Assembly (NCBI GenBank): GCA_965232515.1 | Contig: CBDDPY010000002.1 | Location: 7,268,417-7,332,416, forward strand | Length of the DNA: 64,000 nt | From: Alphaproteobacteria bacterium | GTDB lineage: Bacteria; Pseudomonadota; Alphaproteobacteria; GCA-2731375 | Direction: 5' to 3' | In this document: positions 1 to 64,000 of the stretch, one piece after another | Layout: every line of letters begins with the position of its first letter | Numbering within the stretch: the stretch's first letter is position 1 | Position numbers and translations under genes: made by a program | Notes under the pieces: model-generated | The model's database searches: none | The model's input: only the letters and a program-made list of their open reading frames with translations | Told to the model about the DNA's origin: nothing

Positions 1-333
1 TGAAAACCGCTTCCAGGACAAGGCCAAGCGGCCCATGCGCGACATCGACTGGGCGGCCTGGATGGCCGTGAAGGCGGTGGCGGAGGCGGTTCAGCGCACC
101 GAGAGCAAGGACTTCGCCGTTCTGCGCGACTATCTGCGCGGGCCCGATCTTGTGCTCGACGGCTTCAAGGGCAACCGGCTCAACTTCCGGCCCTGGAACA
201 ACCAGCTGCGCCAGCCGATCCTGCTGGTGACGCATAATTGGGTGGTCGAGCGCGCGCCCATGAAAGGCTTCTTGCATCAGACCAACAACATGGACACCCT
301 GGGCTTCAACGAGACGAACAGTGGCTGCCGGTT

Positions 334-337
<4 letters not shown>
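1..337 (+). CDS. ABC transporter substrate-binding protein of PQQ-alcohol dehydrogenase systems (PedA1/LutA-like), 5'-truncated by window edge
   Basis: C-terminal motif DGFKG..L.FRPWNNQLRQPILL...GFLHQ.N.MDTLG....S.C is typical of the branched-chain-type SBP found with PQQ-ADH clusters; the frame is open to the window start. Confidence 0.8.
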
Positions 338-1082
<745 letters not shown>

Positions 1083-1086
<4 letters not shown>

Positions 1087-1895
1087 GCCCGATGCACTAT
1101 CTCCGTTGTTTCGCCGGTATCGCTTTGCGCGAGGCGCTGCGCTTCCTGCATCAGCGCGAGCGCTTCATCGCCGCCTTGGTGCGGCCGCTGGTCTGGCTGG
1201 TCGTGTTCGCCGCCGGCTTCCGCAACGTGCTCGGCGTCTCGATCATCCCGCCGTACGAGACCTACATCCTCTACGAGGTCTATATCGTGCCGGGCCTGAT
1301 CGGCATGATTCAGCTTTTCAACGGCATGCAGAGCTCGCTGTCCATGGTCTACGACCGCGAGATGGGCAGCATGCGCACGCTGCTGGTCAGTCCGCTGCCG
1401 CGCTGGTATCTGCTGGTGGCGAAGCTGCTGGCCGGCACCATCGTCTCGATCCTGCAGGTCTATGCCTTCCTGATCATCGCCGCGGCTTTCGGCGTCGAGG
1501 TGCCGTGGCTCGGCTTTCTGACCGTGCTGCCGGCATTGATTCTGACCGGCCTGATGCTGGGCGCGCTCGGTCTCTTGCTGTCGTCGCTGATCAAGCAGCT
1601 CGAGAATTTCGCCGGGATCATGAACTTCGTGATCTTCCCGATGTTCTTCCTGTCGTCGGCGCTCTATCCGCTCTGGCGCATGCGGGAGTCGAGCGATCTG
1701 CTGTACATGATCTGCGCCGCCAACCCGTTCACGCACGCCGTCGAAACCATCCGCTTCGCGCTCTACGGCCAGGTCAATCTCGAGATGCTGTTCTATACCT
1801 TGATCACGCTCCTGGTGTTCGTCGGCGCCGCGATCTACGGCTACAACCCCGCCCGCGGCATGCTCAGCCGCAAGGCCGGCGCCGGCGGCGGTTGA
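1083..1895 (+). CDS. ABC-2 type permease (PedC/LutF-like)
   Basis: Hydrophobic protein with FNGMQSSLSMVYDREMGSMR and LENFAGIMNFVIFPMFFLSSALYPLW; ATGA overlap with the ATPase gene. Confidence 0.85.
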
Positions 1896-1965
1896 GGCGC
1901 GCGTTGTGAACTGTCTTGGATAGCGCGCTCAGATATAAACGACTGGATTGGCGGAACTGCTTTTT

Positions 1966-2092
1966 GCCCTCACCCCAACCCTCTCCCGCAAGCGGGAGAG
2001 GGGGCCGCTGTCGCTGCGGTTTTGCATCCCCTCTCCCGCTTGCGGGAGAGGGAGGGACCCACGCGACGCCAGTCGCGTGGGAGGGTGAGGGC
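1966..2092. repeat. REP/RIME-like palindromic element, copy 1
   Basis: 10-bp terminal inverted repeat GCCCTCACCC/GGGTGAGGGC; internal hairpins CCCTCTCCCGCAAGCGGGAGAGGG, CCCTCTCCCGCTTGCGGGAGAGGG and CCCACGCGAC-gcca-GTCGCGTGGG; lies between convergent genes. Confidence 0.85.
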
Positions 2093-2146
2093 GACAAGAG
2101 TCAAAACGTCGGCGGCTTTGAGCTGGGACCGCCTTTATTGCTCCCG

Positions 2147-2902
2147 TCACGACGTCAGGATCTGCGCCAGTTCGGGGCCGTGGTCGGTGAGCAGTTGCGC
2201 GCGGATGGCGTCGACCTCGGCGTCGCCGCGGCGGGGGCGCGGCAGGTCGATGGGTATGTCGGCGATGACATGCGCCGGGCCGGCCGACAGAAAAACGATG
2301 CGGTCGGCGAGGTGGATCGCCTCGCGCAGGTCGTGGGTGACGAACAACACCGTGGTGGGACGCAGCGACCAGATTTCGATCAGCAGCCGGCGCAGGCGTT
2401 CGGCCGTCGGCGCGTCGAGCGACGCAAAGGGCTCGTCCATCAGCAGCAGGTCGGGCTCGACCACGAAGGCGCGGGCGAGGGCCACCCGGCGCGCCAGGCC
2501 CAGCGAGAGCTGGCCAGGAAAGGCGTTGCGATGGCTGTCCAACCCCATGGCCGACAGCAGCGACCCGATCCGCCCGTTCGCGGCGGCCGCGTCGTCGATC
2601 GCCAATCGGATGTTCTCCTCGACCGTGCGCCAGGGCAGCAGGCGCGGGTCCTGGAAGACGTAGCCGATCACGGGCGTTGTCCGCCCCTCGGCCGTCGGCA
2701 GGTCGACCTTGCCGTCGAAATCGGCATCCAGGCCGGCGACGATGTTCAGGACCGTGGTCTTGCCACAGCCCGACGGCCCGAACAGGCAGACGAACTCGCC
2801 GGCCCGGCCCGACAGCCGCAGGTCCTGCAACGCGACGCGCGGCTGATCGCCGCCGGCGGCGCGATAGCACTTCCGACGCACGTCGATAGCGATCTGGTTC
2901 AT
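2147..2902 (-). CDS. ABC transporter ATP-binding protein (TauB/SsuB-like)
   Basis: GPSGCGKT, VFQDPRLLPWRTV, LLLMDEPF, FVTHD; ATG at 2902 overlaps the permease stop. Confidence 0.85.
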   Translation of the reverse strand: MNQIAIDVRRKCYRAAGGDQPRVALQDLRLSGRAGEFVCLFGPSGCGKTTVLNIVAGLDADFDGKVDLPTAEGRTTPVIGYVFQDPRLLPWRTVEENIRLAIDDAAAANGRIGSLLSAMGLDSHRNAFPGQLSLGLARRVALARAFVVEPDLLLMDEPFASLDAPTAERLRRLLIEIWSLRPTTVLFVTHDLREAIHLADRIVFLSAGPAHVIADIPIDLPRPRRGDAEVDAIRAQLLTDHGPELAQILTS

Positions 2903-3669
2903 GGCCGCCATCGGCTTACCCGGCGTTCCAGGGGTTGCATCATGCCAAACTCGATGACCTGCATGATGGCGACGAAAGCGAGCGTGTAGGCCAGGATCCG
3001 GGTCACGTCGAAGAGCTGGAAATAGACCTGAAGCTGGAAGCCGACGCCGCTGCTGCGTCCTAACAGCTCGACCACCAGCACGATCTTCCAGATCAGCGCC
3101 AAGCCGGAGCGGGCGGCCGCCACCAGGAACGGGTAGAGCTGCGGCAGCACCACATGCCGCAACGTTCGCGTCCGGCCGAAGCGGTAGATCGTCGCCATCT
3201 CCTGATAGCCCGGGTCCAGAGCGCGGGCGCCCTCGCGGACGACGACGACCACGGTCGGGATCTTGTTGATCGCCACGGCGCCGATGGCCGCCGCCTCGAT
3301 CAGGCCGAACCAGACATAGGCCAGGATGATGGTGACGAGCGCCGGGATGTTCAGCAGCAGGATCAACCAACTGTCGAAGAACAGGTTGAAGCGAGCGAGG
3401 CGGCCCATGACGATGCCGATGGCCGTGCCGATGACCATGGCGATCAGGAAGGCGGCCGCGACGCGGGCCAGCGTGACGCCGAGATGGAACAGCATCTCGC
3501 CGTGCTCGATTTCCTCGACCAGGACCTCGATGACGGACATCGGCGTCGGCAACAGCCGGCTGCCGGCCAATACGGCGGCGAGATACCAGAGCGCGAACAG
3601 CGCGGTGATCGACGCCAACGTAAACAGCGTCCGGTGACGGTCCTCCTGCGATCTGTCAGGAGCCGGCAT
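2899..3669 (-). CDS. ABC transporter permease (TauC/SsuC-like)
   Basis: Multiple TM segments; VVLPQLYP..AARSGLALIWKIVLVVELLG motif. Confidence 0.85.
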   Translation of the reverse strand: MPAPDRSQEDRHRTLFTLASITALFALWYLAAVLAGSRLLPTPMSVIEVLVEEIEHGEMLFHLGVTLARVAAAFLIAMVIGTAIGIVMGRLARFNLFFDSWLILLLNIPALVTIILAYVWFGLIEAAAIGAVAINKIPTVVVVVREGARALDPGYQEMATIYRFGRTRTLRHVVLPQLYPFLVAAARSGLALIWKIVLVVELLGRSSGVGFQLQVYFQLFDVTRILAYTLAFVAIMQVIEFGMMQPLERRVSRWRP

Positions 3670-4645
3670 CCGGCCAGAAGGTGCCCGGCTGCAGGGTCGA
3701 GGTATCGCCGACCAGCTTGGCGCCGCCGGCCGCGGCCAGGATCTCGAACAGCCGGGCGGCGTCCTGCCATTGCGGTTCGCCCCAGGCCGTCGGAATACCC
3801 TCGACGTAACCGGCCCGAAGCGCGGCCCCGGTCTTGTCGTCCGGCGCCTTCATCAGCGGCGCGATGCGCTGCCATTCGTCGTCGGAGTGGCGCAGGATGG
3901 CCTTGGCGCCACGCACGGCCGTGAGGAAGCCCCGCACCGCTTCCGGGTTGGCCTTGGCCCAGGACTCGCGGAAGGTGTAGCCCAGCATGGGCACGTCGCC
4001 GCCGGTACCGAGTTGGCGCGCCACCTCGGTGACGCCGACAACGCGTTTGTGGCCTTGCGCCTCCAGCCGTGCCGCGTAGTGCCAGAATGTCAGAACGGCA
4101 TCGAGCTCGCCGTTGGCGACGAGCTCGCTCAGCAGCGGCGGCGCGCCGAAGACCGGCTCCACCTCGGCCTTCAGATCCATGCCGTGCTTGGAGGCGGCCA
4201 GCGCCTGCAGCAGCAGCCAGCTCTTGTCGAGCGGCCCGCCGGCGATGCCGAGCCGCTTGCCGCGCAGGCCGGGAATATCGTCGATGCCGGCGGCCTTCGC
4301 GGCGACCAGCGCGCCGAGCGCGGTGGAGTAGGGCGTGAAGGTGAAGTCCGCACCCTCGCTGCGTTGCCGCGAGACCCAGATCCAGTCCATGACGATGACA
4401 TCGACGGCGTCGGCCTGCAACGCCACCTTGGTGGCCTGCGGGCTGGCGAGACCGGTGATGTCGACCTCGATGCCCTGCTTGGCGTCGATGCCGTGGTGCT
4501 TCAGGACATCGAGCTCCCAGTTCACGGTGCCGAACTTCAGGACGCCGACGCGGATCACGGCCGGATCGGCGGCGCGCGCGGCCGGCATCCACGTCAAAAG
4601 GACGACAGCAACCAGCAGGGCGAGATGAACGATCGGCCGCTGCAT
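3656..4645 (-). CDS. ABC transporter substrate-binding protein, NMT1/SsuA fold, PqqT-like (putative PQQ-binding)
   Basis: Signal peptide, then GVLKFGTVNWELD, DWIWVSRQR, GIAGGPLDKSW; directly downstream of pqqE. Confidence 0.75.
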   Translation of the reverse strand: MQRPIVHLALLVAVVLLTWMPAARAADPAVIRVGVLKFGTVNWELDVLKHHGIDAKQGIEVDITGLASPQATKVALQADAVDVIVMDWIWVSRQRSEGADFTFTPYSTALGALVAAKAAGIDDIPGLRGKRLGIAGGPLDKSWLLLQALAASKHGMDLKAEVEPVFGAPPLLSELVANGELDAVLTFWHYAARLEAQGHKRVVGVTEVARQLGTGGDVPMLGYTFRESWAKANPEAVRGFLTAVRGAKAILRHSDDEWQRIAPLMKAPDDKTGAALRAGYVEGIPTAWGEPQWQDAARLFEILAAAGGAKLVGDTSTLQPGTFWPDAGS

Positions 4646-4658
4646 GGCGGTCCGCATG

Positions 4659-5750
4659 TCAGGCGTTGCCGTAGCGCCGGTAGATAAATGCCGGCGCCTC
4701 GCTGGCGGACTCGGTACGTGCCAACTCGAAGATTTGTGGATGAAGCGGCGATTTCGCGCAGGCCGGATCGGTGTTGCCGGCATCGCCCGTCAGCGCCAGG
4801 GCCTGGCAGCGGCAGCCGCCCCAGTCGATCTCGCGCTGGTCGCAGCTTTTGCAAGGCTCGGGCATCCAGTCGGTGCCGCGGAACCGCTGGAAGGCCGCGG
4901 AGTCTTGCCAGATCTCATTGAGCGGGCGATCGCGCACGGAATCGAAATCCAGTTCCGGTATGCTTTCCGCCGCGTGGCAGGGCAGCACCTTGCCGGCCGG
5001 CGAGACGTTCAGGAACCGCCGTCCCCAGCCGCCCATGCAGGCCTTCGGCCGCCGGGCATAGTAATCCGGCACGACATAGTCGATCACCAGGACGCCGGTC
5101 AGCCGTTCGCGCGCCGCGTCGACGATTTCGGTCGCGCGCTCGATCTGCGCCAGCGTGGGGATGAAGGCGGCGCGGTTCTTGAGCGCCCAGCCGTAATACT
5201 GCACATGCGCGACCTCGAGCCGCGCGGCGTTCAGCGTGACGGCGAGATCGATCATCGTATCCAGCCGGTCAAGGTTCTGGCGGTGCACGACGGCGTTGAT
5301 GGTGAGCGGCAGCCCCGCCGCGCGCACCAGCCGCGCGACGTCCATCTTACGCTGATGGCCGCCCTTGTAGCCGCCGATGCGTTCGGCCGTTTCTGTCTCG
5401 CTGTCCTGGATGCTGAGCTGCACGTGGTCGAGCCCGGCCGCGTCGAGCGCGGCGATACGGGCTTCGTCCAGCAATACGCCCGAGGTGATGAGATTGCTGT
5501 AGAGACCGGCGTCAGCGGCGTGCTGAACCAGGTCCGGCAGGTCCGGCCGCGCTGTCGGTTCGCCCCCCGAGAAGTGGATCTGCAGCACGCCCATGTCGGC
5601 GGCTTCGTCCATGACGCGGCGCCACTCGTCCGTCGTCAATTCGCCGCTGCGCTGCACGAGCTCCAGCGGATTGGAGCAATAGGGGCATTGCAGCGGACAG
5701 CGGTGGGTCAGTTCGGCCAGCAGGGCGAGTGGCGGATCCGGTCCGGTCAT
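4659..5750 (-). CDS. pqqE: PQQ biosynthesis radical SAM/SPASM peptide cyclase PqqE
   Basis: [19 protein letters not shown] (CxxxCxxC), [19 protein letters not shown]......GGCRCQA. Confidence 0.97.
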
Positions 5751-6031
5751 GCCTCGACCACTCCCTTGTCCGCCAGGTCCTGCAGCATGGCCAGCACGTC
5801 CTTGGCGATGGTCTCGCGCGGCGCTTCGAAGGTCGCCACCAGGTCGTCGATGATGGCGGCGACGCTGTCGCCCTTGCAGCGCTGCAGGACCTCGACGGCG
5901 ATGTCGTCCGGCATCAGCACGCGTTCGGGCGCCAGGATGACCCAGCAGTCGCGCGCCTTGTCGAACCGCATCTTGCAGTGGCGCGGCAGCCGCGGCACGG
6001 AGTCTTCGCCGATGACCAGACGGTCGGCCAT
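5747..6031 (-). CDS. pqqD: PQQ peptide chaperone PqqD
   Basis: 94 aa, [17 protein letters not shown], located between pqqC and pqqE. Confidence 0.93.
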
Positions 6032-6034
6032 GGC

Positions 6035-6778
6035 CTAGCGGTCCGTCGCCGGGTCGGGCACGAAAGCGCCCGGCGGGATATGGCCGGGCTCGACATAGGC
6101 GTAGTGAAGGGCGTCAAGCTGCGACCAGAGCACGCCGCACTTGAAGCGCAATGCATCGCAGACCGCCTTGCGCAGTTCCGGCGTGGTTGCGTGCTCCTTC
6201 ACATGGTTTAACGCGAAATCGGCGTCCCGCGGCGCCTGGTGCAGGCGCTTGTCGAAATAGGCCAGCGTCTCCTGGCTGACGAAGTCGTAGTTCGCGAGCA
6301 TACCGGCGACCCGCGTGGCGATGGTCGACGGCGCGAACATCTCGGTCAGCGACGAGGCGATGGCTTCCAGGATCGAACGGTCGCGCACGTAATGGATATA
6401 GGCCTCGACGGCAAACCGCGTGCCCGGCAGCAGGCCGTCGGTCGAGATCACATATGACCGGTCGAGCCCGAGGCCGTCGGTCAGCTTGAGCCAGCGTTCG
6501 ATGCCGCCGGCGTCGGCGTTTTCGCCGTCATGATCCAGGATGCGCTGGCGCCAGATCCGCCTGAGCGCCGGATCGTCGAGCCGGGCCAGCAGGGTCGCGT
6601 CCTTGATCGGGATGCAAGCCTGGTAGTAGTAGCGGTTCAGCGCCCAGGCCTGGACTTGCGCCTTGCTCAGCTCGCCGGCGTTCAGAAGCTGGTGAAACGG
6701 ATGCTTGTTGTGGTAGCGCTCGTCGCCGATCGCCCGCAGTTCCCGTTCCAGGTCGTCCGGTGTGGCAAGTGCGTTCAC
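6035..6778 (-). CDS. pqqC: Pyrroloquinoline-quinone synthase PqqC
   Basis: [44 protein letters not shown]; GTG start overlaps the pqqB stop. Confidence 0.96.
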
Positions 6779-7704
6779 AGCTCGATCTCCATGCCGTCGC
6801 GGGCGACCTCCCAGCCGGCCGCCTCGACCTCGGCGCGTTCCGGGCTGTCGTCGACGATGACCGGGTTGGTGTTGTTGATATGGATGAACATGCGTCGCGC
6901 CACATCGAGGCCGTCGAAGGCCGCGATCGAGCCGTCCGGTCCGGACATGCTCATATGTCCCATGCGTTGGCCGGTCTTCACGCCAACGCCGCCGGCGACC
7001 ATCTCGTCGTCGGTCCATAATGTGCCGTCGAACATCACCAGCGGCGCGCCCTTGAGCCGTTCCGCCAGCTCGGGCGTCATCGCCGCGCAGCCCGGAATGT
7101 GAAAGAAGTGCGCGTCGCTGTTGCGTTCCGAGACGCGCAAGCCGACGGTGTCCTCCGCCTGGGTGCCGAAATTTGCGCCGGCATCCGGGTTTTCGAGATA
7201 GAGCGCGACCTTGCCGGGCACGGCGAAGGCTTCGACCGACAGACCGATGTCGTCGCCGTCGCGCGTCGTCAGCGCAAACGGCTGGTCGAGCGCGAAATCC
7301 CGGCGCGCCACGAAATCCGGGTTGAGGACGTTGAAAATCGAGTTTTCCGCCAAGGTCTGAAGCACCCGTCTGCTGCCATAGAGCGCCAACGGCTGGCTCT
7401 CGCGCAGATTCAACAGTCCGGCGACGTGGTCGACATCGCCGTTCGTCAGCACCACGCCAGCGATGGGGCTATGGCGTTTGCCCGTCTTCGGGTGAAGCTG
7501 CCGATTGTCGGCAATCTGCTGCCGCAGGTCCGGGGATGCGTTGAACAGGCACCAGCGCTCGCCGTCGGCGCTCACCGCGATCGACGATTGTGTCTGCGGC
7601 CGCGCGTTCGGATCTCCGCCGCGCGACCGCTGACAGTTGTCGCTGTTCGTGTTCCACTGCGGAAAGCCGCCGCCCGCCGCAGCGCCAAGTACAACTATAT
7701 GCAT
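6775..7704 (-). CDS. pqqB: PQQ biosynthesis protein PqqB
   Basis: VLGAAAGGGFPQWN, TQSSIAVS, NASPDLRQQI, FIHINNTNP. Confidence 0.97.
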   Translation of the reverse strand: MHIVVLGAAAGGGFPQWNTNSDNCQRSRGGDPNARPQTQSSIAVSADGERWCLFNASPDLRQQIADNRQLHPKTGKRHSPIAGVVLTNGDVDHVAGLLNLRESQPLALYGSRRVLQTLAENSIFNVLNPDFVARRDFALDQPFALTTRDGDDIGLSVEAFAVPGKVALYLENPDAGANFGTQAEDTVGLRVSERNSDAHFFHIPGCAAMTPELAERLKGAPLVMFDGTLWTDDEMVAGGVGVKTGQRMGHMSMSGPDGSIAAFDGLDVARRMFIHINNTNPVIVDDSPERAEVEAAGWEVARDGMEIEL

Positions 7705-7754
7705 CGCAACGTCCCGGACGTTGCGTTACCGGCCAGAGGCCGGAAATCGGAGTT

Positions 7755-7832
7755 TCAGTACTCCGCGCAGGCGTAGCAGTTGATCTCGCAGCCTACGGCG
7801 ATCTCGACGATCTTCGGTGTTGCCCACTTCAT
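7755..7832 (-). CDS. pqqA: PQQ precursor peptide PqqA (25 aa; not in the ORF track)
   Basis: Translated by hand: MKWATPKIVEIAVGCEINCYACAEY*, with ExxxY core (EINCY); RBS GGAGGGAG upstream; immediately upstream of pqqB. Confidence 0.95.
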   Translation of the reverse strand: MKWATPKIVEIAVGCEINCYACAEY

Positions 7833-8024
7833 CGCGACTCCCTCCAGTCCTTCGTTGGTTGCCCCCGGGCTTATGCAATCGCGCCGAACATTCCGTCAAA
7901 CCGCAATTTGCGCTCTACTGCACCCCTTGCGCCGACTACAGACGACACTTAGCCATGAAGAGCATAGTGACAAGGGATCGTCCGCTCAAGTCTCTATCGC
8001 CCCGTGATTGGGCATTCCGATCAC

Positions 8025-8057
8025 CCGTCACACACATGTCACATAGATGTCTGGCGG
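8025..8057. promoter_or_regulatory. Possible OmpR/PhoB-type tandem binding site in the pqqA/dehydrogenase divergent intergenic region
   Basis: GTCACA at 8027 and 8038 and GTCT at 8049, all with 11-bp spacing. Confidence 0.3.
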
Positions 8058-8362
8058 CGATTTGGCTTCGCGCTGGAAATGATCCGCCCCCCGCGCCATA
8101 CTGTTCCGGTACGGCAGAGGGCATTGCGTTGGGGGTCGGGGCGTCTGCACCGGTCGACGCAAATAGTACGTACAGGCATCGATCGGTATCAGGCCGTCCG
8201 GCAGTGTTTGTCCTGTCAGCACCCATGCGCGGTGTCCGCTGCGTTGTTGGCAGCAAATGCACGTCTGTAAAGGAGTTGCACTTAAGACCATAGAGACCAG
8301 TACGCAGCGTATGGAAGTCGCGCCTACTCAAAACCAAGCAATCAAATTGGGGAGGGAAGTCG

Positions 8363-10153
8363 ATGAAGCGTGTTCCTAAAAGCAGCGTAACCCGGCGGCA
8401 TATGTTGGCCGCCTCCGCGGTCGCGGCACTCGCCGCGGGCGCAATCTCCGTGCCGACCGCGCTGGCGGATTCTTCGGCCGACAACATCAAAAACTGTCCG
8501 CCGAGCGATTGGTGCGCCTATCACCGCAGCACGGACAAGGCTTGGCGGCATAGCCCGCTCGACCAGATCAATACCGGAAACGTGAAGGACCTGAAGCCGG
8601 CCTGGATGTTCATGCCGGGCAACGGCCAGATGGGCATGCAGGCGACGCCGTTGGTGGTCGGCGGCACCATGTATGTCTCGACGACGCCGTCCTCGGTCTG
8701 GGCGCTCGACGCCAAGACCGGCGCCCGCAAATGGGCGTTTCAGCCGGATATGGACGAGGCCGTGGTGTCGCGGTCGTTCTTCGCCCACACCCGTGGCCTG
8801 ACCGTCGGCGACGGCCGGGTCTATATGGGCACGGCGGACGGTCGCCTGATCGCGCTGAACGAAGATTCCGGCGAAGTGATCTGGGACAAGCAGCTGGTCG
8901 ACTCGCAGAAAGACACTGCCGGCTTCAGCGGCGCCGGCACGTTCGTCAGCTCCGACCTGCTGGTCATCGGCCAGAACGGCGGCGAGTATCCGGTCGAAGG
9001 GCGGATCTTCGGCGTCGATCCGAAAAGCGGCGATGTCAAGTGGACGTTCTATACGACCGGCCGCGGCGACGAGCGGGCGCTGGCCACCTGGGGCGGCGAT
9101 TCCTGGAAGTATGGCGGCGGCGGCTCCTGGCAGCCCGGCACCGTCGACTACGAGAACAACCAGATCCTGATCGGCACCGGTAATCCCAATCCGGACTATG
9201 ACTTCTGCGGCGCCGAATGCATGGACGCCAACGCCAAGGCACACCGGCCCGGCACCAACCTCTACACCTCGTCGACGATCGCGCTCGATCTCGATACCGG
9301 CAAGCTGAACTGGTACTTCCAGGAAGCGCCGAGCGATCCCTACGACTACGACTCGGCAGTCGGCGAATATGTGATGATCGAGGGCGAGGACGGCCGCAAG
9401 CTGGTGCTGCACCCCGGCAAGAACGGCTTCAACCACGTTCACGACCGCAAGACCGGTCAGCCGATCAACGTCTATCCCGCCCAGAAGTCGCAGAACTGGA
9501 CCACCGGCTTCAACCTCGAGACCGGCCAGTGGGAGAACATGCTCTGGCCGAAAGCCGGAGAGAAGACGTTGGTCTGCCCGGCGATCGACGGCGGCCATAG
9601 CTGGAACGCGGGCGCCTACAGCCCCGATACCGGGCTGCAATACCGCGTCGTCAACGAGTGGTGCATGTACCTCGTCGTGAACCCGGAGGAAGGTGGCACG
9701 GCCACGGCCGGCACCGAAACCCGCGTCACCGATCCTTTCGCGCAAGTCTTCATGGCGGCCGAATGGGAAGGCACCGATCCGCCCGGCGACACCACGCACG
9801 GTCGGCTCGTGGCGCGCGATCCGGTCTCCGGCGACATCGCCTGGGAGAAGCGGTACGACATCATTCCGCACTCCGCCCTGCTGTCGACCGGCGGCGGCCT
9901 TGTCTTCAACGGCACCTATGACGGGTTCCTGGAGGCGCTGGACGCCAAGACGGGCGACGTGCTGTGGCGCTTCAACAACGGCACCGGCCACAATGGCGGC
10001 ATCGTGTCGTACGAGGTTGACGGCAAGCAGTATGTCGCGGCGGCGGTTGGCCACGGCTCGTATGTGGGCCGGGCGTTGGCCGACCACTACCACAAGGACA
10101 AGCTGATTGGTTATCAGGAGAGCGCGGCGATCGTCGTGTTCGCGCTCGACTAG
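8363..10153 (+). CDS. PQQ-dependent dehydrogenase (methanol/ethanol-type beta-propeller), putatively lanthanide-dependent
   Basis: SPLDQINTGNV.DL..AW, QATPLV, repeated ALDAKTG...W propeller motifs, GGEYP, GTGNP, DPYDYD, GKNGF; RBS GGGAGGG; twin-Arg-like leader TRRHML. Confidence 0.92.
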   Translation: MKRVPKSSVTRRHMLAASAVAALAAGAISVPTALADSSADNIKNCPPSDWCAYHRSTDKAWRHSPLDQINTGNVKDLKPAWMFMPGNGQMGMQATPLVVGGTMYVSTTPSSVWALDAKTGARKWAFQPDMDEAVVSRSFFAHTRGLTVGDGRVYMGTADGRLIALNEDSGEVIWDKQLVDSQKDTAGFSGAGTFVSSDLLVIGQNGGEYPVEGRIFGVDPKSGDVKWTFYTTGRGDERALATWGGDSWKYGGGGSWQPGTVDYENNQILIGTGNPNPDYDFCGAECMDANAKAHRPGTNLYTSSTIALDLDTGKLNWYFQEAPSDPYDYDSAVGEYVMIEGEDGRKLVLHPGKNGFNHVHDRKTGQPINVYPAQKSQNWTTGFNLETGQWENMLWPKAGEKTLVCPAIDGGHSWNAGAYSPDTGLQYRVVNEWCMYLVVNPEEGGTATAGTETRVTDPFAQVFMAAEWEGTDPPGDTTHGRLVARDPVSGDIAWEKRYDIIPHSALLSTGGGLVFNGTYDGFLEALDAKTGDVLWRFNNGTGHNGGIVSYEVDGKQYVAAAVGHGSYVGRALADHYHKDKLIGYQESAAIVVFALD

Positions 10154-10166
10154 CTGACGTGAAGCC

Positions 10167-10204
10167 GGCCGGGGCAGGCGGCGTGTAGCCGTCCTGCGCC
10201 GGCC
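10167..10204 (+). terminator. GC-rich stem-loop after the dehydrogenase (mRNA stabiliser or partial terminator)
   Basis: GGCCGGGGCAGGCGGC-gtgta-GCCGTCCTGCGCCGGCC imperfect hairpin; no clear U-tract. Confidence 0.4.
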
Positions 10205-10244
10205 GAGCTGTCGTTGATCATTTGTCAGTGTGGGAGAAGTGTTC

Positions 10245-10670
10245 GTGACGTCGACAACGCGACGCCGCGGCTGGACATATGCCGCGGCCTTGATCATTGG
10301 TTTGCTTGTCGCGCCTGCTTGGCTGGCGGGCTCGGCGCAGGCCGGTGAAAGCTCCGCCTATCCGGACGTGAATCCGATGTCCGGCGACAAGGACGCCATC
10401 CACGAAGGCGGCAAGCTTTATTCGAAATGGTGCCGGCAGTGCCATGGCCGCAAGGCCGACGGCGTGTCGCAGCGGTTCGGAAAATACTCGGGCGATCTGC
10501 GCAAGTTCTGGCGCGGCTACCCCGAATTCGTCGTGATCGTGCTGAACGGCCGGCCGAAAAAGAAGATGCCGCCGTGGGGCGGCGTGCTGGACGAGGACGA
10601 GATCGCCCAGATCGCCGCTTATCTGGAAACGCTGGCGATCGAGGGTGCCAACTGGAAACGGATGAGGTGA
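10245..10670 (+). CDS. Monoheme c-type cytochrome, probable electron acceptor of the PQQ dehydrogenase
   Basis: Signal peptide, CRQCH heme motif, distal MPPW Met ligand; start chosen after GGAGAAG. Confidence 0.9.
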   Translation: MTSTTRRRGWTYAAALIIGLLVAPAWLAGSAQAGESSAYPDVNPMSGDKDAIHEGGKLYSKWCRQCHGRKADGVSQRFGKYSGDLRKFWRGYPEFVVIVLNGRPKKKMPPWGGVLDEDEIAQIAAYLETLAIEGANWKRMR

Positions 10671-10675
10671 CGGCA

Positions 10676-11068
10676 ATGCGAACGATAATCATGGCGCTCA
10701 TCGCGTTCCTGGCGGCCGGCGTCGCCAACGCGGCCGAACCCTATACGCTGGCGGAGGGGACCTGGGTCTGCCAGTCCGAAGAAGCCTATGACGACGCCAT
10801 CGCCGAGGTGAAGCAGCGCCAGGGCAAGAACCTGGGCGAGTTGCAGCGGCGATTGAAAGAGCAGGGCTACTGCACCTACATGGACGACGACGCGCTGGAG
10901 GACCTGATGGCGCCGTTCGTGCAGGTGCTGGAGGAGAACGGCGACAAGGTCAAGGTCACCTTCATCGTCGAGTACTACAAGCGCATCGCCATGCTGCACC
11001 GCAAGTTCGCGCGCATCCAGTACACGGGCTGGACCGAGAAAACCAATCTGCGGGACTATTATCGGTAA
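10676..11068 (+). CDS. Exported hypothetical protein (130 aa, two Cys)
   Basis: MRTIIMALIAFLAAGVANA signal peptide, GAGG RBS, high-GC3 codon usage. Confidence 0.75.
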   Translation: MRTIIMALIAFLAAGVANAAEPYTLAEGTWVCQSEEAYDDAIAEVKQRQGKNLGELQRRLKEQGYCTYMDDDALEDLMAPFVQVLEENGDKVKVTFIVEYYKRIAMLHRKFARIQYTGWTEKTNLRDYYR

Positions 11069-11098
11069 CGTTCCCATCCGCGTACCGGAGCAGCGCCG

Positions 11099-12913
11099 AT
11101 GACTTCAATTCGACGAACCCGATGGCTCACTGTTGCAGTCGGGTTGGCGTTGGCCATCGGCATGCGAGCGCAGGCGGCGACCGATGCCTGGATCGGCGAT
11201 CTGACGCCGATCTCCGCCGGCGACTGGAGCGACGACGCGGCGGCGCACCTCCTGGAGCGCGCCGGCTTCGGCGGCACGCCGAAAGAGATCCAGGCATTCG
11301 CCCGGCTGACGCCCGTCCAGGCGGTCGATCGTCTGGTGAACTTCGCCGCCGTCGAGAACGACCATCTGCCGCCGTTCGAACATTCCGGCGTGCACGATCC
11401 CGGTCTCGAGCCGTTCCCACCCAGCCGGCCGGCGACGACGCGGCTTGCGCGCGAGACCGGCGAGGCGCTGGGCGTGAAAGTGAAGCCGTCGGGCAACCGC
11501 CGCCTGCAGCCCGTCGTCAACCGCTTCTTCTATTGGCTGCGCGCCAGCCACCTCGAGACCAACCGGGTCGCCTATTGGTGGGCGAACCGCATGCTGGCGA
11601 CGCACCGGCCGCTGCAGGAGAAGATGGCGCTGTTCTGGCACGGCCATTTCGCCGTCAGCGAAACCAAGGTGCGCGACTATCGCAAGATGCTGCGGCAGCT
11701 CGAGCTGTTCCATCGTCTCGGCGCCGGCAACTTCCGCGATCTGATGATCGGCGTCGCTCAGGACCCGGGAATGCTGTCGTTCCTCGACGCCGGCGTGAAC
11801 ATCAAGGGCTCGCCGAACGAGAACTTCGCCCGCGAGATCATGGAGCTGTTCACCATGGGCGTCGGCAACTACGCCGAAGCCGACATCCGCGAGGCGGCGC
11901 GCGCCTTCACCGGCTGGAATTATGCCGATCTCGATTTCATCGTGAACGACGACCAGCACGATCGCGGCGACAAGGTCTTCCTGGGCGAGACCGGCGACTT
12001 CGACGGCGTCGAGATCATCGACATCATCCTGCGCCAGCCGGTGACGGCCGATTATCTCGCCGGCAAGATCTATCGATACTTCGTGCGCGAAGACCTGTCG
12101 CCGGAACTGCAAGCCAAGCTCGGCGACGTGCTGCGGGACAACGGCTACGAGATCGCGCCGCTGCTGCGCACGATATTCCTGTCGCGCGATTTCCACAGCC
12201 CGGCCTCGGTGGCGAGCCACATCAAGAGCCCGGTCGAGCTGTTGATCTCCACCTACCGCAAGCTGGAGCTCGACGTGGTGCCGGGCGTGCCGGACTTCAA
12301 CGAGGCCACGGCGGCGCTCGGTCAGCATCTGTTGCGGCCGCCGACCGTCGCTGGTTGGGCCCAGGGCCGAAGCTGGATCACGCCGGGGTTGCTGCTGGCG
12401 CGCGGCAATACGGCCTACGCCATCCTGTTTCCCGACATCAACTTCGTGCCGCACGACCGCTATCCGCGCGACCCGCTGATCCGGGCGGTGTCCGACAAGA
12501 TCGCCCGCGGTTACGACATCAGCACCGCCACCAAGCCGGACACCGGCGGCGAGATGGCGATGTCGAACGTGATGGCGGACCGGGACGAAGACTTCAATAC
12601 GCGCTATGGCAGCTACAAGGGCTGGCAGATGGCGGTACAGAAAGTGATCCCGATCGCGCGGCACACCGCTGATGTCGATCTGCGTGGCATGGTGCTGACG
12701 GCCGAGTTGCAAACGACGACAGAGGTGGTCAATGCGTTCCTGCGGCGCTTCCTGCGGGCGCCGGTCGAGCCGGCGGCGCGCGATGCCATGATCGCGTTCC
12801 TGGATGACGAGCTCGGCACGTCCGATATCGTCGCGGCGGAGAGCTATCTGGAAGAACCGCTGCGCAAGCTGCTGCACCTGATCATGAGCACGCCCGAGTA
12901 CCAGTTGGGCTAG
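11099..12913 (+). CDS. DUF1800 family protein
   Basis: AAHLLERAGFG, LQEKMALFWHGHF, PNENFAREIMELFTMG, REAARAFTGW, KSPVE, STPEYQL. Confidence 0.9.
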   Translation: MTSIRRTRWLTVAVGLALAIGMRAQAATDAWIGDLTPISAGDWSDDAAAHLLERAGFGGTPKEIQAFARLTPVQAVDRLVNFAAVENDHLPPFEHSGVHDPGLEPFPPSRPATTRLARETGEALGVKVKPSGNRRLQPVVNRFFYWLRASHLETNRVAYWWANRMLATHRPLQEKMALFWHGHFAVSETKVRDYRKMLRQLELFHRLGAGNFRDLMIGVAQDPGMLSFLDAGVNIKGSPNENFAREIMELFTMGVGNYAEADIREAARAFTGWNYADLDFIVNDDQHDRGDKVFLGETGDFDGVEIIDIILRQPVTADYLAGKIYRYFVREDLSPELQAKLGDVLRDNGYEIAPLLRTIFLSRDFHSPASVASHIKSPVELLISTYRKLELDVVPGVPDFNEATAALGQHLLRPPTVAGWAQGRSWITPGLLLARGNTAYAILFPDINFVPHDRYPRDPLIRAVSDKIARGYDISTATKPDTGGEMAMSNVMADRDEDFNTRYGSYKGWQMAVQKVIPIARHTADVDLRGMVLTAELQTTTEVVNAFLRRFLRAPVEPAARDAMIAFLDDELGTSDIVAAESYLEEPLRKLLHLIMSTPEYQLG

Positions 12914-12939
12914 GGTGAGAAGAGAGGCGGAGAACAGGC

Positions 12940-14145
12940 ATGACCGACAACAGGTTCGGGCGCCGACAGATCCTGAAAGCTGGTGGGGCGGGCGCCCTCG
13001 TGGCGCTGTGTCCGCCGGCAATCGCGCAAGCTCTGGCCGCCGTCGCGCATCCCAATCGCATCCTTGTCGTGCTGGAGCTATCGGGCGGCAACGACGGCCT
13101 GAACACGCTGGTGCCGTACGGCGACGACGTCTACTACCGGCACCGGCCGACGATCGGCATCAAGGCGCAGCATCTGAGAAAGATCGACGATCATTTCGGC
13201 TTCAGCGAGGGCATGGCCGGCTTCGAGCGGCTCTATAGGGACGGCCGGATGGCGGTCGTGCACGGCTGCGGCTACGCCGGTCCGTCGTTCTCGCACTTTA
13301 CATCGATGGCCTATTGGCACACGGCGGCGCCCAACAGCGGCGCGGCGCACGGCTGGATCGGGCGGCTCGCCGATGCCATGCAACCCGACGCGGCGCCGAA
13401 CTTCATCGTCAACGTCGACGCGGTCGAGTCGCTGGCGGTGCGCAGCCGGCTGCATACGCCCGTCGTGTTCGACGAGCCGGACGCCTTTGCCCGCGACGGT
13501 TTTTTCGCCGAGCGCGATGTCTTCAACCGGCTGGTCGGCGACGCCAAGACCGGCAATGCCGGCCAACGCTATCTCCGCGCCGTTGCGCAAAGCGCGCGCG
13601 ATGCCTCGCTCTTGGTGCGTGAGGCCTGGGCAGATTACCGTTCGCCGGTCGACTACGGTCTGGTGCCGGTCGACCTGCCGAAGATCGCCGCGCTGATCGC
13701 GGCCGACCTGCCGACGCGGCTCTACTACACCTCGTTCCGCAACAACGCCTTCGACACGCATGTGCATCAGCCGAACCTGCACGCGCGACTGCTGACCTAT
13801 GCATCCGATGCCGTTGCCGGCTTCATGCAGGACATGGAACGCATCGGCCGGGCCGACGATGTGGTCATGCTGGTGTTTTCCGAGTTCGGGCGGCGGGTGC
13901 CGGAGAACACCAATCTCGGCACCGATCACGGCACGGCCAACCTGATGTTCGTCGTCGGCAAGCCGGTGAAGGGCGGCCATTACGGCACGCCGTCCAGCCT
14001 GACCGAGCTCGACGACGGCGACAACCTGATCTTCACGACCGACTTCCGGCGGGTCTACGCCAGCGTGATCGAAGGCTGGCTCGGCTATCCCGACGCCGCC
14101 GATATCCTGAACGGCCGCTTCGACACGCTGCCCATGTTCGCGTGA
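12940..14145 (+). CDS. DUF1501 family protein with Tat signal
   Basis: GRRQILK leader, LSGGNDGLNT.VP, SHF, FDTH, FSEFGRR..EN...GTDHG, DFRRVYA. Confidence 0.9.
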   Translation: MTDNRFGRRQILKAGGAGALVALCPPAIAQALAAVAHPNRILVVLELSGGNDGLNTLVPYGDDVYYRHRPTIGIKAQHLRKIDDHFGFSEGMAGFERLYRDGRMAVVHGCGYAGPSFSHFTSMAYWHTAAPNSGAAHGWIGRLADAMQPDAAPNFIVNVDAVESLAVRSRLHTPVVFDEPDAFARDGFFAERDVFNRLVGDAKTGNAGQRYLRAVAQSARDASLLVREAWADYRSPVDYGLVPVDLPKIAALIAADLPTRLYYTSFRNNAFDTHVHQPNLHARLLTYASDAVAGFMQDMERIGRADDVVMLVFSEFGRRVPENTNLGTDHGTANLMFVVGKPVKGGHYGTPSSLTELDDGDNLIFTTDFRRVYASVIEGWLGYPDAADILNGRFDTLPMFA

Positions 14146-14555
14146 TGCGGCGGGCGTTCGCCGGCCTGGTAGGGTTGACGCTGGCGGGACTGCCGTCCGC
14201 GTTTGCCGGCGATAAGACCATTCAGGGCGTGATCTCCGTCCGGCAGGATCTGGCGAGGCATCTCGGGCCGGACCATCGCCTCGCCATCAAAATCTACCAT
14301 CCCGGCGACGGCATCGAGCTCGACACCAAGTACCAGATCCTGCCGACCTTCAAGCTACCGCTCGAATTTCGGATCGGGCCCGCCATCGACATGAGCGGCC
14401 GGACCAAATGGTCGGCTTATGTGGTCGAGGTGTTCACGGACACCGACGGCGACCTGCTGTCGGTCGGTCCGGGTGAATTGCTGGCGAGAACGGCGGAACC
14501 GGTACCCCTGGGCACGGTCGACCTCGGGATCGAACTGAATACCTTGCGCGACTGA
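14142..14555 (+). CDS. Exported hypothetical protein, Ig-like (resembles the CcmI/CycH C-terminal or YbaY domain)
   Basis: Signal peptide, IQGVISV, LPLEFRIG, DTDGD...GPGEL; start overlaps the DUF1501 stop. Confidence 0.65.
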   Translation: MMRRAFAGLVGLTLAGLPSAFAGDKTIQGVISVRQDLARHLGPDHRLAIKIYHPGDGIELDTKYQILPTFKLPLEFRIGPAIDMSGRTKWSAYVVEVFTDTDGDLLSVGPGELLARTAEPVPLGTVDLGIELNTLRD

Positions 14556-14561
14556 CGGGCG

Positions 14562-15878
14562 TCAGACGCCGGATGTCGGGCGGCTGTAGGTGCAGGCGGC
14601 GCCGAAATCCGGACCGTCGACATCGATGAAGCCGTAAGCAACGGCCTCGGGATCGCGGGCCGGCTGGGCCCGGCGCAGAAGAGCCGCTTTCAACTGCGGC
14701 GCCCACCAGTTGGGATGTTTCGCCAGCAGGCAGGCGGCCAGCGCCGTGATCCGCGCCGTCGCGTAGCTCGACCCCGAAGCCCGGTCGATCCGGCCGAAGA
14801 AATCGATAACCGGAATGTTCTCGCCCGGCGTCATCACGTCGACGATGCCGGCGCCCCAGTTGGCGGCGCTGGCCAGCGCGCCATCGGCGGTGGCCGAGGT
14901 GACCGTCACCATGTTGTCGAGCGGCAACGCGGCCGGATAGACCGGATTGCGGCGGATATCGCGGCCGTCGTTGCCGGCGGCGACGATGAACAGCATCTCC
15001 GGGTGCTGCCGGGCGATGCGATAGAACGGCAACCATTCCTCGCGGTCGTCGCTGACCAGCGAAAGGTTGACCAGGCGCACGCCGTTCGTCGCGGCGTCCT
15101 GGATCAGCGCCCCCATGCGACGCATGTCGGGACGGGGATAGCGGTAAGGCAACAGCCGCACGACCGGCGCTTCGGCCAGCAGCACGCTCGCCGTCTTGGT
15201 GCCGTGCCGGGCCGGGAAGAAGGCCGAACGCACGGGGTGCGCGTCGAACGGCCGTTCGTCCAGGTCCCAGTAATCGTAACCCAGCACCCGGTTGTCGGCG
15301 CCGCGCGCCAGGCGGCGGCGGATCTGCGGCAGCAGATAGTTGATCCCGGTATCGACCAGCGCGACGGGCACGCCGCCCGGATCGCGGCCTACAGGCACCG
15401 GCGGGTTCAGCGCCTCGCGCGCGCCCGTCGGCTCCAGTCCATTGTCGAGGTCCTCGATCCAGCCGGGGTTTCCGTCGTCGTCGTAGTGCAGCCGCCGGGC
15501 GGTTTCGATGTGGCAGTCCGCATCCGTCATGGCGAGCAGGGTCGGCCGGTCGCCGTCGGCGCTGTTGTATTGCGCGCTGACCCGGCGAAGCTGACCGTTT
15601 GCCGCCAGCCGTTCGACCGTCAGGGTGCCGCCGGGAACCTGGAAGCGACGCCGCCAGCCCATCATGCTCATGCGGACCTGCCGGCCCATGGGCCGGGCGT
15701 TCGGCAGGCGCCGCGACATGGCCTGCAATTGCGCGTGCGTGCGGACGTTGCAGGCCAGGCTGACGGCGGCGCGCAGCAGCGACGCCGCTTCGATATTGGC
15801 CTGCGCGGGATGGCTGGTGATCGTCATGGCGACGACCAGACCGGCGGCGAATGGCAGGATGTTCGATTTAAGCTTCAA
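14562..15878 (-). CDS. S8 (subtilisin-like) serine peptidase, exported; start uncertain
   Basis: Catalytic motifs VALVDTG, HGT and SGSSYAT, plus oxyanion AAGNDG. Confidence 0.85.
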   Translation of the reverse strand: MKLKSNILPFAAGLVVAMTITSHPAQANIEAASLLRAAVSLACNVRTHAQLQAMSRRLPNARPMGRQVRMSMMGWRRRFQVPGGTLTVERLAANGQLRRVSAQYNSADGDRPTLLAMTDADCHIETARRLHYDDDGNPGWIEDLDNGLEPTGAREALNPPVPVGRDPGGVPVALVDTGINYLLPQIRRRLARGADNRVLGYDYWDLDERPFDAHPVRSAFFPARHGTKTASVLLAEAPVVRLLPYRYPRPDMRRMGALIQDAATNGVRLVNLSLVSDDREEWLPFYRIARQHPEMLFIVAAGNDGRDIRRNPVYPAALPLDNMVTVTSATADGALASAANWGAGIVDVMTPGENIPVIDFFGRIDRASGSSYATARITALAACLLAKHPNWWAPQLKAALLRRAQPARDPEAVAYGFIDVDGPDFGAACTYSRPTSGV

Positions 15879-15948
15879 AATGCGACACGTTTCCGCGCGG
15901 TGCGCATGATCTGCTGGCGACAATGCCGCCGATCATTGCCGCCGATGG

Positions 15949-16782
15949 TTACCAAATCCTTTCCACCCGCGCATCCCGCATCCGGGCGTTCCGCCATTGC
16001 TGACGCTGGTTCCGGGCCGCCCGCGCCCGCTGACGCAGGATTTCGACCATGCGTTCGGCGTCTTCCGGGCTGATTTCCTGCGGCGTGGCGGCCTGTTGCG
16101 TCTGGACGTTGTTCTCGGTCTTGATGCTGTTGTTCGGCGCCTGCGAGGCTTCGCGGCCGGATGTGTCCTGCTGCTCGTCCTGTTCCGCGCCCGATTCGGC
16201 CGGGCGGTTGTACTGCGCTTCCTGATTGAAAGCCTGACCGATATTGGACGATGTCTTCTGATTGCGGGCGCGCGGGTTGGCCTGTGGCTGGACCTGCTGT
16301 CGCTCGATCTCGCGCAAGAGGCGCAGCGACATCTCGAGATTGTAGCGGGTGTCGGCGCGCTCGGGATCGAGCGCCAGGCTGCCGCGGTAGTAGGCCATTG
16401 CCGCGCGCGCCGGCGTCAATGCGTCCTGCAGCGTGTTCAACGCTTCCAGCGCTTGCTGATACTTCGCATTGCCGAGGTTGTAGCGCAACCGCGCCTCCAG
16501 CTCGGGCCCGGCCGTTTGCAGCGCCTTTTCATAGTGTGTCAGCGCCTCGGCATAGAGTTGACGCTGGTAATAGGCATCGCCCAGATCGAAATGGATGGTG
16601 GCGTCATCCGGCTGCAATCGCAGCGCCGCTGCGTATTTCTCGGTCGCGGTCGCATAGTCGCCGGCCGCATAAAACGCGTTGCCCGCCGCGACCAGGTCAT
16701 CGGCGGTCTCGTTGTTGGCGGCCAGAGCCGGGTTTGCCGCCAGCATCAGCAGCAATGAGAATGCATGGAGCCGAGATGTCAT
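15949..16782 (-). CDS. TPR protein with Gln-rich tail (BatC/MxaK-like)
   Basis: Signal peptide, GNAFY, YNLGNAKY, RYNLE TPR motifs, Q-rich linker, C-terminal W. Confidence 0.8.
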   Translation of the reverse strand: MTSRLHAFSLLLMLAANPALAANNETADDLVAAGNAFYAAGDYATATEKYAAALRLQPDDATIHFDLGDAYYQRQLYAEALTHYEKALQTAGPELEARLRYNLGNAKYQQALEALNTLQDALTPARAAMAYYRGSLALDPERADTRYNLEMSLRLLREIERQQVQPQANPRARNQKTSSNIGQAFNQEAQYNRPAESGAEQDEQQDTSGREASQAPNNSIKTENNVQTQQAATPQEISPEDAERMVEILRQRARAARNQRQQWRNARMRDARVERIW

Positions 16783-17801
16783 GGCTGGGCCTCTCGTCGG
16801 CCGCCGGCAGGCAGCAGCATGTCGGCGGCCAGCAGCAGGAGCGCGGCCAGCACGAACCATTGATAGCGGGCGATCGGCTGCTCGGAGCTGGCGGCGTCGA
16901 TGCGCCGGCGCGGCTTCTGGGCGATCTGCGTTCGGTAAAGCTTGGCGAGCGATCCCGTCTCGCCGCCGGCGGCCACATAGGCGCCGTCCGTCAGCTGCGT
17001 CAGATTGCGCAACATGTCTTCCTGCAGGCGCGATGTGACGACCGCATCCTGGTGCTGCAGCAAGCGCCTTTCGCCATCGTCGTCCGAGATCGGAATCGTG
17101 GCGCCGTCGACCGGATCTCCGATACCGACCGCGTAGATGCTGACGCCGCCGGCGGCCGCGGCCTTGGCCGCTTCCGTCGGCAGGGTGTCGTGGTCCTCGC
17201 CGTCGGTGACCAGGATGACGTCGGTGAAACCTTCGGCCGGCGCGCCGAAGCCGTGCAGGCTTTGCCGTAGCGCGGCGCCGATGGCCGTGCCCTGAAGCGT
17301 CACGGTGCCGGTGCCGACCAGGTCGAGCCGTTCGCGGAAGAAGTCGTAGTCGAGCGTCAGCGGGCAATGCAGGCTGGCGCGGCCGGCAAAGGCGATCAGG
17401 CCGAGCCGGTGGCCGCCGTCTTCTGAGACGGCCATGACCAGCTCATCGACCAGCGCTTTCGCGCGTTCGAGGCGGTTCGGCGCGGCATCCTCGGCCAGCA
17501 TGCTCAGTGAGACATCGAACACGACCAGCAGATCGCGTCCCTCCCGCGGCACGTCCTCGACGCCGCGCCCCCACTGCGGCTGCGTCAACGCGATGACGAG
17601 GAAGGCGACTGCCGCCAGCAGACAAGCCGCCTTCAACCATTGCCGCCGCCGATTCAGATCGACGACCAGACGCGCGGCCAGCGGCCTGCCGACGAGCGTT
17701 GCCAGCGCCGCGTGTTTGCGGCGAAAACCGTAGGCGTAGAGCGCCAGCAGCGCCGGCACGACGGCCAGCAGATAGATGAAATGAAAGGCCTCGAACTGCA
17801 T
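16779..17801 (-). CDS. batB: VWA domain membrane protein, BatB-like
   Basis: ALTQPQWG, MIDAS DVSLSM, PNRLERAK, CPLTLD, GTAIG, VTDGED. Confidence 0.8.
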   Translation of the reverse strand: MQFEAFHFIYLLAVVPALLALYAYGFRRKHAALATLVGRPLAARLVVDLNRRRQWLKAACLLAAVAFLVIALTQPQWGRGVEDVPREGRDLLVVFDVSLSMLAEDAAPNRLERAKALVDELVMAVSEDGGHRLGLIAFAGRASLHCPLTLDYDFFRERLDLVGTGTVTLQGTAIGAALRQSLHGFGAPAEGFTDVILVTDGEDHDTLPTEAAKAAAAGGVSIYAVGIGDPVDGATIPISDDDGERRLLQHQDAVVTSRLQEDMLRNLTQLTDGAYVAAGGETGSLAKLYRTQIAQKPRRRIDAASSEQPIARYQWFVLAALLLLAADMLLPAGGRREAQP

Positions 17802-17811
17802 GCCGTCGTAC

Positions 17812-18834
17812 CTATGGGACCGTTCTGAGACGCGTGTTGACCAGCGCGATCTCGAACAGCAGCAGGCCGAAGGCCGCCAGGACGAACACGGGAAAGCCCT
17901 CGACGTAACGCTGATAGTGATCGGCGACGTTGCGGGCCTTTTCCAGGCGGTCGATCTCGGCGTAGATCGCCCGCAGGGCGGCGCCGTCGGTGGCGCGGAA
18001 ATAGCGGCCGCCGGTCAGCTCGGCGATCTGCGTCAGCGTATGCTCGTCGATATAGACCTGGGTCTGGCGCAACTCGGTGCCGCCGCCGCGGGCGCGCACC
18101 GGCATCAGCGCGGTGCCGCGACTGCCGGCGCCAATGGTGTAGAGCTTGATGCCGAGCGCCTGGGCAATCTGGGCGGCCTGCAATGGCGCGGTGTCGCCGG
18201 CGTTGTTGCTGCCGTCGGTCAGCAGGATCAAAACCCGGCTCGACCCCGCGGCCCGGCGCAGCCGCTCGACGCCCATGACGATGGCGTCGCCGATCGCGGT
18301 GCCGTCCTCTTCCGGCAGCGGCACGATCGTGACCCGGTCGACCTGCGACAGCAGCGCCGTGTGATCGAGCGTGAGCGGGCTGAGCCCGTCGGCAAACCTA
18401 GCAAACGTCAGCAGCCCGATCAGGTCGCCGCCGCGGCCGGTCAGCGCATCGGCGTCGCCCTCGACGAAGTCGACGAAGGTCCGCTTCACCACTTCGAGCC
18501 GGTCGGTCTGGCGATTGTCCATGGTCAGGTCCAGCGCGCCCATGCTGCTGGAGATATCGACCGCCATGACGATGGCGATGCCCTCGGCGTGGACCTCGGT
18601 GGTTTCGAGTCCCCATTGCGGCCGCGCCAGCGCGATGACGCAGAGCGACAGCGCCAGCGCCCTGAACCAGGGCAGGCCGGCATGCAGCAGCGCCGTCGGC
18701 GTGCGCGCCAATTGCCGGAGGTCGCCCGTCGCCGAATAGCCGAGCGCCGCCGGCCGACGCCGGCGCGCGTGCAGATACAGCAGCACCGGCACCAGCAGGA
18801 GCAACAGCAGCGCCCAGGGCTCGGCCAGTCTCAT
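17812..18834 (-). CDS. batA: VWA domain membrane protein, BatA-like
   Basis: ALARPQ, DISSSM, DLIGLLTF, PLTLDH, GTAIGDA, LLTDGSNNAG, TGGRYFRA, IDRLE. Confidence 0.85.
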   Translation of the reverse strand: MRLAEPWALLLLLLVPVLLYLHARRRRPAALGYSATGDLRQLARTPTALLHAGLPWFRALALSLCVIALARPQWGLETTEVHAEGIAIVMAVDISSSMGALDLTMDNRQTDRLEVVKRTFVDFVEGDADALTGRGGDLIGLLTFARFADGLSPLTLDHTALLSQVDRVTIVPLPEEDGTAIGDAIVMGVERLRRAAGSSRVLILLTDGSNNAGDTAPLQAAQIAQALGIKLYTIGAGSRGTALMPVRARGGGTELRQTQVYIDEHTLTQIAELTGGRYFRATDGAALRAIYAEIDRLEKARNVADHYQRYVEGFPVFVLAAFGLLLFEIALVNTRLRTVP

Positions 18835-19790
18835 GGCGTTTCCGGTTGCATTGATGGCTGGACGGTCACGTTCCGATCCGCCGTCGCTTCGACGAACGCC
18901 ATCACCTCGCCGAGTGCGTGTCGCATATCCGGGCCTTGGGGCCGGTGCCGGCCGAACTTCACCCGATCGAAGTCCCGCAGCAGGATGCCGATCCGCTCGG
19001 ACCGTTGCGCCAGCGTCTCGCCGGCATGGCTCATGGCGGCGAGAGTCTCGTCGGTTGTCCGCCTTGGCGCCTCGAGGCCGAAACGCCAGAGCACGTAGCG
19101 CCGGAGGATATCCGACAAGCGCACATAGAAGCGGTCGACCTGCGCCTGGTCGTTCGGATCCAGCGCGCGCAGCGCCGCGAGCGCCAGCTCGTGCGCCGGC
19201 TGCGCCTGCTGCCGCGGCGTCCACCGTCGGCGCCAGAACCACAGGCCGGTCAGCGCCAACAGCAAAGCGGCGCCGGCCAGCCACCAGACCGGCGACAGCC
19301 GCATCGGTGTCGTCAGGGCGACGGGCGGCGCGACGTCACGCAGCGCGGTGATGGCGGCATCGGCCGGCACGAGCGTGATCACGTTCACTGGCACGGCCGT
19401 CGTCCGCAGCTCGCGCTGCCGCAGGCCGGCATCGCCTACCGTCTGCTGCACAACGGCGGTCAGCGGCGGGATCACCACTTCGCCCGCCTGTCGCGGCGCC
19501 AGCACATAGGCCTGCCGCCAAAGCTGCCGGCCGTCGTCCGTGGCGATGGGGGACGGCCGGTTCTCCGTGACGACCGAGAAGTGTTCCAGTTCGGCCGCGA
19601 CATCTGGAAACGCGACCAGCGCCGCCGCCGGGGCCATGACGGTCAGCGTCATGCGCAGACGCTCGGCGACGCCCAGCTCCTGCCGGTCGACGGACACGGT
19701 CAATTCGGCGTCCTGCGCCCAAACGACGGCCGGCCATATGAGCAGTAGAATGAGCCACAGCATCGACAAGGTTCCGCGACGACCGGTCAT
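18831..19790 (-). CDS. BatD-like / DUF4381-type membrane-anchored protein
   Basis: Signal peptide, Ig-like N-terminus, TM helix, FY..LSDILRRY, TTDE, DRVKF; position between DUF58 and VWA genes. Confidence 0.7.
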   Translation of the reverse strand: MTGRRGTLSMLWLILLLIWPAVVWAQDAELTVSVDRQELGVAERLRMTLTVMAPAAALVAFPDVAAELEHFSVVTENRPSPIATDDGRQLWRQAYVLAPRQAGEVVIPPLTAVVQQTVGDAGLRQRELRTTAVPVNVITLVPADAAITALRDVAPPVALTTPMRLSPVWWLAGAALLLALTGLWFWRRRWTPRQQAQPAHELALAALRALDPNDQAQVDRFYVRLSDILRRYVLWRFGLEAPRRTTDETLAAMSHAGETLAQRSERIGILLRDFDRVKFGRHRPQGPDMRHALGEVMAFVEATADRNVTVQPSMQPETP

Positions 19791-19798
19791 GACGGCGC

Positions 19799-20686
19799 CT
19801 ACCGGCCTTCCCGCAGGCGCCGCTCGCGCTGATGGAAGAACTGCATCAGCGGGTGGATGTAAGGGGTATCGGTGCGCACATCGATCATGTCGAGGCCCAG
19901 CGAGCGGAAGAAATGCCGCCGCTGCATGGCCGTGGCGCGCCGGCGTTCGGCATAGCGGCGGCGAACGGCGGCGCTGCCGGTGTCGAGCAGCACATCGGCG
20001 CCGGTCTCCAGATCCCGCAAGGTCACCAGGCCGGCATTCGGCAGCTCCCATTCCCGCGGATCGCTGATGCAGATCGGAATGACGTCATGGCGCTGACGCG
20101 CGATCCTGAGCGGTCGCTCGTAGTCTGATGTCAAAAAGTCCGAGATCAGAAAGCTGACCGACCGGCGTTTGCTGACCATGTCGAGATATTCCAGCGCCAG
20201 CCCGGCGTCGGTGCCGGTGTGCTGCGGCTCGAAATAGAGCAGCTCGCGGATCAGCCGCAGCGCGCGGTTCCGCCCTTTGCGCGGCGGCACGAATTTCTCG
20301 ATCCGATCGGTGAACAGGATCAGCCCGACCTTGTCGTTATTGGCGATCGCGCTGAGCGCCAGCAGCGCGCAGAGTTCGACGGCGACCTCATTCTTCGCCC
20401 GCTCTGCGCTGCCGAACCGCCCGGATGCGCTGAGATCGACCAGCAGCATGACGGTCAGCTCGCGTTCCTCGACATGCTTCTTCACGAACGGCTGGCCCAG
20501 GCGCGCGGTCACGTTCCAGTCGATCGTGCGCACGTCGTCGCCGGGGCTGTACTCGCGGACCTCGGCGAATTCGATGCCGCGGCCCTTGAAGACGCTGTGG
20601 TACTCGCCGGCGAACATCCCGTCGACCAGGCGGCGCGTGCGGATATGGATCTGGCGGACCTGCTTGAAGACATCTGCCGGAAGCAT
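19799..20686 (-). CDS. DUF58 family protein (MxaS-like)
   Basis: GEYHSVFKGRGIEFAEVREY.PGDDVRTIDWNVTAR, EERE, ISDF. Confidence 0.92.
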   Translation of the reverse strand: MLPADVFKQVRQIHIRTRRLVDGMFAGEYHSVFKGRGIEFAEVREYSPGDDVRTIDWNVTARLGQPFVKKHVEERELTVMLLVDLSASGRFGSAERAKNEVAVELCALLALSAIANNDKVGLILFTDRIEKFVPPRKGRNRALRLIRELLYFEPQHTGTDAGLALEYLDMVSKRRSVSFLISDFLTSDYERPLRIARQRHDVIPICISDPREWELPNAGLVTLRDLETGADVLLDTGSAAVRRRYAERRRATAMQRRHFFRSLGLDMIDVRTDTPYIHPLMQFFHQRERRLREGR

Positions 20687-20704
20687 GGCCGGGCGCGCCT
20701 CCGG

Positions 20705-21718
20705 CTAGGGCACGGGCAGGCCGTCGAAGATCTGCTGCAGAAGATCTTCGGCCGTCATGTCGGCCGCCTCCGCCTCGTAGGTAATCAGCACGCGGTGACG
20801 CAGCACGTCCATGCCGATCGACTTCACATCCTGCGGCGTGACGTAGCCGCGCCCGCAAATGAAGGCATGCGCCTTCGCCGCCAGCGCCAGATAGATCGAC
20901 GCCCGGGGCGAAGCGCCGAAATCGACATAGGCGCCGATGTCGAGGCCGTGCGCCGCCGGTTCGCGCGTCGCATGCACGACATCGACAATGTAGTTCTTGA
21001 TCTTGTCGTCGAGATAGATGCTGTCGACGGTTTGCCGCGCCGCCAGGATATCGGCCGTCGTCGTGACCGGGTCGGCCTTTTCCTGCGGCTGCGTCGTCGC
21101 CATGCGTTCCAGGATCTGCAATTCCTCGTCGCGGCTCGGATAAGAGATCTTCAGCTTCAGCATGAAGCGGTCGAGTTGGGCTTCGGGCAGCGGATAGGTG
21201 CCCTCGTGTTCCAGCGGGTTCTGCGTCGCCAGCACCAGGAAGGGGTGCGGCAGCGGGAAGCTCTCCTCGCCGATCGTCACCTGACCTTCCTGCATGGCTT
21301 CCAGCAGCGCGCTCTGCACTTTCGCGGGCGCCCGGTTGATCTCGTCGGCCAGCACGATGTTGGCGAAAATCGGTCCCTTCCGGACGCGGAACTCGCCCGA
21401 CTGCGGCTGATAGATCAGCGTGCCGATCAGGTCGGCCGGCAGCAGGTCGGGGGTGAACTGCACGCGCTGGAAATCGGCTTGCAGCGCTTCCGACATTGCC
21501 GTCACGGCACGCGTCTTGGCCAGGCCCGGCACGCCCTCCAGCAGCACGTGGCCGTTCGCCAGCAGGCCGACCAGCAGGCGCTCCAGCAGGTAGTGCTGGC
21601 CGATGATGACCCGGCCCATCGCCGCCATCATGTCCTCGACGAACCGGCTTTGCCGTTCGACCTCCGCGTCGATCTCCTGCACGTCGCGCGGCGTCAACGG
21701 AAGTATCTCGCGCAACAA
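20705..21718 (-). CDS. moxR: MoxR family AAA+ ATPase (start uncertain)
   Basis: GHVLLEGVPGLAKT, RVQFTPDLLPAD, LADEINRAPAKVQSALLEAMQE, ATQNP, YPLPEAQLDRF, GASPRA. Confidence 0.95.
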   Translation of the reverse strand: MLREILPLTPRDVQEIDAEVERQSRFVEDMMAAMGRVIIGQHYLLERLLVGLLANGHVLLEGVPGLAKTRAVTAMSEALQADFQRVQFTPDLLPADLIGTLIYQPQSGEFRVRKGPIFANIVLADEINRAPAKVQSALLEAMQEGQVTIGEESFPLPHPFLVLATQNPLEHEGTYPLPEAQLDRFMLKLKISYPSRDEELQILERMATTQPQEKADPVTTTADILAARQTVDSIYLDDKIKNYIVDVVHATREPAAHGLDIGAYVDFGASPRASIYLALAAKAHAFICGRGYVTPQDVKSIGMDVLRHRVLITYEAEAADMTAEDLLQQIFDGLPVP

Positions 21719-22089
21719 ACCGGCGACGGCTGACGGAGGCCTGTTGTGTCCAGGGTCAACACGTGCCGGTCGTCAAAAACTGTGGTTGCGCATGCGACAG
21801 CCGCCATCGGGAGATAAAGACCGGCCGAACGCCGATACATGGCCTGTCCATGATGTGCGTCAATTTTGACACGACGCTGGGCCGCAGACCACCACCTTGC
21901 AATGGAACCGGATGCCGGAGTCATTCGCTTTAGCGTCCCCAAGTAGCCGATGTGAGCGTTGCGAAAAAGTGGCCGTTTTGTGGCAGCGCTCACACCTGGC
22001 CCGCCGGATTGATCCCACATTATGACAAGCGGCCCGAGTGTATTGGTCGGGTTGGCGGACTTTGAAACGGCAAATGAGGGCAATTCGAT

Positions 22090-22926
22090 ATGATTGACCG
22101 ACTACGTCACCCGGATGAGGGCAAGTATTTCAAGCTGGCGGTCGTCGCCACGACACCGCTGCTGCTGATCGGTCTGGTGCTCGTCGCGGCGAGCATGGGC
22201 GGCCTGCTTCTGGCGGTCGCGCTGGTGCTGCCCATGTTGTGGCTGTCCATCAAGATGCTGGAGGCGCACTTCAAGGCCAATCTCGTCAAGGTCTCCGACC
22301 TGAACTTCCCCGAGGTCAAGGCGATCATCGACGAGGCGCGCGAGAAGTTGGACTATGAGCCCGACGTCGACGCTTATGTCAGGAGCGGCGACGCCAACAT
22401 GTTCCTTTACAAGTTCTTCCGGACCAAGATGCTTGTCATCAACTCCGAGTTCATCGATGCGGCATCGCGCGACGAGCTGGTCTGGCTGGTCGGCCGCTTC
22501 ATCGGCTCGTTGAAGGCCAAGCACGACCGGTTGACAGTGCTGTCGGCCTTGATCGGGATCTCCGAGAAGCTGGGCTTCCTGAACCTACTGCTGTATCCGT
22601 ACGAGCGGACCGTGGTTCATAGCGCCGACCAGATGGGCCTGTATCTGAGTGGCGATGTGAAAGCCGCGCTGACGGCGCTTAACCGCATGATCGTGGGCAA
22701 GGACCTGCACCGGCATGTCACGATCGAGGGTCTGCTGATGCAGAAGCGCGAGATCGACGGCCAGTTTCTGCCGAGCCTCGTGCGGCTGTTCTCGACGCAT
22801 CCGCACATGGTCGATCGGCATGCCAACATGCTGCGGTTTGCCGCCGAGCATATGCCGGAGGCGCGCGCCGCCTACGATGCCGGCGTTACGACGAAACCGA
22901 AGCTGGTGTTCAAGGCCGCGGCCTGA
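22090..22926 (+). CDS. M48/HtpX-like membrane protein lacking zinc ligands
   Basis: Two N-terminal TM helices, FPEV, ANMF, C-terminal STHP; HExxH position reads RFIGS. Confidence 0.7.
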   Translation: MIDRLRHPDEGKYFKLAVVATTPLLLIGLVLVAASMGGLLLAVALVLPMLWLSIKMLEAHFKANLVKVSDLNFPEVKAIIDEAREKLDYEPDVDAYVRSGDANMFLYKFFRTKMLVINSEFIDAASRDELVWLVGRFIGSLKAKHDRLTVLSALIGISEKLGFLNLLLYPYERTVVHSADQMGLYLSGDVKAALTALNRMIVGKDLHRHVTIEGLLMQKREIDGQFLPSLVRLFSTHPHMVDRHANMLRFAAEHMPEARAAYDAGVTTKPKLVFKAAA

Positions 22927-22948
22927 TCCCAGCGCGCTTTCCCGCCTT

Positions 22949-22984
22949 GATGCCGGACGGTCCGCCGTCCGGCATCGCCTGTTT
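22949..22984 (+). terminator. Probable intrinsic terminator
   Basis: Perfect 12-bp stem GATGCCGGACGG-tccg-CCGTCCGGCATC followed by GCCTGTTT. Confidence 0.6.
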
Positions 22985-23055
22985 GCCCGACCGCTCTATC
23001 AGGATATCGTAATATCAGAGGGTTCGCGGCGTCGCCGCGGGGGCAGTGGGGAACA

Positions 23056-25101
23056 ATGGCGCAGCGGATTGGGGTCGATGTCGGCGGCACGTTCACCGAC
23101 GTCGTGCGGCTGGATCTCGACACAGGCGCGCTCGCTTCGGCCAAGGTCGCGACGGACTATGGCGACGCCATCAACGGCATCCTCGCGGGCAAGGCGCTGG
23201 TCGACGACGGCGCGGTGTGCGAGGCGCTGCACCACGCGACCACGCTCGCGACCAACGCGCTCCTGCAGAACAAGCTGCCCAAGGCCGCGCTGCTGACCAC
23301 GGCGGGCTTCCGCGACGTGCTGGATATCGGCCGCATCCAGCGTCCGGCCGAGGGGATCTACGACTTCAACATCGATACGCCGCAGCCGCTGGTGCCGCGC
23401 GCCCTGCGGCTGGAGGTTGCCGAGCGGATCGGCGCCGGCGGCGAGGTCGTGGCGCCGCTCGACGAGGCGGACCTGCGCAAGACCCTGCACGCGCTGCGGG
23501 CCGAGGCGGTCGAGGCCATCGCGGTCTGCGGCCTGTTCGCCTTCGTCAATCCGGCGCATGAGCAACGCATCGCCGAGATCGTCGCCGAGGACCTGCCCGG
23601 AGTCGCCGTATCGCTGTCGTCCATCGTTTCGCCCGAGATCCGCGAGTTCGAGCGCAGCTCGACCACGGTGATCGACGCCGTGCTGAAACCGCTGGTGTCG
23701 CCGTATCTCGCCGAGTTGCGGGACCGGGCGGCCACGGCCGGCGTCGGCAGCGTGCGCATCATGATGGCGTCAGGCGGCCTGACCTCGCCGGATCTCGCGG
23801 CCGGCAAGCCGGTCGCGGTGGTCAATTCCGGCCCGTCCGCCGGCGTGCTGGCGGCCGCCAATCTGGGCCGCGCCATCGGCCGCGACGCGTCGATCACCAT
23901 CGACATGGGCGGCACCAGCCTCGACATCGGCGTGGTCGAGCGCGGCCGGCCGGTGCAGCGCTACGAAGGCAAGATCGCCGGCTATCCCATGCGCATGCCG
24001 ATGATCGACGTGGCCGCGGTCGCCGCCGGCGGTGGGTCCATCGCCCAGGTCGACGATGTCGGCTATGTACAGGTCGCCCGCGAGTCGGCCGGCTCGGAGC
24101 CGGGACCGGCCTGCTACGGCCGCAGCGGTACGCGCCCGACCATCACCGATGCCGATGTCGTGCTCGGCCGGTTGGGCACCAGCCTCGGCGGCACCGGCGG
24201 CTTCGATCTGCAGCCGGATCGCGCCCGCCAGGCGCTGCAGACCGAGATCGCCGATCCGCTCGGTATCGATGCCGAAGAGGCGGCGACGGCCGTGCTCAGC
24301 ATCATTCAGGCCCGCATGGTCAAGGCCGTCGCCGCCAACACGCTGGAGAAGGGGCTCGACGTGCGCGGGCTGCCGCTTGTCGTCTACGGCGGCGCCGGCC
24401 CGACCCACGGCGTCGAGCTGGCCGACGCCATGGGCATGGGGCAAGCGGTCATCCCCTATCTCGCCGGCAGCTTCTCGGCCATCGGCCTGGTGCTGTGCCC
24501 GCTGCGCTGGGACGTCTCGCGCATGCTGCTGCGGCCAACCGACGCGGTCGCGGGGTCGGATCTCGCCGGCATGTTGCGGGAGATGAACGACGAGGCGCGC
24601 GCCAAGCTGGCGGCCACGGGCGCCGACATCGCCACGTTGTCGACGCACTGGCTGGCGCACATGCGTTACGCGGGGCAGTCCTACGATCTGGCGGTCGATC
24701 TCGGACAACTGTTCGATGGCGATCTTGCTGAGAATATAATCAATGAGTTAATTGATTTATTTCATGTATTACATGAGAGGTTCTATGCATACCGCAGCGA
24801 GGACGAGGTGGTGGAGATTGTCCAGCTCCGTCTGTCGGTGATCGGGCCGGAGACCGACTTTCCGCGGCCCGGGCGGCTGCCCGAGGAACCGCCTGCGTCC
24901 CTCGGCGAGCGCCGTGTATACTTCACGCAATCCGGCGGCTGGCGGGACGCGACGCTGTGGCATCGCCCCGACCTGCCGCCGGGCCACCGGATTCCCGGAC
25001 CGGCGGTGGTCGAGGGCGAGGGCAGTGCCTGCCTCGTGCCGCCGGGCTGGCGGGCCGAGGTGGACGACTGGCTGAACCTAGTGGTGGCGCGAGAGGACTG
25101 A
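23056..25101 (+). CDS. Hydantoinase/oxoprolinase family, ATP-binding A subunit (copy 1)
   Basis: [52 protein letters not shown]. Confidence 0.93.
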   Translation: MAQRIGVDVGGTFTDVVRLDLDTGALASAKVATDYGDAINGILAGKALVDDGAVCEALHHATTLATNALLQNKLPKAALLTTAGFRDVLDIGRIQRPAEGIYDFNIDTPQPLVPRALRLEVAERIGAGGEVVAPLDEADLRKTLHALRAEAVEAIAVCGLFAFVNPAHEQRIAEIVAEDLPGVAVSLSSIVSPEIREFERSSTTVIDAVLKPLVSPYLAELRDRAATAGVGSVRIMMASGGLTSPDLAAGKPVAVVNSGPSAGVLAAANLGRAIGRDASITIDMGGTSLDIGVVERGRPVQRYEGKIAGYPMRMPMIDVAAVAAGGGSIAQVDDVGYVQVARESAGSEPGPACYGRSGTRPTITDADVVLGRLGTSLGGTGGFDLQPDRARQALQTEIADPLGIDAEEAATAVLSIIQARMVKAVAANTLEKGLDVRGLPLVVYGGAGPTHGVELADAMGMGQAVIPYLAGSFSAIGLVLCPLRWDVSRMLLRPTDAVAGSDLAGMLREMNDEARAKLAATGADIATLSTHWLAHMRYAGQSYDLAVDLGQLFDGDLAENIINELIDLFHVLHERFYAYRSEDEVVEIVQLRLSVIGPETDFPRPGRLPEEPPASLGERRVYFTQSGGWRDATLWHRPDLPPGHRIPGPAVVEGEGSACLVPPGWRAEVDDWLNLVVARED

Positions 25102-25111
25102 GGCGACGACG

Positions 25112-26836
25112 ATGACCGAACCGACCGGCGACCTGCGGGCGAAGGTGCAGAGCCAGGTGATCCGCTACGCGCTCGAGCTGGTGGCCGAGGACATGGCGGC
25201 GACGCTCATGCGCACGGCGCGCTCGACCGTCATCAAGGAAGTCCAGGACCTGTCCTGCGCACTGTTCGACCGTGACGGCCGGGTCATCGTGCAGTCCAGC
25301 CACGCGCCCATGCTGCTGGCCGGCTCGACGCTGACCATGAACGAGGCGCTGAAGGTGCTCGCCGACCGGCCGTTGCAGGACGGCGACGTGATCATCGCCA
25401 ACGATCCCTTCCGCGGCGGCCAGCACCTGATGGACGTGATGATGATCGCGCCGGTCTACGAGGCCGGCGATCTCGTCGGCTATGTCGGCTCGGTGGCGCA
25501 CCATTCCGATCTCGGCGGGGCCTCGCCGGGCGGTGTCGCCGGCGGCCTGCGCGACATCTTTTCCGAAGGCCTGTGCTTTCCCTTCGTGCGGCTTTACATC
25601 GCCGGGCAGGAAAACCCCGATCTGTTCGCCATGATCGAGACCAATATCCGGGCGCCGCACAAGACGCTGGGCGACTTGCGGGCCCAGGCCTCGGCCTGCC
25701 TCACCGGCATCCGGCGCTATCGCGAGGTCATCGACCGCTTCGGCCTCTCAACGATCCGGCAGGCCGCCGAAATGCTGATCGCCGAAACCGAGGCTCGGCT
25801 GCGCAAGGGCGTCGAACGCCTGCCCGATGGCACATTCGTCGGCGAGGACGTGGTCGACGACGACGGCGTCAGCGATGCACCGATCCCGATCCGGGTCGAA
25901 GTCACCAAGTCGGGCGGGCGGGTGACGGTCGACCTGACGGCATGCGGCGATCAGGTGCAGGGCAACGTCAACTGTCCGCTGGCGACGACGCTGGCGGCGG
26001 TGCAGTACGGCTTCGTCGTCGCGCTCGACCGCCATGTCTGTCCCAACCAGGGCTGCTTCAACATCATCGAGATCGAGACCCGCAAGGGCTCGGTGGTCGA
26101 TCCGCTGCGGCCGGCGGCGACGGCGGCGCGGACCAACGTTTCGTTGAAGGTGCAGGAGGCGACGCTGATGGCGCTGGCGCAGATGCTGCCGGGCGAGATC
26201 ATGGCGCCGAGCCACGCCCAGATCAGCCATGTCGCCTTTGTCGGCGACGATCCCGCGAGTGGCCGCACATTCGTCTACAACGACATCTTCGGCGGCGGCG
26301 CCGGCGCCCGGCCCAGCAAGGACGGCCGCGACGCCCAGGACACCCATCTCGCGCGCTTCATGAACACGCCGACCGAGATGATCGAGCATGAATATCCCGT
26401 GCGCTGCCACCAGTACACGCTGGTGCCGGATTCCGGCGGCGCCGGCCAGACCCGAGGCGCGCTCGGCGTCATGCGCGACGTCGAGGTGTTGATCGACAAG
26501 GCGCTGTTCTCGCGCTATGGCGACCGCCAGAAGTTCCCGGTCAAGGGCGCCGACGGCGGCGGCGAGGGCCGGCCCGGTCGTTTCGTGCTGAACCCGGACG
26601 GCGAGGCCCGGCCGTTAAAATCCAAAGGCGTCGACGAACTGCGGCGGGGTGATATCGTGCGCATCGTCACGCCGGGCGGCGGTGGCTACGGCCCGCCGGC
26701 GAAACGTCCGGTGGCGGCGGTCGCCGACGATCTTCACAACGGCAAGATCAGTGAGGATCATGTCCGCGACGCCTATGGCGCCGAGATGTTGGGTCGCGTG
26801 CGCGCTTACCTGGCGGGTGGCGTCGCCGCGGAGTGA
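25112..26836 (+). CDS. Hydantoinase B/oxoprolinase family subunit (copy 1)
   Basis: EVQDLSCA, NDPFRGGQHLMD, AHHSDLGG, DSGGAG, TPGGGGYG. Confidence 0.93.
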   Translation: MTEPTGDLRAKVQSQVIRYALELVAEDMAATLMRTARSTVIKEVQDLSCALFDRDGRVIVQSSHAPMLLAGSTLTMNEALKVLADRPLQDGDVIIANDPFRGGQHLMDVMMIAPVYEAGDLVGYVGSVAHHSDLGGASPGGVAGGLRDIFSEGLCFPFVRLYIAGQENPDLFAMIETNIRAPHKTLGDLRAQASACLTGIRRYREVIDRFGLSTIRQAAEMLIAETEARLRKGVERLPDGTFVGEDVVDDDGVSDAPIPIRVEVTKSGGRVTVDLTACGDQVQGNVNCPLATTLAAVQYGFVVALDRHVCPNQGCFNIIEIETRKGSVVDPLRPAATAARTNVSLKVQEATLMALAQMLPGEIMAPSHAQISHVAFVGDDPASGRTFVYNDIFGGGAGARPSKDGRDAQDTHLARFMNTPTEMIEHEYPVRCHQYTLVPDSGGAGQTRGALGVMRDVEVLIDKALFSRYGDRQKFPVKGADGGGEGRPGRFVLNPDGEARPLKSKGVDELRRGDIVRIVTPGGGGYGPPAKRPVAAVADDLHNGKISEDHVRDAYGAEMLGRVRAYLAGGVAAE

Positions 26837-26918
26837 CCGGCAACCGGGTTTAAGTTCAATCGTTTCATAAACGGCCGGCTGCAACGCCGGCTACCGTCAG
26901 CAAAATGGGGAGTGTGAC

Positions 26919-27932
26919 ATGACTGCGAGACCAACGATCATCAGGCGCAAGCTGGCCGCGGCGACGGCGGGCGCGGCGCTGTTGCTGACCGGCATTTGCG
27001 GTGCCGGCGCCGCCATGGCCGAGGACACGGTGCGCGCCGTCGCGGCGTTTCCGAAATCCGTGCTCTTCACCCAGAGCTTCCTGCGCTATGTCGAGAAGGT
27101 GAATGCCGGCGGCAAGGGCATCGTGCAGATACAGTATGTCGGCGGGCCCGAGGTCATCAAAGGCCTCGACCAGGGCGAGGCCGTGCGGCGTGGCACGATC
27201 GACATGGCCTATGTGCCTGGCAGCTACTATCCCGGCATCGTGCCCGAGACCGACGCGCTGGTCGGCTCCAACATCACGCCGATGGAGCAGCGGGCGAACG
27301 GCGGCATCGATCTGTTCAACAAGGTGCATCAGGAAAAGCTGAACGCCTACTATCTCGGCCATATCGACGGTGGCGTGGTGTTCCACATCTACACCATCGA
27401 CAAGCCGAAGATGTCGGGCGGCAAGCTCGACTTGAGCGGCGTCAAGCTGCGCGGCGCGCCGATCTATCGCGAATTCTTCACCGACTACCTCGGCGCCACC
27501 TACGTGCAGGTTCGCGTGCCGGAAGTCTACACGGCGCTGGAGCGCGGCACCGTGGATGGGCTCGGCTGGCCGATCGTCGCGCTGATGGACCTGAAATGGG
27601 ATCAGCACGTGAAGTACCGGATCGATCCCGGCTTCTTCCAGACCGACCTCAGCGTCATCGTCAATCTCGACAAGTGGAACAGCCTCAGCCAGGCGTCGCG
27701 GGACTACCTGCAGAAGGCGACGATCGAATTCGAGAAGGAGAGCTACGAGTTCTTCCAGGACCTGCAGAAGAAAGACGCCGCCGAAATGGTCAAGCGCGGC
27801 ATGCAGGTCATCAAGCTGGACGACGCGACCGGCGCCGCGTTCCGCAAGGCGGCCGCCGACGTCGCCTGGGCGCGGCTGAAAGAACGCGACCCCACCAACT
27901 ACGAGGCCATGCGGGCGAAGTTCTACAAGTAA
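26919..27932 (+). CDS. dctP: TRAP transporter substrate-binding protein
   Basis: Signal peptide, YVGGPE, DLSGVKLR, EVYTALERGTVDG. Confidence 0.88.
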   Translation: MTARPTIIRRKLAAATAGAALLLTGICGAGAAMAEDTVRAVAAFPKSVLFTQSFLRYVEKVNAGGKGIVQIQYVGGPEVIKGLDQGEAVRRGTIDMAYVPGSYYPGIVPETDALVGSNITPMEQRANGGIDLFNKVHQEKLNAYYLGHIDGGVVFHIYTIDKPKMSGGKLDLSGVKLRGAPIYREFFTDYLGATYVQVRVPEVYTALERGTVDGLGWPIVALMDLKWDQHVKYRIDPGFFQTDLSVIVNLDKWNSLSQASRDYLQKATIEFEKESYEFFQDLQKKDAAEMVKRGMQVIKLDDATGAAFRKAAADVAWARLKERDPTNYEAMRAKFYK

Positions 27933-28029
27933 GCCTGACCTTGTCGCTGAAAGCCGGTTCCGGCCCGGCGTCCACCAGCACGCGGTGTGCGGTGGACGTC
28001 GAGCCGGACGGCCGACCGAGTATCTGACA

Positions 28030-28536
28030 TTGAAGACCTTTGCCGCCCTCTATGTCGGGCTTTTGCGTACGTTGGCGCTGCTCGCGGGCGTGATGATGGC
28101 CGCAACGGCGGTGATGATCGTGTTCGACGTGACGGCGCGCAATCTCGGCTTCCAGCCGCCGCCACACACGTTGACGCTTACCGAATATGCGTTGCTTTAC
28201 ACCACGCTGCTGGGTGCGCCCTGGCTGGTGCGGATCCGCGGGCATGTCTACATCGAGATGGTGACCGCCGCGGTCAGCCCGGGTGTCCGCGCCGTCATGA
28301 GCCGCATCGTCAGCGCCGGCTGCGTCATCGTCTGCCTGGTGATGACCTGGTATGCCTTCGAGGTGACGCTGAGCGACTTCCAGCGCGGCACTGACGATAT
28401 CCGGTCGTTCGATATGCCGCGCTGGCTGCTGCTGGCGGCGATACCGATTGGCTTCGGCCTGATGGCGATCGAGTTCGGTCGTTTCCTGATCGGCCGCGAA
28501 CTCATGCATACCGGCGAAGCCGGTATTCACGAATAG
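28030..28536 (+). CDS. dctQ: TRAP transporter small permease
   Basis: Four TM helices, EYALLY..LLGAPW...GHV. Confidence 0.82.
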   Translation: MKTFAALYVGLLRTLALLAGVMMAATAVMIVFDVTARNLGFQPPPHTLTLTEYALLYTTLLGAPWLVRIRGHVYIEMVTAAVSPGVRAVMSRIVSAGCVIVCLVMTWYAFEVTLSDFQRGTDDIRSFDMPRWLLLAAIPIGFGLMAIEFGRFLIGRELMHTGEAGIHE

Positions 28537-28548
28537 GCGGGCCACGCG

Positions 28549-29862
28549 GTGCATTGGGTCGAAGCCGGTGGTCTGCTGATCGGCATGGTGCTGTTGCTGA
28601 TGGGCTTCGGCTTCCCCGTCGCCTTCGCCTTCATCGCCGCCAACATCGTCGGCGCCGTGATTTTCATGGGCGGGGCCGTTGGCATCGAGCAGCTCGTCAG
28701 CAACGCGTTCAGCTCGATCACGACCTTCGCGCTGGCGCCCGTGCCGCTGTTCTTGATCATGGGCGAGCTGTTCTTCCACACCGGTCTCGCCGCCCGAATG
28801 TTCGACGCTATCGACAAGCTGCTGGGCCGGCTGCCGGCGCGACTGTCGTTTCTGACCGTGGCGGGCGGCACGGCCTTCGCCACGCTGTCGGGCTCCAGCA
28901 TGGCGTCGACGGCGCTGCTCGGCTCGCTGATGATCCCGGAGATGAGCAAACGCGGCTACAAGACCTCGATGTCGATCGGCCCGATCCTCGGCACCGGCGG
29001 CCTGGCGATGCTGATCCCGCCGTCGGCGCTGGCGGTGCTGCTCGGCACGCTCGCCCGCATCGATATCGGCGCGCTGCTGATCGCCGGCGTGCTGCCGGGA
29101 CTGATCCTGGCGATCATGTATGCGGTGATGATCCTGATCCGGGCGCTGCTCGATCCGACGGCCGCGCCGGCCTACGAGGTCGAGACGCTGCCCTGGAGTC
29201 GCCGCTTGTGGCTGCTGTGTACCGACGTGCTGCCGATGGGCGTGGTCGTGTTCCTGGTTATCGGTCTGATCCTGCTGGGCTGGGCGACGCCGTCCGAGGC
29301 CGCCGCCTTCGGCGCCGTCGGCGTGCTGCTGCTGGCCATGGCCTATCGCAGCCTGACCTGGGACTCGCTGATGAAGTCGATCGAGGGCGCCATGCGGGTA
29401 ACGGTTATGGCCTTCATGATCATTCTCGGCTCGTCCACCTTCAGCCAGCTCCTCGCGTATTCGGGCGCCAGCAGCGGCATGGTCGCCTGGGCCACCGACC
29501 TGGCGCTCGATCCCATCGTCATGCTGCTGGTGATGTTCGCCGTGCTGCTGGTGCTCGGCATGTTCATGGACCAGCTCTCGATGATGCTTCTGACCGTGCC
29601 GATTTTCTTTCCGCTGGCCGAGACCTTCGGCTTCGACCTGATCTGGTTCGGCGTCATCATCCTGCTGGCGCTGGAGATCAGCTTTACGACGCCGCCCTTC
29701 GGCCTGCTGCTGTTCGTGATGAAGGGCGTGGCGCCGCCGGACACCCGCATGACCCAGATCTATGCCGCGGCCCTGCCGTATATCGGTTGCGCCATGCTGC
29801 TGGTCGGATTGTTGATCTGGCAGCCGGAAATTGCCCTGTTTCTGCCGCGGATCGGGCAATGA
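28549..29862 (+). CDS. dctM: TRAP transporter large permease
   Basis: VPLFLIMG, SGSS, LIPPS, TPSEAAA, TPPFG. Confidence 0.9.
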   Translation: MHWVEAGGLLIGMVLLLMGFGFPVAFAFIAANIVGAVIFMGGAVGIEQLVSNAFSSITTFALAPVPLFLIMGELFFHTGLAARMFDAIDKLLGRLPARLSFLTVAGGTAFATLSGSSMASTALLGSLMIPEMSKRGYKTSMSIGPILGTGGLAMLIPPSALAVLLGTLARIDIGALLIAGVLPGLILAIMYAVMILIRALLDPTAAPAYEVETLPWSRRLWLLCTDVLPMGVVVFLVIGLILLGWATPSEAAAFGAVGVLLLAMAYRSLTWDSLMKSIEGAMRVTVMAFMIILGSSTFSQLLAYSGASSGMVAWATDLALDPIVMLLVMFAVLLVLGMFMDQLSMMLLTVPIFFPLAETFGFDLIWFGVIILLALEISFTTPPFGLLLFVMKGVAPPDTRMTQIYAAALPYIGCAMLLVGLLIWQPEIALFLPRIGQ

Positions 29863-29901
29863 GGCTTGGCAAGCGGCGCACTTGAGGTTAGCAAGAGAAC
29901 C

Positions 29902-31632
29902 ATGATCGATCCCGTAACGCTTGCCGTCCTGAAGGGCCGGTTGGAGCAGATCGCCGACGAGATGGACGCGACGCTCTTCCGCAGCGCCTTCAATCCCATC
30001 ATCGCCGAGGCGCACGACGCCTCGCACGGAATCTACGATGCCGCCACCGGCGCCACCCTGGTGCAGGGCAAATCCGGGCTGCCGATTTTCGTCGGCGCCA
30101 TGTCGTTTGCGGTCAAGGCCGTCATCGACAAGGCGGCGCGCGACGGCGACATGGCCGACGGCGATGTCTACCTGTTCAACGATCCCTATGACGGCGGCAC
30201 GCACCTGTCGGACTTCAAGCTGGTACGGCCGTTCTATCGCGACGGCCAGCTCTACTGCTATCTGGCCTCGGTCGGGCATTGGCACGATGTCGGCGGCAAC
30301 GTGCCCGGAAACTACAATCCCGTCGCCACCGAGAGCTTCCAGGAAGGCATGCTGATCCCGCCGGTAAAGCTGTTCGTCAAGGGCGAGCTGCGCCAGGACA
30401 TCGTCGATATCGTCCAGGCCAACAGCCGCCTGCCGGGCAGCCTCTATGGCGACCTCAATGGCCAGATCAACGCGCTTGACCTCGGCGTCAAAAGGCTGGA
30501 CGCGCTGCTCGACGAATATGGCGATGAGAATGTCAGCGAGGCTCTGACCGAGCTGCAGCATCGCGCCGCCCAGCTCCTGCGCAGCTATATCGCCGAGCTG
30601 CCGGACGGGCGTTACGCCGCCGACGACTGGCTCGACAATGACGGCATTGTCGACCGGCCGCTCGCCATCGCGCTCGATCTGGTGATCGACGGCGAGGAAC
30701 TGACCTTCGACTTCTCGCGCTCGGCGCCGGCCTGCGACGGTCCGGTCAACATCTCCCGCGCGACCGCCGTCGCCTCCTGTTACGTGGCGTTGAAGCATAT
30801 CTTCCACGACGTGCCGGCCAATGCCGGCGTGCTGGAGCCGATCAGGTTCGTCATTCCCGACGGCACGATCCTGAGCGTCGGCGCGCCGAAGCCGGTCGGC
30901 GGCTATACCGAGACCATCCTGCGCGTCATCGACGTGGTGTTCAGCGCCTTCGCCCAGGTCGCGCCCGAGCGCAGCAACGCCAACGCCTACGGCACCATCA
31001 ACGCGCTGTCGCTGGCCGGTCACCGCCAGGACGGCCGGCGCTGGGTGATGTTCTCGTTCTTCGGCGGCGGCCATGGCGGCCACCCGGAAGGCGACGGCCT
31101 GAACCACGGCAATGCGCCGATCTCGACCGCGACCATCCCGCCGGTCGAGATCCTGGAAGCGGCCTATCCCGTGATCTTCACGCAATGGGCGCTCCGCACC
31201 GACAGCGGCGGGCCGGGCGAGCACCGGGGCGGGCTCGGCGGTCACTACGAGATCGAGCTCTTGGAACAGGACGCCGATGTCTTCCTGTTTGGCGAGCGCG
31301 GGCGTTTCCCGCCGCAGGGCGTGGTCGGCGGCGGCGCCGGCGCCATGAACCGTTTCGCCTACGAACAGGACGACGGCGACCATGAACCGCCGTTCGCCTC
31401 CAAGATGGTCGGCATCAAGCTGCGGCGCGGCCAGCGCCTGCTGCTGCAGACGCCGGGCGGCGGCGGTTACGGGCCGGCGCACGCCCGCGATCCGGTCGAG
31501 GTCGCCGCCGATGTGCGTGACGGTTATGTCAGCCGCGAAGCGGCGGCCCGCGACTATCGTGTCGTCCTGACCGACGAAGGCGGTGTCGACGCGTCCGGCA
31601 CCGATGCCCTGCGCCAGGCGGCGGCCGAATAA
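29902..31632 (+). CDS. Hydantoinase B/oxoprolinase family subunit (copy 2)
   Basis: IDPVTL, EAHDAS, NDPYDGGTHLSD, GHWHDVGG, TPGGGGYG. Confidence 0.93.
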   Translation: MIDPVTLAVLKGRLEQIADEMDATLFRSAFNPIIAEAHDASHGIYDAATGATLVQGKSGLPIFVGAMSFAVKAVIDKAARDGDMADGDVYLFNDPYDGGTHLSDFKLVRPFYRDGQLYCYLASVGHWHDVGGNVPGNYNPVATESFQEGMLIPPVKLFVKGELRQDIVDIVQANSRLPGSLYGDLNGQINALDLGVKRLDALLDEYGDENVSEALTELQHRAAQLLRSYIAELPDGRYAADDWLDNDGIVDRPLAIALDLVIDGEELTFDFSRSAPACDGPVNISRATAVASCYVALKHIFHDVPANAGVLEPIRFVIPDGTILSVGAPKPVGGYTETILRVIDVVFSAFAQVAPERSNANAYGTINALSLAGHRQDGRRWVMFSFFGGGHGGHPEGDGLNHGNAPISTATIPPVEILEAAYPVIFTQWALRTDSGGPGEHRGGLGGHYEIELLEQDADVFLFGERGRFPPQGVVGGGAGAMNRFAYEQDDGDHEPPFASKMVGIKLRRGQRLLLQTPGGGGYGPAHARDPVEVAADVRDGYVSREAAARDYRVVLTDEGGVDASGTDALRQAAAE

Positions 31633-33692
31633 TGCCGGACAAGCGTTATGTAATCGGCGTTGACGTCGGCGGCACCTTCACCGATGTCTTCTTCCTCGAC
31701 GAGGCGACCGGTGCCTACGATGTGGCCAAGGTGCCGTCGACGCCGGAAGACCAGGCCGTGGGCTTCATCGCCGGCATTCGCGCCGGCCTCGACGATCTTC
31801 GGCAGGCGGCGACGGTCGTGCACGGCACCACGGTGGCGACCAACGCGTTGCTGGAACGCAAGGGCGCGCGCGCCGGTGTGTTGATGACATCGGGTTTCCG
31901 CGACGTGCTGGAGATGCGCCGTCGCGACCGGCCGCGCACCTGGGGCTTGTGGGGCCAGTTCGAGCCCATCGTCGAACGGGCGCTCAGGGCCGAGGTCGAG
32001 GAGCGCACGCTCGCCGACGGCACGGTGCATACGCCCGTCGACATCGCGGCGGTCCAGGCCGAGGCCCGGAAGCTGAGCGACGTGGGGGCGGAGGCGATCG
32101 CCATCGTCTTTATCAACGCCTATGCCAACCGCGACAACGAACGCGCCGCGCTGGACGCCGTCAAGGAGGTCTGGCCGAACGCCCACGTCACCGCCTCGCA
32201 CGAGATCCTGCCGGAGATCCGCGAGTTCGAGCGCGCCTCGACCACGGCCTTGAACGCCTATGTGCAGCCGGTGATCAGCCGCTATCTCGGCAACCTCGAA
32301 GCGACGCTCAGGGACGGCGGCTTCGCCGGAGACATCCTGATCGTGCAGTCGAACGGCGGCGTCATGTCGGTCGACAGCGCCAAGCGGCTGCCGATCCGCA
32401 CCGCGCTGTCGGGCCCGGCCGCGGGCGTCATCGCCGGCGCGCATATCGCCACCGAGGCCGGCTATCCCAACGTCATCACCTGCGACATGGGCGGCACCAG
32501 CTTCGATGTCTCGCTGGTCGCCGGCGGCGCCAGCATGCTGAGCCCGCAGACCTCGATCGATTTCGGGCTGGTCGTGCGCACGCCGATGATCGAGATCACC
32601 ACCATCGGCGCCGGCGGCGGCTCGATCGCGCATGTCGACCGCGGCGGCCTGCTGCAGGTCGGGCCGGAATCGGCCGGCTCCAACCCCGGTCCGGTCTGCT
32701 ATGGCCAGGGCAACGACCGGCCGACCGTGACCGACGCCAACGTCGTGCTCGGCCGGATCAACGCCGAGCGGCCGATCGGCGGCAAGCTCGACCGTCTCGA
32801 CGTCGAGGCTGCCAAGGCATCGATCGCCACGCACATCGCCGCGCCGCTGGGACTCGAGGTCATGGACGCGGCCGAGGCCATCATCCGCGTCGCCAATTCG
32901 CGCATGGCCGGCGCCATTCGTCTGGTGTCGGTCGAGCGCGGCCACGACCCGCGCCAGTTCGTCGCCATGCCGTTTGGCGGCGGCGGTTCGCTCCATACCG
33001 GTGCGCTGATCAAGGAAGTCGGGCTGGCGAAGGCCCTGGTGCCGCGCTTCCCCGGCGTTACCAGCGCGCTCGGCTGCGTCATCGCCGACATGCGGCATGA
33101 CTTCGTGCATACGCTCAATACCGAACTGGATCAGCTCGATCCGACCGGACTCGAAACCGAAATGCGCGAGACGGCGGCGAGCGGGCTGGAGCTGCTGGCG
33201 GCGTCCGACGTCGCCTTCGCGGCCCGCGACTGCCTGTTCGAGCTCGACATGCTCTATGTCGGCCAGACCCATACCATTGCGGTTCCCGTGAAGCTGGATC
33301 TCGACAACGATCAGGCGCGTATCGGCCGCGACGATATCCGCGCTGCCTTCGAGGACAGTTATCGCCGGGCGTACGGCCGCCTGTTGGATGGCATCTCGAT
33401 CCGGGTCATGAACCTGCGCACGACGGTGATCGGCCGCCGGCCGAAGTTCGACCTGTCGATGCTGGCCGGCGCCGGTACCGACGACGCCCATCGCGGCACG
33501 CGCCGTGTCTGGTCTGATGGCGCCTGGCACGAGGCCGATGTCTATGCCCGGCTCGACCTGCCGATCGGCGCCGAGGTGTCGGGACCGGCGCTCCTGGAAC
33601 AGCCCGACACCACGATCTACATCGATCCGGACCTCGCCGGCAGCGTCGACCGCTTCGGCAACCTGGTCATCGCGCGCAAGGAGCCGACATGA
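31632..33692 (+). CDS. Hydantoinase/oxoprolinase family A subunit (copy 2)
   Basis: [42 protein letters not shown]. Confidence 0.93.
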   Translation: MPDKRYVIGVDVGGTFTDVFFLDEATGAYDVAKVPSTPEDQAVGFIAGIRAGLDDLRQAATVVHGTTVATNALLERKGARAGVLMTSGFRDVLEMRRRDRPRTWGLWGQFEPIVERALRAEVEERTLADGTVHTPVDIAAVQAEARKLSDVGAEAIAIVFINAYANRDNERAALDAVKEVWPNAHVTASHEILPEIREFERASTTALNAYVQPVISRYLGNLEATLRDGGFAGDILIVQSNGGVMSVDSAKRLPIRTALSGPAAGVIAGAHIATEAGYPNVITCDMGGTSFDVSLVAGGASMLSPQTSIDFGLVVRTPMIEITTIGAGGGSIAHVDRGGLLQVGPESAGSNPGPVCYGQGNDRPTVTDANVVLGRINAERPIGGKLDRLDVEAAKASIATHIAAPLGLEVMDAAEAIIRVANSRMAGAIRLVSVERGHDPRQFVAMPFGGGGSLHTGALIKEVGLAKALVPRFPGVTSALGCVIADMRHDFVHTLNTELDQLDPTGLETEMRETAASGLELLAASDVAFAARDCLFELDMLYVGQTHTIAVPVKLDLDNDQARIGRDDIRAAFEDSYRRAYGRLLDGISIRVMNLRTTVIGRRPKFDLSMLAGAGTDDAHRGTRRVWSDGAWHEADVYARLDLPIGAEVSGPALLEQPDTTIYIDPDLAGSVDRFGNLVIARKEPT

Positions 33693-34312
33693 CGTCCGCG
33701 AGCCTGACGCCCGCCACGACGGCCCTGGTGCTGGTCGATCTGCAGAACGATTTCATCCACCCCAAGGGCGCCTATGCGCGCGGCGGCGCCAAGTCCGAAG
33801 CGATCGCCGCGCTGCCGGCGCGGCTGGCGCCGGTGGCCGACGCGCTGCGTGCCGCCGGCGGCTGGATCGTCTCGACCCATTTCACCCTGGTGCCGGGACG
33901 CGGCGGCGAACCGCTGATTTCGGCGCACCTGAAGGAGCTGCGGCCGTTCCTCGGCGCCGGCGACTTCGCGCCGGGCAGCTTCGGCCATGCACTGCTCGAC
34001 GAGCTGCAGCCGGCCGACATCGCCATCGAGAAGGTGGCCTATTCCGCCTTCTACATGAGCCGGATGGATTTCGTGCTGCGCCGCGCCGGCATCGAGACGC
34101 TGATCTTCGCCGGCATCGTCACCAACGGCGGCGTCGCCTCGACGCTGCGTGACGCGCATGTCCGCGACTACGGCACGATGATCCTGAGCGACGGCTGCGC
34201 CGCGTTTTCCGCCGCGGCGCACGAGTCGACCGTCGCCTCGCTCGGCACGATCAGCCGGGTCCTGACCTGCGCCGAGGCCCTGGAGATGATCAGGTCGTCG
34301 TCACCCGCTTGA
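33689..34312 (+). CDS. Isochorismatase-family (cysteine hydrolase fold) protein
   Basis: ALVLVDLQNDF, EKVAYSAF, GIVTNGGVASTLRDA. Confidence 0.88.
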   Translation: MTSASLTPATTALVLVDLQNDFIHPKGAYARGGAKSEAIAALPARLAPVADALRAAGGWIVSTHFTLVPGRGGEPLISAHLKELRPFLGAGDFAPGSFGHALLDELQPADIAIEKVAYSAFYMSRMDFVLRRAGIETLIFAGIVTNGGVASTLRDAHVRDYGTMILSDGCAAFSAAAHESTVASLGTISRVLTCAEALEMIRSSSPA

Positions 34313-35135
34313 GGAAAGGTTCGACCACCGCCATGAAGCGGCCGGCGTCTTCCAGCAGGAAGTGACCGCCGGCATTCTCGATCACCGTCAGTTCCGATCC
34401 GGCGATGCGTTTGTGCACCTCACGCGCCATGGCGACGCTGGGCCCGGCGCTCCAGCGGTCGAGTTCCGTCGCGGCGATCAGCGTCGGCGCCGTGATCCGG
34501 GCATAGTCGGCGTCATCGAACCAATTCGTTCGTAAGGCCCGCACCCATCTTTCGAACCGCTCGACGTCGACCTTGACGAAGCGGTCCTTCTCGAGGCGGG
34601 CCGCGACCAGCCGTTCGACCGTGTCGAAGTTGTTCTCGATGAAATCCGAGGTCAGCCCGGCCATCACCCAGTAATAGGCGTAGAGCTTGCGGTTCGGGTT
34701 CTCGAACAGCGCCCGCTTGAACTGCACGGCCGTGTCCACGTGGCGCATGTCGGCGAGTTCGTAGAACGGGTCGAGCAGCAGGCACGAGGCGACCCGGTCG
34801 GCGTGGTCCATGGCGCAGGCGAGCGCGATCAGCGTCCCGCCGTTCCAGCCGAAGACGTGGAAGCGCTCAAAGCCGAGGCCGCCTGCGACATTGGCCGTGT
34901 GCCGCGCCAGCTGCCGGAACGAGCGGCCGGGATCTTTCAGGTCCCGTGCTGCCGGCAGCTGCGCCAGATCGAAATTCGCCACGGTGAAATAGTTGGCTAA
35001 GTCGTCCCAGATCGTGTCCCAGATGCCCATATCGGCCGAGGCCATGCGGGTCAGCAGGATCAGCGGCCTGCCGGGTTGCCGCGTGATGTTGACCTGAACA
35101 CCGTCGACGTCGACGACGTCCCGGGCGGCGGGCAT
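34290..35135 (-). CDS. Alpha/beta-hydrolase fold protein with atypical nucleophile elbow
   Basis: FHVFGWNGG, RITAPTLI, IENAGGHF. Confidence 0.8.
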   Translation of the reverse strand: MPAARDVVDVDGVQVNITRQPGRPLILLTRMASADMGIWDTIWDDLANYFTVANFDLAQLPAARDLKDPGRSFRQLARHTANVAGGLGFERFHVFGWNGGTLIALACAMDHADRVASCLLLDPFYELADMRHVDTAVQFKRALFENPNRKLYAYYWVMAGLTSDFIENNFDTVERLVAARLEKDRFVKVDVERFERWVRALRTNWFDDADYARITAPTLIAATELDRWSAGPSVAMAREVHKRIAGSELTVIENAGGHFLLEDAGRFMAVVEPFLKRVTTT

Positions 35136-35845
35136 CAGACGTCCGACGCGGCGCGGCGCACGCCCTCGGCGGCGAGATAGGCATCTTTCGAGGGATTGAT
35201 GTGCACGACGCAGAGCCGCACCAGCTCGTCCCGGTCGCCGGCGGCGAGCGCGTCGATCATTTCCTTGTGCTCGACCCGGGCCTGGGCCAAGAGCGTCGGG
35301 TCGCCGATGCGGTAGGACCGGATGGCGTGCGCGATCCAGGCATAGTGGGCGATGGAGTCCGCGAGGTAGGGATTGCCGCAGGCGCCAAACAGCGTGTCGT
35401 GGAAGGCGTTGTTCAGGCGGTAGACCGCGCGCAGGTCGCCGGCGTCGACGGCCTTGCAGTGCTCATCGTGGATGTCGGCCAGCGTCGCCACCAGGGTTTT
35501 GTCGGCGGGCAGGGGGATGCGCTTCGCCGCATGCTCCTGCAGCAGCGCCCTGATCTCGAAGATATTCTCGACCTCGTCCGGCCGGTAGTCGCGCACGGCG
35601 CAGCCCTTGTTGCGCTCCTTGACGACGATGCCCATGCGGGCGAGCCGGTCGAGCGCCTGGCGCACGACATGCCGCTTCACGCCGTGACGTTCCATCAGCA
35701 CATCCTCGACCAGCCGCTCGCGCGGCCGAAGCCGTCCGAAGATGATGTCCTCCTCGATGGCGGCGATCAGTTCGCCGGTGGCGTTGCCGGCCACCGTCGG
35801 GCCGGGATCGAGGAATGTCGCGCCGATGGTCGTGCTGTCGTTCAT
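35135..35845 (-). CDS. GntR (FadR/FCD) transcriptional regulator
   Basis: LRPRERLVE HTH, NNAFH..LFGACGN, EH..MIDAL. Confidence 0.9.
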   Translation of the reverse strand: MNDSTTIGATFLDPGPTVAGNATGELIAAIEEDIIFGRLRPRERLVEDVLMERHGVKRHVVRQALDRLARMGIVVKERNKGCAVRDYRPDEVENIFEIRALLQEHAAKRIPLPADKTLVATLADIHDEHCKAVDAGDLRAVYRLNNAFHDTLFGACGNPYLADSIAHYAWIAHAIRSYRIGDPTLLAQARVEHKEMIDALAAGDRDELVRLCVVHINPSKDAYLAAEGVRRAASDV

Positions 35846-35856
35846 GAGGCCTACTT

Positions 35857-36702
35857 TTACACCGGACGCTCGCCCAGCACCGAGGTCCGATGCATGACGC
35901 GAGTCGCGCCGGCATAATCGTCGATGGCGTAGTGGTGGGTACAGCGGTTGTCCCAGATCGTCACCGTGTCCGGGGTCCATCGGAAACGGCAGGTGAATTC
36001 GGACCGCGCCGCATGCGCGCAGAGAAATTCGTGCAGACCGGCGCTTTCCGCTTCCGTCCAGCCGGTAAAGCGCAGAAAGGTCGGACGGTTGACGAAGAGG
36101 CACTTACGACCGGTCTCGACATGGGTGCGGACGACGGGGTGCGTCACCTCGCGGTCCATGTCCTCGATCGGCGGCTGAACTTCGCGCCGATGCCTGCCGG
36201 CGGCGCGCGAGCCGGCGATGCGCGTCGCGCTATGCACGGCCGTCAGCGTCGCAAGCGTCGCCTTGATGCCGTCAGACAGCGCCTCATAGGCGGCGCACAG
36301 ATTGCTCCACTGGGTGTCGCCGCCATGGTCCGGCACGGTCTTGCCGTAAAGGATGCATTGCGCCGGCGGCCGGTCCAGGAACGGCATATCGGTGTGCCAG
36401 TCGCCGCCCACGTTGCGCGGATTGCCGGAGGTCCCCTTGTCCACGACCTCCAGGATGTCGGGATGGCCCTTCAGCCGGCGCGACGCGTGTGGCACCTCGC
36501 AGAACGGGCCGAACCGCTGGGTCAGCGAGATCTGCTCGTCTGGCGACAGCGGCTGGTCGCGCACGAAGACGACCAGATGATCGCGCAGCGCCTGTCGAAA
36601 CTCGTCGAAGGCGGAATCGTCGGCTGACCGCAAATCGATCCCGGCGATCTCCGCCCCCAACGCCCCGGCGATGGGGTGAACCTCGATGTGGCGATAGGCC
36701 AT
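35857..36702 (-). CDS. TauD/TfdA family Fe(II)/2-oxoglutarate dioxygenase
   Basis: GALGAEIAGIDL, WHTD, GGDTQW, HPVVRTH, WDNRCTHH. Confidence 0.92.
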   Translation of the reverse strand: MAYRHIEVHPIAGALGAEIAGIDLRSADDSAFDEFRQALRDHLVVFVRDQPLSPDEQISLTQRFGPFCEVPHASRRLKGHPDILEVVDKGTSGNPRNVGGDWHTDMPFLDRPPAQCILYGKTVPDHGGDTQWSNLCAAYEALSDGIKATLATLTAVHSATRIAGSRAAGRHRREVQPPIEDMDREVTHPVVRTHVETGRKCLFVNRPTFLRFTGWTEAESAGLHEFLCAHAARSEFTCRFRWTPDTVTIWDNRCTHHYAIDDYAGATRVMHRTSVLGERPV

Positions 36703-36744
36703 CCGGCGCCCTCCAGATAGGCGATATTATTATTGACTAGATTA

Positions 36745-36757
36745 TTGATAATATCAA
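36745..36757. promoter_or_regulatory. Palindromic operator candidate in the tauD/ABC divergent promoter
   Basis: TTGATA-A-TATCAA inverted repeat in an AT-rich intergenic region. Confidence 0.5.
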
Positions 36758-36822
36758 ATCAACATGCTAGGAACAATGACGCATCGAACCAACGAGATGC
36801 CGGGACAGGGAGGAATGCCAAG

Positions 36823-38112
36823 ATGATCCCCAAGACGATGCAGCGCGCGGCGGCCGGCCTTGCCGCCGTGGCGATGATGGGCTGGGCCGGGGCCGCGCAG
36901 GCCGAGCGGGAGATCACGCTCTGGAGCCACTGGGCCGATCACGAGACCAAGGTCGCGTTCGTCGAGACGGCGGCGCGGAAGCTCGAAGCCAAGCACCCGG
37001 ACGTCAAGGTCAAGATCACCTGGTACCAGAAGAACCCGCTCTACGCGGCGCTGCAGTCGGCGCTCAGGGCCGGGAAGGGACCGGATGTCTTCTATCTCGA
37101 TCCGGACCGCACCGAATATATCGACAACGGTTTCCTGCTGCCGCTCGACGACCTGATCAACTGGAACAACGTGCACGCCTGGGCGCGCGGCGCCTGGCAG
37201 CATGGCGGCAAGACCTGGGGCTTCCCGCTCGAGGCGTCGACCGTCGAGTGGTACTACAACAAGGATCTGATGCAGCAGCTCGGGGTCACGTTGCCCGGGC
37301 CCGACAAGCAGCTCTCGCAAGGTGACTTCCTGGCGCTGGTCAAGAAAGCCCAGGTCGCCGGTATCACGCCCATCGTCCAGGGCGTCGGCGACCGGCCTTA
37401 TCCCGGCGCCTATGTCATCAATGAGCTGTTGCTGAAAAAGCTCGGCGTCGACGACTACGGCAAGCTGCTGCACGGCAAGCTGTCGTTCAAGGACCCGCGC
37501 GTCATGGAGGTCTTCAACTATGTCGGCGCGCTGGTCGAGGCCGGCGCCTACCCGAAGAGCTTCGCCACGCTGAAGCTGGGCGAGTCGCACTACTACTTCC
37601 ACACCAAGCCCGGCGGGCTGATCTTCCCGCTCGGCAGCTGGTACACCAGCCGCGCCTTCAACCCGCCGGACAAGGGCGGCCAGCCGGTCGACTTCCCGCT
37701 CGGCCTGATGAACGGGCCGGCCATGGATGGCGGCGCCTGCAACAACTGCAAGACCAACAACGTCGCCGGCAGCATGGTCGTCAACGCCGGGTCCAAGCAT
37801 CCCGAGCTGGCGGGCGAGCTGCTGAACATCATGGCGACGCCCGAGATGGGCAACATGTGGCTCAGCACGGTGCTGGTGCAGACCGGGATTAAAAGCGACG
37901 CCAGCAAGATCACCGGCAAGTACAGGCCCTATTTCGAGGAACTGGCGGCCGTCAACGCCAACGCCGACTACTTCTTCGGCACGCCGTTGCAGTTCTTCAA
38001 GGGCAAATGCCGGCAGACCTTCGAGCAGGTCATGAACGCCGGCTTCCCCGGCGGTCTGATCGACGCCGACAAGGCGACCGACATGATGAACAAGGGCTGC
38101 TACACCGGCTGA
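36823..38112 (+). CDS. Carbohydrate-type ABC transporter substrate-binding protein
   Basis: Signal peptide, ITLWSHW, GPDVF, LLPLDD, YYNKDL; RBS GGGAGGA. Confidence 0.85.
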   Translation: MIPKTMQRAAAGLAAVAMMGWAGAAQAEREITLWSHWADHETKVAFVETAARKLEAKHPDVKVKITWYQKNPLYAALQSALRAGKGPDVFYLDPDRTEYIDNGFLLPLDDLINWNNVHAWARGAWQHGGKTWGFPLEASTVEWYYNKDLMQQLGVTLPGPDKQLSQGDFLALVKKAQVAGITPIVQGVGDRPYPGAYVINELLLKKLGVDDYGKLLHGKLSFKDPRVMEVFNYVGALVEAGAYPKSFATLKLGESHYYFHTKPGGLIFPLGSWYTSRAFNPPDKGGQPVDFPLGLMNGPAMDGGACNNCKTNNVAGSMVVNAGSKHPELAGELLNIMATPEMGNMWLSTVLVQTGIKSDASKITGKYRPYFEELAAVNANADYFFGTPLQFFKGKCRQTFEQVMNAGFPGGLIDADKATDMMNKGCYTG

Positions 38113-38204
38113 GGTAACAGGTCCTTGTCGTTGATCGTGGTGGCGCGGGGCGAGCCAATCCGTCCCGCGCGCCGCGTCGCCGCTGACCGTTCGCGGGATC
38201 GTTC

Positions 38205-39167
38205 ATGACGACCGTTTCGTCCGCCGAACCGCGCCGCCCGATTGCCGCCCGCATCGTCGACGGCCTGCGTGGCGACGACGCGCTGCAGACCGCCTACGGC
38301 GCAGTCATGCTGTTCCTGGCGCCGGCGTTGCTGATGTATGCGGCCTTCACGGCCTATCCGGTGCTGCGGACCTTCTACAACAGCCTGCACGTCATCCGGC
38401 CCGGCGGCCGGGTCGAGTTCGTCGGTTTCGATAATTTCATCGAGCTGCTGACCCAGGACGACATCTTCCTGCAGGCGGTCACCAACACGCTGATCTGGGC
38501 CGGCGTCGCGCCGGTGATCGATGTCGGCACCGGCCTGTTGCTGGCCGTCTGCCTCTACGCCAAGGTGCCGTTCGCCCGGTTCTTCCGCGTTGCCTGGTTC
38601 ACGCCGGTGCTGATCTCCTACGTCGTCGTCGCCATCCTCTGGATGTGGATCTACAACTACGATTGGGGCATCGCCAACAGTCTGCTGCGCGCGGTCGGCC
38701 TGGAGGAATGGCAGCAGAGCTGGATCGGCCATCCCGACACGGCTTTGGGATCGCTCATTTTCGCGCATGCCTGGAAGTGGGCCGGCTTCAACATGGTGGT
38801 CTGCCTCGCCGCCATCCACGCCCTGCCGCGCGAGGTGTTGGAGGCGGCCGAGCTCGACAATTGCGGTTGGACCAAGAAGCTGGTCTTCATCATCATCCCG
38901 ATGATCCGGCCGACCCTGATCAACCTGCTGATCCTGGCCTTCATCGGCAAGATGCGGGTCTTCGACCTCGTTTGGATCATGACCGGCGGCGGTCCGCTCT
39001 GGTCGACCGAGACCGTTTCGACCTACGTCTACAAACGCGCTTTCGAATGGAACACGTTCGACCTCGGTTATCCCTCGACCGTGGCCGCGGTCTGGTTCGT
39101 CGTCGTGCTGGCTTGCGTACTGACGCTCACCTGGCTGTTCCGCCGGCGCGGAAAGCTGGAATACTGA
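38205..39167 (+). CDS. Carbohydrate ABC transporter permease
   Basis: FVGFDNF, EAAELD (EAA loop), FDLVWIMTGGGP. Confidence 0.9.
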   Translation: MTTVSSAEPRRPIAARIVDGLRGDDALQTAYGAVMLFLAPALLMYAAFTAYPVLRTFYNSLHVIRPGGRVEFVGFDNFIELLTQDDIFLQAVTNTLIWAGVAPVIDVGTGLLLAVCLYAKVPFARFFRVAWFTPVLISYVVVAILWMWIYNYDWGIANSLLRAVGLEEWQQSWIGHPDTALGSLIFAHAWKWAGFNMVVCLAAIHALPREVLEAAELDNCGWTKKLVFIIIPMIRPTLINLLILAFIGKMRVFDLVWIMTGGGPLWSTETVSTYVYKRAFEWNTFDLGYPSTVAAVWFVVVLACVLTLTWLFRRRGKLEY

Positions 39168-39177
39168 GGCGCGCGCG

Positions 39178-40014
39178 ATGCCGATCAATCTCAGCCCCCG
39201 CGCCATCAAGCAGATCCTGCTGCTGAGTATTCTCAGCCTCTATACCTGCTTCTCCGCCGGCCCGTTTTTCTGGATCGGCAGTATGTCGTTCCGCACGACG
39301 ACCGAGATCAGCGCGAACCCCTATGCGCTGCCCGAAACGTGGCACTGGGACAAGTACCTGCAGGCCTGGACCAGCTCGAACTACGGCACCTATTTCTGGA
39401 ATTCGACCGTCGTCGTCGTGTCGGCCGTGATCGCGTTGACCGTGATCGGTTCGATGGCCGCGCACTGTCTCGCGCGCTACCGTTTCCCCGGCAATCGGCT
39501 GGTGCTGTTCATCATCTTCTCGACGCTGATCTTCCCGCCGCAGATCACCATCATCTCGCTGTTCCAGACGCTGGTCGAATACGGCATCTACGATTCCCTG
39601 CTGGGCCTGACGCTGGTCTATATCGCGATCCAGCTGCCGCTCACCGTCTATATCCTGGAAGGCTTTTTCGCCCGCATCCCGCAGGACCTCTACGACGCCG
39701 CCAAGGTCGACGGCTATTCGCATTTCGAGATCTTCTGGAAGATCACCATGCCGGTCGGCATGCCGGCGATCGCCACCACGGTGATCTTGAATTTCATCAA
39801 TCTATGGAACGAGTTCCTCTATGCCGTTGTCCTGATTACGGATGAGAGCAACCGCACGCTACCGCTCGGCATCCAGAAATTCATGGGCGACCAGCTCGAG
39901 GACATCGGCATGATCTCGACCGGCCTGATGATCGCCATCGTGCCGGTGATCGTGATCTACGTGTTCTTCTCCGAAAAGCTGATCCAGGGCATGACCGCGG
40001 GGGCCGTGAAATGA
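39178..40014 (+). CDS. Carbohydrate ABC transporter permease
   Basis: DAAKVDG, WNEFL, TLPLG, GMTAGAVK. Confidence 0.9.
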   Translation: MPINLSPRAIKQILLLSILSLYTCFSAGPFFWIGSMSFRTTTEISANPYALPETWHWDKYLQAWTSSNYGTYFWNSTVVVVSAVIALTVIGSMAAHCLARYRFPGNRLVLFIIFSTLIFPPQITIISLFQTLVEYGIYDSLLGLTLVYIAIQLPLTVYILEGFFARIPQDLYDAAKVDGYSHFEIFWKITMPVGMPAIATTVILNFINLWNEFLYAVVLITDESNRTLPLGIQKFMGDQLEDIGMISTGLMIAIVPVIVIYVFFSEKLIQGMTAGAVK

Positions 40015-40027
40015 TCGGGAGGCGGGC

Positions 40028-41188
40028 ATGGCCGTCGTAACGCTGGAGAACATCTGCAAGCGCTATCCGGGTGGCGACCAGCATGCCGTCGACGATGTCT
40101 CGTTCACCGTCGCCGACGGCGAGTTCATGGTGCTGCTGGGGCCGTCGGGCTGCGGCAAGTCGACGACCCTGCGCATGATCGCCGGCCTCGAATCCATCAC
40201 TTCCGGCCGGCTCAGCATCGACGACCGCGAGATGAACCTGGTGCCAGCGAAGGACCGCGACATCGCCATGGTGTTCCAGTCCTACGCGCTCTATCCGCAC
40301 ATGTCCGTGCGCGACAACCTGGCTTTCGGCCTGAAACGCCGCGGCGTCGCCCGGGCCGAGATCGGCCGGCGGGTGGAAGAGGTGGCGGCCATGCTGGGCC
40401 TCTCCGAGCTGTTGGCGCGAAAGCCTTTCGCACTATCGGGCGGCCAACGCCAGCGCGTCGCGCTCGGCCGCGCCATCGTGCGCGACCCCAAGGTGTTCCT
40501 GTTCGACGAACCGCTGTCGAACCTCGACGCCGCCTTGCGGGTCAGCACCCGTAACGAGCTGATCAAGCTGCACCAGCGCCTCGGCGTCACCATGATTTAT
40601 GTGACCCACGATCAGGTCGAGGCCATGACCATGGGCACCCGCATCTGCATCATGAACGAGGGAAAGCTGGTGCAGATCGGTCCGCCGCTGGAGGTCTACC
40701 GGCATCCGGCCGATACCTTCGTGGCGCGTTTCCTCGGCAACCCGCCGATGAACCTGCTGCCGGCAGAGCTGATCGGCACGGAAACAGGCTTCGCGGTGCG
40801 CCTCGCGGGCGCGTTGCTGCCGCTGCCGGGCCACGACCCGGCGGTGTTGGCGCGACACGGCGCCGGGCCGGTGATCTTCGGCATCCGGCCTGAGGACATC
40901 TACGACGTCAGGCCGCTGCAGCAGCAGGACGGCATCGACGAGCTCGCGGCCGAGGTCGTCACCGTCGAACCGCTCGGCGCCGAGACGCTGCTGGCGCTAC
41001 GGCTCGCCGACACCGACACGGACATCATCGCGCGGGTCGGCCGCGACAGCCGGGCTCGGCCCGGCGACCGGCTGACGGTCTATCTGGACGTCGCGGGGAT
41101 TCAGCTCTTCGATCCGACGACGACGAAGGTGGTCAGCACCGCGGTGACACCACCGGCGGACCAACAATGGAGGCAGGCGGCGACATGA
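40028..41188 (+). CDS. ABC transporter ATP-binding protein (MalK/UgpC-like)
   Basis: GPSGCGKST, MVFQSYALYPHM, LSGGQRQRVALGRA, DEPLSNLDA. Confidence 0.93.
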   Translation: MAVVTLENICKRYPGGDQHAVDDVSFTVADGEFMVLLGPSGCGKSTTLRMIAGLESITSGRLSIDDREMNLVPAKDRDIAMVFQSYALYPHMSVRDNLAFGLKRRGVARAEIGRRVEEVAAMLGLSELLARKPFALSGGQRQRVALGRAIVRDPKVFLFDEPLSNLDAALRVSTRNELIKLHQRLGVTMIYVTHDQVEAMTMGTRICIMNEGKLVQIGPPLEVYRHPADTFVARFLGNPPMNLLPAELIGTETGFAVRLAGALLPLPGHDPAVLARHGAGPVIFGIRPEDIYDVRPLQQQDGIDELAAEVVTVEPLGAETLLALRLADTDTDIIARVGRDSRARPGDRLTVYLDVAGIQLFDPTTTKVVSTAVTPPADQQWRQAAT

Positions 41189-41868
41189 GCGACAGACCTG
41201 GCATCACCATCCGCAAGGACTTCCCACGTCCGTCGCGCGAGCTGGTTGCCCGCTTCGCCGAGATGCCGACGGGCTGGGTGGTCGACGCCCAGGGTCGTCG
41301 CGGCGCCATCGACCACGGCATCCGGCCGCTGCTGCCGCCGAGCCGGTTCGCCGGCGTGGCACTCACCGTCTCGACCGTCAGCCGCGACAATCTGGTGCCG
41401 TATGCGGCGCTGCCTTATGTGCAGTCGGGCGACGTTCTGATGATCGGCAACAGGGACGACCTGTCGGCGTCCGTGATCGGCGATCTCTATATCGGCCAGG
41501 CCCGCAATTGCGGCGCCGTCGCCATCGTCACCGACGGTCTCGCCCGCGACATCGAGGGCATCGAGGAAATCGGCATCCCGGTCTATGCCCGTGGGCTTTC
41601 ACCCAACTCGCCTGAGAAGAACGGTCCCGGCGAGATCGGGCTGCCAGTCACCATCGGCGGCCAAGTCGTCGCGCCGGGCGATATCATCGTCGGCGACCGC
41701 GACGGCGTCGTCGTCGTACCGCTTGCGACGGCCGAAGCTGTTCTCGCCGGCCTCGAGGCCGTTGCCGAAAAAGAGCGCCGCATGGAAGTCGCGGTGCGCG
41801 ACGGCCTTAAGTATCCGGACTGGCTGGAGCAGACGCTCGCGGCCAAGGGCGTGCGCCACGTCGATTGA
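41185..41868 (+). CDS. RraA/HMG aldolase family protein
   Basis: DNL, GD, DGLARD, GEIG.PV, PGDIIVGDRDGVVVVP. Confidence 0.88.
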   Translation: MSDRPGITIRKDFPRPSRELVARFAEMPTGWVVDAQGRRGAIDHGIRPLLPPSRFAGVALTVSTVSRDNLVPYAALPYVQSGDVLMIGNRDDLSASVIGDLYIGQARNCGAVAIVTDGLARDIEGIEEIGIPVYARGLSPNSPEKNGPGEIGLPVTIGGQVVAPGDIIVGDRDGVVVVPLATAEAVLAGLEAVAEKERRMEVAVRDGLKYPDWLEQTLAAKGVRHVD

Positions 41869-41880
41869 GGATAACGGTCG

Positions 41881-42870
41881 ATGCCGGCAGCCGCCCGAAA
41901 GATCCTGTACTGGAGCATCGCCACCGAACCGGTCTACGACATCATCCGGGCCGAGCTGCCGCCGGACTGCGAGCTGGTGACGCTGCCGGAGGAGTCGGAG
42001 GCGGCGCGACGCGACCGGATCGCCGACGCCGAGGTCGTGATCGTCGCCGGCAGCCGGCTGCCGCGGACGATGATCGAGGCGGCCGGGCGCCTGCGGCTGG
42101 TGCACCATCAGGGCGTCGGCTACCACGACACCGTTGACGTGGCGGCGCTGGCCGAACGCGGCATTCCGCTGGCGCTCACGCCCGCCGGCACCACCATCGG
42201 CGTCGCCGAGCACACGGTGATGCTGACTATCGCCACCATGAAACACCTGACCTTCGCCGATGCCGAGCTACGTTGCGGCCGCTGGCATGTGAACCGGCTG
42301 CGCCCGGCCTCGCGCGAGCTGTTCGGCCGCACGATCGGCTATGTCGGCATGGGCCGGATCGGCCGGGCCGTGGCCGAACGGCTGTGCGCCTTCGGCACGA
42401 AGGGCCTCTATGTCGACGACGCGGCGCCGCTGCGGGATGTGGACGCCGAAGCGTTGAATCTGCGTCGCATCGATCTGGATACGCTGTTGCGCGAGGCCGA
42501 CGTGGTGACCCTGCACGTGCCGCTCACGCCCGAAACCCGGCACCTGATCGACGCGGCGGCCATCGCGCGCATGAAGCCGGGCGCGGTGCTGATCAATACC
42601 GCCCGCGGTGGCATCATCGATGAAGCCGCGCTTTACGACGCCCTTGAAAGCGGTCATCTCGGCGGCGCGGGCCTCGACGTTTTCGAGACCGAGCCACCGC
42701 CGGCCGACCACCCGTTGCTGACCTTGCCCAACGTCGTGCTGACGCCGCATATCAGCGCCGGCACCCGCGATGCCCTGCAGACCAAGATGCGATCCCTTTT
42801 CGCCAACGTCAGCCGGTTCTATGCCGGCGAGCCGCTGCACGATCAGGTCGATCTGAATGCCGGCCGCTGA
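41881..42870 (+). CDS. D-isomer-specific 2-hydroxyacid dehydrogenase
   Basis: GMGRIG, LHVPLTPET, INTARG, LDVF..EP, TPH. Confidence 0.92.
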   Translation: MPAAARKILYWSIATEPVYDIIRAELPPDCELVTLPEESEAARRDRIADAEVVIVAGSRLPRTMIEAAGRLRLVHHQGVGYHDTVDVAALAERGIPLALTPAGTTIGVAEHTVMLTIATMKHLTFADAELRCGRWHVNRLRPASRELFGRTIGYVGMGRIGRAVAERLCAFGTKGLYVDDAAPLRDVDAEALNLRRIDLDTLLREADVVTLHVPLTPETRHLIDAAAIARMKPGAVLINTARGGIIDEAALYDALESGHLGGAGLDVFETEPPPADHPLLTLPNVVLTPHISAGTRDALQTKMRSLFANVSRFYAGEPLHDQVDLNAGR

Positions 42871-43858
42871 TCCGTTGCGCGTTGGCCTTGCCGGCGCCGG
42901 CATGATCAGCCGTCATCATCTGATCGCCTGGTCGCGGCTGGAGTCGGTTCAGGTCGTGGCGGTCTGCGATCCCGACCACGGTCGGGCCCAAGCACGGGCG
43001 GCCGAGTTCGCGATTCCGAACGTCTATGAATCGGCTGACGATATGCTCGACGGCGTAACCATCGACGCTGTCGATATCGCAACGCCGCGCGAGACCCATG
43101 CCGGTCTCGTTCGGCTGTCGGCGCGACACGGCATCGACGTGCTCTGCCAGAAGCCACTCACTCCTGCGTTCGATGAAGCCAAGGCTCTGGTCGCGGCGGT
43201 CGCCGGATCGGTGCGGCTGATGGTGCATGAGAACTGGCGCTTCCGACCATGGTACCGACAAGCCAAGGCCTGGCTGGACGCCGGCCTTGTAGGCGAGGTC
43301 GAGGCCTTCCGCTTAGCCGCCATTTCGTCCGGCCTGTTGCCCGACGGTGAGGGACGACGGCCGGCGTTGGAACGCCAGCCGTTTCTGGCGCACGAGCGTC
43401 GGCTAATCATCGCCGAATTGCTGATCCACCATCTCGACGTGGCGCGCTGGCTGCTCGGTCCGTTGCAGGTCCGCGCGGCCGAGATCAGCCATGGCGACGC
43501 GCCCGTCGTCGGCGAGACGGGCGCGGACGTCCACCTGGTCACGGAAACCGGCGCGTCGGTCGAGATCGTCGGCGACTGGGCTGCGCCGGGTCAGCCGCCG
43601 CGGTCGGGCGATGTCATGGCGGTCAAGGGTGCGCGCGGCACGCTGCGGCTCGCCGATCACCGGCTCGATCTGGACGGAATAGAGCGGCAGAGCCTGACCT
43701 ACGATCCCGAGGCCGCCTATCAAGCCAGCTTCGATGCCGCGATTGCACATTTCGTCGACGGTCTTCGAACCGGCGGCGCGTTCGAGACGGACGGCGCGGA
43801 CAATATCGCGACCCTGCAACTCGTGGACGCGGCTTACGCGGCCGCCGGTGTGGCATGA
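42857..43858 (+). CDS. Gfo/Idh/MocA family oxidoreductase
   Basis: GLAGAGMIS, VLCQKP, HENWRF, IHHLD. Confidence 0.88.
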   Translation: MPAADPLRVGLAGAGMISRHHLIAWSRLESVQVVAVCDPDHGRAQARAAEFAIPNVYESADDMLDGVTIDAVDIATPRETHAGLVRLSARHGIDVLCQKPLTPAFDEAKALVAAVAGSVRLMVHENWRFRPWYRQAKAWLDAGLVGEVEAFRLAAISSGLLPDGEGRRPALERQPFLAHERRLIIAELLIHHLDVARWLLGPLQVRAAEISHGDAPVVGETGADVHLVTETGASVEIVGDWAAPGQPPRSGDVMAVKGARGTLRLADHRLDLDGIERQSLTYDPEAAYQASFDAAIAHFVDGLRTGGAFETDGADNIATLQLVDAAYAAAGVA

Positions 43859-43987
43859 ACCGGTTGCCCAACCGAGCCGTCAGTCGGTTTTGAGCGATTG
43901 GCTCTAATCCGCTGAAATTTCAGAAAATATTCAGAACTGCCGCCGATGCTTGAGGTTTTAGTTTAACGAAAGCCCGGGTATCGACGG

Positions 43988-45808
43988 ATGGCGTTGGCGG
44001 CGCTGATGTTGGCTTCGGCCGCGATATGGTTCGCGACGGCGGGGCTGTCGTACCGGTTGATGCGCCGGACGGGCTGGGTCGGCGCCTGGTCGTTTTTGAT
44101 CGCTGCCATGATCCTGCTGGGGTGCCGGGAGAGCGTCGCCGCGTTTGAATTGCTGATGGCGGACAAGCAATTCGATGTGATGCCGCCGTTGCTGTCGTTC
44201 CTCGCGGCGTGCCTGACGCTCGCCGGCATTGCCCTGATGACCCGCAAGCTGCTTGGCCGCCATGGCGGTAACGCGCAGAAGTTCCGTGACCTCGTCGAAG
44301 GTTCCCTGCAGGGCGTGTTTGTGCTTAACGCCGAATGGCGGGTGCTGTTCGCCAACAAGGCCGTGGCCCGGATTTTCGGTTTCGACACACCGGATGAGAT
44401 GCTGGCACTCGATACGGTCGCGCCGCTGGTGGCGCCGGAGGATATTACGCGCCTCGAGGCCTACCGCAACCTGCGTCTGCAAGGCGAGCGACCGCCGGAG
44501 GTTTATGAGTATGAAGGCCGGCGCATTGACGGCACGCCGATCTACCTCGAAAACAGGTCTCGCCACGTGATCTGGGACGATCAGCCGGCAGTGCAATGCA
44601 CGGTGATCGACATTACCGAGCGCAAGCAGGCGGAAATCGCGTTGAACGCGAGCCGCGAGCGCCTGCGCCAGATCGCGCAGCTCAGCACCGACTGGATCTG
44701 GGAGACCGACAGCGCGCATTGCTACACCTACATGTCGGCCCGCGTCACCGAGGTTTCGGGCCTTAAGCCCGAGGTCTTTCTCGGCAAGTCGCGCGTCGAC
44801 GTCTTGAACAAGGCGATGCATTCGGAGGAGGTGCGACAGCATCTTGTCGATCTCGCCCACCACAGGCCGTTTCAGGACGTCGCCTACTGGGCCGACCTGC
44901 CGGCCGGGCAACGCTGTCTGAGCGTCAGCGGCCGGCCGCTGTTCGATGAGAACGGCGACTTTGCCGGCTATCGCGGCACCGGCCGCGATATCACCAACGA
45001 GCGGCGCGCCCAGATGGCGCTGATCGACGCCAAGGAAGAGGCGCAGGCCGCCAGCAAGGCGAAAAGCGACTTCCTGGCGCATATGAGCCACGAGTTCCGC
45101 ACGCCGTTGAACGCCATCCTCGGCTTCTCCGACGTGATCCGGGGGCAGCTGTTCGGGCCGATCGACGAAACCAAGTATCTCGAATACGGCAACGACATCT
45201 ACGAAAGCGGCGAGCACCTGCTGTCGATGATCAACGACATCCTCGATCTGTCGAAGATCGAGGCGGGGCAGTGGGAGCTGTTCGACGAGGAAATCGATGT
45301 CGGCGCGACCTTGGCGGCGGTGGTCCGGCTGGTCGACGACCGGGCGGCGCGCGGTGGCGTCGTGTTGGCGGTCGAGGCGGCCGACGACCTGCCGCGCCTG
45401 TGGGCCGACGAGCGTGCATTGAAGCAGGTGCTGCTGAACCTGCTGTCGAACGCCGTGAAGTTCACGGATGCCGACGGGCATGTCACCTTGTCGGTCGCGA
45501 TCGAGGCCAACGGCGACTATCTGTTCCGTGTCGCCGATCAGGGCATCGGCATCCCGGCCGACGAGCTCGGCCGCGTGTTGGAGCCGTTCGAGCAGGCATC
45601 CAACAGCCTGACGCGGCAATCGGAAGGCACCGGCCTCGGGTTGCCGCTCGCCAAGTCCTTCGTCGAGCTGCAGGGCGGCACCCTCGAGATCGAAAGCGAG
45701 GTCGGCGCCGGCACCTTGGTGTCCGTGCGCTTCCCGGCGTCGCGCGTGCGCGACGTCGATGGTGAGGTACCGACTGAAGTCACGCCGCCGGTCGAGTCGG
45801 CGGCTTAG
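43988..45808 (+). CDS. Membrane PAS-PAS sensor histidine kinase (PleC/DivJ/PdhS-like)
   Basis: N-terminal TM helices, two PAS/PAC domains, H-box MSHEFRTPLNAILGFS, NLLSNAVKFT, DQGIG, GTGLGL. Confidence 0.93.
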   Translation: MALAALMLASAAIWFATAGLSYRLMRRTGWVGAWSFLIAAMILLGCRESVAAFELLMADKQFDVMPPLLSFLAACLTLAGIALMTRKLLGRHGGNAQKFRDLVEGSLQGVFVLNAEWRVLFANKAVARIFGFDTPDEMLALDTVAPLVAPEDITRLEAYRNLRLQGERPPEVYEYEGRRIDGTPIYLENRSRHVIWDDQPAVQCTVIDITERKQAEIALNASRERLRQIAQLSTDWIWETDSAHCYTYMSARVTEVSGLKPEVFLGKSRVDVLNKAMHSEEVRQHLVDLAHHRPFQDVAYWADLPAGQRCLSVSGRPLFDENGDFAGYRGTGRDITNERRAQMALIDAKEEAQAASKAKSDFLAHMSHEFRTPLNAILGFSDVIRGQLFGPIDETKYLEYGNDIYESGEHLLSMINDILDLSKIEAGQWELFDEEIDVGATLAAVVRLVDDRAARGGVVLAVEAADDLPRLWADERALKQVLLNLLSNAVKFTDADGHVTLSVAIEANGDYLFRVADQGIGIPADELGRVLEPFEQASNSLTRQSEGTGLGLPLAKSFVELQGGTLEIESEVGAGTLVSVRFPASRVRDVDGEVPTEVTPPVESAA

Positions 45809-46872
45809 CCTTCTTTAGATAGTCGTTCCGCAACAGCGGCCGCGAACGCTTGTGTGCCCAACGTGCCGCCCAGATCTGCGGTGCGGGTCGCCGGGTTGGC
45901 GAGCGATGCGTCGACGGCGGCATTGATGGCCGCGGCGGCCTGCCGGCAGGCCGCGTTGTCATGGCGGTCAGCGAGCCAGTCGAGCAGCATGGCGGCCGAC
46001 AGGATCAGCGAGCAGGGATTGGCCTTGTCCTGTCCGGCGATGTCCGGCGCCGAGCCGTGCTGGGTCTGCGCCGCGGCGAGGTCCGCGCCGGCATTGATGG
46101 CGCCGCCCAGACCCAGGCCGCCCGACAGCTCAGAGGCGAGGTCGGACAGGATGTCGCCATAGAAGTTGGTCGTGCAGACCACGTCAAAGCGCGACGGATC
46201 GCGCACCAGCAGCGCCGCCATGGCGTCGACGATGACCTCTTCCAATTCGACGTCGGCGAAGTCCGCCGCCACCTTGCGCACCTCGCGCAGGAACAGCCCG
46301 TCGGTCAGGATCATGGCGTTCGCCTTGTGCACCGCGGTCACCTTGCGCCGCCGCTTTCGCGCCAGCTCGAACGAGGCCCGGGCGATGCGTTCGCAGGCCC
46401 GCGCGGTGATCTTGCGCAGCGACAGGGCGATATCCTCGGTCGGCATGAACTCGCCGCTGCCGGCCACCATATTGCGGTCGCTGTAGAAGCCCTCCGTGGC
46501 CTCGCGCATGATCACCAGGTCCATATCGCCGTGCGCCGACCCCAGGCCCGGCCGGGTGCGCGCCGGGCGCACGTTCGCGAACAGGTCCAGCTTCACGCGG
46601 AACTCGGCAGAGACATTGACGCCGCCCTCATCGCACGGCGGATAGTCGAGGTGCGAGATCGGTCCCAGGATCACACCGTCAGCGGCGCGCGCCGCGTCGA
46701 GCACCGCGTCGGGGCAGGTCGAGCCGGATTTCTCCAGCGCGGCGAAGCCGATGTCGGCGAATTCGAAGTCGAAGCCCAGGCCGAAGGCCGGATCGGCGGC
46801 GCGCAGCACGGTCAGGGTCGCATCAGTGATCTCGGGCCCGATGCCATCGCCCGGCAAGACAAGGATTTTCAT
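45805..46872 (-). CDS. Isocitrate/isopropylmalate/tartrate dehydrogenase family protein
   Basis: LPGDGIGPEI, ANVRP, RE.TEGFY, HKAN, NFYGDILSD, HGSAPDIAG. Confidence 0.92.
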   Translation of the reverse strand: MKILVLPGDGIGPEITDATLTVLRAADPAFGLGFDFEFADIGFAALEKSGSTCPDAVLDAARAADGVILGPISHLDYPPCDEGGVNVSAEFRVKLDLFANVRPARTRPGLGSAHGDMDLVIMREATEGFYSDRNMVAGSGEFMPTEDIALSLRKITARACERIARASFELARKRRRKVTAVHKANAMILTDGLFLREVRKVAADFADVELEEVIVDAMAALLVRDPSRFDVVCTTNFYGDILSDLASELSGGLGLGGAINAGADLAAAQTQHGSAPDIAGQDKANPCSLILSAAMLLDWLADRHDNAACRQAAAAINAAVDASLANPATRTADLGGTLGTQAFAAAVAERLSKEG

Positions 46873-46913
46873 GTCGCTCCGTCACTCAATTGGAGGGTAT
46901 CGACGGCAAAGCG

Positions 46914-48212
46914 CTAGGACATCACCTGCCGCGGCAGGAACAGGACCAGGTCGGGAAACAGGATCAGCAGCATAACGACCGCCAGCGTGATCAGCACATA
47001 AGGAATGGCGAGCAGGGCCAATCGTTCGAACGGCAACTCGGTCACGCGTACAAGCGCGTAGAGCACCATGCCGACCGGCGGCGTCAGCAGGCCGGCCGTC
47101 AGGGCCAGCGTCATGACGATGCCGAAATGAACCGGATCGATGCCGAACTGCTCGGCCGTCGGCAGCAGGATCGGCGTCAGGATCAGGATCGCCGGCGTTT
47201 CGGCCATGAAGCAGCCGACCACCAGCCAGAGCAGCGTGAACAGCATCAGCAGCATCGCTGGATCGGCCGTCAGCTGGGTCAGCAGGTCGGCCAACGCGTT
47301 CGGTACCTGGCCGCGGATCATCACCGTGCCGAACGCCGACGTGAAGGCGATGATCAACATGATCACGGCGCTGTCGACCATCGTGCCCTTAATCTCGCGC
47401 AACAGATGCCGCCAGCCGTACTCGCGATAGAACAGCAGGCCCAGCGCCATGGCGTAGAAGGCGGCGACGGCCGCCGCCTCGGTCGGCGTGAAGATGCCGC
47501 TGTAGATGCCGCCGATAATGATCACCGGCGTCAGCAGCGGCAGGAAGCCCTGGCGAAACGCCAGCCACAGCGCGCCGAGCGAGGCGAAGGGCAGGGAGGG
47601 ATAGTTGTTGCGGTAGGCCTGGTAGCTGACATAGGCCATGAAGGCGAGCGCCAGCAGAATGCCGGGCAGGATGCCCGCGACGAACAGCGAGCCGATCGAA
47701 ACCTCGGCGACGACGCCATAGGCGACCAGCGGAATGCTGGGCGGAATGATCGGCCCGATCAACGACGAGGCGGCGGTGATGCCGGCGCTGAACTTGCGGT
47801 CGTAGCCGTTCTGCATCATCGCTTTCATCTCGACGGTGCCGAGGCCGACGGCGTCCGCCGTCGCCGCGCCCGACATGCCGGCGAAGATCATGCTGGCCAG
47901 CACGTTGGCGTGCCCGAGCCCGCCCTTCAGCGGCCTCACCAGCAGACTGACGAAGCTGAACAGCCGGTTGGTGATGCCGCCTGTGTTCATCAGCCGACCG
48001 GCCAGCAGAAAGAATGGAATGGCCAGAAGCAGGAAGTTGTCGATCTTCGAAAACGCGAGCCGCGCGATCATCGACGAGGCGCGCGGATCGAACAGATCGC
48101 CGAAGAAATAGCCGGCGCCCACGGTCGCCACCAAGCCGGTGCCGAACCCGACCGGGAAGCCGATCATGATCAGCGCGACGAGGCCGACCGCCAGGACACC
48201 GTAAACGATCAT
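46914..48212 (-). CDS. dctM: TRAP transporter large permease
   Basis: LLAIPFFLLAG, SGAATAD, IIPPSI, FTPTEAA, TPPVG. Confidence 0.92.
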   Translation of the reverse strand: MIVYGVLAVGLVALIMIGFPVGFGTGLVATVGAGYFFGDLFDPRASSMIARLAFSKIDNFLLLAIPFFLLAGRLMNTGGITNRLFSFVSLLVRPLKGGLGHANVLASMIFAGMSGAATADAVGLGTVEMKAMMQNGYDRKFSAGITAASSLIGPIIPPSIPLVAYGVVAEVSIGSLFVAGILPGILLALAFMAYVSYQAYRNNYPSLPFASLGALWLAFRQGFLPLLTPVIIIGGIYSGIFTPTEAAAVAAFYAMALGLLFYREYGWRHLLREIKGTMVDSAVIMLIIAFTSAFGTVMIRGQVPNALADLLTQLTADPAMLLMLFTLLWLVVGCFMAETPAILILTPILLPTAEQFGIDPVHFGIVMTLALTAGLLTPPVGMVLYALVRVTELPFERLALLAIPYVLITLAVVMLLILFPDLVLFLPRQVMS

Positions 48213-48715
48213 CGCGGCGGCTCCGGCACGGCCTTTGCCTGGCCGAACAGCACGCCGAAATGCCGGACCGTGTCGCGCGCGACGTAGAGCATCATCAGCG
48301 CGATGGCGAGGCATTCGCCGAGGAACAGGTGCCCGGTGCGCAGCCAGCTCATGGCGATCATGAACGACTCCCATGTCACGACCGCCATCGCCGCGGCCCC
48401 GCGCAGCAGCGAGATCAGCAGCAGCAGGATCAGGATGTTGAAGACGATCCGGCCGAGCGCCTGCGCCCGCGGGCTCAGCCGGTTGAACAGGAAGTCGACG
48501 ACGATGTGCTGTCGCTCGCGAATGGCGATGGCGATGCCGAAGAACATGGTCAGGATGAACAGCGCGCGGGCCGCTTCCTCGGTCCAGTCGACCGAGATCG
48601 ACAGCTTGCGGAACGCCACCTGGGCGCCCGTCACCAGGAGCATGACGATGAAGCCGGCGACGGCAAGCGCGGTGACGGCGCGGTCAAGGTGGCGCAACGG
48701 ACGGCTCCCTTGCAA
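48209..48715 (-). CDS. dctQ: TRAP transporter small permease
   Basis: WTEEAAR, HIVVDF, four TM helices. Confidence 0.88.
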   Translation of the reverse strand: MQGSRPLRHLDRAVTALAVAGFIVMLLVTGAQVAFRKLSISVDWTEEAARALFILTMFFGIAIAIRERQHIVVDFLFNRLSPRAQALGRIVFNILILLLLISLLRGAAAMAVVTWESFMIAMSWLRTGHLFLGECLAIALMMLYVARDTVRHFGVLFGQAKAVPEPPR

Positions 48716-48748
48716 ATGTCGGACGAGTCGCGGTCGGGCGGACTGGCG

Positions 48749-49732
48749 TCAGTTCGCCTGCTTCGCGATGTCGTCCAGCAGACCGGGCCGGCAGACCTCG
48801 GCGGCGAACGCCTTGACGATGGGGGCGGCGATGGTCTTGAAGGCGGCGACATCGGGTTCGACGACCGTCATGCCCTTGCCTTCCAGCTTCTTGGTGACGT
48901 CGGCGAAGGATGCCAGCACCGCCTGGTTCATCCAGTCCGTCGCCTTCCTGGCTTCTTCGTCGAAGATCTTTTTGTGGTCGGCGCTCAGATCCTCATAGAA
49001 GCCGTTGTTGGCGGTGACGACGAAGTAGCTCCAGACGTGCCCGGTCATGTTCACGTAGTCCTGCACCTCGTGGAAGTTCGCGCCCCAGATCGTGCCCAGC
49101 GGATTTTCCTGCGCCTCGACGGTGCCGGTCTGCAGCGCACCATAGAGCTCCTTGAACGACATCGGCACCGGATTGGCGCCCATGGCCTTGAACACGCGCT
49201 GGCGCAGCTTGTTGGTGACGCGGATTTTGAGGCCGGACATGTCGGCCGGAGTCTTGACCGCCCGCTTCGCCGTCAGATGCCGGGCGCCACGGTGCCCGAC
49301 GCTGACAATGCGGATGTTGTGCGCGGCCTTGAGCTTGCCGTTCACCTCCTGCCCAAGCGGGCCGTTCCAGACCTTGAGGCCGTGATCGCCGTCGCGGTAG
49401 ACGAACTCCGCCTCCATGCACTGGTACTGCTTGACCAGATGATGCACGACCACGGGCCCGGCGACATGGGCCTGGATCTCGTTGGTGGAGAGCTGCTGCA
49501 GCAGATCCTTGTCGCCGCCCAGCGCGCCGCCCGAGATGATCGTCATGTCGAGTTCGCCGTCGGTGCGCGACCGCATCCCGTCGGCCCAACGCCGCATGGC
49601 CTGGGTGCTGAATTCCTTTTCGCTGTTGGTGGTGCCGAGCGTGAAGGTGACCTTTGCCGCATGGGTTTGGCCAGCGGCGAGAACCGTCGCCGCCAGCAGC
49701 GTGGCGGCCAGTATCTGGCGCATGTTCCGCAT
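48749..49732 (-). CDS. dctP: TRAP transporter substrate-binding protein
   Basis: Signal peptide, GLKIR, ELYGALQTGTVEAQENP, TGH. Confidence 0.92.
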   Translation of the reverse strand: MRNMRQILAATLLAATVLAAGQTHAAKVTFTLGTTNSEKEFSTQAMRRWADGMRSRTDGELDMTIISGGALGGDKDLLQQLSTNEIQAHVAGPVVVHHLVKQYQCMEAEFVYRDGDHGLKVWNGPLGQEVNGKLKAAHNIRIVSVGHRGARHLTAKRAVKTPADMSGLKIRVTNKLRQRVFKAMGANPVPMSFKELYGALQTGTVEAQENPLGTIWGANFHEVQDYVNMTGHVWSYFVVTANNGFYEDLSADHKKIFDEEARKATDWMNQAVLASFADVTKKLEGKGMTVVEPDVAAFKTIAAPIVKAFAAEVCRPGLLDDIAKQAN

Positions 49733-49834
49733 CTCGTTTCCTCCCTTTGGCGCCGCGGTGCCGTCCTTCGCTTGGGTCCGTCGACGCTTGCTATCGGCCA
49801 GGATCGGGCCGATCTCATAAATTATTCAAAATAT

Positions 49835-49951
49835 CGTATACGTTAATATAATCGATTGCCAGTAATTTTCTGATGTAATCTGGCCCGGTGGCGAACTTTG
49901 GCTGAATTCCAGCAGATAGATTGACCTTCGTGTGTATTAATGTATACATTA
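49835..49951. promoter_or_regulatory. Two GTATAC-core palindromes, probable GntR/FadR operators
   Basis: CGTATACG at 49835-49842 and perfect TAATGTATACATTA at 49938-49951 in the AT-rich dctP/gntR divergent region. Confidence 0.6.
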
Positions 49952-50004
49952 TATTGTGAAAGAAGCGGCGGAGGCTGCCGGAGGAATCGGATAAACAGGC
50001 CGGG

Positions 50005-50682
50005 ATGACGTCAAAAACCGACAGCCAGCGGAAGACCATGGTCGAGGCGGCCTATGCCTCGCTGAAGGCCAAGATCATCCACAACGAACTGCCGCCGGGC
50101 TATCAGGCGCTGGAGGGCGAGCTGGCGCTGCAACTCGGCATGAGTCGGACGCCGGTGCGCGAGGCCCTGATTCGGCTCGAGAACGAGGGCTTCGTCGAAG
50201 TCGTGCCGCGCCGTGGTTTCCGTGTGACCGCGCTGACCCAGCACGACATTCGCGAGATCAACGAGGTTTTGACCCACCTCGAGGCCGGGGCGGCCGAGCG
50301 GCTCGCCGCCCGCAAGCCCGGGCCGGATGAAATGGCCCGGCTCGACGCGGCGATCGGCGACATGGACGCGGCGCTTGAAACCGACGACATGGCGGCCTGG
50401 GCGGCGGCTGATTACCGCTTCCATTGCCTGCTGGTCGAGATGGCGGGCAACCGGCATTTGAGCGAGGTGGCCCGCAACTTCCTCGACAAAGCGCACCGCT
50501 TTCGATTGCTGACCACGCCGGTGCGCGAGCGGCCGGTCTATTCCAACGTCAACCACGCCGCCGTGGTCGAGGCGATCCGACGCGGCGACCCGCGGTCGGC
50601 GCTCGAAATCCACCTCGCGCACAAACGGCGCTGGAGCCGCGAGCTGGATGGCGTGCTATCGCGCCTCGAGCTGCCGGAATAG
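50005..50682 (+). CDS. GntR (FCD) transcriptional regulator
   Basis: GMSRTPVREAL HTH, DYRFH, GNRHL. Confidence 0.92.
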   Translation: MTSKTDSQRKTMVEAAYASLKAKIIHNELPPGYQALEGELALQLGMSRTPVREALIRLENEGFVEVVPRRGFRVTALTQHDIREINEVLTHLEAGAAERLAARKPGPDEMARLDAAIGDMDAALETDDMAAWAAADYRFHCLLVEMAGNRHLSEVARNFLDKAHRFRLLTTPVRERPVYSNVNHAAVVEAIRRGDPRSALEIHLAHKRRWSRELDGVLSRLELPE

Positions 50683-50707
50683 CGCTGGCCAGGGAAGGAA
50701 CGCCGAT

Positions 50708-51358
50708 ATGCCGCGCATTGTCCTGATCCACGCCGTCGAGGTGGCGATGCAGCCAGTCGCCGACGCCTTTGCCGCCGACTGGCCCGAGGCCGAGACGGTT
50801 AATCTCCTGGAAGACTCGCTGAGCGGCGACCGTGCGGCGGCGGGCGCCCTGACGCCGGCGATCGCAGCGCGCATCGTCGAGCTTGCCCGCTATGGCTGCC
50901 GGATCGGCGCCGACGGCATCCTGTTTACCTGCTCGGCCTTCGGTCCTGCCATCGAGGCGGCGGCGGCCGAGTGCGACGTGCCCGTGCTCAAGCCCAACGA
51001 AGCAATGTTCGAACTGGCCCTCGAGGCCGGCGACAACGTCGGCATGCTGGCGACCTTCGAGCCGAGCGTCGGCTCGATGGCTGACGAATTCGAAGAGCTG
51101 GCCTCGTCCCACGACCGTCCGGCAGTGCTGCATCCGCTTTGCGTACCGGCGGCCATGGCGGCCCTGAAAGCGGGTGACGCGGACACGCACAATACGCTGC
51201 TCGCCGACGCCGCGCCCTGGCTGGCGCATTGCGATGCCGTCATGCTGGCGCATTTCTCGACCGCTCGGGCGACCGCGTCGGTCGCCGCCGCCATTGATCG
51301 CCCGGTCCTGAACAGCCCAGGCAGCGCCGTGCGGAAGCTGAAATCCCTGCTGAGCTGA
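50708..51358 (+). CDS. Asp/Glu/hydantoin racemase family protein
   Basis: ADGILFTCSAFG, PVLKPNEAM, MLATF, MLAHFS, PVLNSP. Confidence 0.8.
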   Translation: MPRIVLIHAVEVAMQPVADAFAADWPEAETVNLLEDSLSGDRAAAGALTPAIAARIVELARYGCRIGADGILFTCSAFGPAIEAAAAECDVPVLKPNEAMFELALEAGDNVGMLATFEPSVGSMADEFEELASSHDRPAVLHPLCVPAAMAALKAGDADTHNTLLADAAPWLAHCDAVMLAHFSTARATASVAAAIDRPVLNSPGSAVRKLKSLLS

Positions 51359-51489
51359 AGGTTTCGCCGGCGAGAACCTCTTTCCTGACCGATGTGATCA
51401 CTTGCAGCCGGGCGTCAGGGCGGCGAGGATGTGCAGCGGCGCGGCAACGACCGGGCCGGCGTGAGCAGGGTGGGTGACGGAGAGGCGGG

Positions 51490-53568
51490 ATGAGACTTGT
51501 TGGCGTTGATGTCGGCGGCACCTTTACGGACGTGGTCTTCACCGACACGGACGAAAACCGGACACTGATCCACAAGGTGCCGACGACGCCGCACGATCCG
51601 TCGGAAGGCGTGCTGCAGGGCGTGGTCGAGCTGTGCAAGCGGCACGACATTCCGCGCGGCGACGTGGATCATGTGCTGCACGGCACGACGATCGCCACCA
51701 ACGCCGTGCTGGAGCATGACGGCGCGGCGACCGGCATGATCACCTCGGAAGGCTATCGCGACATCGTGCATATCGGCCGGCACCAGCGGCCGCAGAACTA
51801 TTCGATCCAGCAGGAGATCCCCTGGCAGGACCGCGTGCTGGTGCAGCGCCGCAACCGCATGACGGTCAAAGAACGGCGCGTGCCGCCGACCGGCGAGGTG
51901 CTGGTGCCGCTCGACGAGGCGGGCGTGCGGGAGGCGGCCCGCGCGCTGAAGGCGAAGGGCGTCGAGTCGGTCGCCGTCTGTTTCCTGTTCTCCTATATCG
52001 ATCCGGCGCACGAGCAGCGCGCGGCCGAGATCGTCCGCGAGGAATTCCCGGAGGCCTTCGTCACCACGTCGGCCAGCGTCTCGCCGCAATTCCGCGAGTT
52101 CGAGCGTTTCACCACGGCCACGATCAACGCCTATATCGGGCCGAAGGTGACGCGCTACGTGAACAAGCTGGAGCGCGACCTCACCGACGGCGGCGTCGGC
52201 GGCGACTTGCACGTCATGGGCTCGAACGGCGGCATGGCGACGGCGCAGATGGTGGCCGAGAAACCTGTGATGACGCTGTTGTCGGGCCCGGCCGCCGGCG
52301 TGCTGGGCGGCGCCTGGACCGGCGAGCTTTGCGGCCGCGACAATCTGATTACCTTCGATGTCGGCGGCACGTCGGCCGATATCGGCATCATCCGCGACGG
52401 TCAGTTTGGCGAGGCCACCGCGCGCGACACCTGGATCGCCGGCTATCCGCTGATGGTGCCGATGATCGACATCCACACCATCGGCGCCGGCGGCGGCTCG
52501 ATCGCCTATGTCGACCATGGCGGCGCCTTCAAGGTCGGCCCGCGCTCGGCCGGCGCGGTGCCCGGCCCGGCCGCCTATGGCCGCGGCGGCGAAGAACCGA
52601 CCGTGACCGACGCCAACGTCGTGCTGGGCCGGCTCGACAAGGACAACTTCCTGGGCGGCTCCATGGCGCTTGACGAGGTTGCGGCCCGGCGCGTGGTTGC
52701 CGGCCTGGCCGAGCAACTGAAGCTCGACGAGGCGGCGACGGCCGAGGGGGTGCTGACCATCCTTAACGCCAACATGGCGAACGCCATCCGCTCGCGCACC
52801 GTGCAGAAGGGCATCGACCCGCGCGACTTCAGCCTGGTCGCCTTCGGCGGCGCTGGCCCGTTGCACGGCGCCGAGGTGGCGGCCATGCTCGGTATCCCCG
52901 AAGTCATCGTGCCGCCTTATCCCGGCATCACCAGCGCCGTCGGCCTGCTGACCACAGACCTGAAGTACGACGCCATCAAGACCGAGTTCCAGGTCCAGGG
53001 CGATGTCGACTTCGACCGCCTGTCGAACGACTTCCAGGCCATGGAGGCCGAGCTGACCGAACAGCTCAAGGCCGACGGCATTGATCCGGCCTCGATCACC
53101 TATTTGCGCGCCGCCGACCTGCGTTACGTCGGCCAGGGCTACGAGCTGCGCATACCGGTGCCGCCGGGCAAGGTCGACGCCGCGGTCGGCGAGCGCATCT
53201 GGCAGGCCTTCCACGACAGGCATCAGGTCGAGTATGGCCATGCTTTCGCCGACAGTCCGATCGAGATCGTCAATGTGCGCGTCACCGGCGTCGGCGAGAT
53301 GGCCAAGATCGGCAAGCCGGCAATCGTATCCGGACTGTCGTTCAAGGCGGCGGAGGTCAAGCGCGGCGCCTGCCAGTTCCGCGTCGACGATAGCCTGCAG
53401 TCCTTCGACACCGTGTTCTACGCCCGCGACCGGCTGCCGCTGAACGAGGAGATGGCGGGGCCGGCCGTGATCCTGCAAACCGACACCACCACCGTGGTGC
53501 CGCCCGGCTGCCGCTTCACCGCACGCGCCGATGGCAACCTGTTGATCAGCATCGGAGACCGCACATGA
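51490..53568 (+). CDS. Hydantoinase/oxoprolinase family A subunit (copy 3)
   Basis: [42 protein letters not shown]. Confidence 0.93.
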
Positions 53569-55358
53569 CCGATCTCGCCGCCACCGACGGCACGCCGCAA
53601 ACGCGCGTCGATCCCGTCACCGCCAGCGTGATCCGCGGTGCGCTGGAAAACATCGCCGTCGAGATGGGCTACAAGCTGATGCGGATGTCATATTCCAGCA
53701 TCATCCGCGAGAGCGAGGATTTCGGCGCCGCCATCATTGATGCCGAGGGTAACCAGCTCTGCGAGTCGACGCAGAGCACGCCGCTGCAGTCCGGCCCCAT
53801 TCCGGGCTATGTGCGCGGCATGATGCGGATCATGGCCGAGCGCGGCGAGCCGATCGAGCCGGGCGACGTGATCATGCACAACGACCCCTATGGCGGCGCC
53901 AGCCATGGGCCCGATGTCGGCTTCATCCTGCCGGTGTTTCATGCCGACAACCTGGTCGGCTTCGCCGTGACCACGGCGCACCATCTCGATATCGGCGCCC
54001 TCAGCCCCGGCTCCTGCGGCATCGTTGACGCCATGGACGCCTATGCCGAGGGCCTTCAGTTCAAGGCCATCAAGGTCTATCAGCGCGACCGCAAGGTCGA
54101 GCCGGTCTGGCAAATGCTGCGCGACAATATCCGTACGTCGGACCTGGTCGTCGGCGACATGGAGGCGCAGGTCGCCGCCTGCCGCATCGGCGCGGCACGC
54201 TACCTCGACCTGATCGAGCGCTACGGCCTCGAGACCGTGACCGGCGCCTATGCCGATCTGCTGGACTATTCCGAGCGTCTGATGCGCCAGGCCATCGCCG
54301 ACCTGCCGGATGGCGACTATGCCGCCACCACGCATATCGACGGCTATCTCGACGAGGACGATGAGGCCAAGAAGAATCTGCCGCTCTGCGTCACGCTCAA
54401 GGTGCGCGGCGACGCGCTGACCGTCGACCTCACCGGCACGGCGAAACAGATCGACGACAAGCCGATCAACATGCCGCTCGAAGGCACGGTCGATTGTGCG
54501 ATCTGGCTGACGCTGCGCTCGATCCTGCTGGACTCCGAAGCATACGGCCACATCCCACAGAACTCCGGCCTGACCCGGCCGATCACCATTGTCGCGCCCA
54601 AGGGCAGCATGGTGAACCCGATGTTCCCGGCGCCGACCATCGCGCGCTTCTGTCCCGGCAACCAGCTCGCCGACACCGTGATGAAAGCGCTGTCGAACGT
54701 CGTGCCCGGCAAGGTCGCGGCCGGTATCGGCAACTTGCGCGTCATCGCCTTCTCCGGCCTGCATGGCGAGACACATTGGGTGCACATGGAGATTTTCGAA
54801 GGCGCTTACGGCGGTCGACAAGGGCTCGACGGCATGGACGCCATCGATACGCTCTACGCCAACACCCGCAACAACCCGATCGAGGATCTGGAATCGCACC
54901 TGCCGTTGCGGATCAACCGCTATGAACTTCGCGACGATGTCTGTCCGGCGGGGCAGTGGCGCGGCGGCCTGGGCTCGGTGCGCGAGTTCACCTATCTCGA
55001 GGAGGGCGGCGCATCGATCGAGGGCGAGGGCCACGCCTTCGCGCCTTGGGGCTTCGCCGGCGGCGCCGACGGCGCCACGGCCAGCCTGACGCTGCGCCGG
55101 GCCGACGGCGCCGAGCAGGCGATGCCGTCCAAGATGCCGCACACGGCGACGGGCGCCGGCGACACCTTCATCGTCACCGGCCCCGCCGGCGGCGGCTACG
55201 GCGATCCTTTCAAGCGCGACCCGGCTCGCGTCCGCGCCGACGTCCTCGACGGCTTCGTGACCACGGATGCCGCCCGCACCGAATACGGCGTCGCGATCAC
55301 GTCCGATGGCGAGGTGGACGCTGCAGCGACAGAGAATTTGCGGGCAGGGCGGAGCTAA
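53565..55358 (+). CDS. Hydantoinase B/oxoprolinase family subunit (copy 3)
   Basis: [37 protein letters not shown]. Confidence 0.93.
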
Positions 55359-55373
55359 GGCCAACCGCTTCTG

Positions 55374-55480
55374 GCCCCCACCCCAACCCTTGAACGTATA
55401 CGTTCAAGCCTGCAAGCGGGAGAGGGAGCCGTCACCACTGCGGTTTGTGACCCCTCTCCCGCGCGTGGGAGGGTGAGGGC
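55374..55480. repeat. REP/RIME-like palindromic element, degenerate copy 2
   Basis: Shares ACCCCAACCCT, GCAAGCGGGAGAGGG, CTGCGGTTT, CCCCTCTCCCGC and GCGTGGGAGGGTGAGGGC with copy 1; again between convergent genes. Confidence 0.8.
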
Positions 55481-55513
55481 TAACAGAATAACTGCCGGCT
55501 GCAACCTCCGATC

Positions 55514-56293
55514 CTAAGCGTTCTTGATCGTCAAACCACCATCCACCGGGATCACGGCGCCGTTCAGGTAGCTCATGGCCGGCAGGCAGATGTTGAACGT
55601 CATGTGCGCGATCTCTTCCGGATCGGCGTAGCGCACCAGCGGCACGCGCCGACGCACGAACTTGGTCTTGTGCTCCTCCGGGATATCCTGGGTGATGCCG
55701 GTGCGCACCGCGCCGGGGCAAACGCAATTGACCGTGATGCCCTCCTTGCCGAGATCGACGGCGAGCGCCCGCGTCAGCCCGACGACGCCGTGCTTCGCCA
55801 CGGTATAGGGCGATGCCGTCGGCGTGGCGCCCAGCGCTTCGGTCGAGGCGATGTTGACGATGCGCGCCGCGTCCGATCGGCGCAGGTGGGGCAGGGCGGC
55901 GCGCACGATCTGCACGTGCGCCGTCAGCAGGCCGTCCAGCGCCTTGTTCCAGAGCGCCTCGTAGCCGTCGCTGTCGACCGGCGCGCCGGCGGCGAAGCCG
56001 GCATTGTTGATCACGTAGTCGAGCCCGCCAAAATGCCTGGCGACCTCATCGATCACGGAGCTGATGGCCTTTGGGTCGGCGACGTCGAGCGCCCAGCCGC
56101 GCGCCGCGCCGCCGGCGTCATTGATCTCCTGGGTCACCCGGTCCACCCCCGCCGCGTCGATATCGGTGACGGCCACCCGCGCGCCCTCGTCGGCGAACAG
56201 ATGCGCGGTCGCACGCCCCATGCCGCTGGCGGCGCCGGTGACCAGGACGACGCGGCCGTCGACGGACCGGTTGAGTTTCGTGAGACGCGGCAT
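55514..56293 (-). CDS. Short-chain dehydrogenase/reductase
   Basis: TGAASGMG, NNAG, NIAS, YTVAK, VDGG. Confidence 0.93.
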   Translation of the reverse strand: MPRLTKLNRSVDGRVVLVTGAASGMGRATAHLFADEGARVAVTDIDAAGVDRVTQEINDAGGAARGWALDVADPKAISSVIDEVARHFGGLDYVINNAGFAAGAPVDSDGYEALWNKALDGLLTAHVQIVRAALPHLRRSDAARIVNIASTEALGATPTASPYTVAKHGVVGLTRALAVDLGKEGITVNCVCPGAVRTGITQDIPEEHKTKFVRRRVPLVRYADPEEIAHMTFNICLPAMSYLNGAVIPVDGGLTIKNA

Positions 56294-56426
56294 GTCGGCT
56301 TCCTCCCAAAGAACAGCATCCGCCGTAATCTAGCGCGGCTGGCGGCCAAGGGCACGCCGATGCCGTCACGCGGGTGCTATCATCGGCACGGCAATCTGTG
56401 GGACAGTTGTCCAGAACGAGCTGACG

Positions 56427-57266
56427 ATGGGCAGATCGGACAAAACCGCGAAAACACCCGGGTCCGCACAGGCGTTTCGGACCGTGCTCCGGCACTGGCG
56501 CCGGGTCCGCGGCCTGAGCCAGTTCACCCTGGCCGAGGACACCGGCATTTCCACCCGCCACCTGTCGTTCCTGGAAACCGGCCGCTCGCAGCCGAGCCGC
56601 GACATGGTTCAGCGGCTGGCCGAAAGCCTCGACCTGCCGCCCGCGGATCGCAACGTGTTGCTGCTCTCGGCCGGTTACGCGCCGACCTACGCGGCGGACG
56701 CCCCTGACACCGAGGCGTTCGAACCGCTCGAACGCATGCTCGAGCTTATCCTCGCCCAGCAGACATCCGTGCCGGCGCTCGTCATCGACGAGGGCTGGAA
56801 CATTCGGATGCGCAACGCGGCCGCCGTCCGCGTCTTCGGCGCGTTCCGGGAATCATATCGCCTGCCGGACGACGTCGCCGACAACGCGCTGCACGTTCTG
56901 TGTCATCCGGACGGGCTGCGTCAGTTCATGCCGAACTGGCGCGATTACGTCGAACCGTTCGTCCGTGAAGTCGATCGTGAAGCGACCATGGCGATCCACT
57001 CTGAGGCGCAAGACTTGCGGGACGCGGTGCGTGCCTATCCCGGTTTGCCCGAAGCCGATGGCGTCTCGACGGCGCGCGCCGGCCCGATGCCGTCGCCATT
57101 GATGATGGAGCTTGAAGGAAAGGACACGTCGCTGTCCTTCTACACGGCATTCACGACCTTCGCCCTGCCGTCGGCGCTGAAGCCGCGGTCCGTCAAGATC
57201 GAATGGCTTTATCCAGCGGACCGCGCGACGGCAAAAGCCGTATATGACATTGCGGCGTCGCCATGA
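56427..57266 (+). CDS. XRE-family regulator with MmyB-like ligand-binding domain
   Basis: LRHWRRVRGLSQ..LA...ISTRHLSFLETGRSQPS, RN.LLLSAGYAP, PALVID, IEWLYPAD. Confidence 0.88.
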   Translation: MGRSDKTAKTPGSAQAFRTVLRHWRRVRGLSQFTLAEDTGISTRHLSFLETGRSQPSRDMVQRLAESLDLPPADRNVLLLSAGYAPTYAADAPDTEAFEPLERMLELILAQQTSVPALVIDEGWNIRMRNAAAVRVFGAFRESYRLPDDVADNALHVLCHPDGLRQFMPNWRDYVEPFVREVDREATMAIHSEAQDLRDAVRAYPGLPEADGVSTARAGPMPSPLMMELEGKDTSLSFYTAFTTFALPSALKPRSVKIEWLYPADRATAKAVYDIAASP

Positions 57267-57511
57267 AGGGCATGCGTCGATCGGAGCGTCTGTGCTACCG
57301 CTGTGTGCATCCCTATGCCTTGGACTACATCCGGTCCCGGGCCGGCCCGCCTGCTTACATCAAGGGCGCTGTCGCCGGCCATCGCACTTACTGTACGCGG
57401 TGCGGCGACGCGATCCCGGGCGGCCGCGGCTTCGTGAAGATCCTTGGCGAGGCGCCGGCCGACCTGTCGCCGTCATTGAACGGGTCGGCGGACGCGCGCG
57501 CAGGATGCTGA
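57263..57511 (+). CDS. Small hypothetical protein with two CxxC motifs
   Basis: CYRC and CTRC; ATGA overlap with the upstream regulator. Confidence 0.5.
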   Translation: MKGMRRSERLCYRCVHPYALDYIRSRAGPPAYIKGAVAGHRTYCTRCGDAIPGGRGFVKILGEAPADLSPSLNGSADARAGC

Positions 57512-57598
57512 TTGGGACAAAGCCTTTACCCCGCACGTAATTGCGCGCATTCGCCGGACCGCACAGACTTTCCTCGAATGCCGCAGGCGAGGAAGGCG

Positions 57599-58045
57599 AT
57601 GTCCGATGAACCCCTGAGCACGCTGAGGGCGCTCAACGCGCGCTTCATCCGCAACTTCGTCACAAGCGACGTCGCCGCGCACGACGCCATCATTCATCGC
57701 GACTTCATCTGCCTGATGCCCAACGGCGCGCGCCTCGAACGCGACGTCTATCTCAAGTTCTGGGCGACGGCGTTCGATCCGCAAGAATTCGCCTACTGGG
57801 ACTATCGGGATGAATCGATCGCCGTCTTCGGCAACGTCGCCCTGGTGCGCTCGGCCACCAAATATGTCCGCCGAGCGAACGGCGCCGAGCAATCCGGCAT
57901 GACCGTCTACACGGACATCTATCTGGAAGAGCGGGGCGAATGGAAGTGCATTCAGGCGCAGCTGACGCCCGTGGCCCCGGAACACTATCCGGGCGACAAC
58001 ACCATCGTGCAGGCCTGGGTGCATGGCGAGCTCAAGGCCGCCTAG
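57599..58045 (+). CDS. NTF2-like/DUF4440 (SnoaL-like) protein
   Basis: FGNVALV, YTDIY...GEWKCIQAQ; RBS GAGGAAGG. Confidence 0.8.
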   Translation: MSDEPLSTLRALNARFIRNFVTSDVAAHDAIIHRDFICLMPNGARLERDVYLKFWATAFDPQEFAYWDYRDESIAVFGNVALVRSATKYVRRANGAEQSGMTVYTDIYLEERGEWKCIQAQLTPVAPEHYPGDNTIVQAWVHGELKAA

Positions 58046-58070
58046 ACCGCCGGGCAAGCGCGGCAGCGTG

Positions 58071-58405
58071 ATGTCGACCCTGCTGCACGCCGCGACGGGG
58101 ATTCTCGGGCTCGTTTTGGTCCTCATGCCGCTCGCGCTCTGGGTCGCGTGGTCGAACAAGTCCTGCTGCTGGTCCTGGCGGGCGGCATTGCCGCGACAAT
58201 CGTCCTGACGCTGATCTACCGTTTGTCCGGTGACGAACGCGGTGACGTCGAGGGAGTGTCCCGCAGCCGACCCGCGACGCTGAGCGACGAATTCGTTGCG
58301 GAAGTGTCCAGCATGGCGCCCTGGACCTATCACAACCGGCTGACCGGCGATTCAAGGTTCCGGGCGAAGATGCGGCGTCTGCGAAAGCTACTGGGTTGGA
58401 GTTAG
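58071..58405 (+). pseudogene. Small membrane protein, possibly frameshifted near 58150
   Basis: Hydrophobic helix in the 58071 frame, then a second hydrophobic helix in the -1 frame (58148-58405). Confidence 0.35.
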
Positions 58406-58417
58406 TCGGTGCGGGGG

Positions 58418-59173
58418 CTATCTCGACCCGCCGTCGATCTTTAGAACGGCGCCCGTCGTGTAGCTGGCCTGATCCGAGGCGAGGTAAAGCGCCGCGCCGA
58501 CGATCTCGTCCGCTTCGCCGCCGCGAGCGAGCGCGATGCTGTCGCGCGCGCGAGCGGTAAAGGCGTTCATGTCCCAGGCCTTGGAGATATCGGTCAGAAA
58601 CGGGCCCGGCATGATGCAGTTGACCCGCACTTTGGGGCCGTAGGCGTCAGCGAGCGCTTCGGTCAGCGCGTTGACACCGGCCTTGGCGGCCGAATAGGGC
58701 GCGATGTCCTTGCGCGGCCGGATGGCGGCCACGCTCGACACGTTGATGATCGCCCCACCGTCGCCCGCGGCCATGCGCTCGCCGATCACGGCGGCGAGGC
58801 GGAAGGTGCCCTTCAGGTTGACGTCGATCACCTTGTCCCAGAGCGCTTCCGTGACGTTCGCCAGGGAATCGTAGATCGGCGACATGCCGGCATTGTTGAC
58901 CAGCACGTCGACCCTGCCGAACGCCTCGTAAACAGTGGCGATGAGCGCGTCGCACTGATCCCAGTCACCGACATGACAGGCGACCGGCAACCCCCGCCGC
59001 CCCAGCGCCTCGATCTCCTTGGCCGTCGCCTCGCAGGACTCGAGCTTGCGGCTGGCGATCGCCACATCCGCGCCAGCCTCGGCAAAGCCCAACGCCATCG
59101 CCCGGCCCAGTCCGCGGCTGCCGCCGGTGATCAGAACCTTCTTGCCGCTCATGTCGATGACGTTCATGGGCAT
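58418..59173 (-). CDS. Short-chain dehydrogenase/reductase
   Basis: TGGSRGLG, NNAG, NVSS, YSAAK; RBS GGGAGGA. Confidence 0.93.
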   Translation of the reverse strand: MPMNVIDMSGKKVLITGGSRGLGRAMALGFAEAGADVAIASRKLESCEATAKEIEALGRRGLPVACHVGDWDQCDALIATVYEAFGRVDVLVNNAGMSPIYDSLANVTEALWDKVIDVNLKGTFRLAAVIGERMAAGDGGAIINVSSVAAIRPRKDIAPYSAAKAGVNALTEALADAYGPKVRVNCIMPGPFLTDISKAWDMNAFTARARDSIALARGGEADEIVGAALYLASDQASYTTGAVLKIDGGSR

Positions 59174-59234
59174 CGCTCGTTCCTCCCGAAATGCGTTGGA
59201 CTTGGTTGCCGGTTCGTCGACGGGCAGCGCCGCG

Positions 59235-59906
59235 TCAGGCTTCGGCCCACATCCGCAGCAGGTTCTCGTAGGTCTTGTAGGCGAGGTCCGTCGCCTCGCT
59301 GTCGACATCGGTGTCTGTCAGATGCTGATAGACGTTGTCGATGTCGGCCAGGATCTCGCGCTGTGCCGGATCGCGCACGTAGCTCTGCACCCAGGTGATG
59401 GCGGCGAGGCGCTCGCCGCGCGTCACCGGCGTCACGCGGTGCAGCGTCGAGGCGGGATAGCAGACGGCCGAGCCGTCGGGCAGCTTGACTTCCTGCTCGC
59501 CGAATGGGCTGTCGATCAGCAGCTCGCCGCCGTCATAGTCGGCCGGGCTGTTGAGGAAAATGGTAACGGCCACATCGGTGCGCAGGCCCTGCGGCTTGTT
59601 CATCAGAGCATTGTCGATGTGGAAGCCGTACTCCATGCCGGTCGTATAGCGGCTGATCAGGGGGTCGAGGATGCGCTTGGGCTGCACCTGGCGCCGGAAC
59701 AGCTTGTTAGCCATCAACACGTTGCCCAGGAACTGGCCGATCTCCCGCTCGGCGTCGGTTTCCTTCTTCATCTGCTCATTGTGCTTCACCCGCTGCGCGC
59801 GGCGGCCGGCGGTATATTTGCCGTCGGCGAAACTGCCCTGGTCGACGACGCGCCGGACCTCTTTCACCTGCTCCGGCGTCAGCAGATCGAGGATCACCGT
59901 CAGCAT
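59235..59906 (-). CDS. PKHD-type Fe(II)/2OG hydroxylase (YbiX/PiuC-like)
   Basis: DG..TAG..A.RVKHN.Q, YGFHIDN, YDGGEL, YPASTLHRV.PVTRGER, WVQS.VRD, NLLRMWAE. Confidence 0.9.
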   Translation of the reverse strand: MLTVILDLLTPEQVKEVRRVVDQGSFADGKYTAGRRAQRVKHNEQMKKETDAEREIGQFLGNVLMANKLFRRQVQPKRILDPLISRYTTGMEYGFHIDNALMNKPQGLRTDVAVTIFLNSPADYDGGELLIDSPFGEQEVKLPDGSAVCYPASTLHRVTPVTRGERLAAITWVQSYVRDPAQREILADIDNVYQHLTDTDVDSEATDLAYKTYENLLRMWAEA

Positions 59907-59936
59907 GTCGTCGCCTCCGTGCGGGCCCGTACCGTC

Positions 59937-62384
59937 TCAGTCCGCGCCGAACCGCACCAGCTCTTGCGGTTGGTCGGCGCGTTCATAACGGCGGGCAGGC
60001 GTGTTGACAACCGGCGCCAGTGGCGCCGCGTCGAAGCCGACGCCGGCCCGGTCGCGCGATACGTCGTCATAGATCGTCGTGCGCTGCCGCGGCGTTCGCC
60101 CGCAGTCCTGGATCAGCGCCTCCATCTCGGCCGGCGGCAGTTCCTGGCCGTGGCTGGCGCCGGCCGCCCGCGTGATGGTCTCGTTCATCAGCGTGCCGCC
60201 AAGATCGTTGGCGCCGGCGTTGAGGCAGGTCCGCACGCCTTCCGGCCCCATCTTCACCCACGAGGTTTGGATGTTCGGGATATGCGGATGCAGGGCGAGG
60301 CGCGCGACAGCATGCATCAGCACGGCCTCGCGAAAGGTCGGTCCTTTGCGCGCCCGGCCCTTGAGATAGATCGGCGCCTCCATGGGCACGAAGGGCAGCG
60401 GCACGAACTCGGTGAAGCCCCCGGTCCGGGCCTGCAGGTCGCGCAGCCGCAACAAATGCCGGGCCCAGTGCTCGGGCCGCTCGACATGGCCGTACATGAT
60501 CGTCGCGGTCGTGCGCAGGCCGGCCGCGTGCGCCGCCGCCATGACCTCCAGCCATTGCGCGGTGTTGATCTTGTCCGGACAGATCACCGCGCGGACCTCG
60601 TCATCCAGCACCTCGGCCGCGGTGCCGGGCAGGGAGCCGAGTCCCGCCGCGCGCAGGTCGGCGAGGAACGTCGGCAGGTCGCGGCCCAGCGTCTTCGCGC
60701 CCTGCCAGACCTCCAGCGGCGAGAAGGCGTGGATGTGCATCTCCGGCGCCGCTTCCTTCACGGCGCGGCAGATGTCGAGATAGGTCTGGCCGGTGTATTC
60801 GGGGTGAATGCCGCCCTGCATGCAGACTTCCGTGGCGCCGCGCGCCCAGGCTTCCTCGACCCGGCGCGCGATCTCATCCAGCGCCAGGTCGTAGGGTCGG
60901 CCGCGCAGGTTCTCGCTCAGCTTGCCCTTCGAGAAGGCGCAGAACTGGCACTTGAAGTAGCAGATGTTGGTGTAGTTGATGTTCCGGTTGACGGCGTAGC
61001 TGACGATGTCGCCGTTGACCTGCCGGCGCAGCCGGTCCGCCGTTTCACAGACTGCGTGAAAGGCGTCGCCGCGCGACCGGAACAGCCGCGTGATCTCGCC
61101 TTCCGTCAGGTCCGCGCTGTCCGCGGCCTTGTCGAGGATCGGTTGCAGTTCGTCGCCGCTCGATCCGATGCCGGCGACGACATCCGGCAACGGCGCCGTC
61201 GAGCCGGGTGTCCAGTCGTCGCTGCGCGCAAAGCCGTCGGCGTCGATCGCACGCAGCACCGGCGTGCGCAGATCGGTCGCCAGCCAGCGTTCGGGTTCGG
61301 CCGTATAGGCCGGATAGATCGCCAGCCGCTCGGTCAGGACATGGCCGCAGGCCGCCGTCTCTTCCGCCAGCGCACGCAGGTGCGGCCAGGGCGCTTCCGG
61401 ATTCACGTAGTCCGGCGTCACCGGCGAGACGCCGCCCCAGTCGTTCAGACCGGCCGCGGCCAGTCGCGGCAACGCGCCGGGGCTGAGGTTCGGCGGCGCC
61501 TGGATGTTCATCTCCGGTCCGAACAGCAGGCGCGTGACGGAGATGGTCCAGAGCAATTCGTCCAGATCCGGCTCCGGCGCGTCGGCCATGCGCGTGCCGG
61601 GCTTGGCGCGGAAGTTCTGGACGATGATCTCCTGGATATGACCGTGACGGTCCTGCAGGTCGCGCAACGCCAGCAGCGACTCGACCCGCTCGGCCCGGGT
61701 CTCGCCGATGCCGATCAGGATGCCGGAGGTAAACGGCACCTGCTGCCGGCCGGCCTCGGCAATGGTCTCGAGCCGCACCTCGGGCCGCTTGTCGGGCGAG
61801 CCGAAATGCGGACCGCCGCGTTCGCTCAAGCGCGGCGCCGCGCTCTCCAGCATGATGCCCTGCGATACCGAGACCGCGCGCAAGGTCGCGATCTCATCGG
61901 CTGTCATCACGCCGGGATTGAGATGCGGCAGCAGGCCGGTCTCGTCCAGCACCAGCTTCGCCATCTCGGCGAGATAGGACAGCGTCGTCTCGTGCCCCAT
62001 GGCCGCCAGCTCGTCGCGGGCCACGCGGTAGCGCCGCTCCGGTTTGTCGCCGAGCGTGAACAGCGCCTCGTGGCAGCCGGCTTCGGCTCCGGCGCGCGCG
62101 ACGGCCAGAATCTGCTCGGGCGTCATATAGGCCGGCTCGCCGCGCCGCGGCGGATGCGCGAAGGTGCAGTAATGGCAGACGTCGCGGCAGAGCTGCGTCA
62201 GCGGGATGAACACCTTGCGGGAATAGGAGATCACGTCGCCGTGCCCGGCATCCCGAAGATCGGCGGCGGCTTCCATCAACGCCGGCAGGTCCGTGTCCTT
62301 GGCCAGGCGAACGGCCTCATCCGCCGACGGCCGATGGCCGTCGCGGATGGCGGTGATCAGCTTTTCCATGTCGTCCGCGCTCAT
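59937..62384 (-). CDS. fbiC: FO synthase, bifunctional CofG-CofH radical SAM enzyme
   Basis: YSRKVFIPLTQLCRDVCHYCTF and NRNINYTNICYFKCQFCAF (two CxxxCxxC), NDWGGVSP, GGTLMNETITRAAG. Confidence 0.96.
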   Translation of the reverse strand: MSADDMEKLITAIRDGHRPSADEAVRLAKDTDLPALMEAAADLRDAGHGDVISYSRKVFIPLTQLCRDVCHYCTFAHPPRRGEPAYMTPEQILAVARAGAEAGCHEALFTLGDKPERRYRVARDELAAMGHETTLSYLAEMAKLVLDETGLLPHLNPGVMTADEIATLRAVSVSQGIMLESAAPRLSERGGPHFGSPDKRPEVRLETIAEAGRQQVPFTSGILIGIGETRAERVESLLALRDLQDRHGHIQEIIVQNFRAKPGTRMADAPEPDLDELLWTISVTRLLFGPEMNIQAPPNLSPGALPRLAAAGLNDWGGVSPVTPDYVNPEAPWPHLRALAEETAACGHVLTERLAIYPAYTAEPERWLATDLRTPVLRAIDADGFARSDDWTPGSTAPLPDVVAGIGSSGDELQPILDKAADSADLTEGEITRLFRSRGDAFHAVCETADRLRRQVNGDIVSYAVNRNINYTNICYFKCQFCAFSKGKLSENLRGRPYDLALDEIARRVEEAWARGATEVCMQGGIHPEYTGQTYLDICRAVKEAAPEMHIHAFSPLEVWQGAKTLGRDLPTFLADLRAAGLGSLPGTAAEVLDDEVRAVICPDKINTAQWLEVMAAAHAAGLRTTATIMYGHVERPEHWARHLLRLRDLQARTGGFTEFVPLPFVPMEAPIYLKGRARKGPTFREAVLMHAVARLALHPHIPNIQTSWVKMGPEGVRTCLNAGANDLGGTLMNETITRAAGASHGQELPPAEMEALIQDCGRTPRQRTTIYDDVSRDRAGVGFDAAPLAPVVNTPARRYERADQPQELVRFGAD

Positions 62385-63058
62385 GATGCCTCCGCGGCCA
62401 GGTCGGCCGGCTTCGGCAGTCGCTTCGCGATGCCGCTGTCCCGCAGATAGTGATGCGTCGCCGTATCGCCCGGCCGCGCCAGCAGGGCCTGCAGGTCGTC
62501 CGGCGTGTCGATGTCGAGCGCCAGGCCCGGCAGCTTCAAGATCACGGGCTCGATGCCCAGTCCGCGCGCGACCTCGAGATGCGGCCGGAAGCTGTCGTTG
62601 CCGAAGCGCAGCGGCACCGCGTCCGGCGGCGAGCAGGCAACGCAGTTCGAGCCGCGCTCGTCATGCGCCGGCACGATGGTCATGGCCGGCGCGTCGCCGT
62701 GCGCCGCCAGCACCTGCTCGATCTCGCCCGCCGCGATCAGCGGCACGTCGCCCGGCACCTGCAACATGCCGTCGGCGCCAACGTCCCGTAGCCGCGTCGC
62801 CGCCGCGGTCACGGCCGCCGTATGCCCGGCATTCACCGCCTCGACATGTATGCGCGCACCCAGCTCCTGCGCCAGCTCCATCGCCCAGGGGTCGCGCGTC
62901 ACCACCATGACGCCATCGAGCCCGCTCACATGCGTGAGCGTCCGCAGCACGTCGGCGGCCATGGTGCGGAACAGGCGTTGTCGCTCGTCCGGCGTCAGCA
63001 CCGCCGCCAGGCGCTGCTTGGCGTCCGTCACATCCTTGATCGGCAGCACGGCCCACAT
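62381..63058 (-). CDS. cofC: Phospholactate/PEP guanylyltransferase CofC/FbiD
   Basis: PIK....AKQRL, GDVPL, RFG.DSF..H, LDIDTPDDL. Confidence 0.92.
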   Translation of the reverse strand: MWAVLPIKDVTDAKQRLAAVLTPDERQRLFRTMAADVLRTLTHVSGLDGVMVVTRDPWAMELAQELGARIHVEAVNAGHTAAVTAAATRLRDVGADGMLQVPGDVPLIAAGEIEQVLAAHGDAPAMTIVPAHDERGSNCVACSPPDAVPLRFGNDSFRPHLEVARGLGIEPVILKLPGLALDIDTPDDLQALLARPGDTATHHYLRDSGIAKRLPKPADLAAEAS

Positions 63059-63142
63059 CAGGCGTGCGCCCAATCCGGCTGGGAAACTGAAGACAAGTGT
63101 TCGATCACGCGGTTCCTCGGAATTGCGGGGTGGTGCTCAATA

Positions 63143-64000
63143 TCAGGTGAGACCGGTCGACGATGTCAACGCGCCCGTCATGCTAGCGCGCGGCAGGTCG
63201 GCCGCGAAAGCCAATACCGCCTCGGCCAGCGCGATCCGGTCCTCGAGGCTGGTCATCACCGTGTTCGTGACCGTCACAGCGATGCCGAGATCGCGAATGG
63301 AATCCGCTGCGTCGGCATCGCTGCTGTCGAGCACGAAGCCGTCGATCAGGCCGGCATAGTGGCGCGCGACCTCGACCGCCGTGCTGGAAAGGCCCAACTC
63401 CCGCATCATCTTCGCGGTTGGCCCCTTGATGGCCTGGCCGCCGACGATGGGCGACACGGCGATGACGGGCGCGGGGCTTTCAACAATGGCGTCGCGGACG
63501 CCGGGCACTGCCAGGATCGGATCGATGCTGATGAACGGGTTCGACGGGCAGATGACGATGGCCGCGAGGTCGGGGTCGGCGAGCGCCGCCGCAAAGGCCG
63601 CCGACGGTTCGGCTGTGTCTGCACCGTCGAAGCGAAAGCCGGTCACTTCGGGCCGGCATTGCTCGCGCACGAAATAGTGCTGGAAGGCGAGGGGACCGTC
63701 GGGTGTCAGCACCGTCGTACGCACCGGCCGGTCGCTCATCGGCGCGACGGCGGCGCGGATGCCGAGGCGGCGGCGGAAGTCGTCGGTGATGGCCGACAGG
63801 GTCTCGCCGTCGGCAAGGCGGCGCGTGCGCTCGACATGCGTCGCAAGATCGCCGTCGCCCAAAAAGAACCAGGTCTCGCCGCCCAGCGCCTCCAGCGCCG
63901 TCATGAACGTGCCGGTCTCGCCGGCCCGGCCCCAGCCGGTCTCGGAATTGTTCAGGCCGGCGAGCGTGTAGGTCAGCGTGTCGATATCAGGACAGACCGT
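63143..64000 (-). CDS. cofD: 2-phospho-L-lactate transferase CofD/FbiA (5' end beyond window)
   Basis: CPDIDTLTYTLAG, WFFLGDGDLATH, FQHYFV, CPSNPFISIDPIL, VSPIVGG.AIKGP.AKMM. Confidence 0.95.
   Translation of the reverse strand, partial: TVCPDIDTLTYTLAGLNNSETGWGRAGETGTFMTALEALGGETWFFLGDGDLATHVERTRRLADGETLSAITDDFRRRLGIRAAVAPMSDRPVRTTVLTPDGPLAFQHYFVREQCRPEVTGFRFDGADTAEPSAAFAAALADPDLAAIVICPSNPFISIDPILAVPGVRDAIVESPAPVIAVSPIVGGQAIKGPTAKMMRELGLSSTAVEVARHYAGLIDGFVLDSSDADAADSIRDLGIAVTVTNTVMTSLEDRIALAEAVLAFAADLPRASMTGALTSSTGLT

Follow-up and report, generated by a model that had tools for sequence, protein, structure and literature searches.

The window, that is, the whole stretch of 64,000 nucleotides that we analysed, contains at 8363-21718 a plus-strand run of genes that starts with a PQQ dehydrogenase and a minus-strand run that starts with a MoxR ATPase (Table 1). 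The gene content and spacing described in the earlier note were borne out by the ORF listing and by Pfam and NCBIfam. As that note stated, the two runs meet with a 6-bp gap between their stop codons (14555 and 14562). Since they are convergent, they are not co-transcribed.

Table 1. Genes of the locus and of its upstream flank, with positions in the window
Feature	Position	Strand	Family or other remark
ABC-2 system	238-1895		beyond the pqq genes
NMT1/permease/ATPase system	2147-4783		beyond the pqq genes
pqqB/C/D/E	4659-7704	-	Pfam
pqqA	7755-7832	-	ORF
PQQ dehydrogenase	8363-10153	+	PF01011, 234 bits
Class I cytochrome c	10230-10670	+	PF13442; CxxCH motif in translation
Small protein, exported, 130 aa	10676-11068	+	no Pfam/NCBIfam family
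DUF1800 protein	11099-12913	+	PF08811, 366 bits
DUF1501 protein	12940-14145	+	PF07394, 88 bits; twin-arginine leader RRQILK
p137, exported, 137 aa	14142-14555	+	no Pfam/NCBIfam family
S8 peptidase, subtilisin-like	14562-15923	-	PF00082
TPR protein, exported	15949-16782	-	TPR Pfam families
VWA protein, BatB-like, membrane	16779-17801	-	Pfam VWA; NCBIfam BatB
VWA protein, BatA-like, membrane	17812-18834	-	PF07584 and VWA
BatD and DUF4381 fusion	18831-19790	-	PF13584, 29 bits; PF14316, 36 bits
DUF58 protein	19799-20686	-	PF01882, 277 bits
MoxR AAA_3 ATPase	20705-21718	-	PF07726, 216 bits

The dehydrogenase is a protein of 596 aa with a signal peptide. Calling it atypical was justified, as it scores 412 bits against the NCBIfam model TIGR03075, short of the 480 bits set as cut-off. 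Among solved structures, those of PedH come closest (6zcv, E 2e-76; 6zcw, E 4e-75), and alignment to 6zcv showed that the metal ligands E208, N274 and D328 are present together with the lanthanide-type D330. This extra Asp, two residues past the catalytic Asp, is shared with XoxF, PedH and ExaF, and is called essential in the title of one preprint (10.1101/2020.02.25.964783). Unlike XoxF and PedH, which have a vicinal disulfide, the window enzyme lacks the hallmark Cys-Cys pair, the site being occupied by S138-F139, and it carries a clade-specific CxxxC insert with C282 and C286, beside the metal loop of the lanthanide-type site. All these residues are invariant in 65/65 sequences (those of at least 520 aa among the 81 dehydrogenase hits), with variation only at position 138 (S or T) and position 139 (F or V). 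The enzyme belongs to a large, unnamed and uncharacterised clade that is mostly uncultured, and no orthologue was found in 40 relatives.

We compared 81 related loci, representing 50 non-redundant lineages. Their conserved core consists of the dehydrogenase, the cytochrome c and the small SH3-like protein. The cytochrome gene follows the dehydrogenase in 72/81 loci, and eight of the nine exceptions end within 210 bp downstream; the same direct succession is found in XoxF/XoxG/XoxJ and PedH/ExaF loci. In NCBIfam, the PedF and MoxG models score this cytochrome far under their cut-offs. It is the presumed electron acceptor, to which the dehydrogenase would pass its electrons. The small protein was found in 64/81 loci and has two invariant Cys and a GWT motif (alignment A1). 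Its model (pLDDT 86) gave a weak SH3b-like match as sole fold match (Z 5.6). It sits at the XoxJ/MxaJ position of related clusters, in place of the XoxJ-type binding protein of Xox systems, which the more distant relatives on Skermanella and Rhodococcus plasmids (41-44% identity) retain. In the basal lineages, Rokubacteria among them, the dehydrogenase, the cytochrome and the small protein are present without p137, and no MoxR exceeds 44-46% identity to that of the window. As these lineages lack the operon, the enzyme family can mature without it. The module is thus not "self-contained" in the sense of the earlier note, since its three core genes occur without any such operon.

According to PMC12276312, methanol dehydrogenase needs MxaRSACKL to incorporate its Ca2+. 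The gene order in a genuine mxa cluster (L125, genome G364) is AAA_3, DUF58, X, VWA, Y, VWA. Like this cluster, the window combines a PQQ dehydrogenase of the beta-propeller type with a dedicated c-type cytochrome and with an accessory set in nearly the same order. Five of the six mxa accessory proteins have distant counterparts in the window, one of them weak (MxaC), at identities of only 24-37%. MoxR, encoded by the first gene of the operon, and the VWA-like DUF58 protein both lack a membrane segment and match MxaR (31%, E 9e-40) and MxaS (31%, E 8e-14), respectively. The BatA-like VWA protein has a BatA N-terminal domain (NF047508, 141 bits, under cut-off) and weakly resembles MxaC (24%, E 0.07), while the BatB-like VWA protein has three hydrophobic segments and matches MxaL (29%, E 4e-5). 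The TPR protein scores 53 bits against the BatC model NF047507, under cut-off, and matches MxaK (37% over 70 aa, E 3e-7). The position of MxaA is held by the fusion protein, which consists of a signal peptide, a BatD-like domain, a membrane segment and a DUF4381 domain and shows no significant similarity to MxaA. The S8 peptidase, encoded by the last gene, was found in nine of the 14 lineages, the window among them, in which the end of the operon can be seen. It has an intact Asp/His/Ser triad and a conserved N-terminal region of about 180 aa; triad and oxyanion Asn are kept wherever the nine aligned rows reach, two of these being fragments.

The window also differs from mxa in several respects. 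It lacks an MxaJ-type binding protein and MxaD, and a search of the host genome for the domain of the MxaI small subunit (PF02315) gave no hit. Helper operons of the window type lie on the opposite strand or elsewhere in the genome, p137, the S8 peptidase and the BatD/DUF4381 fusion are additional, and the dehydrogenase has the lanthanide-type Asp and no Cys-Cys.

The operon is also reminiscent of the Bat (Bacteroides aerotolerance) operon, moxR-DUF58-x-batA-batB-batC-batD-batE, as in Parabacteroides (L107). Both share the order of the first five genes, and the window proteins include a BatA N-terminal domain, a BatB-like VWA, a BatC-like TPR and a BatD domain. Bacteroidetes Bat MoxR is the closest outside the window clade (55-57% identity, compared to 31% for MxaR) and is its sister in the tree. 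In contrast to Bat, the window BatD domain is fused to DUF4381 and set before the VWA genes, and the S8 peptidase occupies the batD/batE position. According to PMC3557215, the Bat operon has no established function, while linkage gives the window operon a defined candidate client. In a second, independent case, a PQQ dehydrogenase associated with a Rieske protein adjoins a Bat-like operon in this same genome (L089) and on the Paracoccus yeei plasmid pYEE2 (L108), the two enzymes being 51% identical. As in the window, a MoxR-DUF58-DUF4381-VWA-VWA(-TPR/BatD) operon lies beside the dehydrogenase. However, these enzymes form a different clade, 33% identical to the window enzyme and above the TIGR03075 cut-off, their neighbour is the Rieske protein and not a cytochrome c, the dehydrogenase and operon genes share a single strand, and the MoxR is only 48% identical to that of the window.

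The xox and ped loci are not known to carry a MoxR operon, whereas the window dehydrogenase has one associated with it. This linkage between the dehydrogenase module and the MoxR/VWA/TPR/S8 genes, put forward in the earlier note, proved to go beyond chance: they are adjacent in 11/22 informative non-redundant lineages, in several arrangements. Convergent operons occur in L004, L006, L008, L014 and L019 and, with p137 shifted upstream, in L007; those of L011 and L040 are divergent. In L012, L013, L015 and L043, the BatD/DUF4381 gene alone remains beside p137; in the one genome of this kind examined (L103), the operon is on another contig, with BatD/DUF4381 as the one gene missing from it. In L003 and L009, the operon is not linked to the dehydrogenase module. 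Where it is not, or not wholly, adjacent, a MoxR orthologue (67-78% identity) was found elsewhere in all three genomes tested, each time with its operon neighbours. The linked MoxRs group with the same-genome ones in a single clade of 12 (SH-aLRT 93), apart from paralogues of the same genomes. This clade was not found in the 40 relatives (best MoxR 51% identical) nor in a 400-genome sample of the phylum (best 57%). The linked loci all belong to a single clade of the dehydrogenase tree (33 rows), so the linkage needs only one origin, and the lineages are consequently not independent trials. Mxa-like coupling of dehydrogenase and helper operon is well supported by these genomic comparisons.

The second small exported protein, p137, was found in 21/50 lineages. 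Its model (pLDDT 90) is a beta-sandwich that resembles the pilotin AspS (5wec, E 8e-5, TM 0.52-0.61) and, as a lead only, Ig_CycH (0.88 in the Atlas). The p137 profile (A2) detected the protein in 3/3 proteobacterial genomes with the MoxR clade and in 0/2 Rokubacteria genomes without it. Thus p137 marks the dehydrogenase branch that also has the MoxR operon, and p137 and the Bat/Mxa-type MoxR-DUF58-BatD/DUF4381-VWA-VWA-TPR(-S8) operon are an addition of a derived proteobacterial branch.

We propose that the locus encodes a horizontally spread, periplasmic quinoprotein module with a Mxa-like helper machine that would load the active-site metal, DUF1800 and DUF1501 being cargo. We give this reading as a whole a probability of about 55%; metal loading is suggested by analogy with MxaRSACKL. 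The proteobacterial branch, including the window, would have recruited p137 and a membrane-spanning machine made of cytoplasmic MoxR and DUF58, two membrane VWA proteins, the BatD/DUF4381 fusion, a periplasmic TPR protein and, usually, the S8 peptidase. This machine may spend ATP on delivering the metal, Ca2+ or a lanthanide, to the exported apo-dehydrogenase or on inserting it there, with the BatD/DUF4381 protein and p137 possibly forming the client-side interface. The roles given to the small proteins and the S8 peptidase are putative.

The Bat-like operon could instead be an independent envelope or stress system, like the one that the Bacteroides aerotolerance genes have been proposed to encode, and one that shares a mobile island with the dehydrogenase, co-transfer explaining the linkage. 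The kinship of the window MoxR with Bacteroidetes Bat, the single origin that suffices for the linkage, the basal lineages devoid of the operon and the unlinked operons of L003 and L009 are all in line with this, as are six hand-picked plasmid Bat-like operons, five of which have no PQQ dehydrogenase within 10 kb. We nevertheless consider it unlikely, because the linkage outlasts three rearrangements and a split that left one operon gene beside p137, the operon is kept in the three tested genomes where it moved away, 440 sampled genomes lacking the dehydrogenase yielded no member of the MoxR clade, and the same association exists in two other dehydrogenase families, Mxa and the Rieske-associated type. 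The machine might also mature another exported client, namely the cytochrome c, p137 or, in this genome, the sulfatase-like DUF1501. Indeed, an arylsulfatase gene lies directly upstream of MoxR in 3/6 of the plasmid operons, with a formylglycine-generating enzyme nearby, indicating that Bat-like machines accompany other exported enzymes. Moreover, it is p137, and not the dehydrogenase, that strictly co-occurs with the operon, and p137 has its likeness to pilotins and, as a lead, to Ig_CycH. But the cytochrome also occurs in lineages without the operon, DUF1501, present in only 1/50 other lineages, cannot be a general client, and the sole experimentally defined client of such a machine within this protein family, according to PMC12276312, is a PQQ dehydrogenase. 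A different client thus seems quite improbable.

The earlier note had seen in DUF1800 and DUF1501 integral partners of the dehydrogenase, acting in substrate processing or assembly. Gene-neighbourhood comparison did not uphold this as a core partnership: the pair is missing from 49/50 other lineages, DUF1501 having the same distribution as DUF1800, which makes them inserted cargo. The exception, L032, carries both at the same junction, between the small protein and p137; its dehydrogenase is 77-78% identical to the window enzyme and is not its sister on the tree, which speaks for a partnership. So do contigs from RNA libraries of near relatives, which span the small protein/DUF1800, DUF1800/DUF1501 and DUF1501/p137 junctions. 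Yet pqqE takes their place at this junction in L008, L038 and L059, and L036 and L039 show partial matches, so that the junction is a variable cargo site. Two papers of the library searched name both DUF1800 and DUF1501, in neither case in the title or abstract. By sequence search, DUF1501 gave no relative of solved structure. An integral role is very unlikely in our opinion; DUF1800 and DUF1501 are lineage-specific cargo outside the conserved machinery.

The complete pqqABCDE set adjoins the module in this genome (4659-7832, minus strand), as the earlier note pointed out. This adjacency is not a conserved feature, PqqB and PqqC being found in 0/81 related loci. PqqB is 88% identical in a genome of the same genus.

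The genes that the earlier note listed for this region were all found again by an ORF map together with Pfam and NCBIfam scans, and the two runs converge as it claimed, with 6 bases between the stop of p137, an exported 137-aa protein, and the end of the minus-strand run. The feature is real and is more than a chance neighbourhood. Its unit differs from the one proposed: it is made up of the PQQ dehydrogenase, the cytochrome and a small exported protein, to which one branch adds p137 and the minus-strand run from MoxR to S8, a helper operon of Bat/Mxa type. We consider it probable (about 0.7) that this operon is functionally coupled to the dehydrogenase module.

Genes of the dehydrogenase module, the helper operon and the neighbouring pqq set
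Feature	Position in the window	Strand	Evidence and remarks
pqqABCDE	upstream of module	-	Pfam and ORF
PQQ dehydrogenase	8363-10153	+	ORF map, Pfam, NCBIfam; PF01011, 234 bits
Class I cytochrome c	10230-10670	+	ORF map, Pfam/NCBIfam
Small exported protein, 130 aa	10676-11068	+	no family (Pfam, NCBIfam)
DUF1800	11099-12913	+	PF08811, 366 bits, above gathering score
DUF1501	12940-14145	+	PF07394, 88 bits, above gathering score; RRQILK twin-arginine leader
p137, exported, 137 aa	14142-14555	+	no family (Pfam, NCBIfam)
S8 peptidase	14562-15923	-	last gene of helper operon; Pfam
TPR protein	15949-16782	-	Pfam TPR families
BatB-like VWA	16779-17801	-	Pfam VWA
BatA-like VWA	17812-18834	-	PF07584 BatA, 30 bits
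BatD+DUF4381 fusion	18831-19790	-	PF13584 BatD, 29 bits
DUF58	19799-20686	-	Pfam
MoxR (AAA_3)	20705-21718	-	first gene of helper operon; Pfam

Several of the helper genes overlap by 4 bp in the ORF map. Hydrophobicity analysis found no membrane segment in MoxR and DUF58, three hydrophobic segments in each VWA protein, and a signal peptide with one membrane segment in the BatD/DUF4381 fusion. N-terminal leaders are present on the TPR protein, S8, p137, the small protein, the cytochrome and the dehydrogenase; those of S8, TPR and p137 were read from the N-termini, hydrophobicity giving no segment for these three at the threshold used. This topology fits a cytoplasmic motor coupled across the membrane to periplasmic parts. 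The Asp/His/Ser catalytic triad of S8 is intact wherever the rows reach in a 9-row alignment (2 rows are fragments).

Scans of the DNA found no tRNA and no Rfam family, and the promoter/terminator scan gave no excess over shuffled expectation. Contigs from RNA-seq libraries (runs X4, X10 and X15) align to the region with 90-99% likeness; between 7600 and 22000, those of X4 reach 30 of 30 bins. Single RNA-library contigs join the dehydrogenase, the cytochrome and the small protein and reach into DUF1800 (8131-11755), or cross the DUF1800/DUF1501 junction (12009-13347) and the DUF1501/p137 junction (13613-14302). These bridging contigs would show only that near relatives have the same gene order, and are no proof of transcription or of single transcripts. 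The DNA downstream of the module (22090-33692) encodes an M48 peptidase, a TRAP-type DctP binding protein and two hydantoinase/oxoprolinase A(+B) sets; for HydB from this region, 0 of 24 relatives gave a close match. PqqB is 88% conserved in the same-genus genome, where it lies on a very short contig.

The dehydrogenase scores 412 bits against TIGR03075 (methanol/ethanol family), below the curated cut-off of 480, and among proteins of solved structure it is nearest to the lanthanide enzyme PedH (6zcv, 6zcw) and to quinohaemoprotein alcohol dehydrogenases. A HMMER alignment places E208, N274, D328 and D330 on the PedH positions of the Glu, the Asn, the catalytic Asp and the extra Asp; D330, two residues past the catalytic Asp, occupies the marker position of lanthanide enzymes, a role with which the title of a preprint (10.1101/2020.02.25.964783) is in accord. 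With this extra Asp and the Glu and Asn ligands, the residue pattern is that of XoxF/ExaF/PedH and predicts a lanthanide-type site. A vicinal Cys-Cys, forming a disulfide ring over PQQ, is typical of the methanol/ethanol dehydrogenase family. The PedH pair aligns to S138-F139 in the window enzyme, which therefore lacks this feature of the TIGR03075 family. Unlike PedH, the window enzyme has a clade-specific 12-residue insert after the metal-binding Asn loop (residues 278-294, window 9200-9220 region), and this insert carries C282 and C286. When the window protein was aligned with 64 of 81 related hits, those of at least 520 aa, E208, N274, D328, D330, W256, K353, C282 and C286 were invariant (65/65), and the Cys-Cys positions were S/T and F/V in all 65. 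The CxxxC pair may stand in for the missing Cys-Cys disulfide. A second conserved Cys pair, C45 and C51, lies close to the mature N-terminus. Tat export of the dehydrogenase was considered and rejected: a twin arginine occurs in the window protein (TRRHML), but a comparison of 32 orthologous N-termini showed no conservation of it.

Among the candidates scored in a database search, 649 proteins reached E <= 1e-100. Of these 649, the best 120 share 70-97% identity with the window enzyme (at least 120 clusters at the 90% level) and bear generic names only, so the clade is large, mostly metagenomic and undescribed as a group; no paper on it or on its gene context was found by title or abstract. 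Besides the window enzyme, the window genome encodes six PQQ dehydrogenase paralogues at 29-33% identity, which makes seven in all; its AAA_3 MoxR genes number three. The clade is one of environmentally widespread, unnamed PQQ dehydrogenases with a predicted lanthanide-type site yet without the class-typical disulfide, and it widens the sequence rules for calling lanthanide enzymes in metagenomes.

The loci compared comprise 25 from a scan of species-representative genomes and 56 from a metagenome scan, with dehydrogenases 66-82% identical to that of the window. Neighbours were counted by searching these 81 loci with the window proteins (tblastn), and collapsing the loci at 97% dehydrogenase identity left 50 lineages. 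Cytochrome c was found in 72/81 loci; in 8 of the 9 misses the locus ends within 210 bp, and L010 lacks the gene despite 2.8 kb of flank. The small protein was detected in 64/81 and p137 in 26/81. The pqq genes, which had been noted beside the module, are its neighbours in the window genome alone (PqqB and PqqC in 0/81 loci).

The helper block is adjacent in 11 of the 50 lineages. It is convergent as in the window in L004, L006, L008, L014 and L019, convergent with p137 shifted upstream in L007, and divergent, upstream of the dehydrogenase, in L011 and L040; in L038, L048 and L053, counted as adjacent, the S8 gene alone is visible before the contig end. Another 11 lineages, whose loci extend 8 kb or more downstream, do not have it adjacent: L003, L009, L012, L013 and L043 carry p137, and L021, L023, L024, L025, L071 and L072, assigned to the Rokubacteria type by tree position or record title, have neither p137 nor an adjacent helper block. 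The remaining 28/50 have sequence too short for judging helper adjacency.

The earlier note had also proposed DUF1800 and DUF1501 as partners of the dehydrogenase. Among the loci compared, the pair was found only in the window and in L032 (1/81 loci, same junction), which is not the sister of the window on the dehydrogenase tree. Elsewhere a lone full-length pqqE on the opposite strand occupies this junction, which separates the small protein from p137 (L008:12771-13841, L038:3463-4533 and L059:1804-2874). It is 65% identical to the window PqqE, with partial matches in L036 and L039, and L008, L038 and L059 gave no PqqB or PqqC match. The junction is thus a variable cargo site, and DUF1800 and DUF1501 are passengers outside the conserved system. 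A role as a putative substrate-supplying hydrolase is possible; for neither protein was a sequence relative found among solved structures.

The adjacency of the helper operon could reflect functional coupling or hitch-hiking beside the dehydrogenase. A dehydrogenase tree was computed for the window, two plasmid outgroups and 44 of the 50 lineages, omitting six short fragments. In it, every locus that bears p137 or is linked to the operon belongs to a single 33-row clade (SH-aLRT 98), and the basal lineages have neither p137 nor operon linkage. Since the linked loci all lie in one clade, a single recruitment with long retention is enough to explain the pattern, and the lineages with linkage would accordingly not count as independent. 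The MoxR tree (23 rows, sequences gathered in this analysis rather than a census) unites 9 linked and 3 unlinked copies from dehydrogenase-bearing genomes in one clade (SH-aLRT 93), apart from the other MoxR paralogues that these genomes carry, of which the window genome has two; its sister is the Parabacteroides Bat MoxR. No dehydrogenase at E <= 1e-100 was found in 40 relatives of the window genome (24 of the same family; the same-genus genome among them is only 81% complete), and their best MoxR is 51% identical to that of the window. An even sample of 400 phylum genomes gave a best MoxR of 57%, all 7 matches coming from one genus.

The loci without an adjacent operon bear on the same question. 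A full-length BatD/DUF4381 fusion gene is convergent to p137 in L012, L013, L015 and L043. In the L012 genome, a different contig (L103) carries MoxR (78% identical), DUF58, VWA, VWA and TPR, and no gene stands there between DUF58 and the first VWA. The operon has split, one gene staying with the dehydrogenase module and the rest moving away. It is also found elsewhere in the genomes of L003 (MoxR 67%) and L009 (MoxR 78%), and is complete, including S8, in the latter. In two Rokubacteria genomes the MoxR matches are all paralogues at 44-46% identity, and the p137 profile had no match. In the L003 genome the displaced operon ends in a second BatD/DUF4381-like gene (L105:5007-6209), at the position of S8 in the window.

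For comparison, a genuine mxa cluster (L125) was located through the MxaI family PF02315, which is above cut-off in 8/401 phylum genomes; it has 0 matches in a class-level sample of 301 genomes. The L125 products are MxaF (PQQ beta-propeller), MxaJ (solute-binding protein), MxaG (cytochrome c), MxaI (MDH small subunit), MxaR (AAA_3), MxaS (DUF58), MxaA (no domain), MxaC (VWA), MxaK (no domain), MxaL (VWA) and MxaD (Polyketide_cyc2). As in L125, the window has a MoxR AAA_3 protein, DUF58 and two membrane VWA proteins in one operon. BLASTP against L125 matched MoxR to MxaR (31%, E 9e-40), DUF58 to MxaS (31%, E 8e-14), the BatB-like VWA to MxaL (29%, E 4e-5) and TPR to MxaK (37% over 70 aa, E 3e-7); the BatA-like VWA matched MxaC at 24% (E 0.07), and BatD/DUF4381 gave only collinear short matches to MxaA that are not significant (E 0.09-0.9). 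By these matches the helper operon is distantly homologous to MxaRSACKL, with the gene order nearly kept. In contrast to the mxa set, which is co-operonic with mxaF/J/G/I, it lies on the opposite strand from the dehydrogenase. The window genome has no match to MxaI (PF02315) and the window cluster no MxaJ-type binding protein, whereas the Mxa client is the MxaFI heterotetramer. According to a published study, the incorporation of Ca2+ into methanol dehydrogenase requires every one of MxaR, S, A, C, K and L (PMC12276312). By analogy, the helper operon may load the window enzyme with its active-site metal, to which we give slightly less than an even chance.

The Pfam families expected of a Bat operon (moxR-DUF58, BatA/BatB VWA, BatC TPR and BatD) were all detected, and the NCBIfam BatA, BatB and BatC models, which are Leptospira-specific, match the window proteins below their cut-offs. 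The Bacteroidetes Bat operon is much closer than Mxa, with a MoxR 57% identical and the first five genes in the same order; the Parabacteroides Bat operon (L107) differs from that of the window in gene order and in the BatD fusion. To our knowledge, the function of Bat-type operons has been open since the Bacteroides aerotolerance work, and this gene set, common in bacteria, is functionally unexplained. As a rough control, six annotated plasmid Bat-like operons were hand-picked for annotation and taxonomic spread from 40 of 413 matching records. A PQQ dehydrogenase lies within 10 kb in 1/6 (Paracoccus yeei). In 3/6 (L108, L118 and L119) an arylsulfatase is directly upstream of MoxR, with a formylglycine-generating enzyme gene nearby; exported sulfatases may thus be further clients of Bat-like machines. 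The Methylobacterium aquaticum plasmid match H16, an unannotated record, had no MoxR nearby.

The window genome holds a further cluster, L089 (G000:C2:1214000-1233000), with MoxR, DUF58, DUF4381, VWA, VWA, TPR, a 441-aa protein, a Rieske protein and a PQQ dehydrogenase (TIGR03075, 564 bits) on one strand. The Paracoccus yeei plasmid pYEE2 locus (L108) has the same architecture, and the two dehydrogenases are 51% identical. An SRPBCC gene (MxaD-like fold family) lies beside the L089 genes. Together with Mxa and the window clade, the Rieske-associated clusters bring to three the dehydrogenase families accompanied by such a machine. On a broader and, in our view, rather unlikely reading, Bat-type MoxR-DUF58-VWA operons would be general ATP-driven loaders of Ca2+/lanthanides into exported enzymes, with the client set by the neighbouring gene. 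The window operon would then be the first candidate for inserting Ca2+ or a lanthanide into a quinoprotein other than Mxa; p137 and BatD/DUF4381 would serve as client adaptors, and the CxxxC insert would replace the Cys-Cys ring. Apart from this broader reading, the window module would carry the Mxa paradigm of helper-assisted metal insertion past methanol dehydrogenase, and it gives a Bat-type operon a concrete candidate client. The 4-contig assembly, in which the pqq genes and the whole module lie together, is a practical start for heterologous reconstitution.

The cytochrome scores 29.6 against the PedF model (cut-off 122) and 25.4 against MoxG (cut-off 147.8), which places it outside the XoxG/PedF/MoxG equivalogs; it is a generic class I cytochrome c. 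The small protein has two invariant Cys in a 42-row alignment, and its model (pLDDT 86) predicts a small beta-barrel with a helical insert. Foldseek against PDB gave nothing at E <= 0.001 and no clear structural relative for this fold, and a VIA-wide search returned SH3b-like matches only, at Z <= 5.6, inside the noise range stated for the tool. For p137 (20-row alignment, pLDDT 90) a beta-sandwich is predicted, with the pilotin AspS (5wec) as best structural match (E 8e-5, TM 0.52-0.61). Atlas hits for the small proteins, SH3_3 (0.86), Ig_CycH (0.88, for p137) and YscW (0.84), are all under the 0.9 level and are leads only. In the Skermanella and Rhodococcus plasmid dehydrogenase loci (41-44% identity), the third position is taken by a XoxJ-type binding protein, and we therefore suspect that the small protein may assume a chaperone or subunit role. 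On the Skermanella rosea plasmid pSR-3 (L091), a 3.8-kb S8 family peptidase gene lies divergently upstream of the set of 41%-identical dehydrogenase, cytochrome c and binding protein; its product is 29% identical to the window S8.
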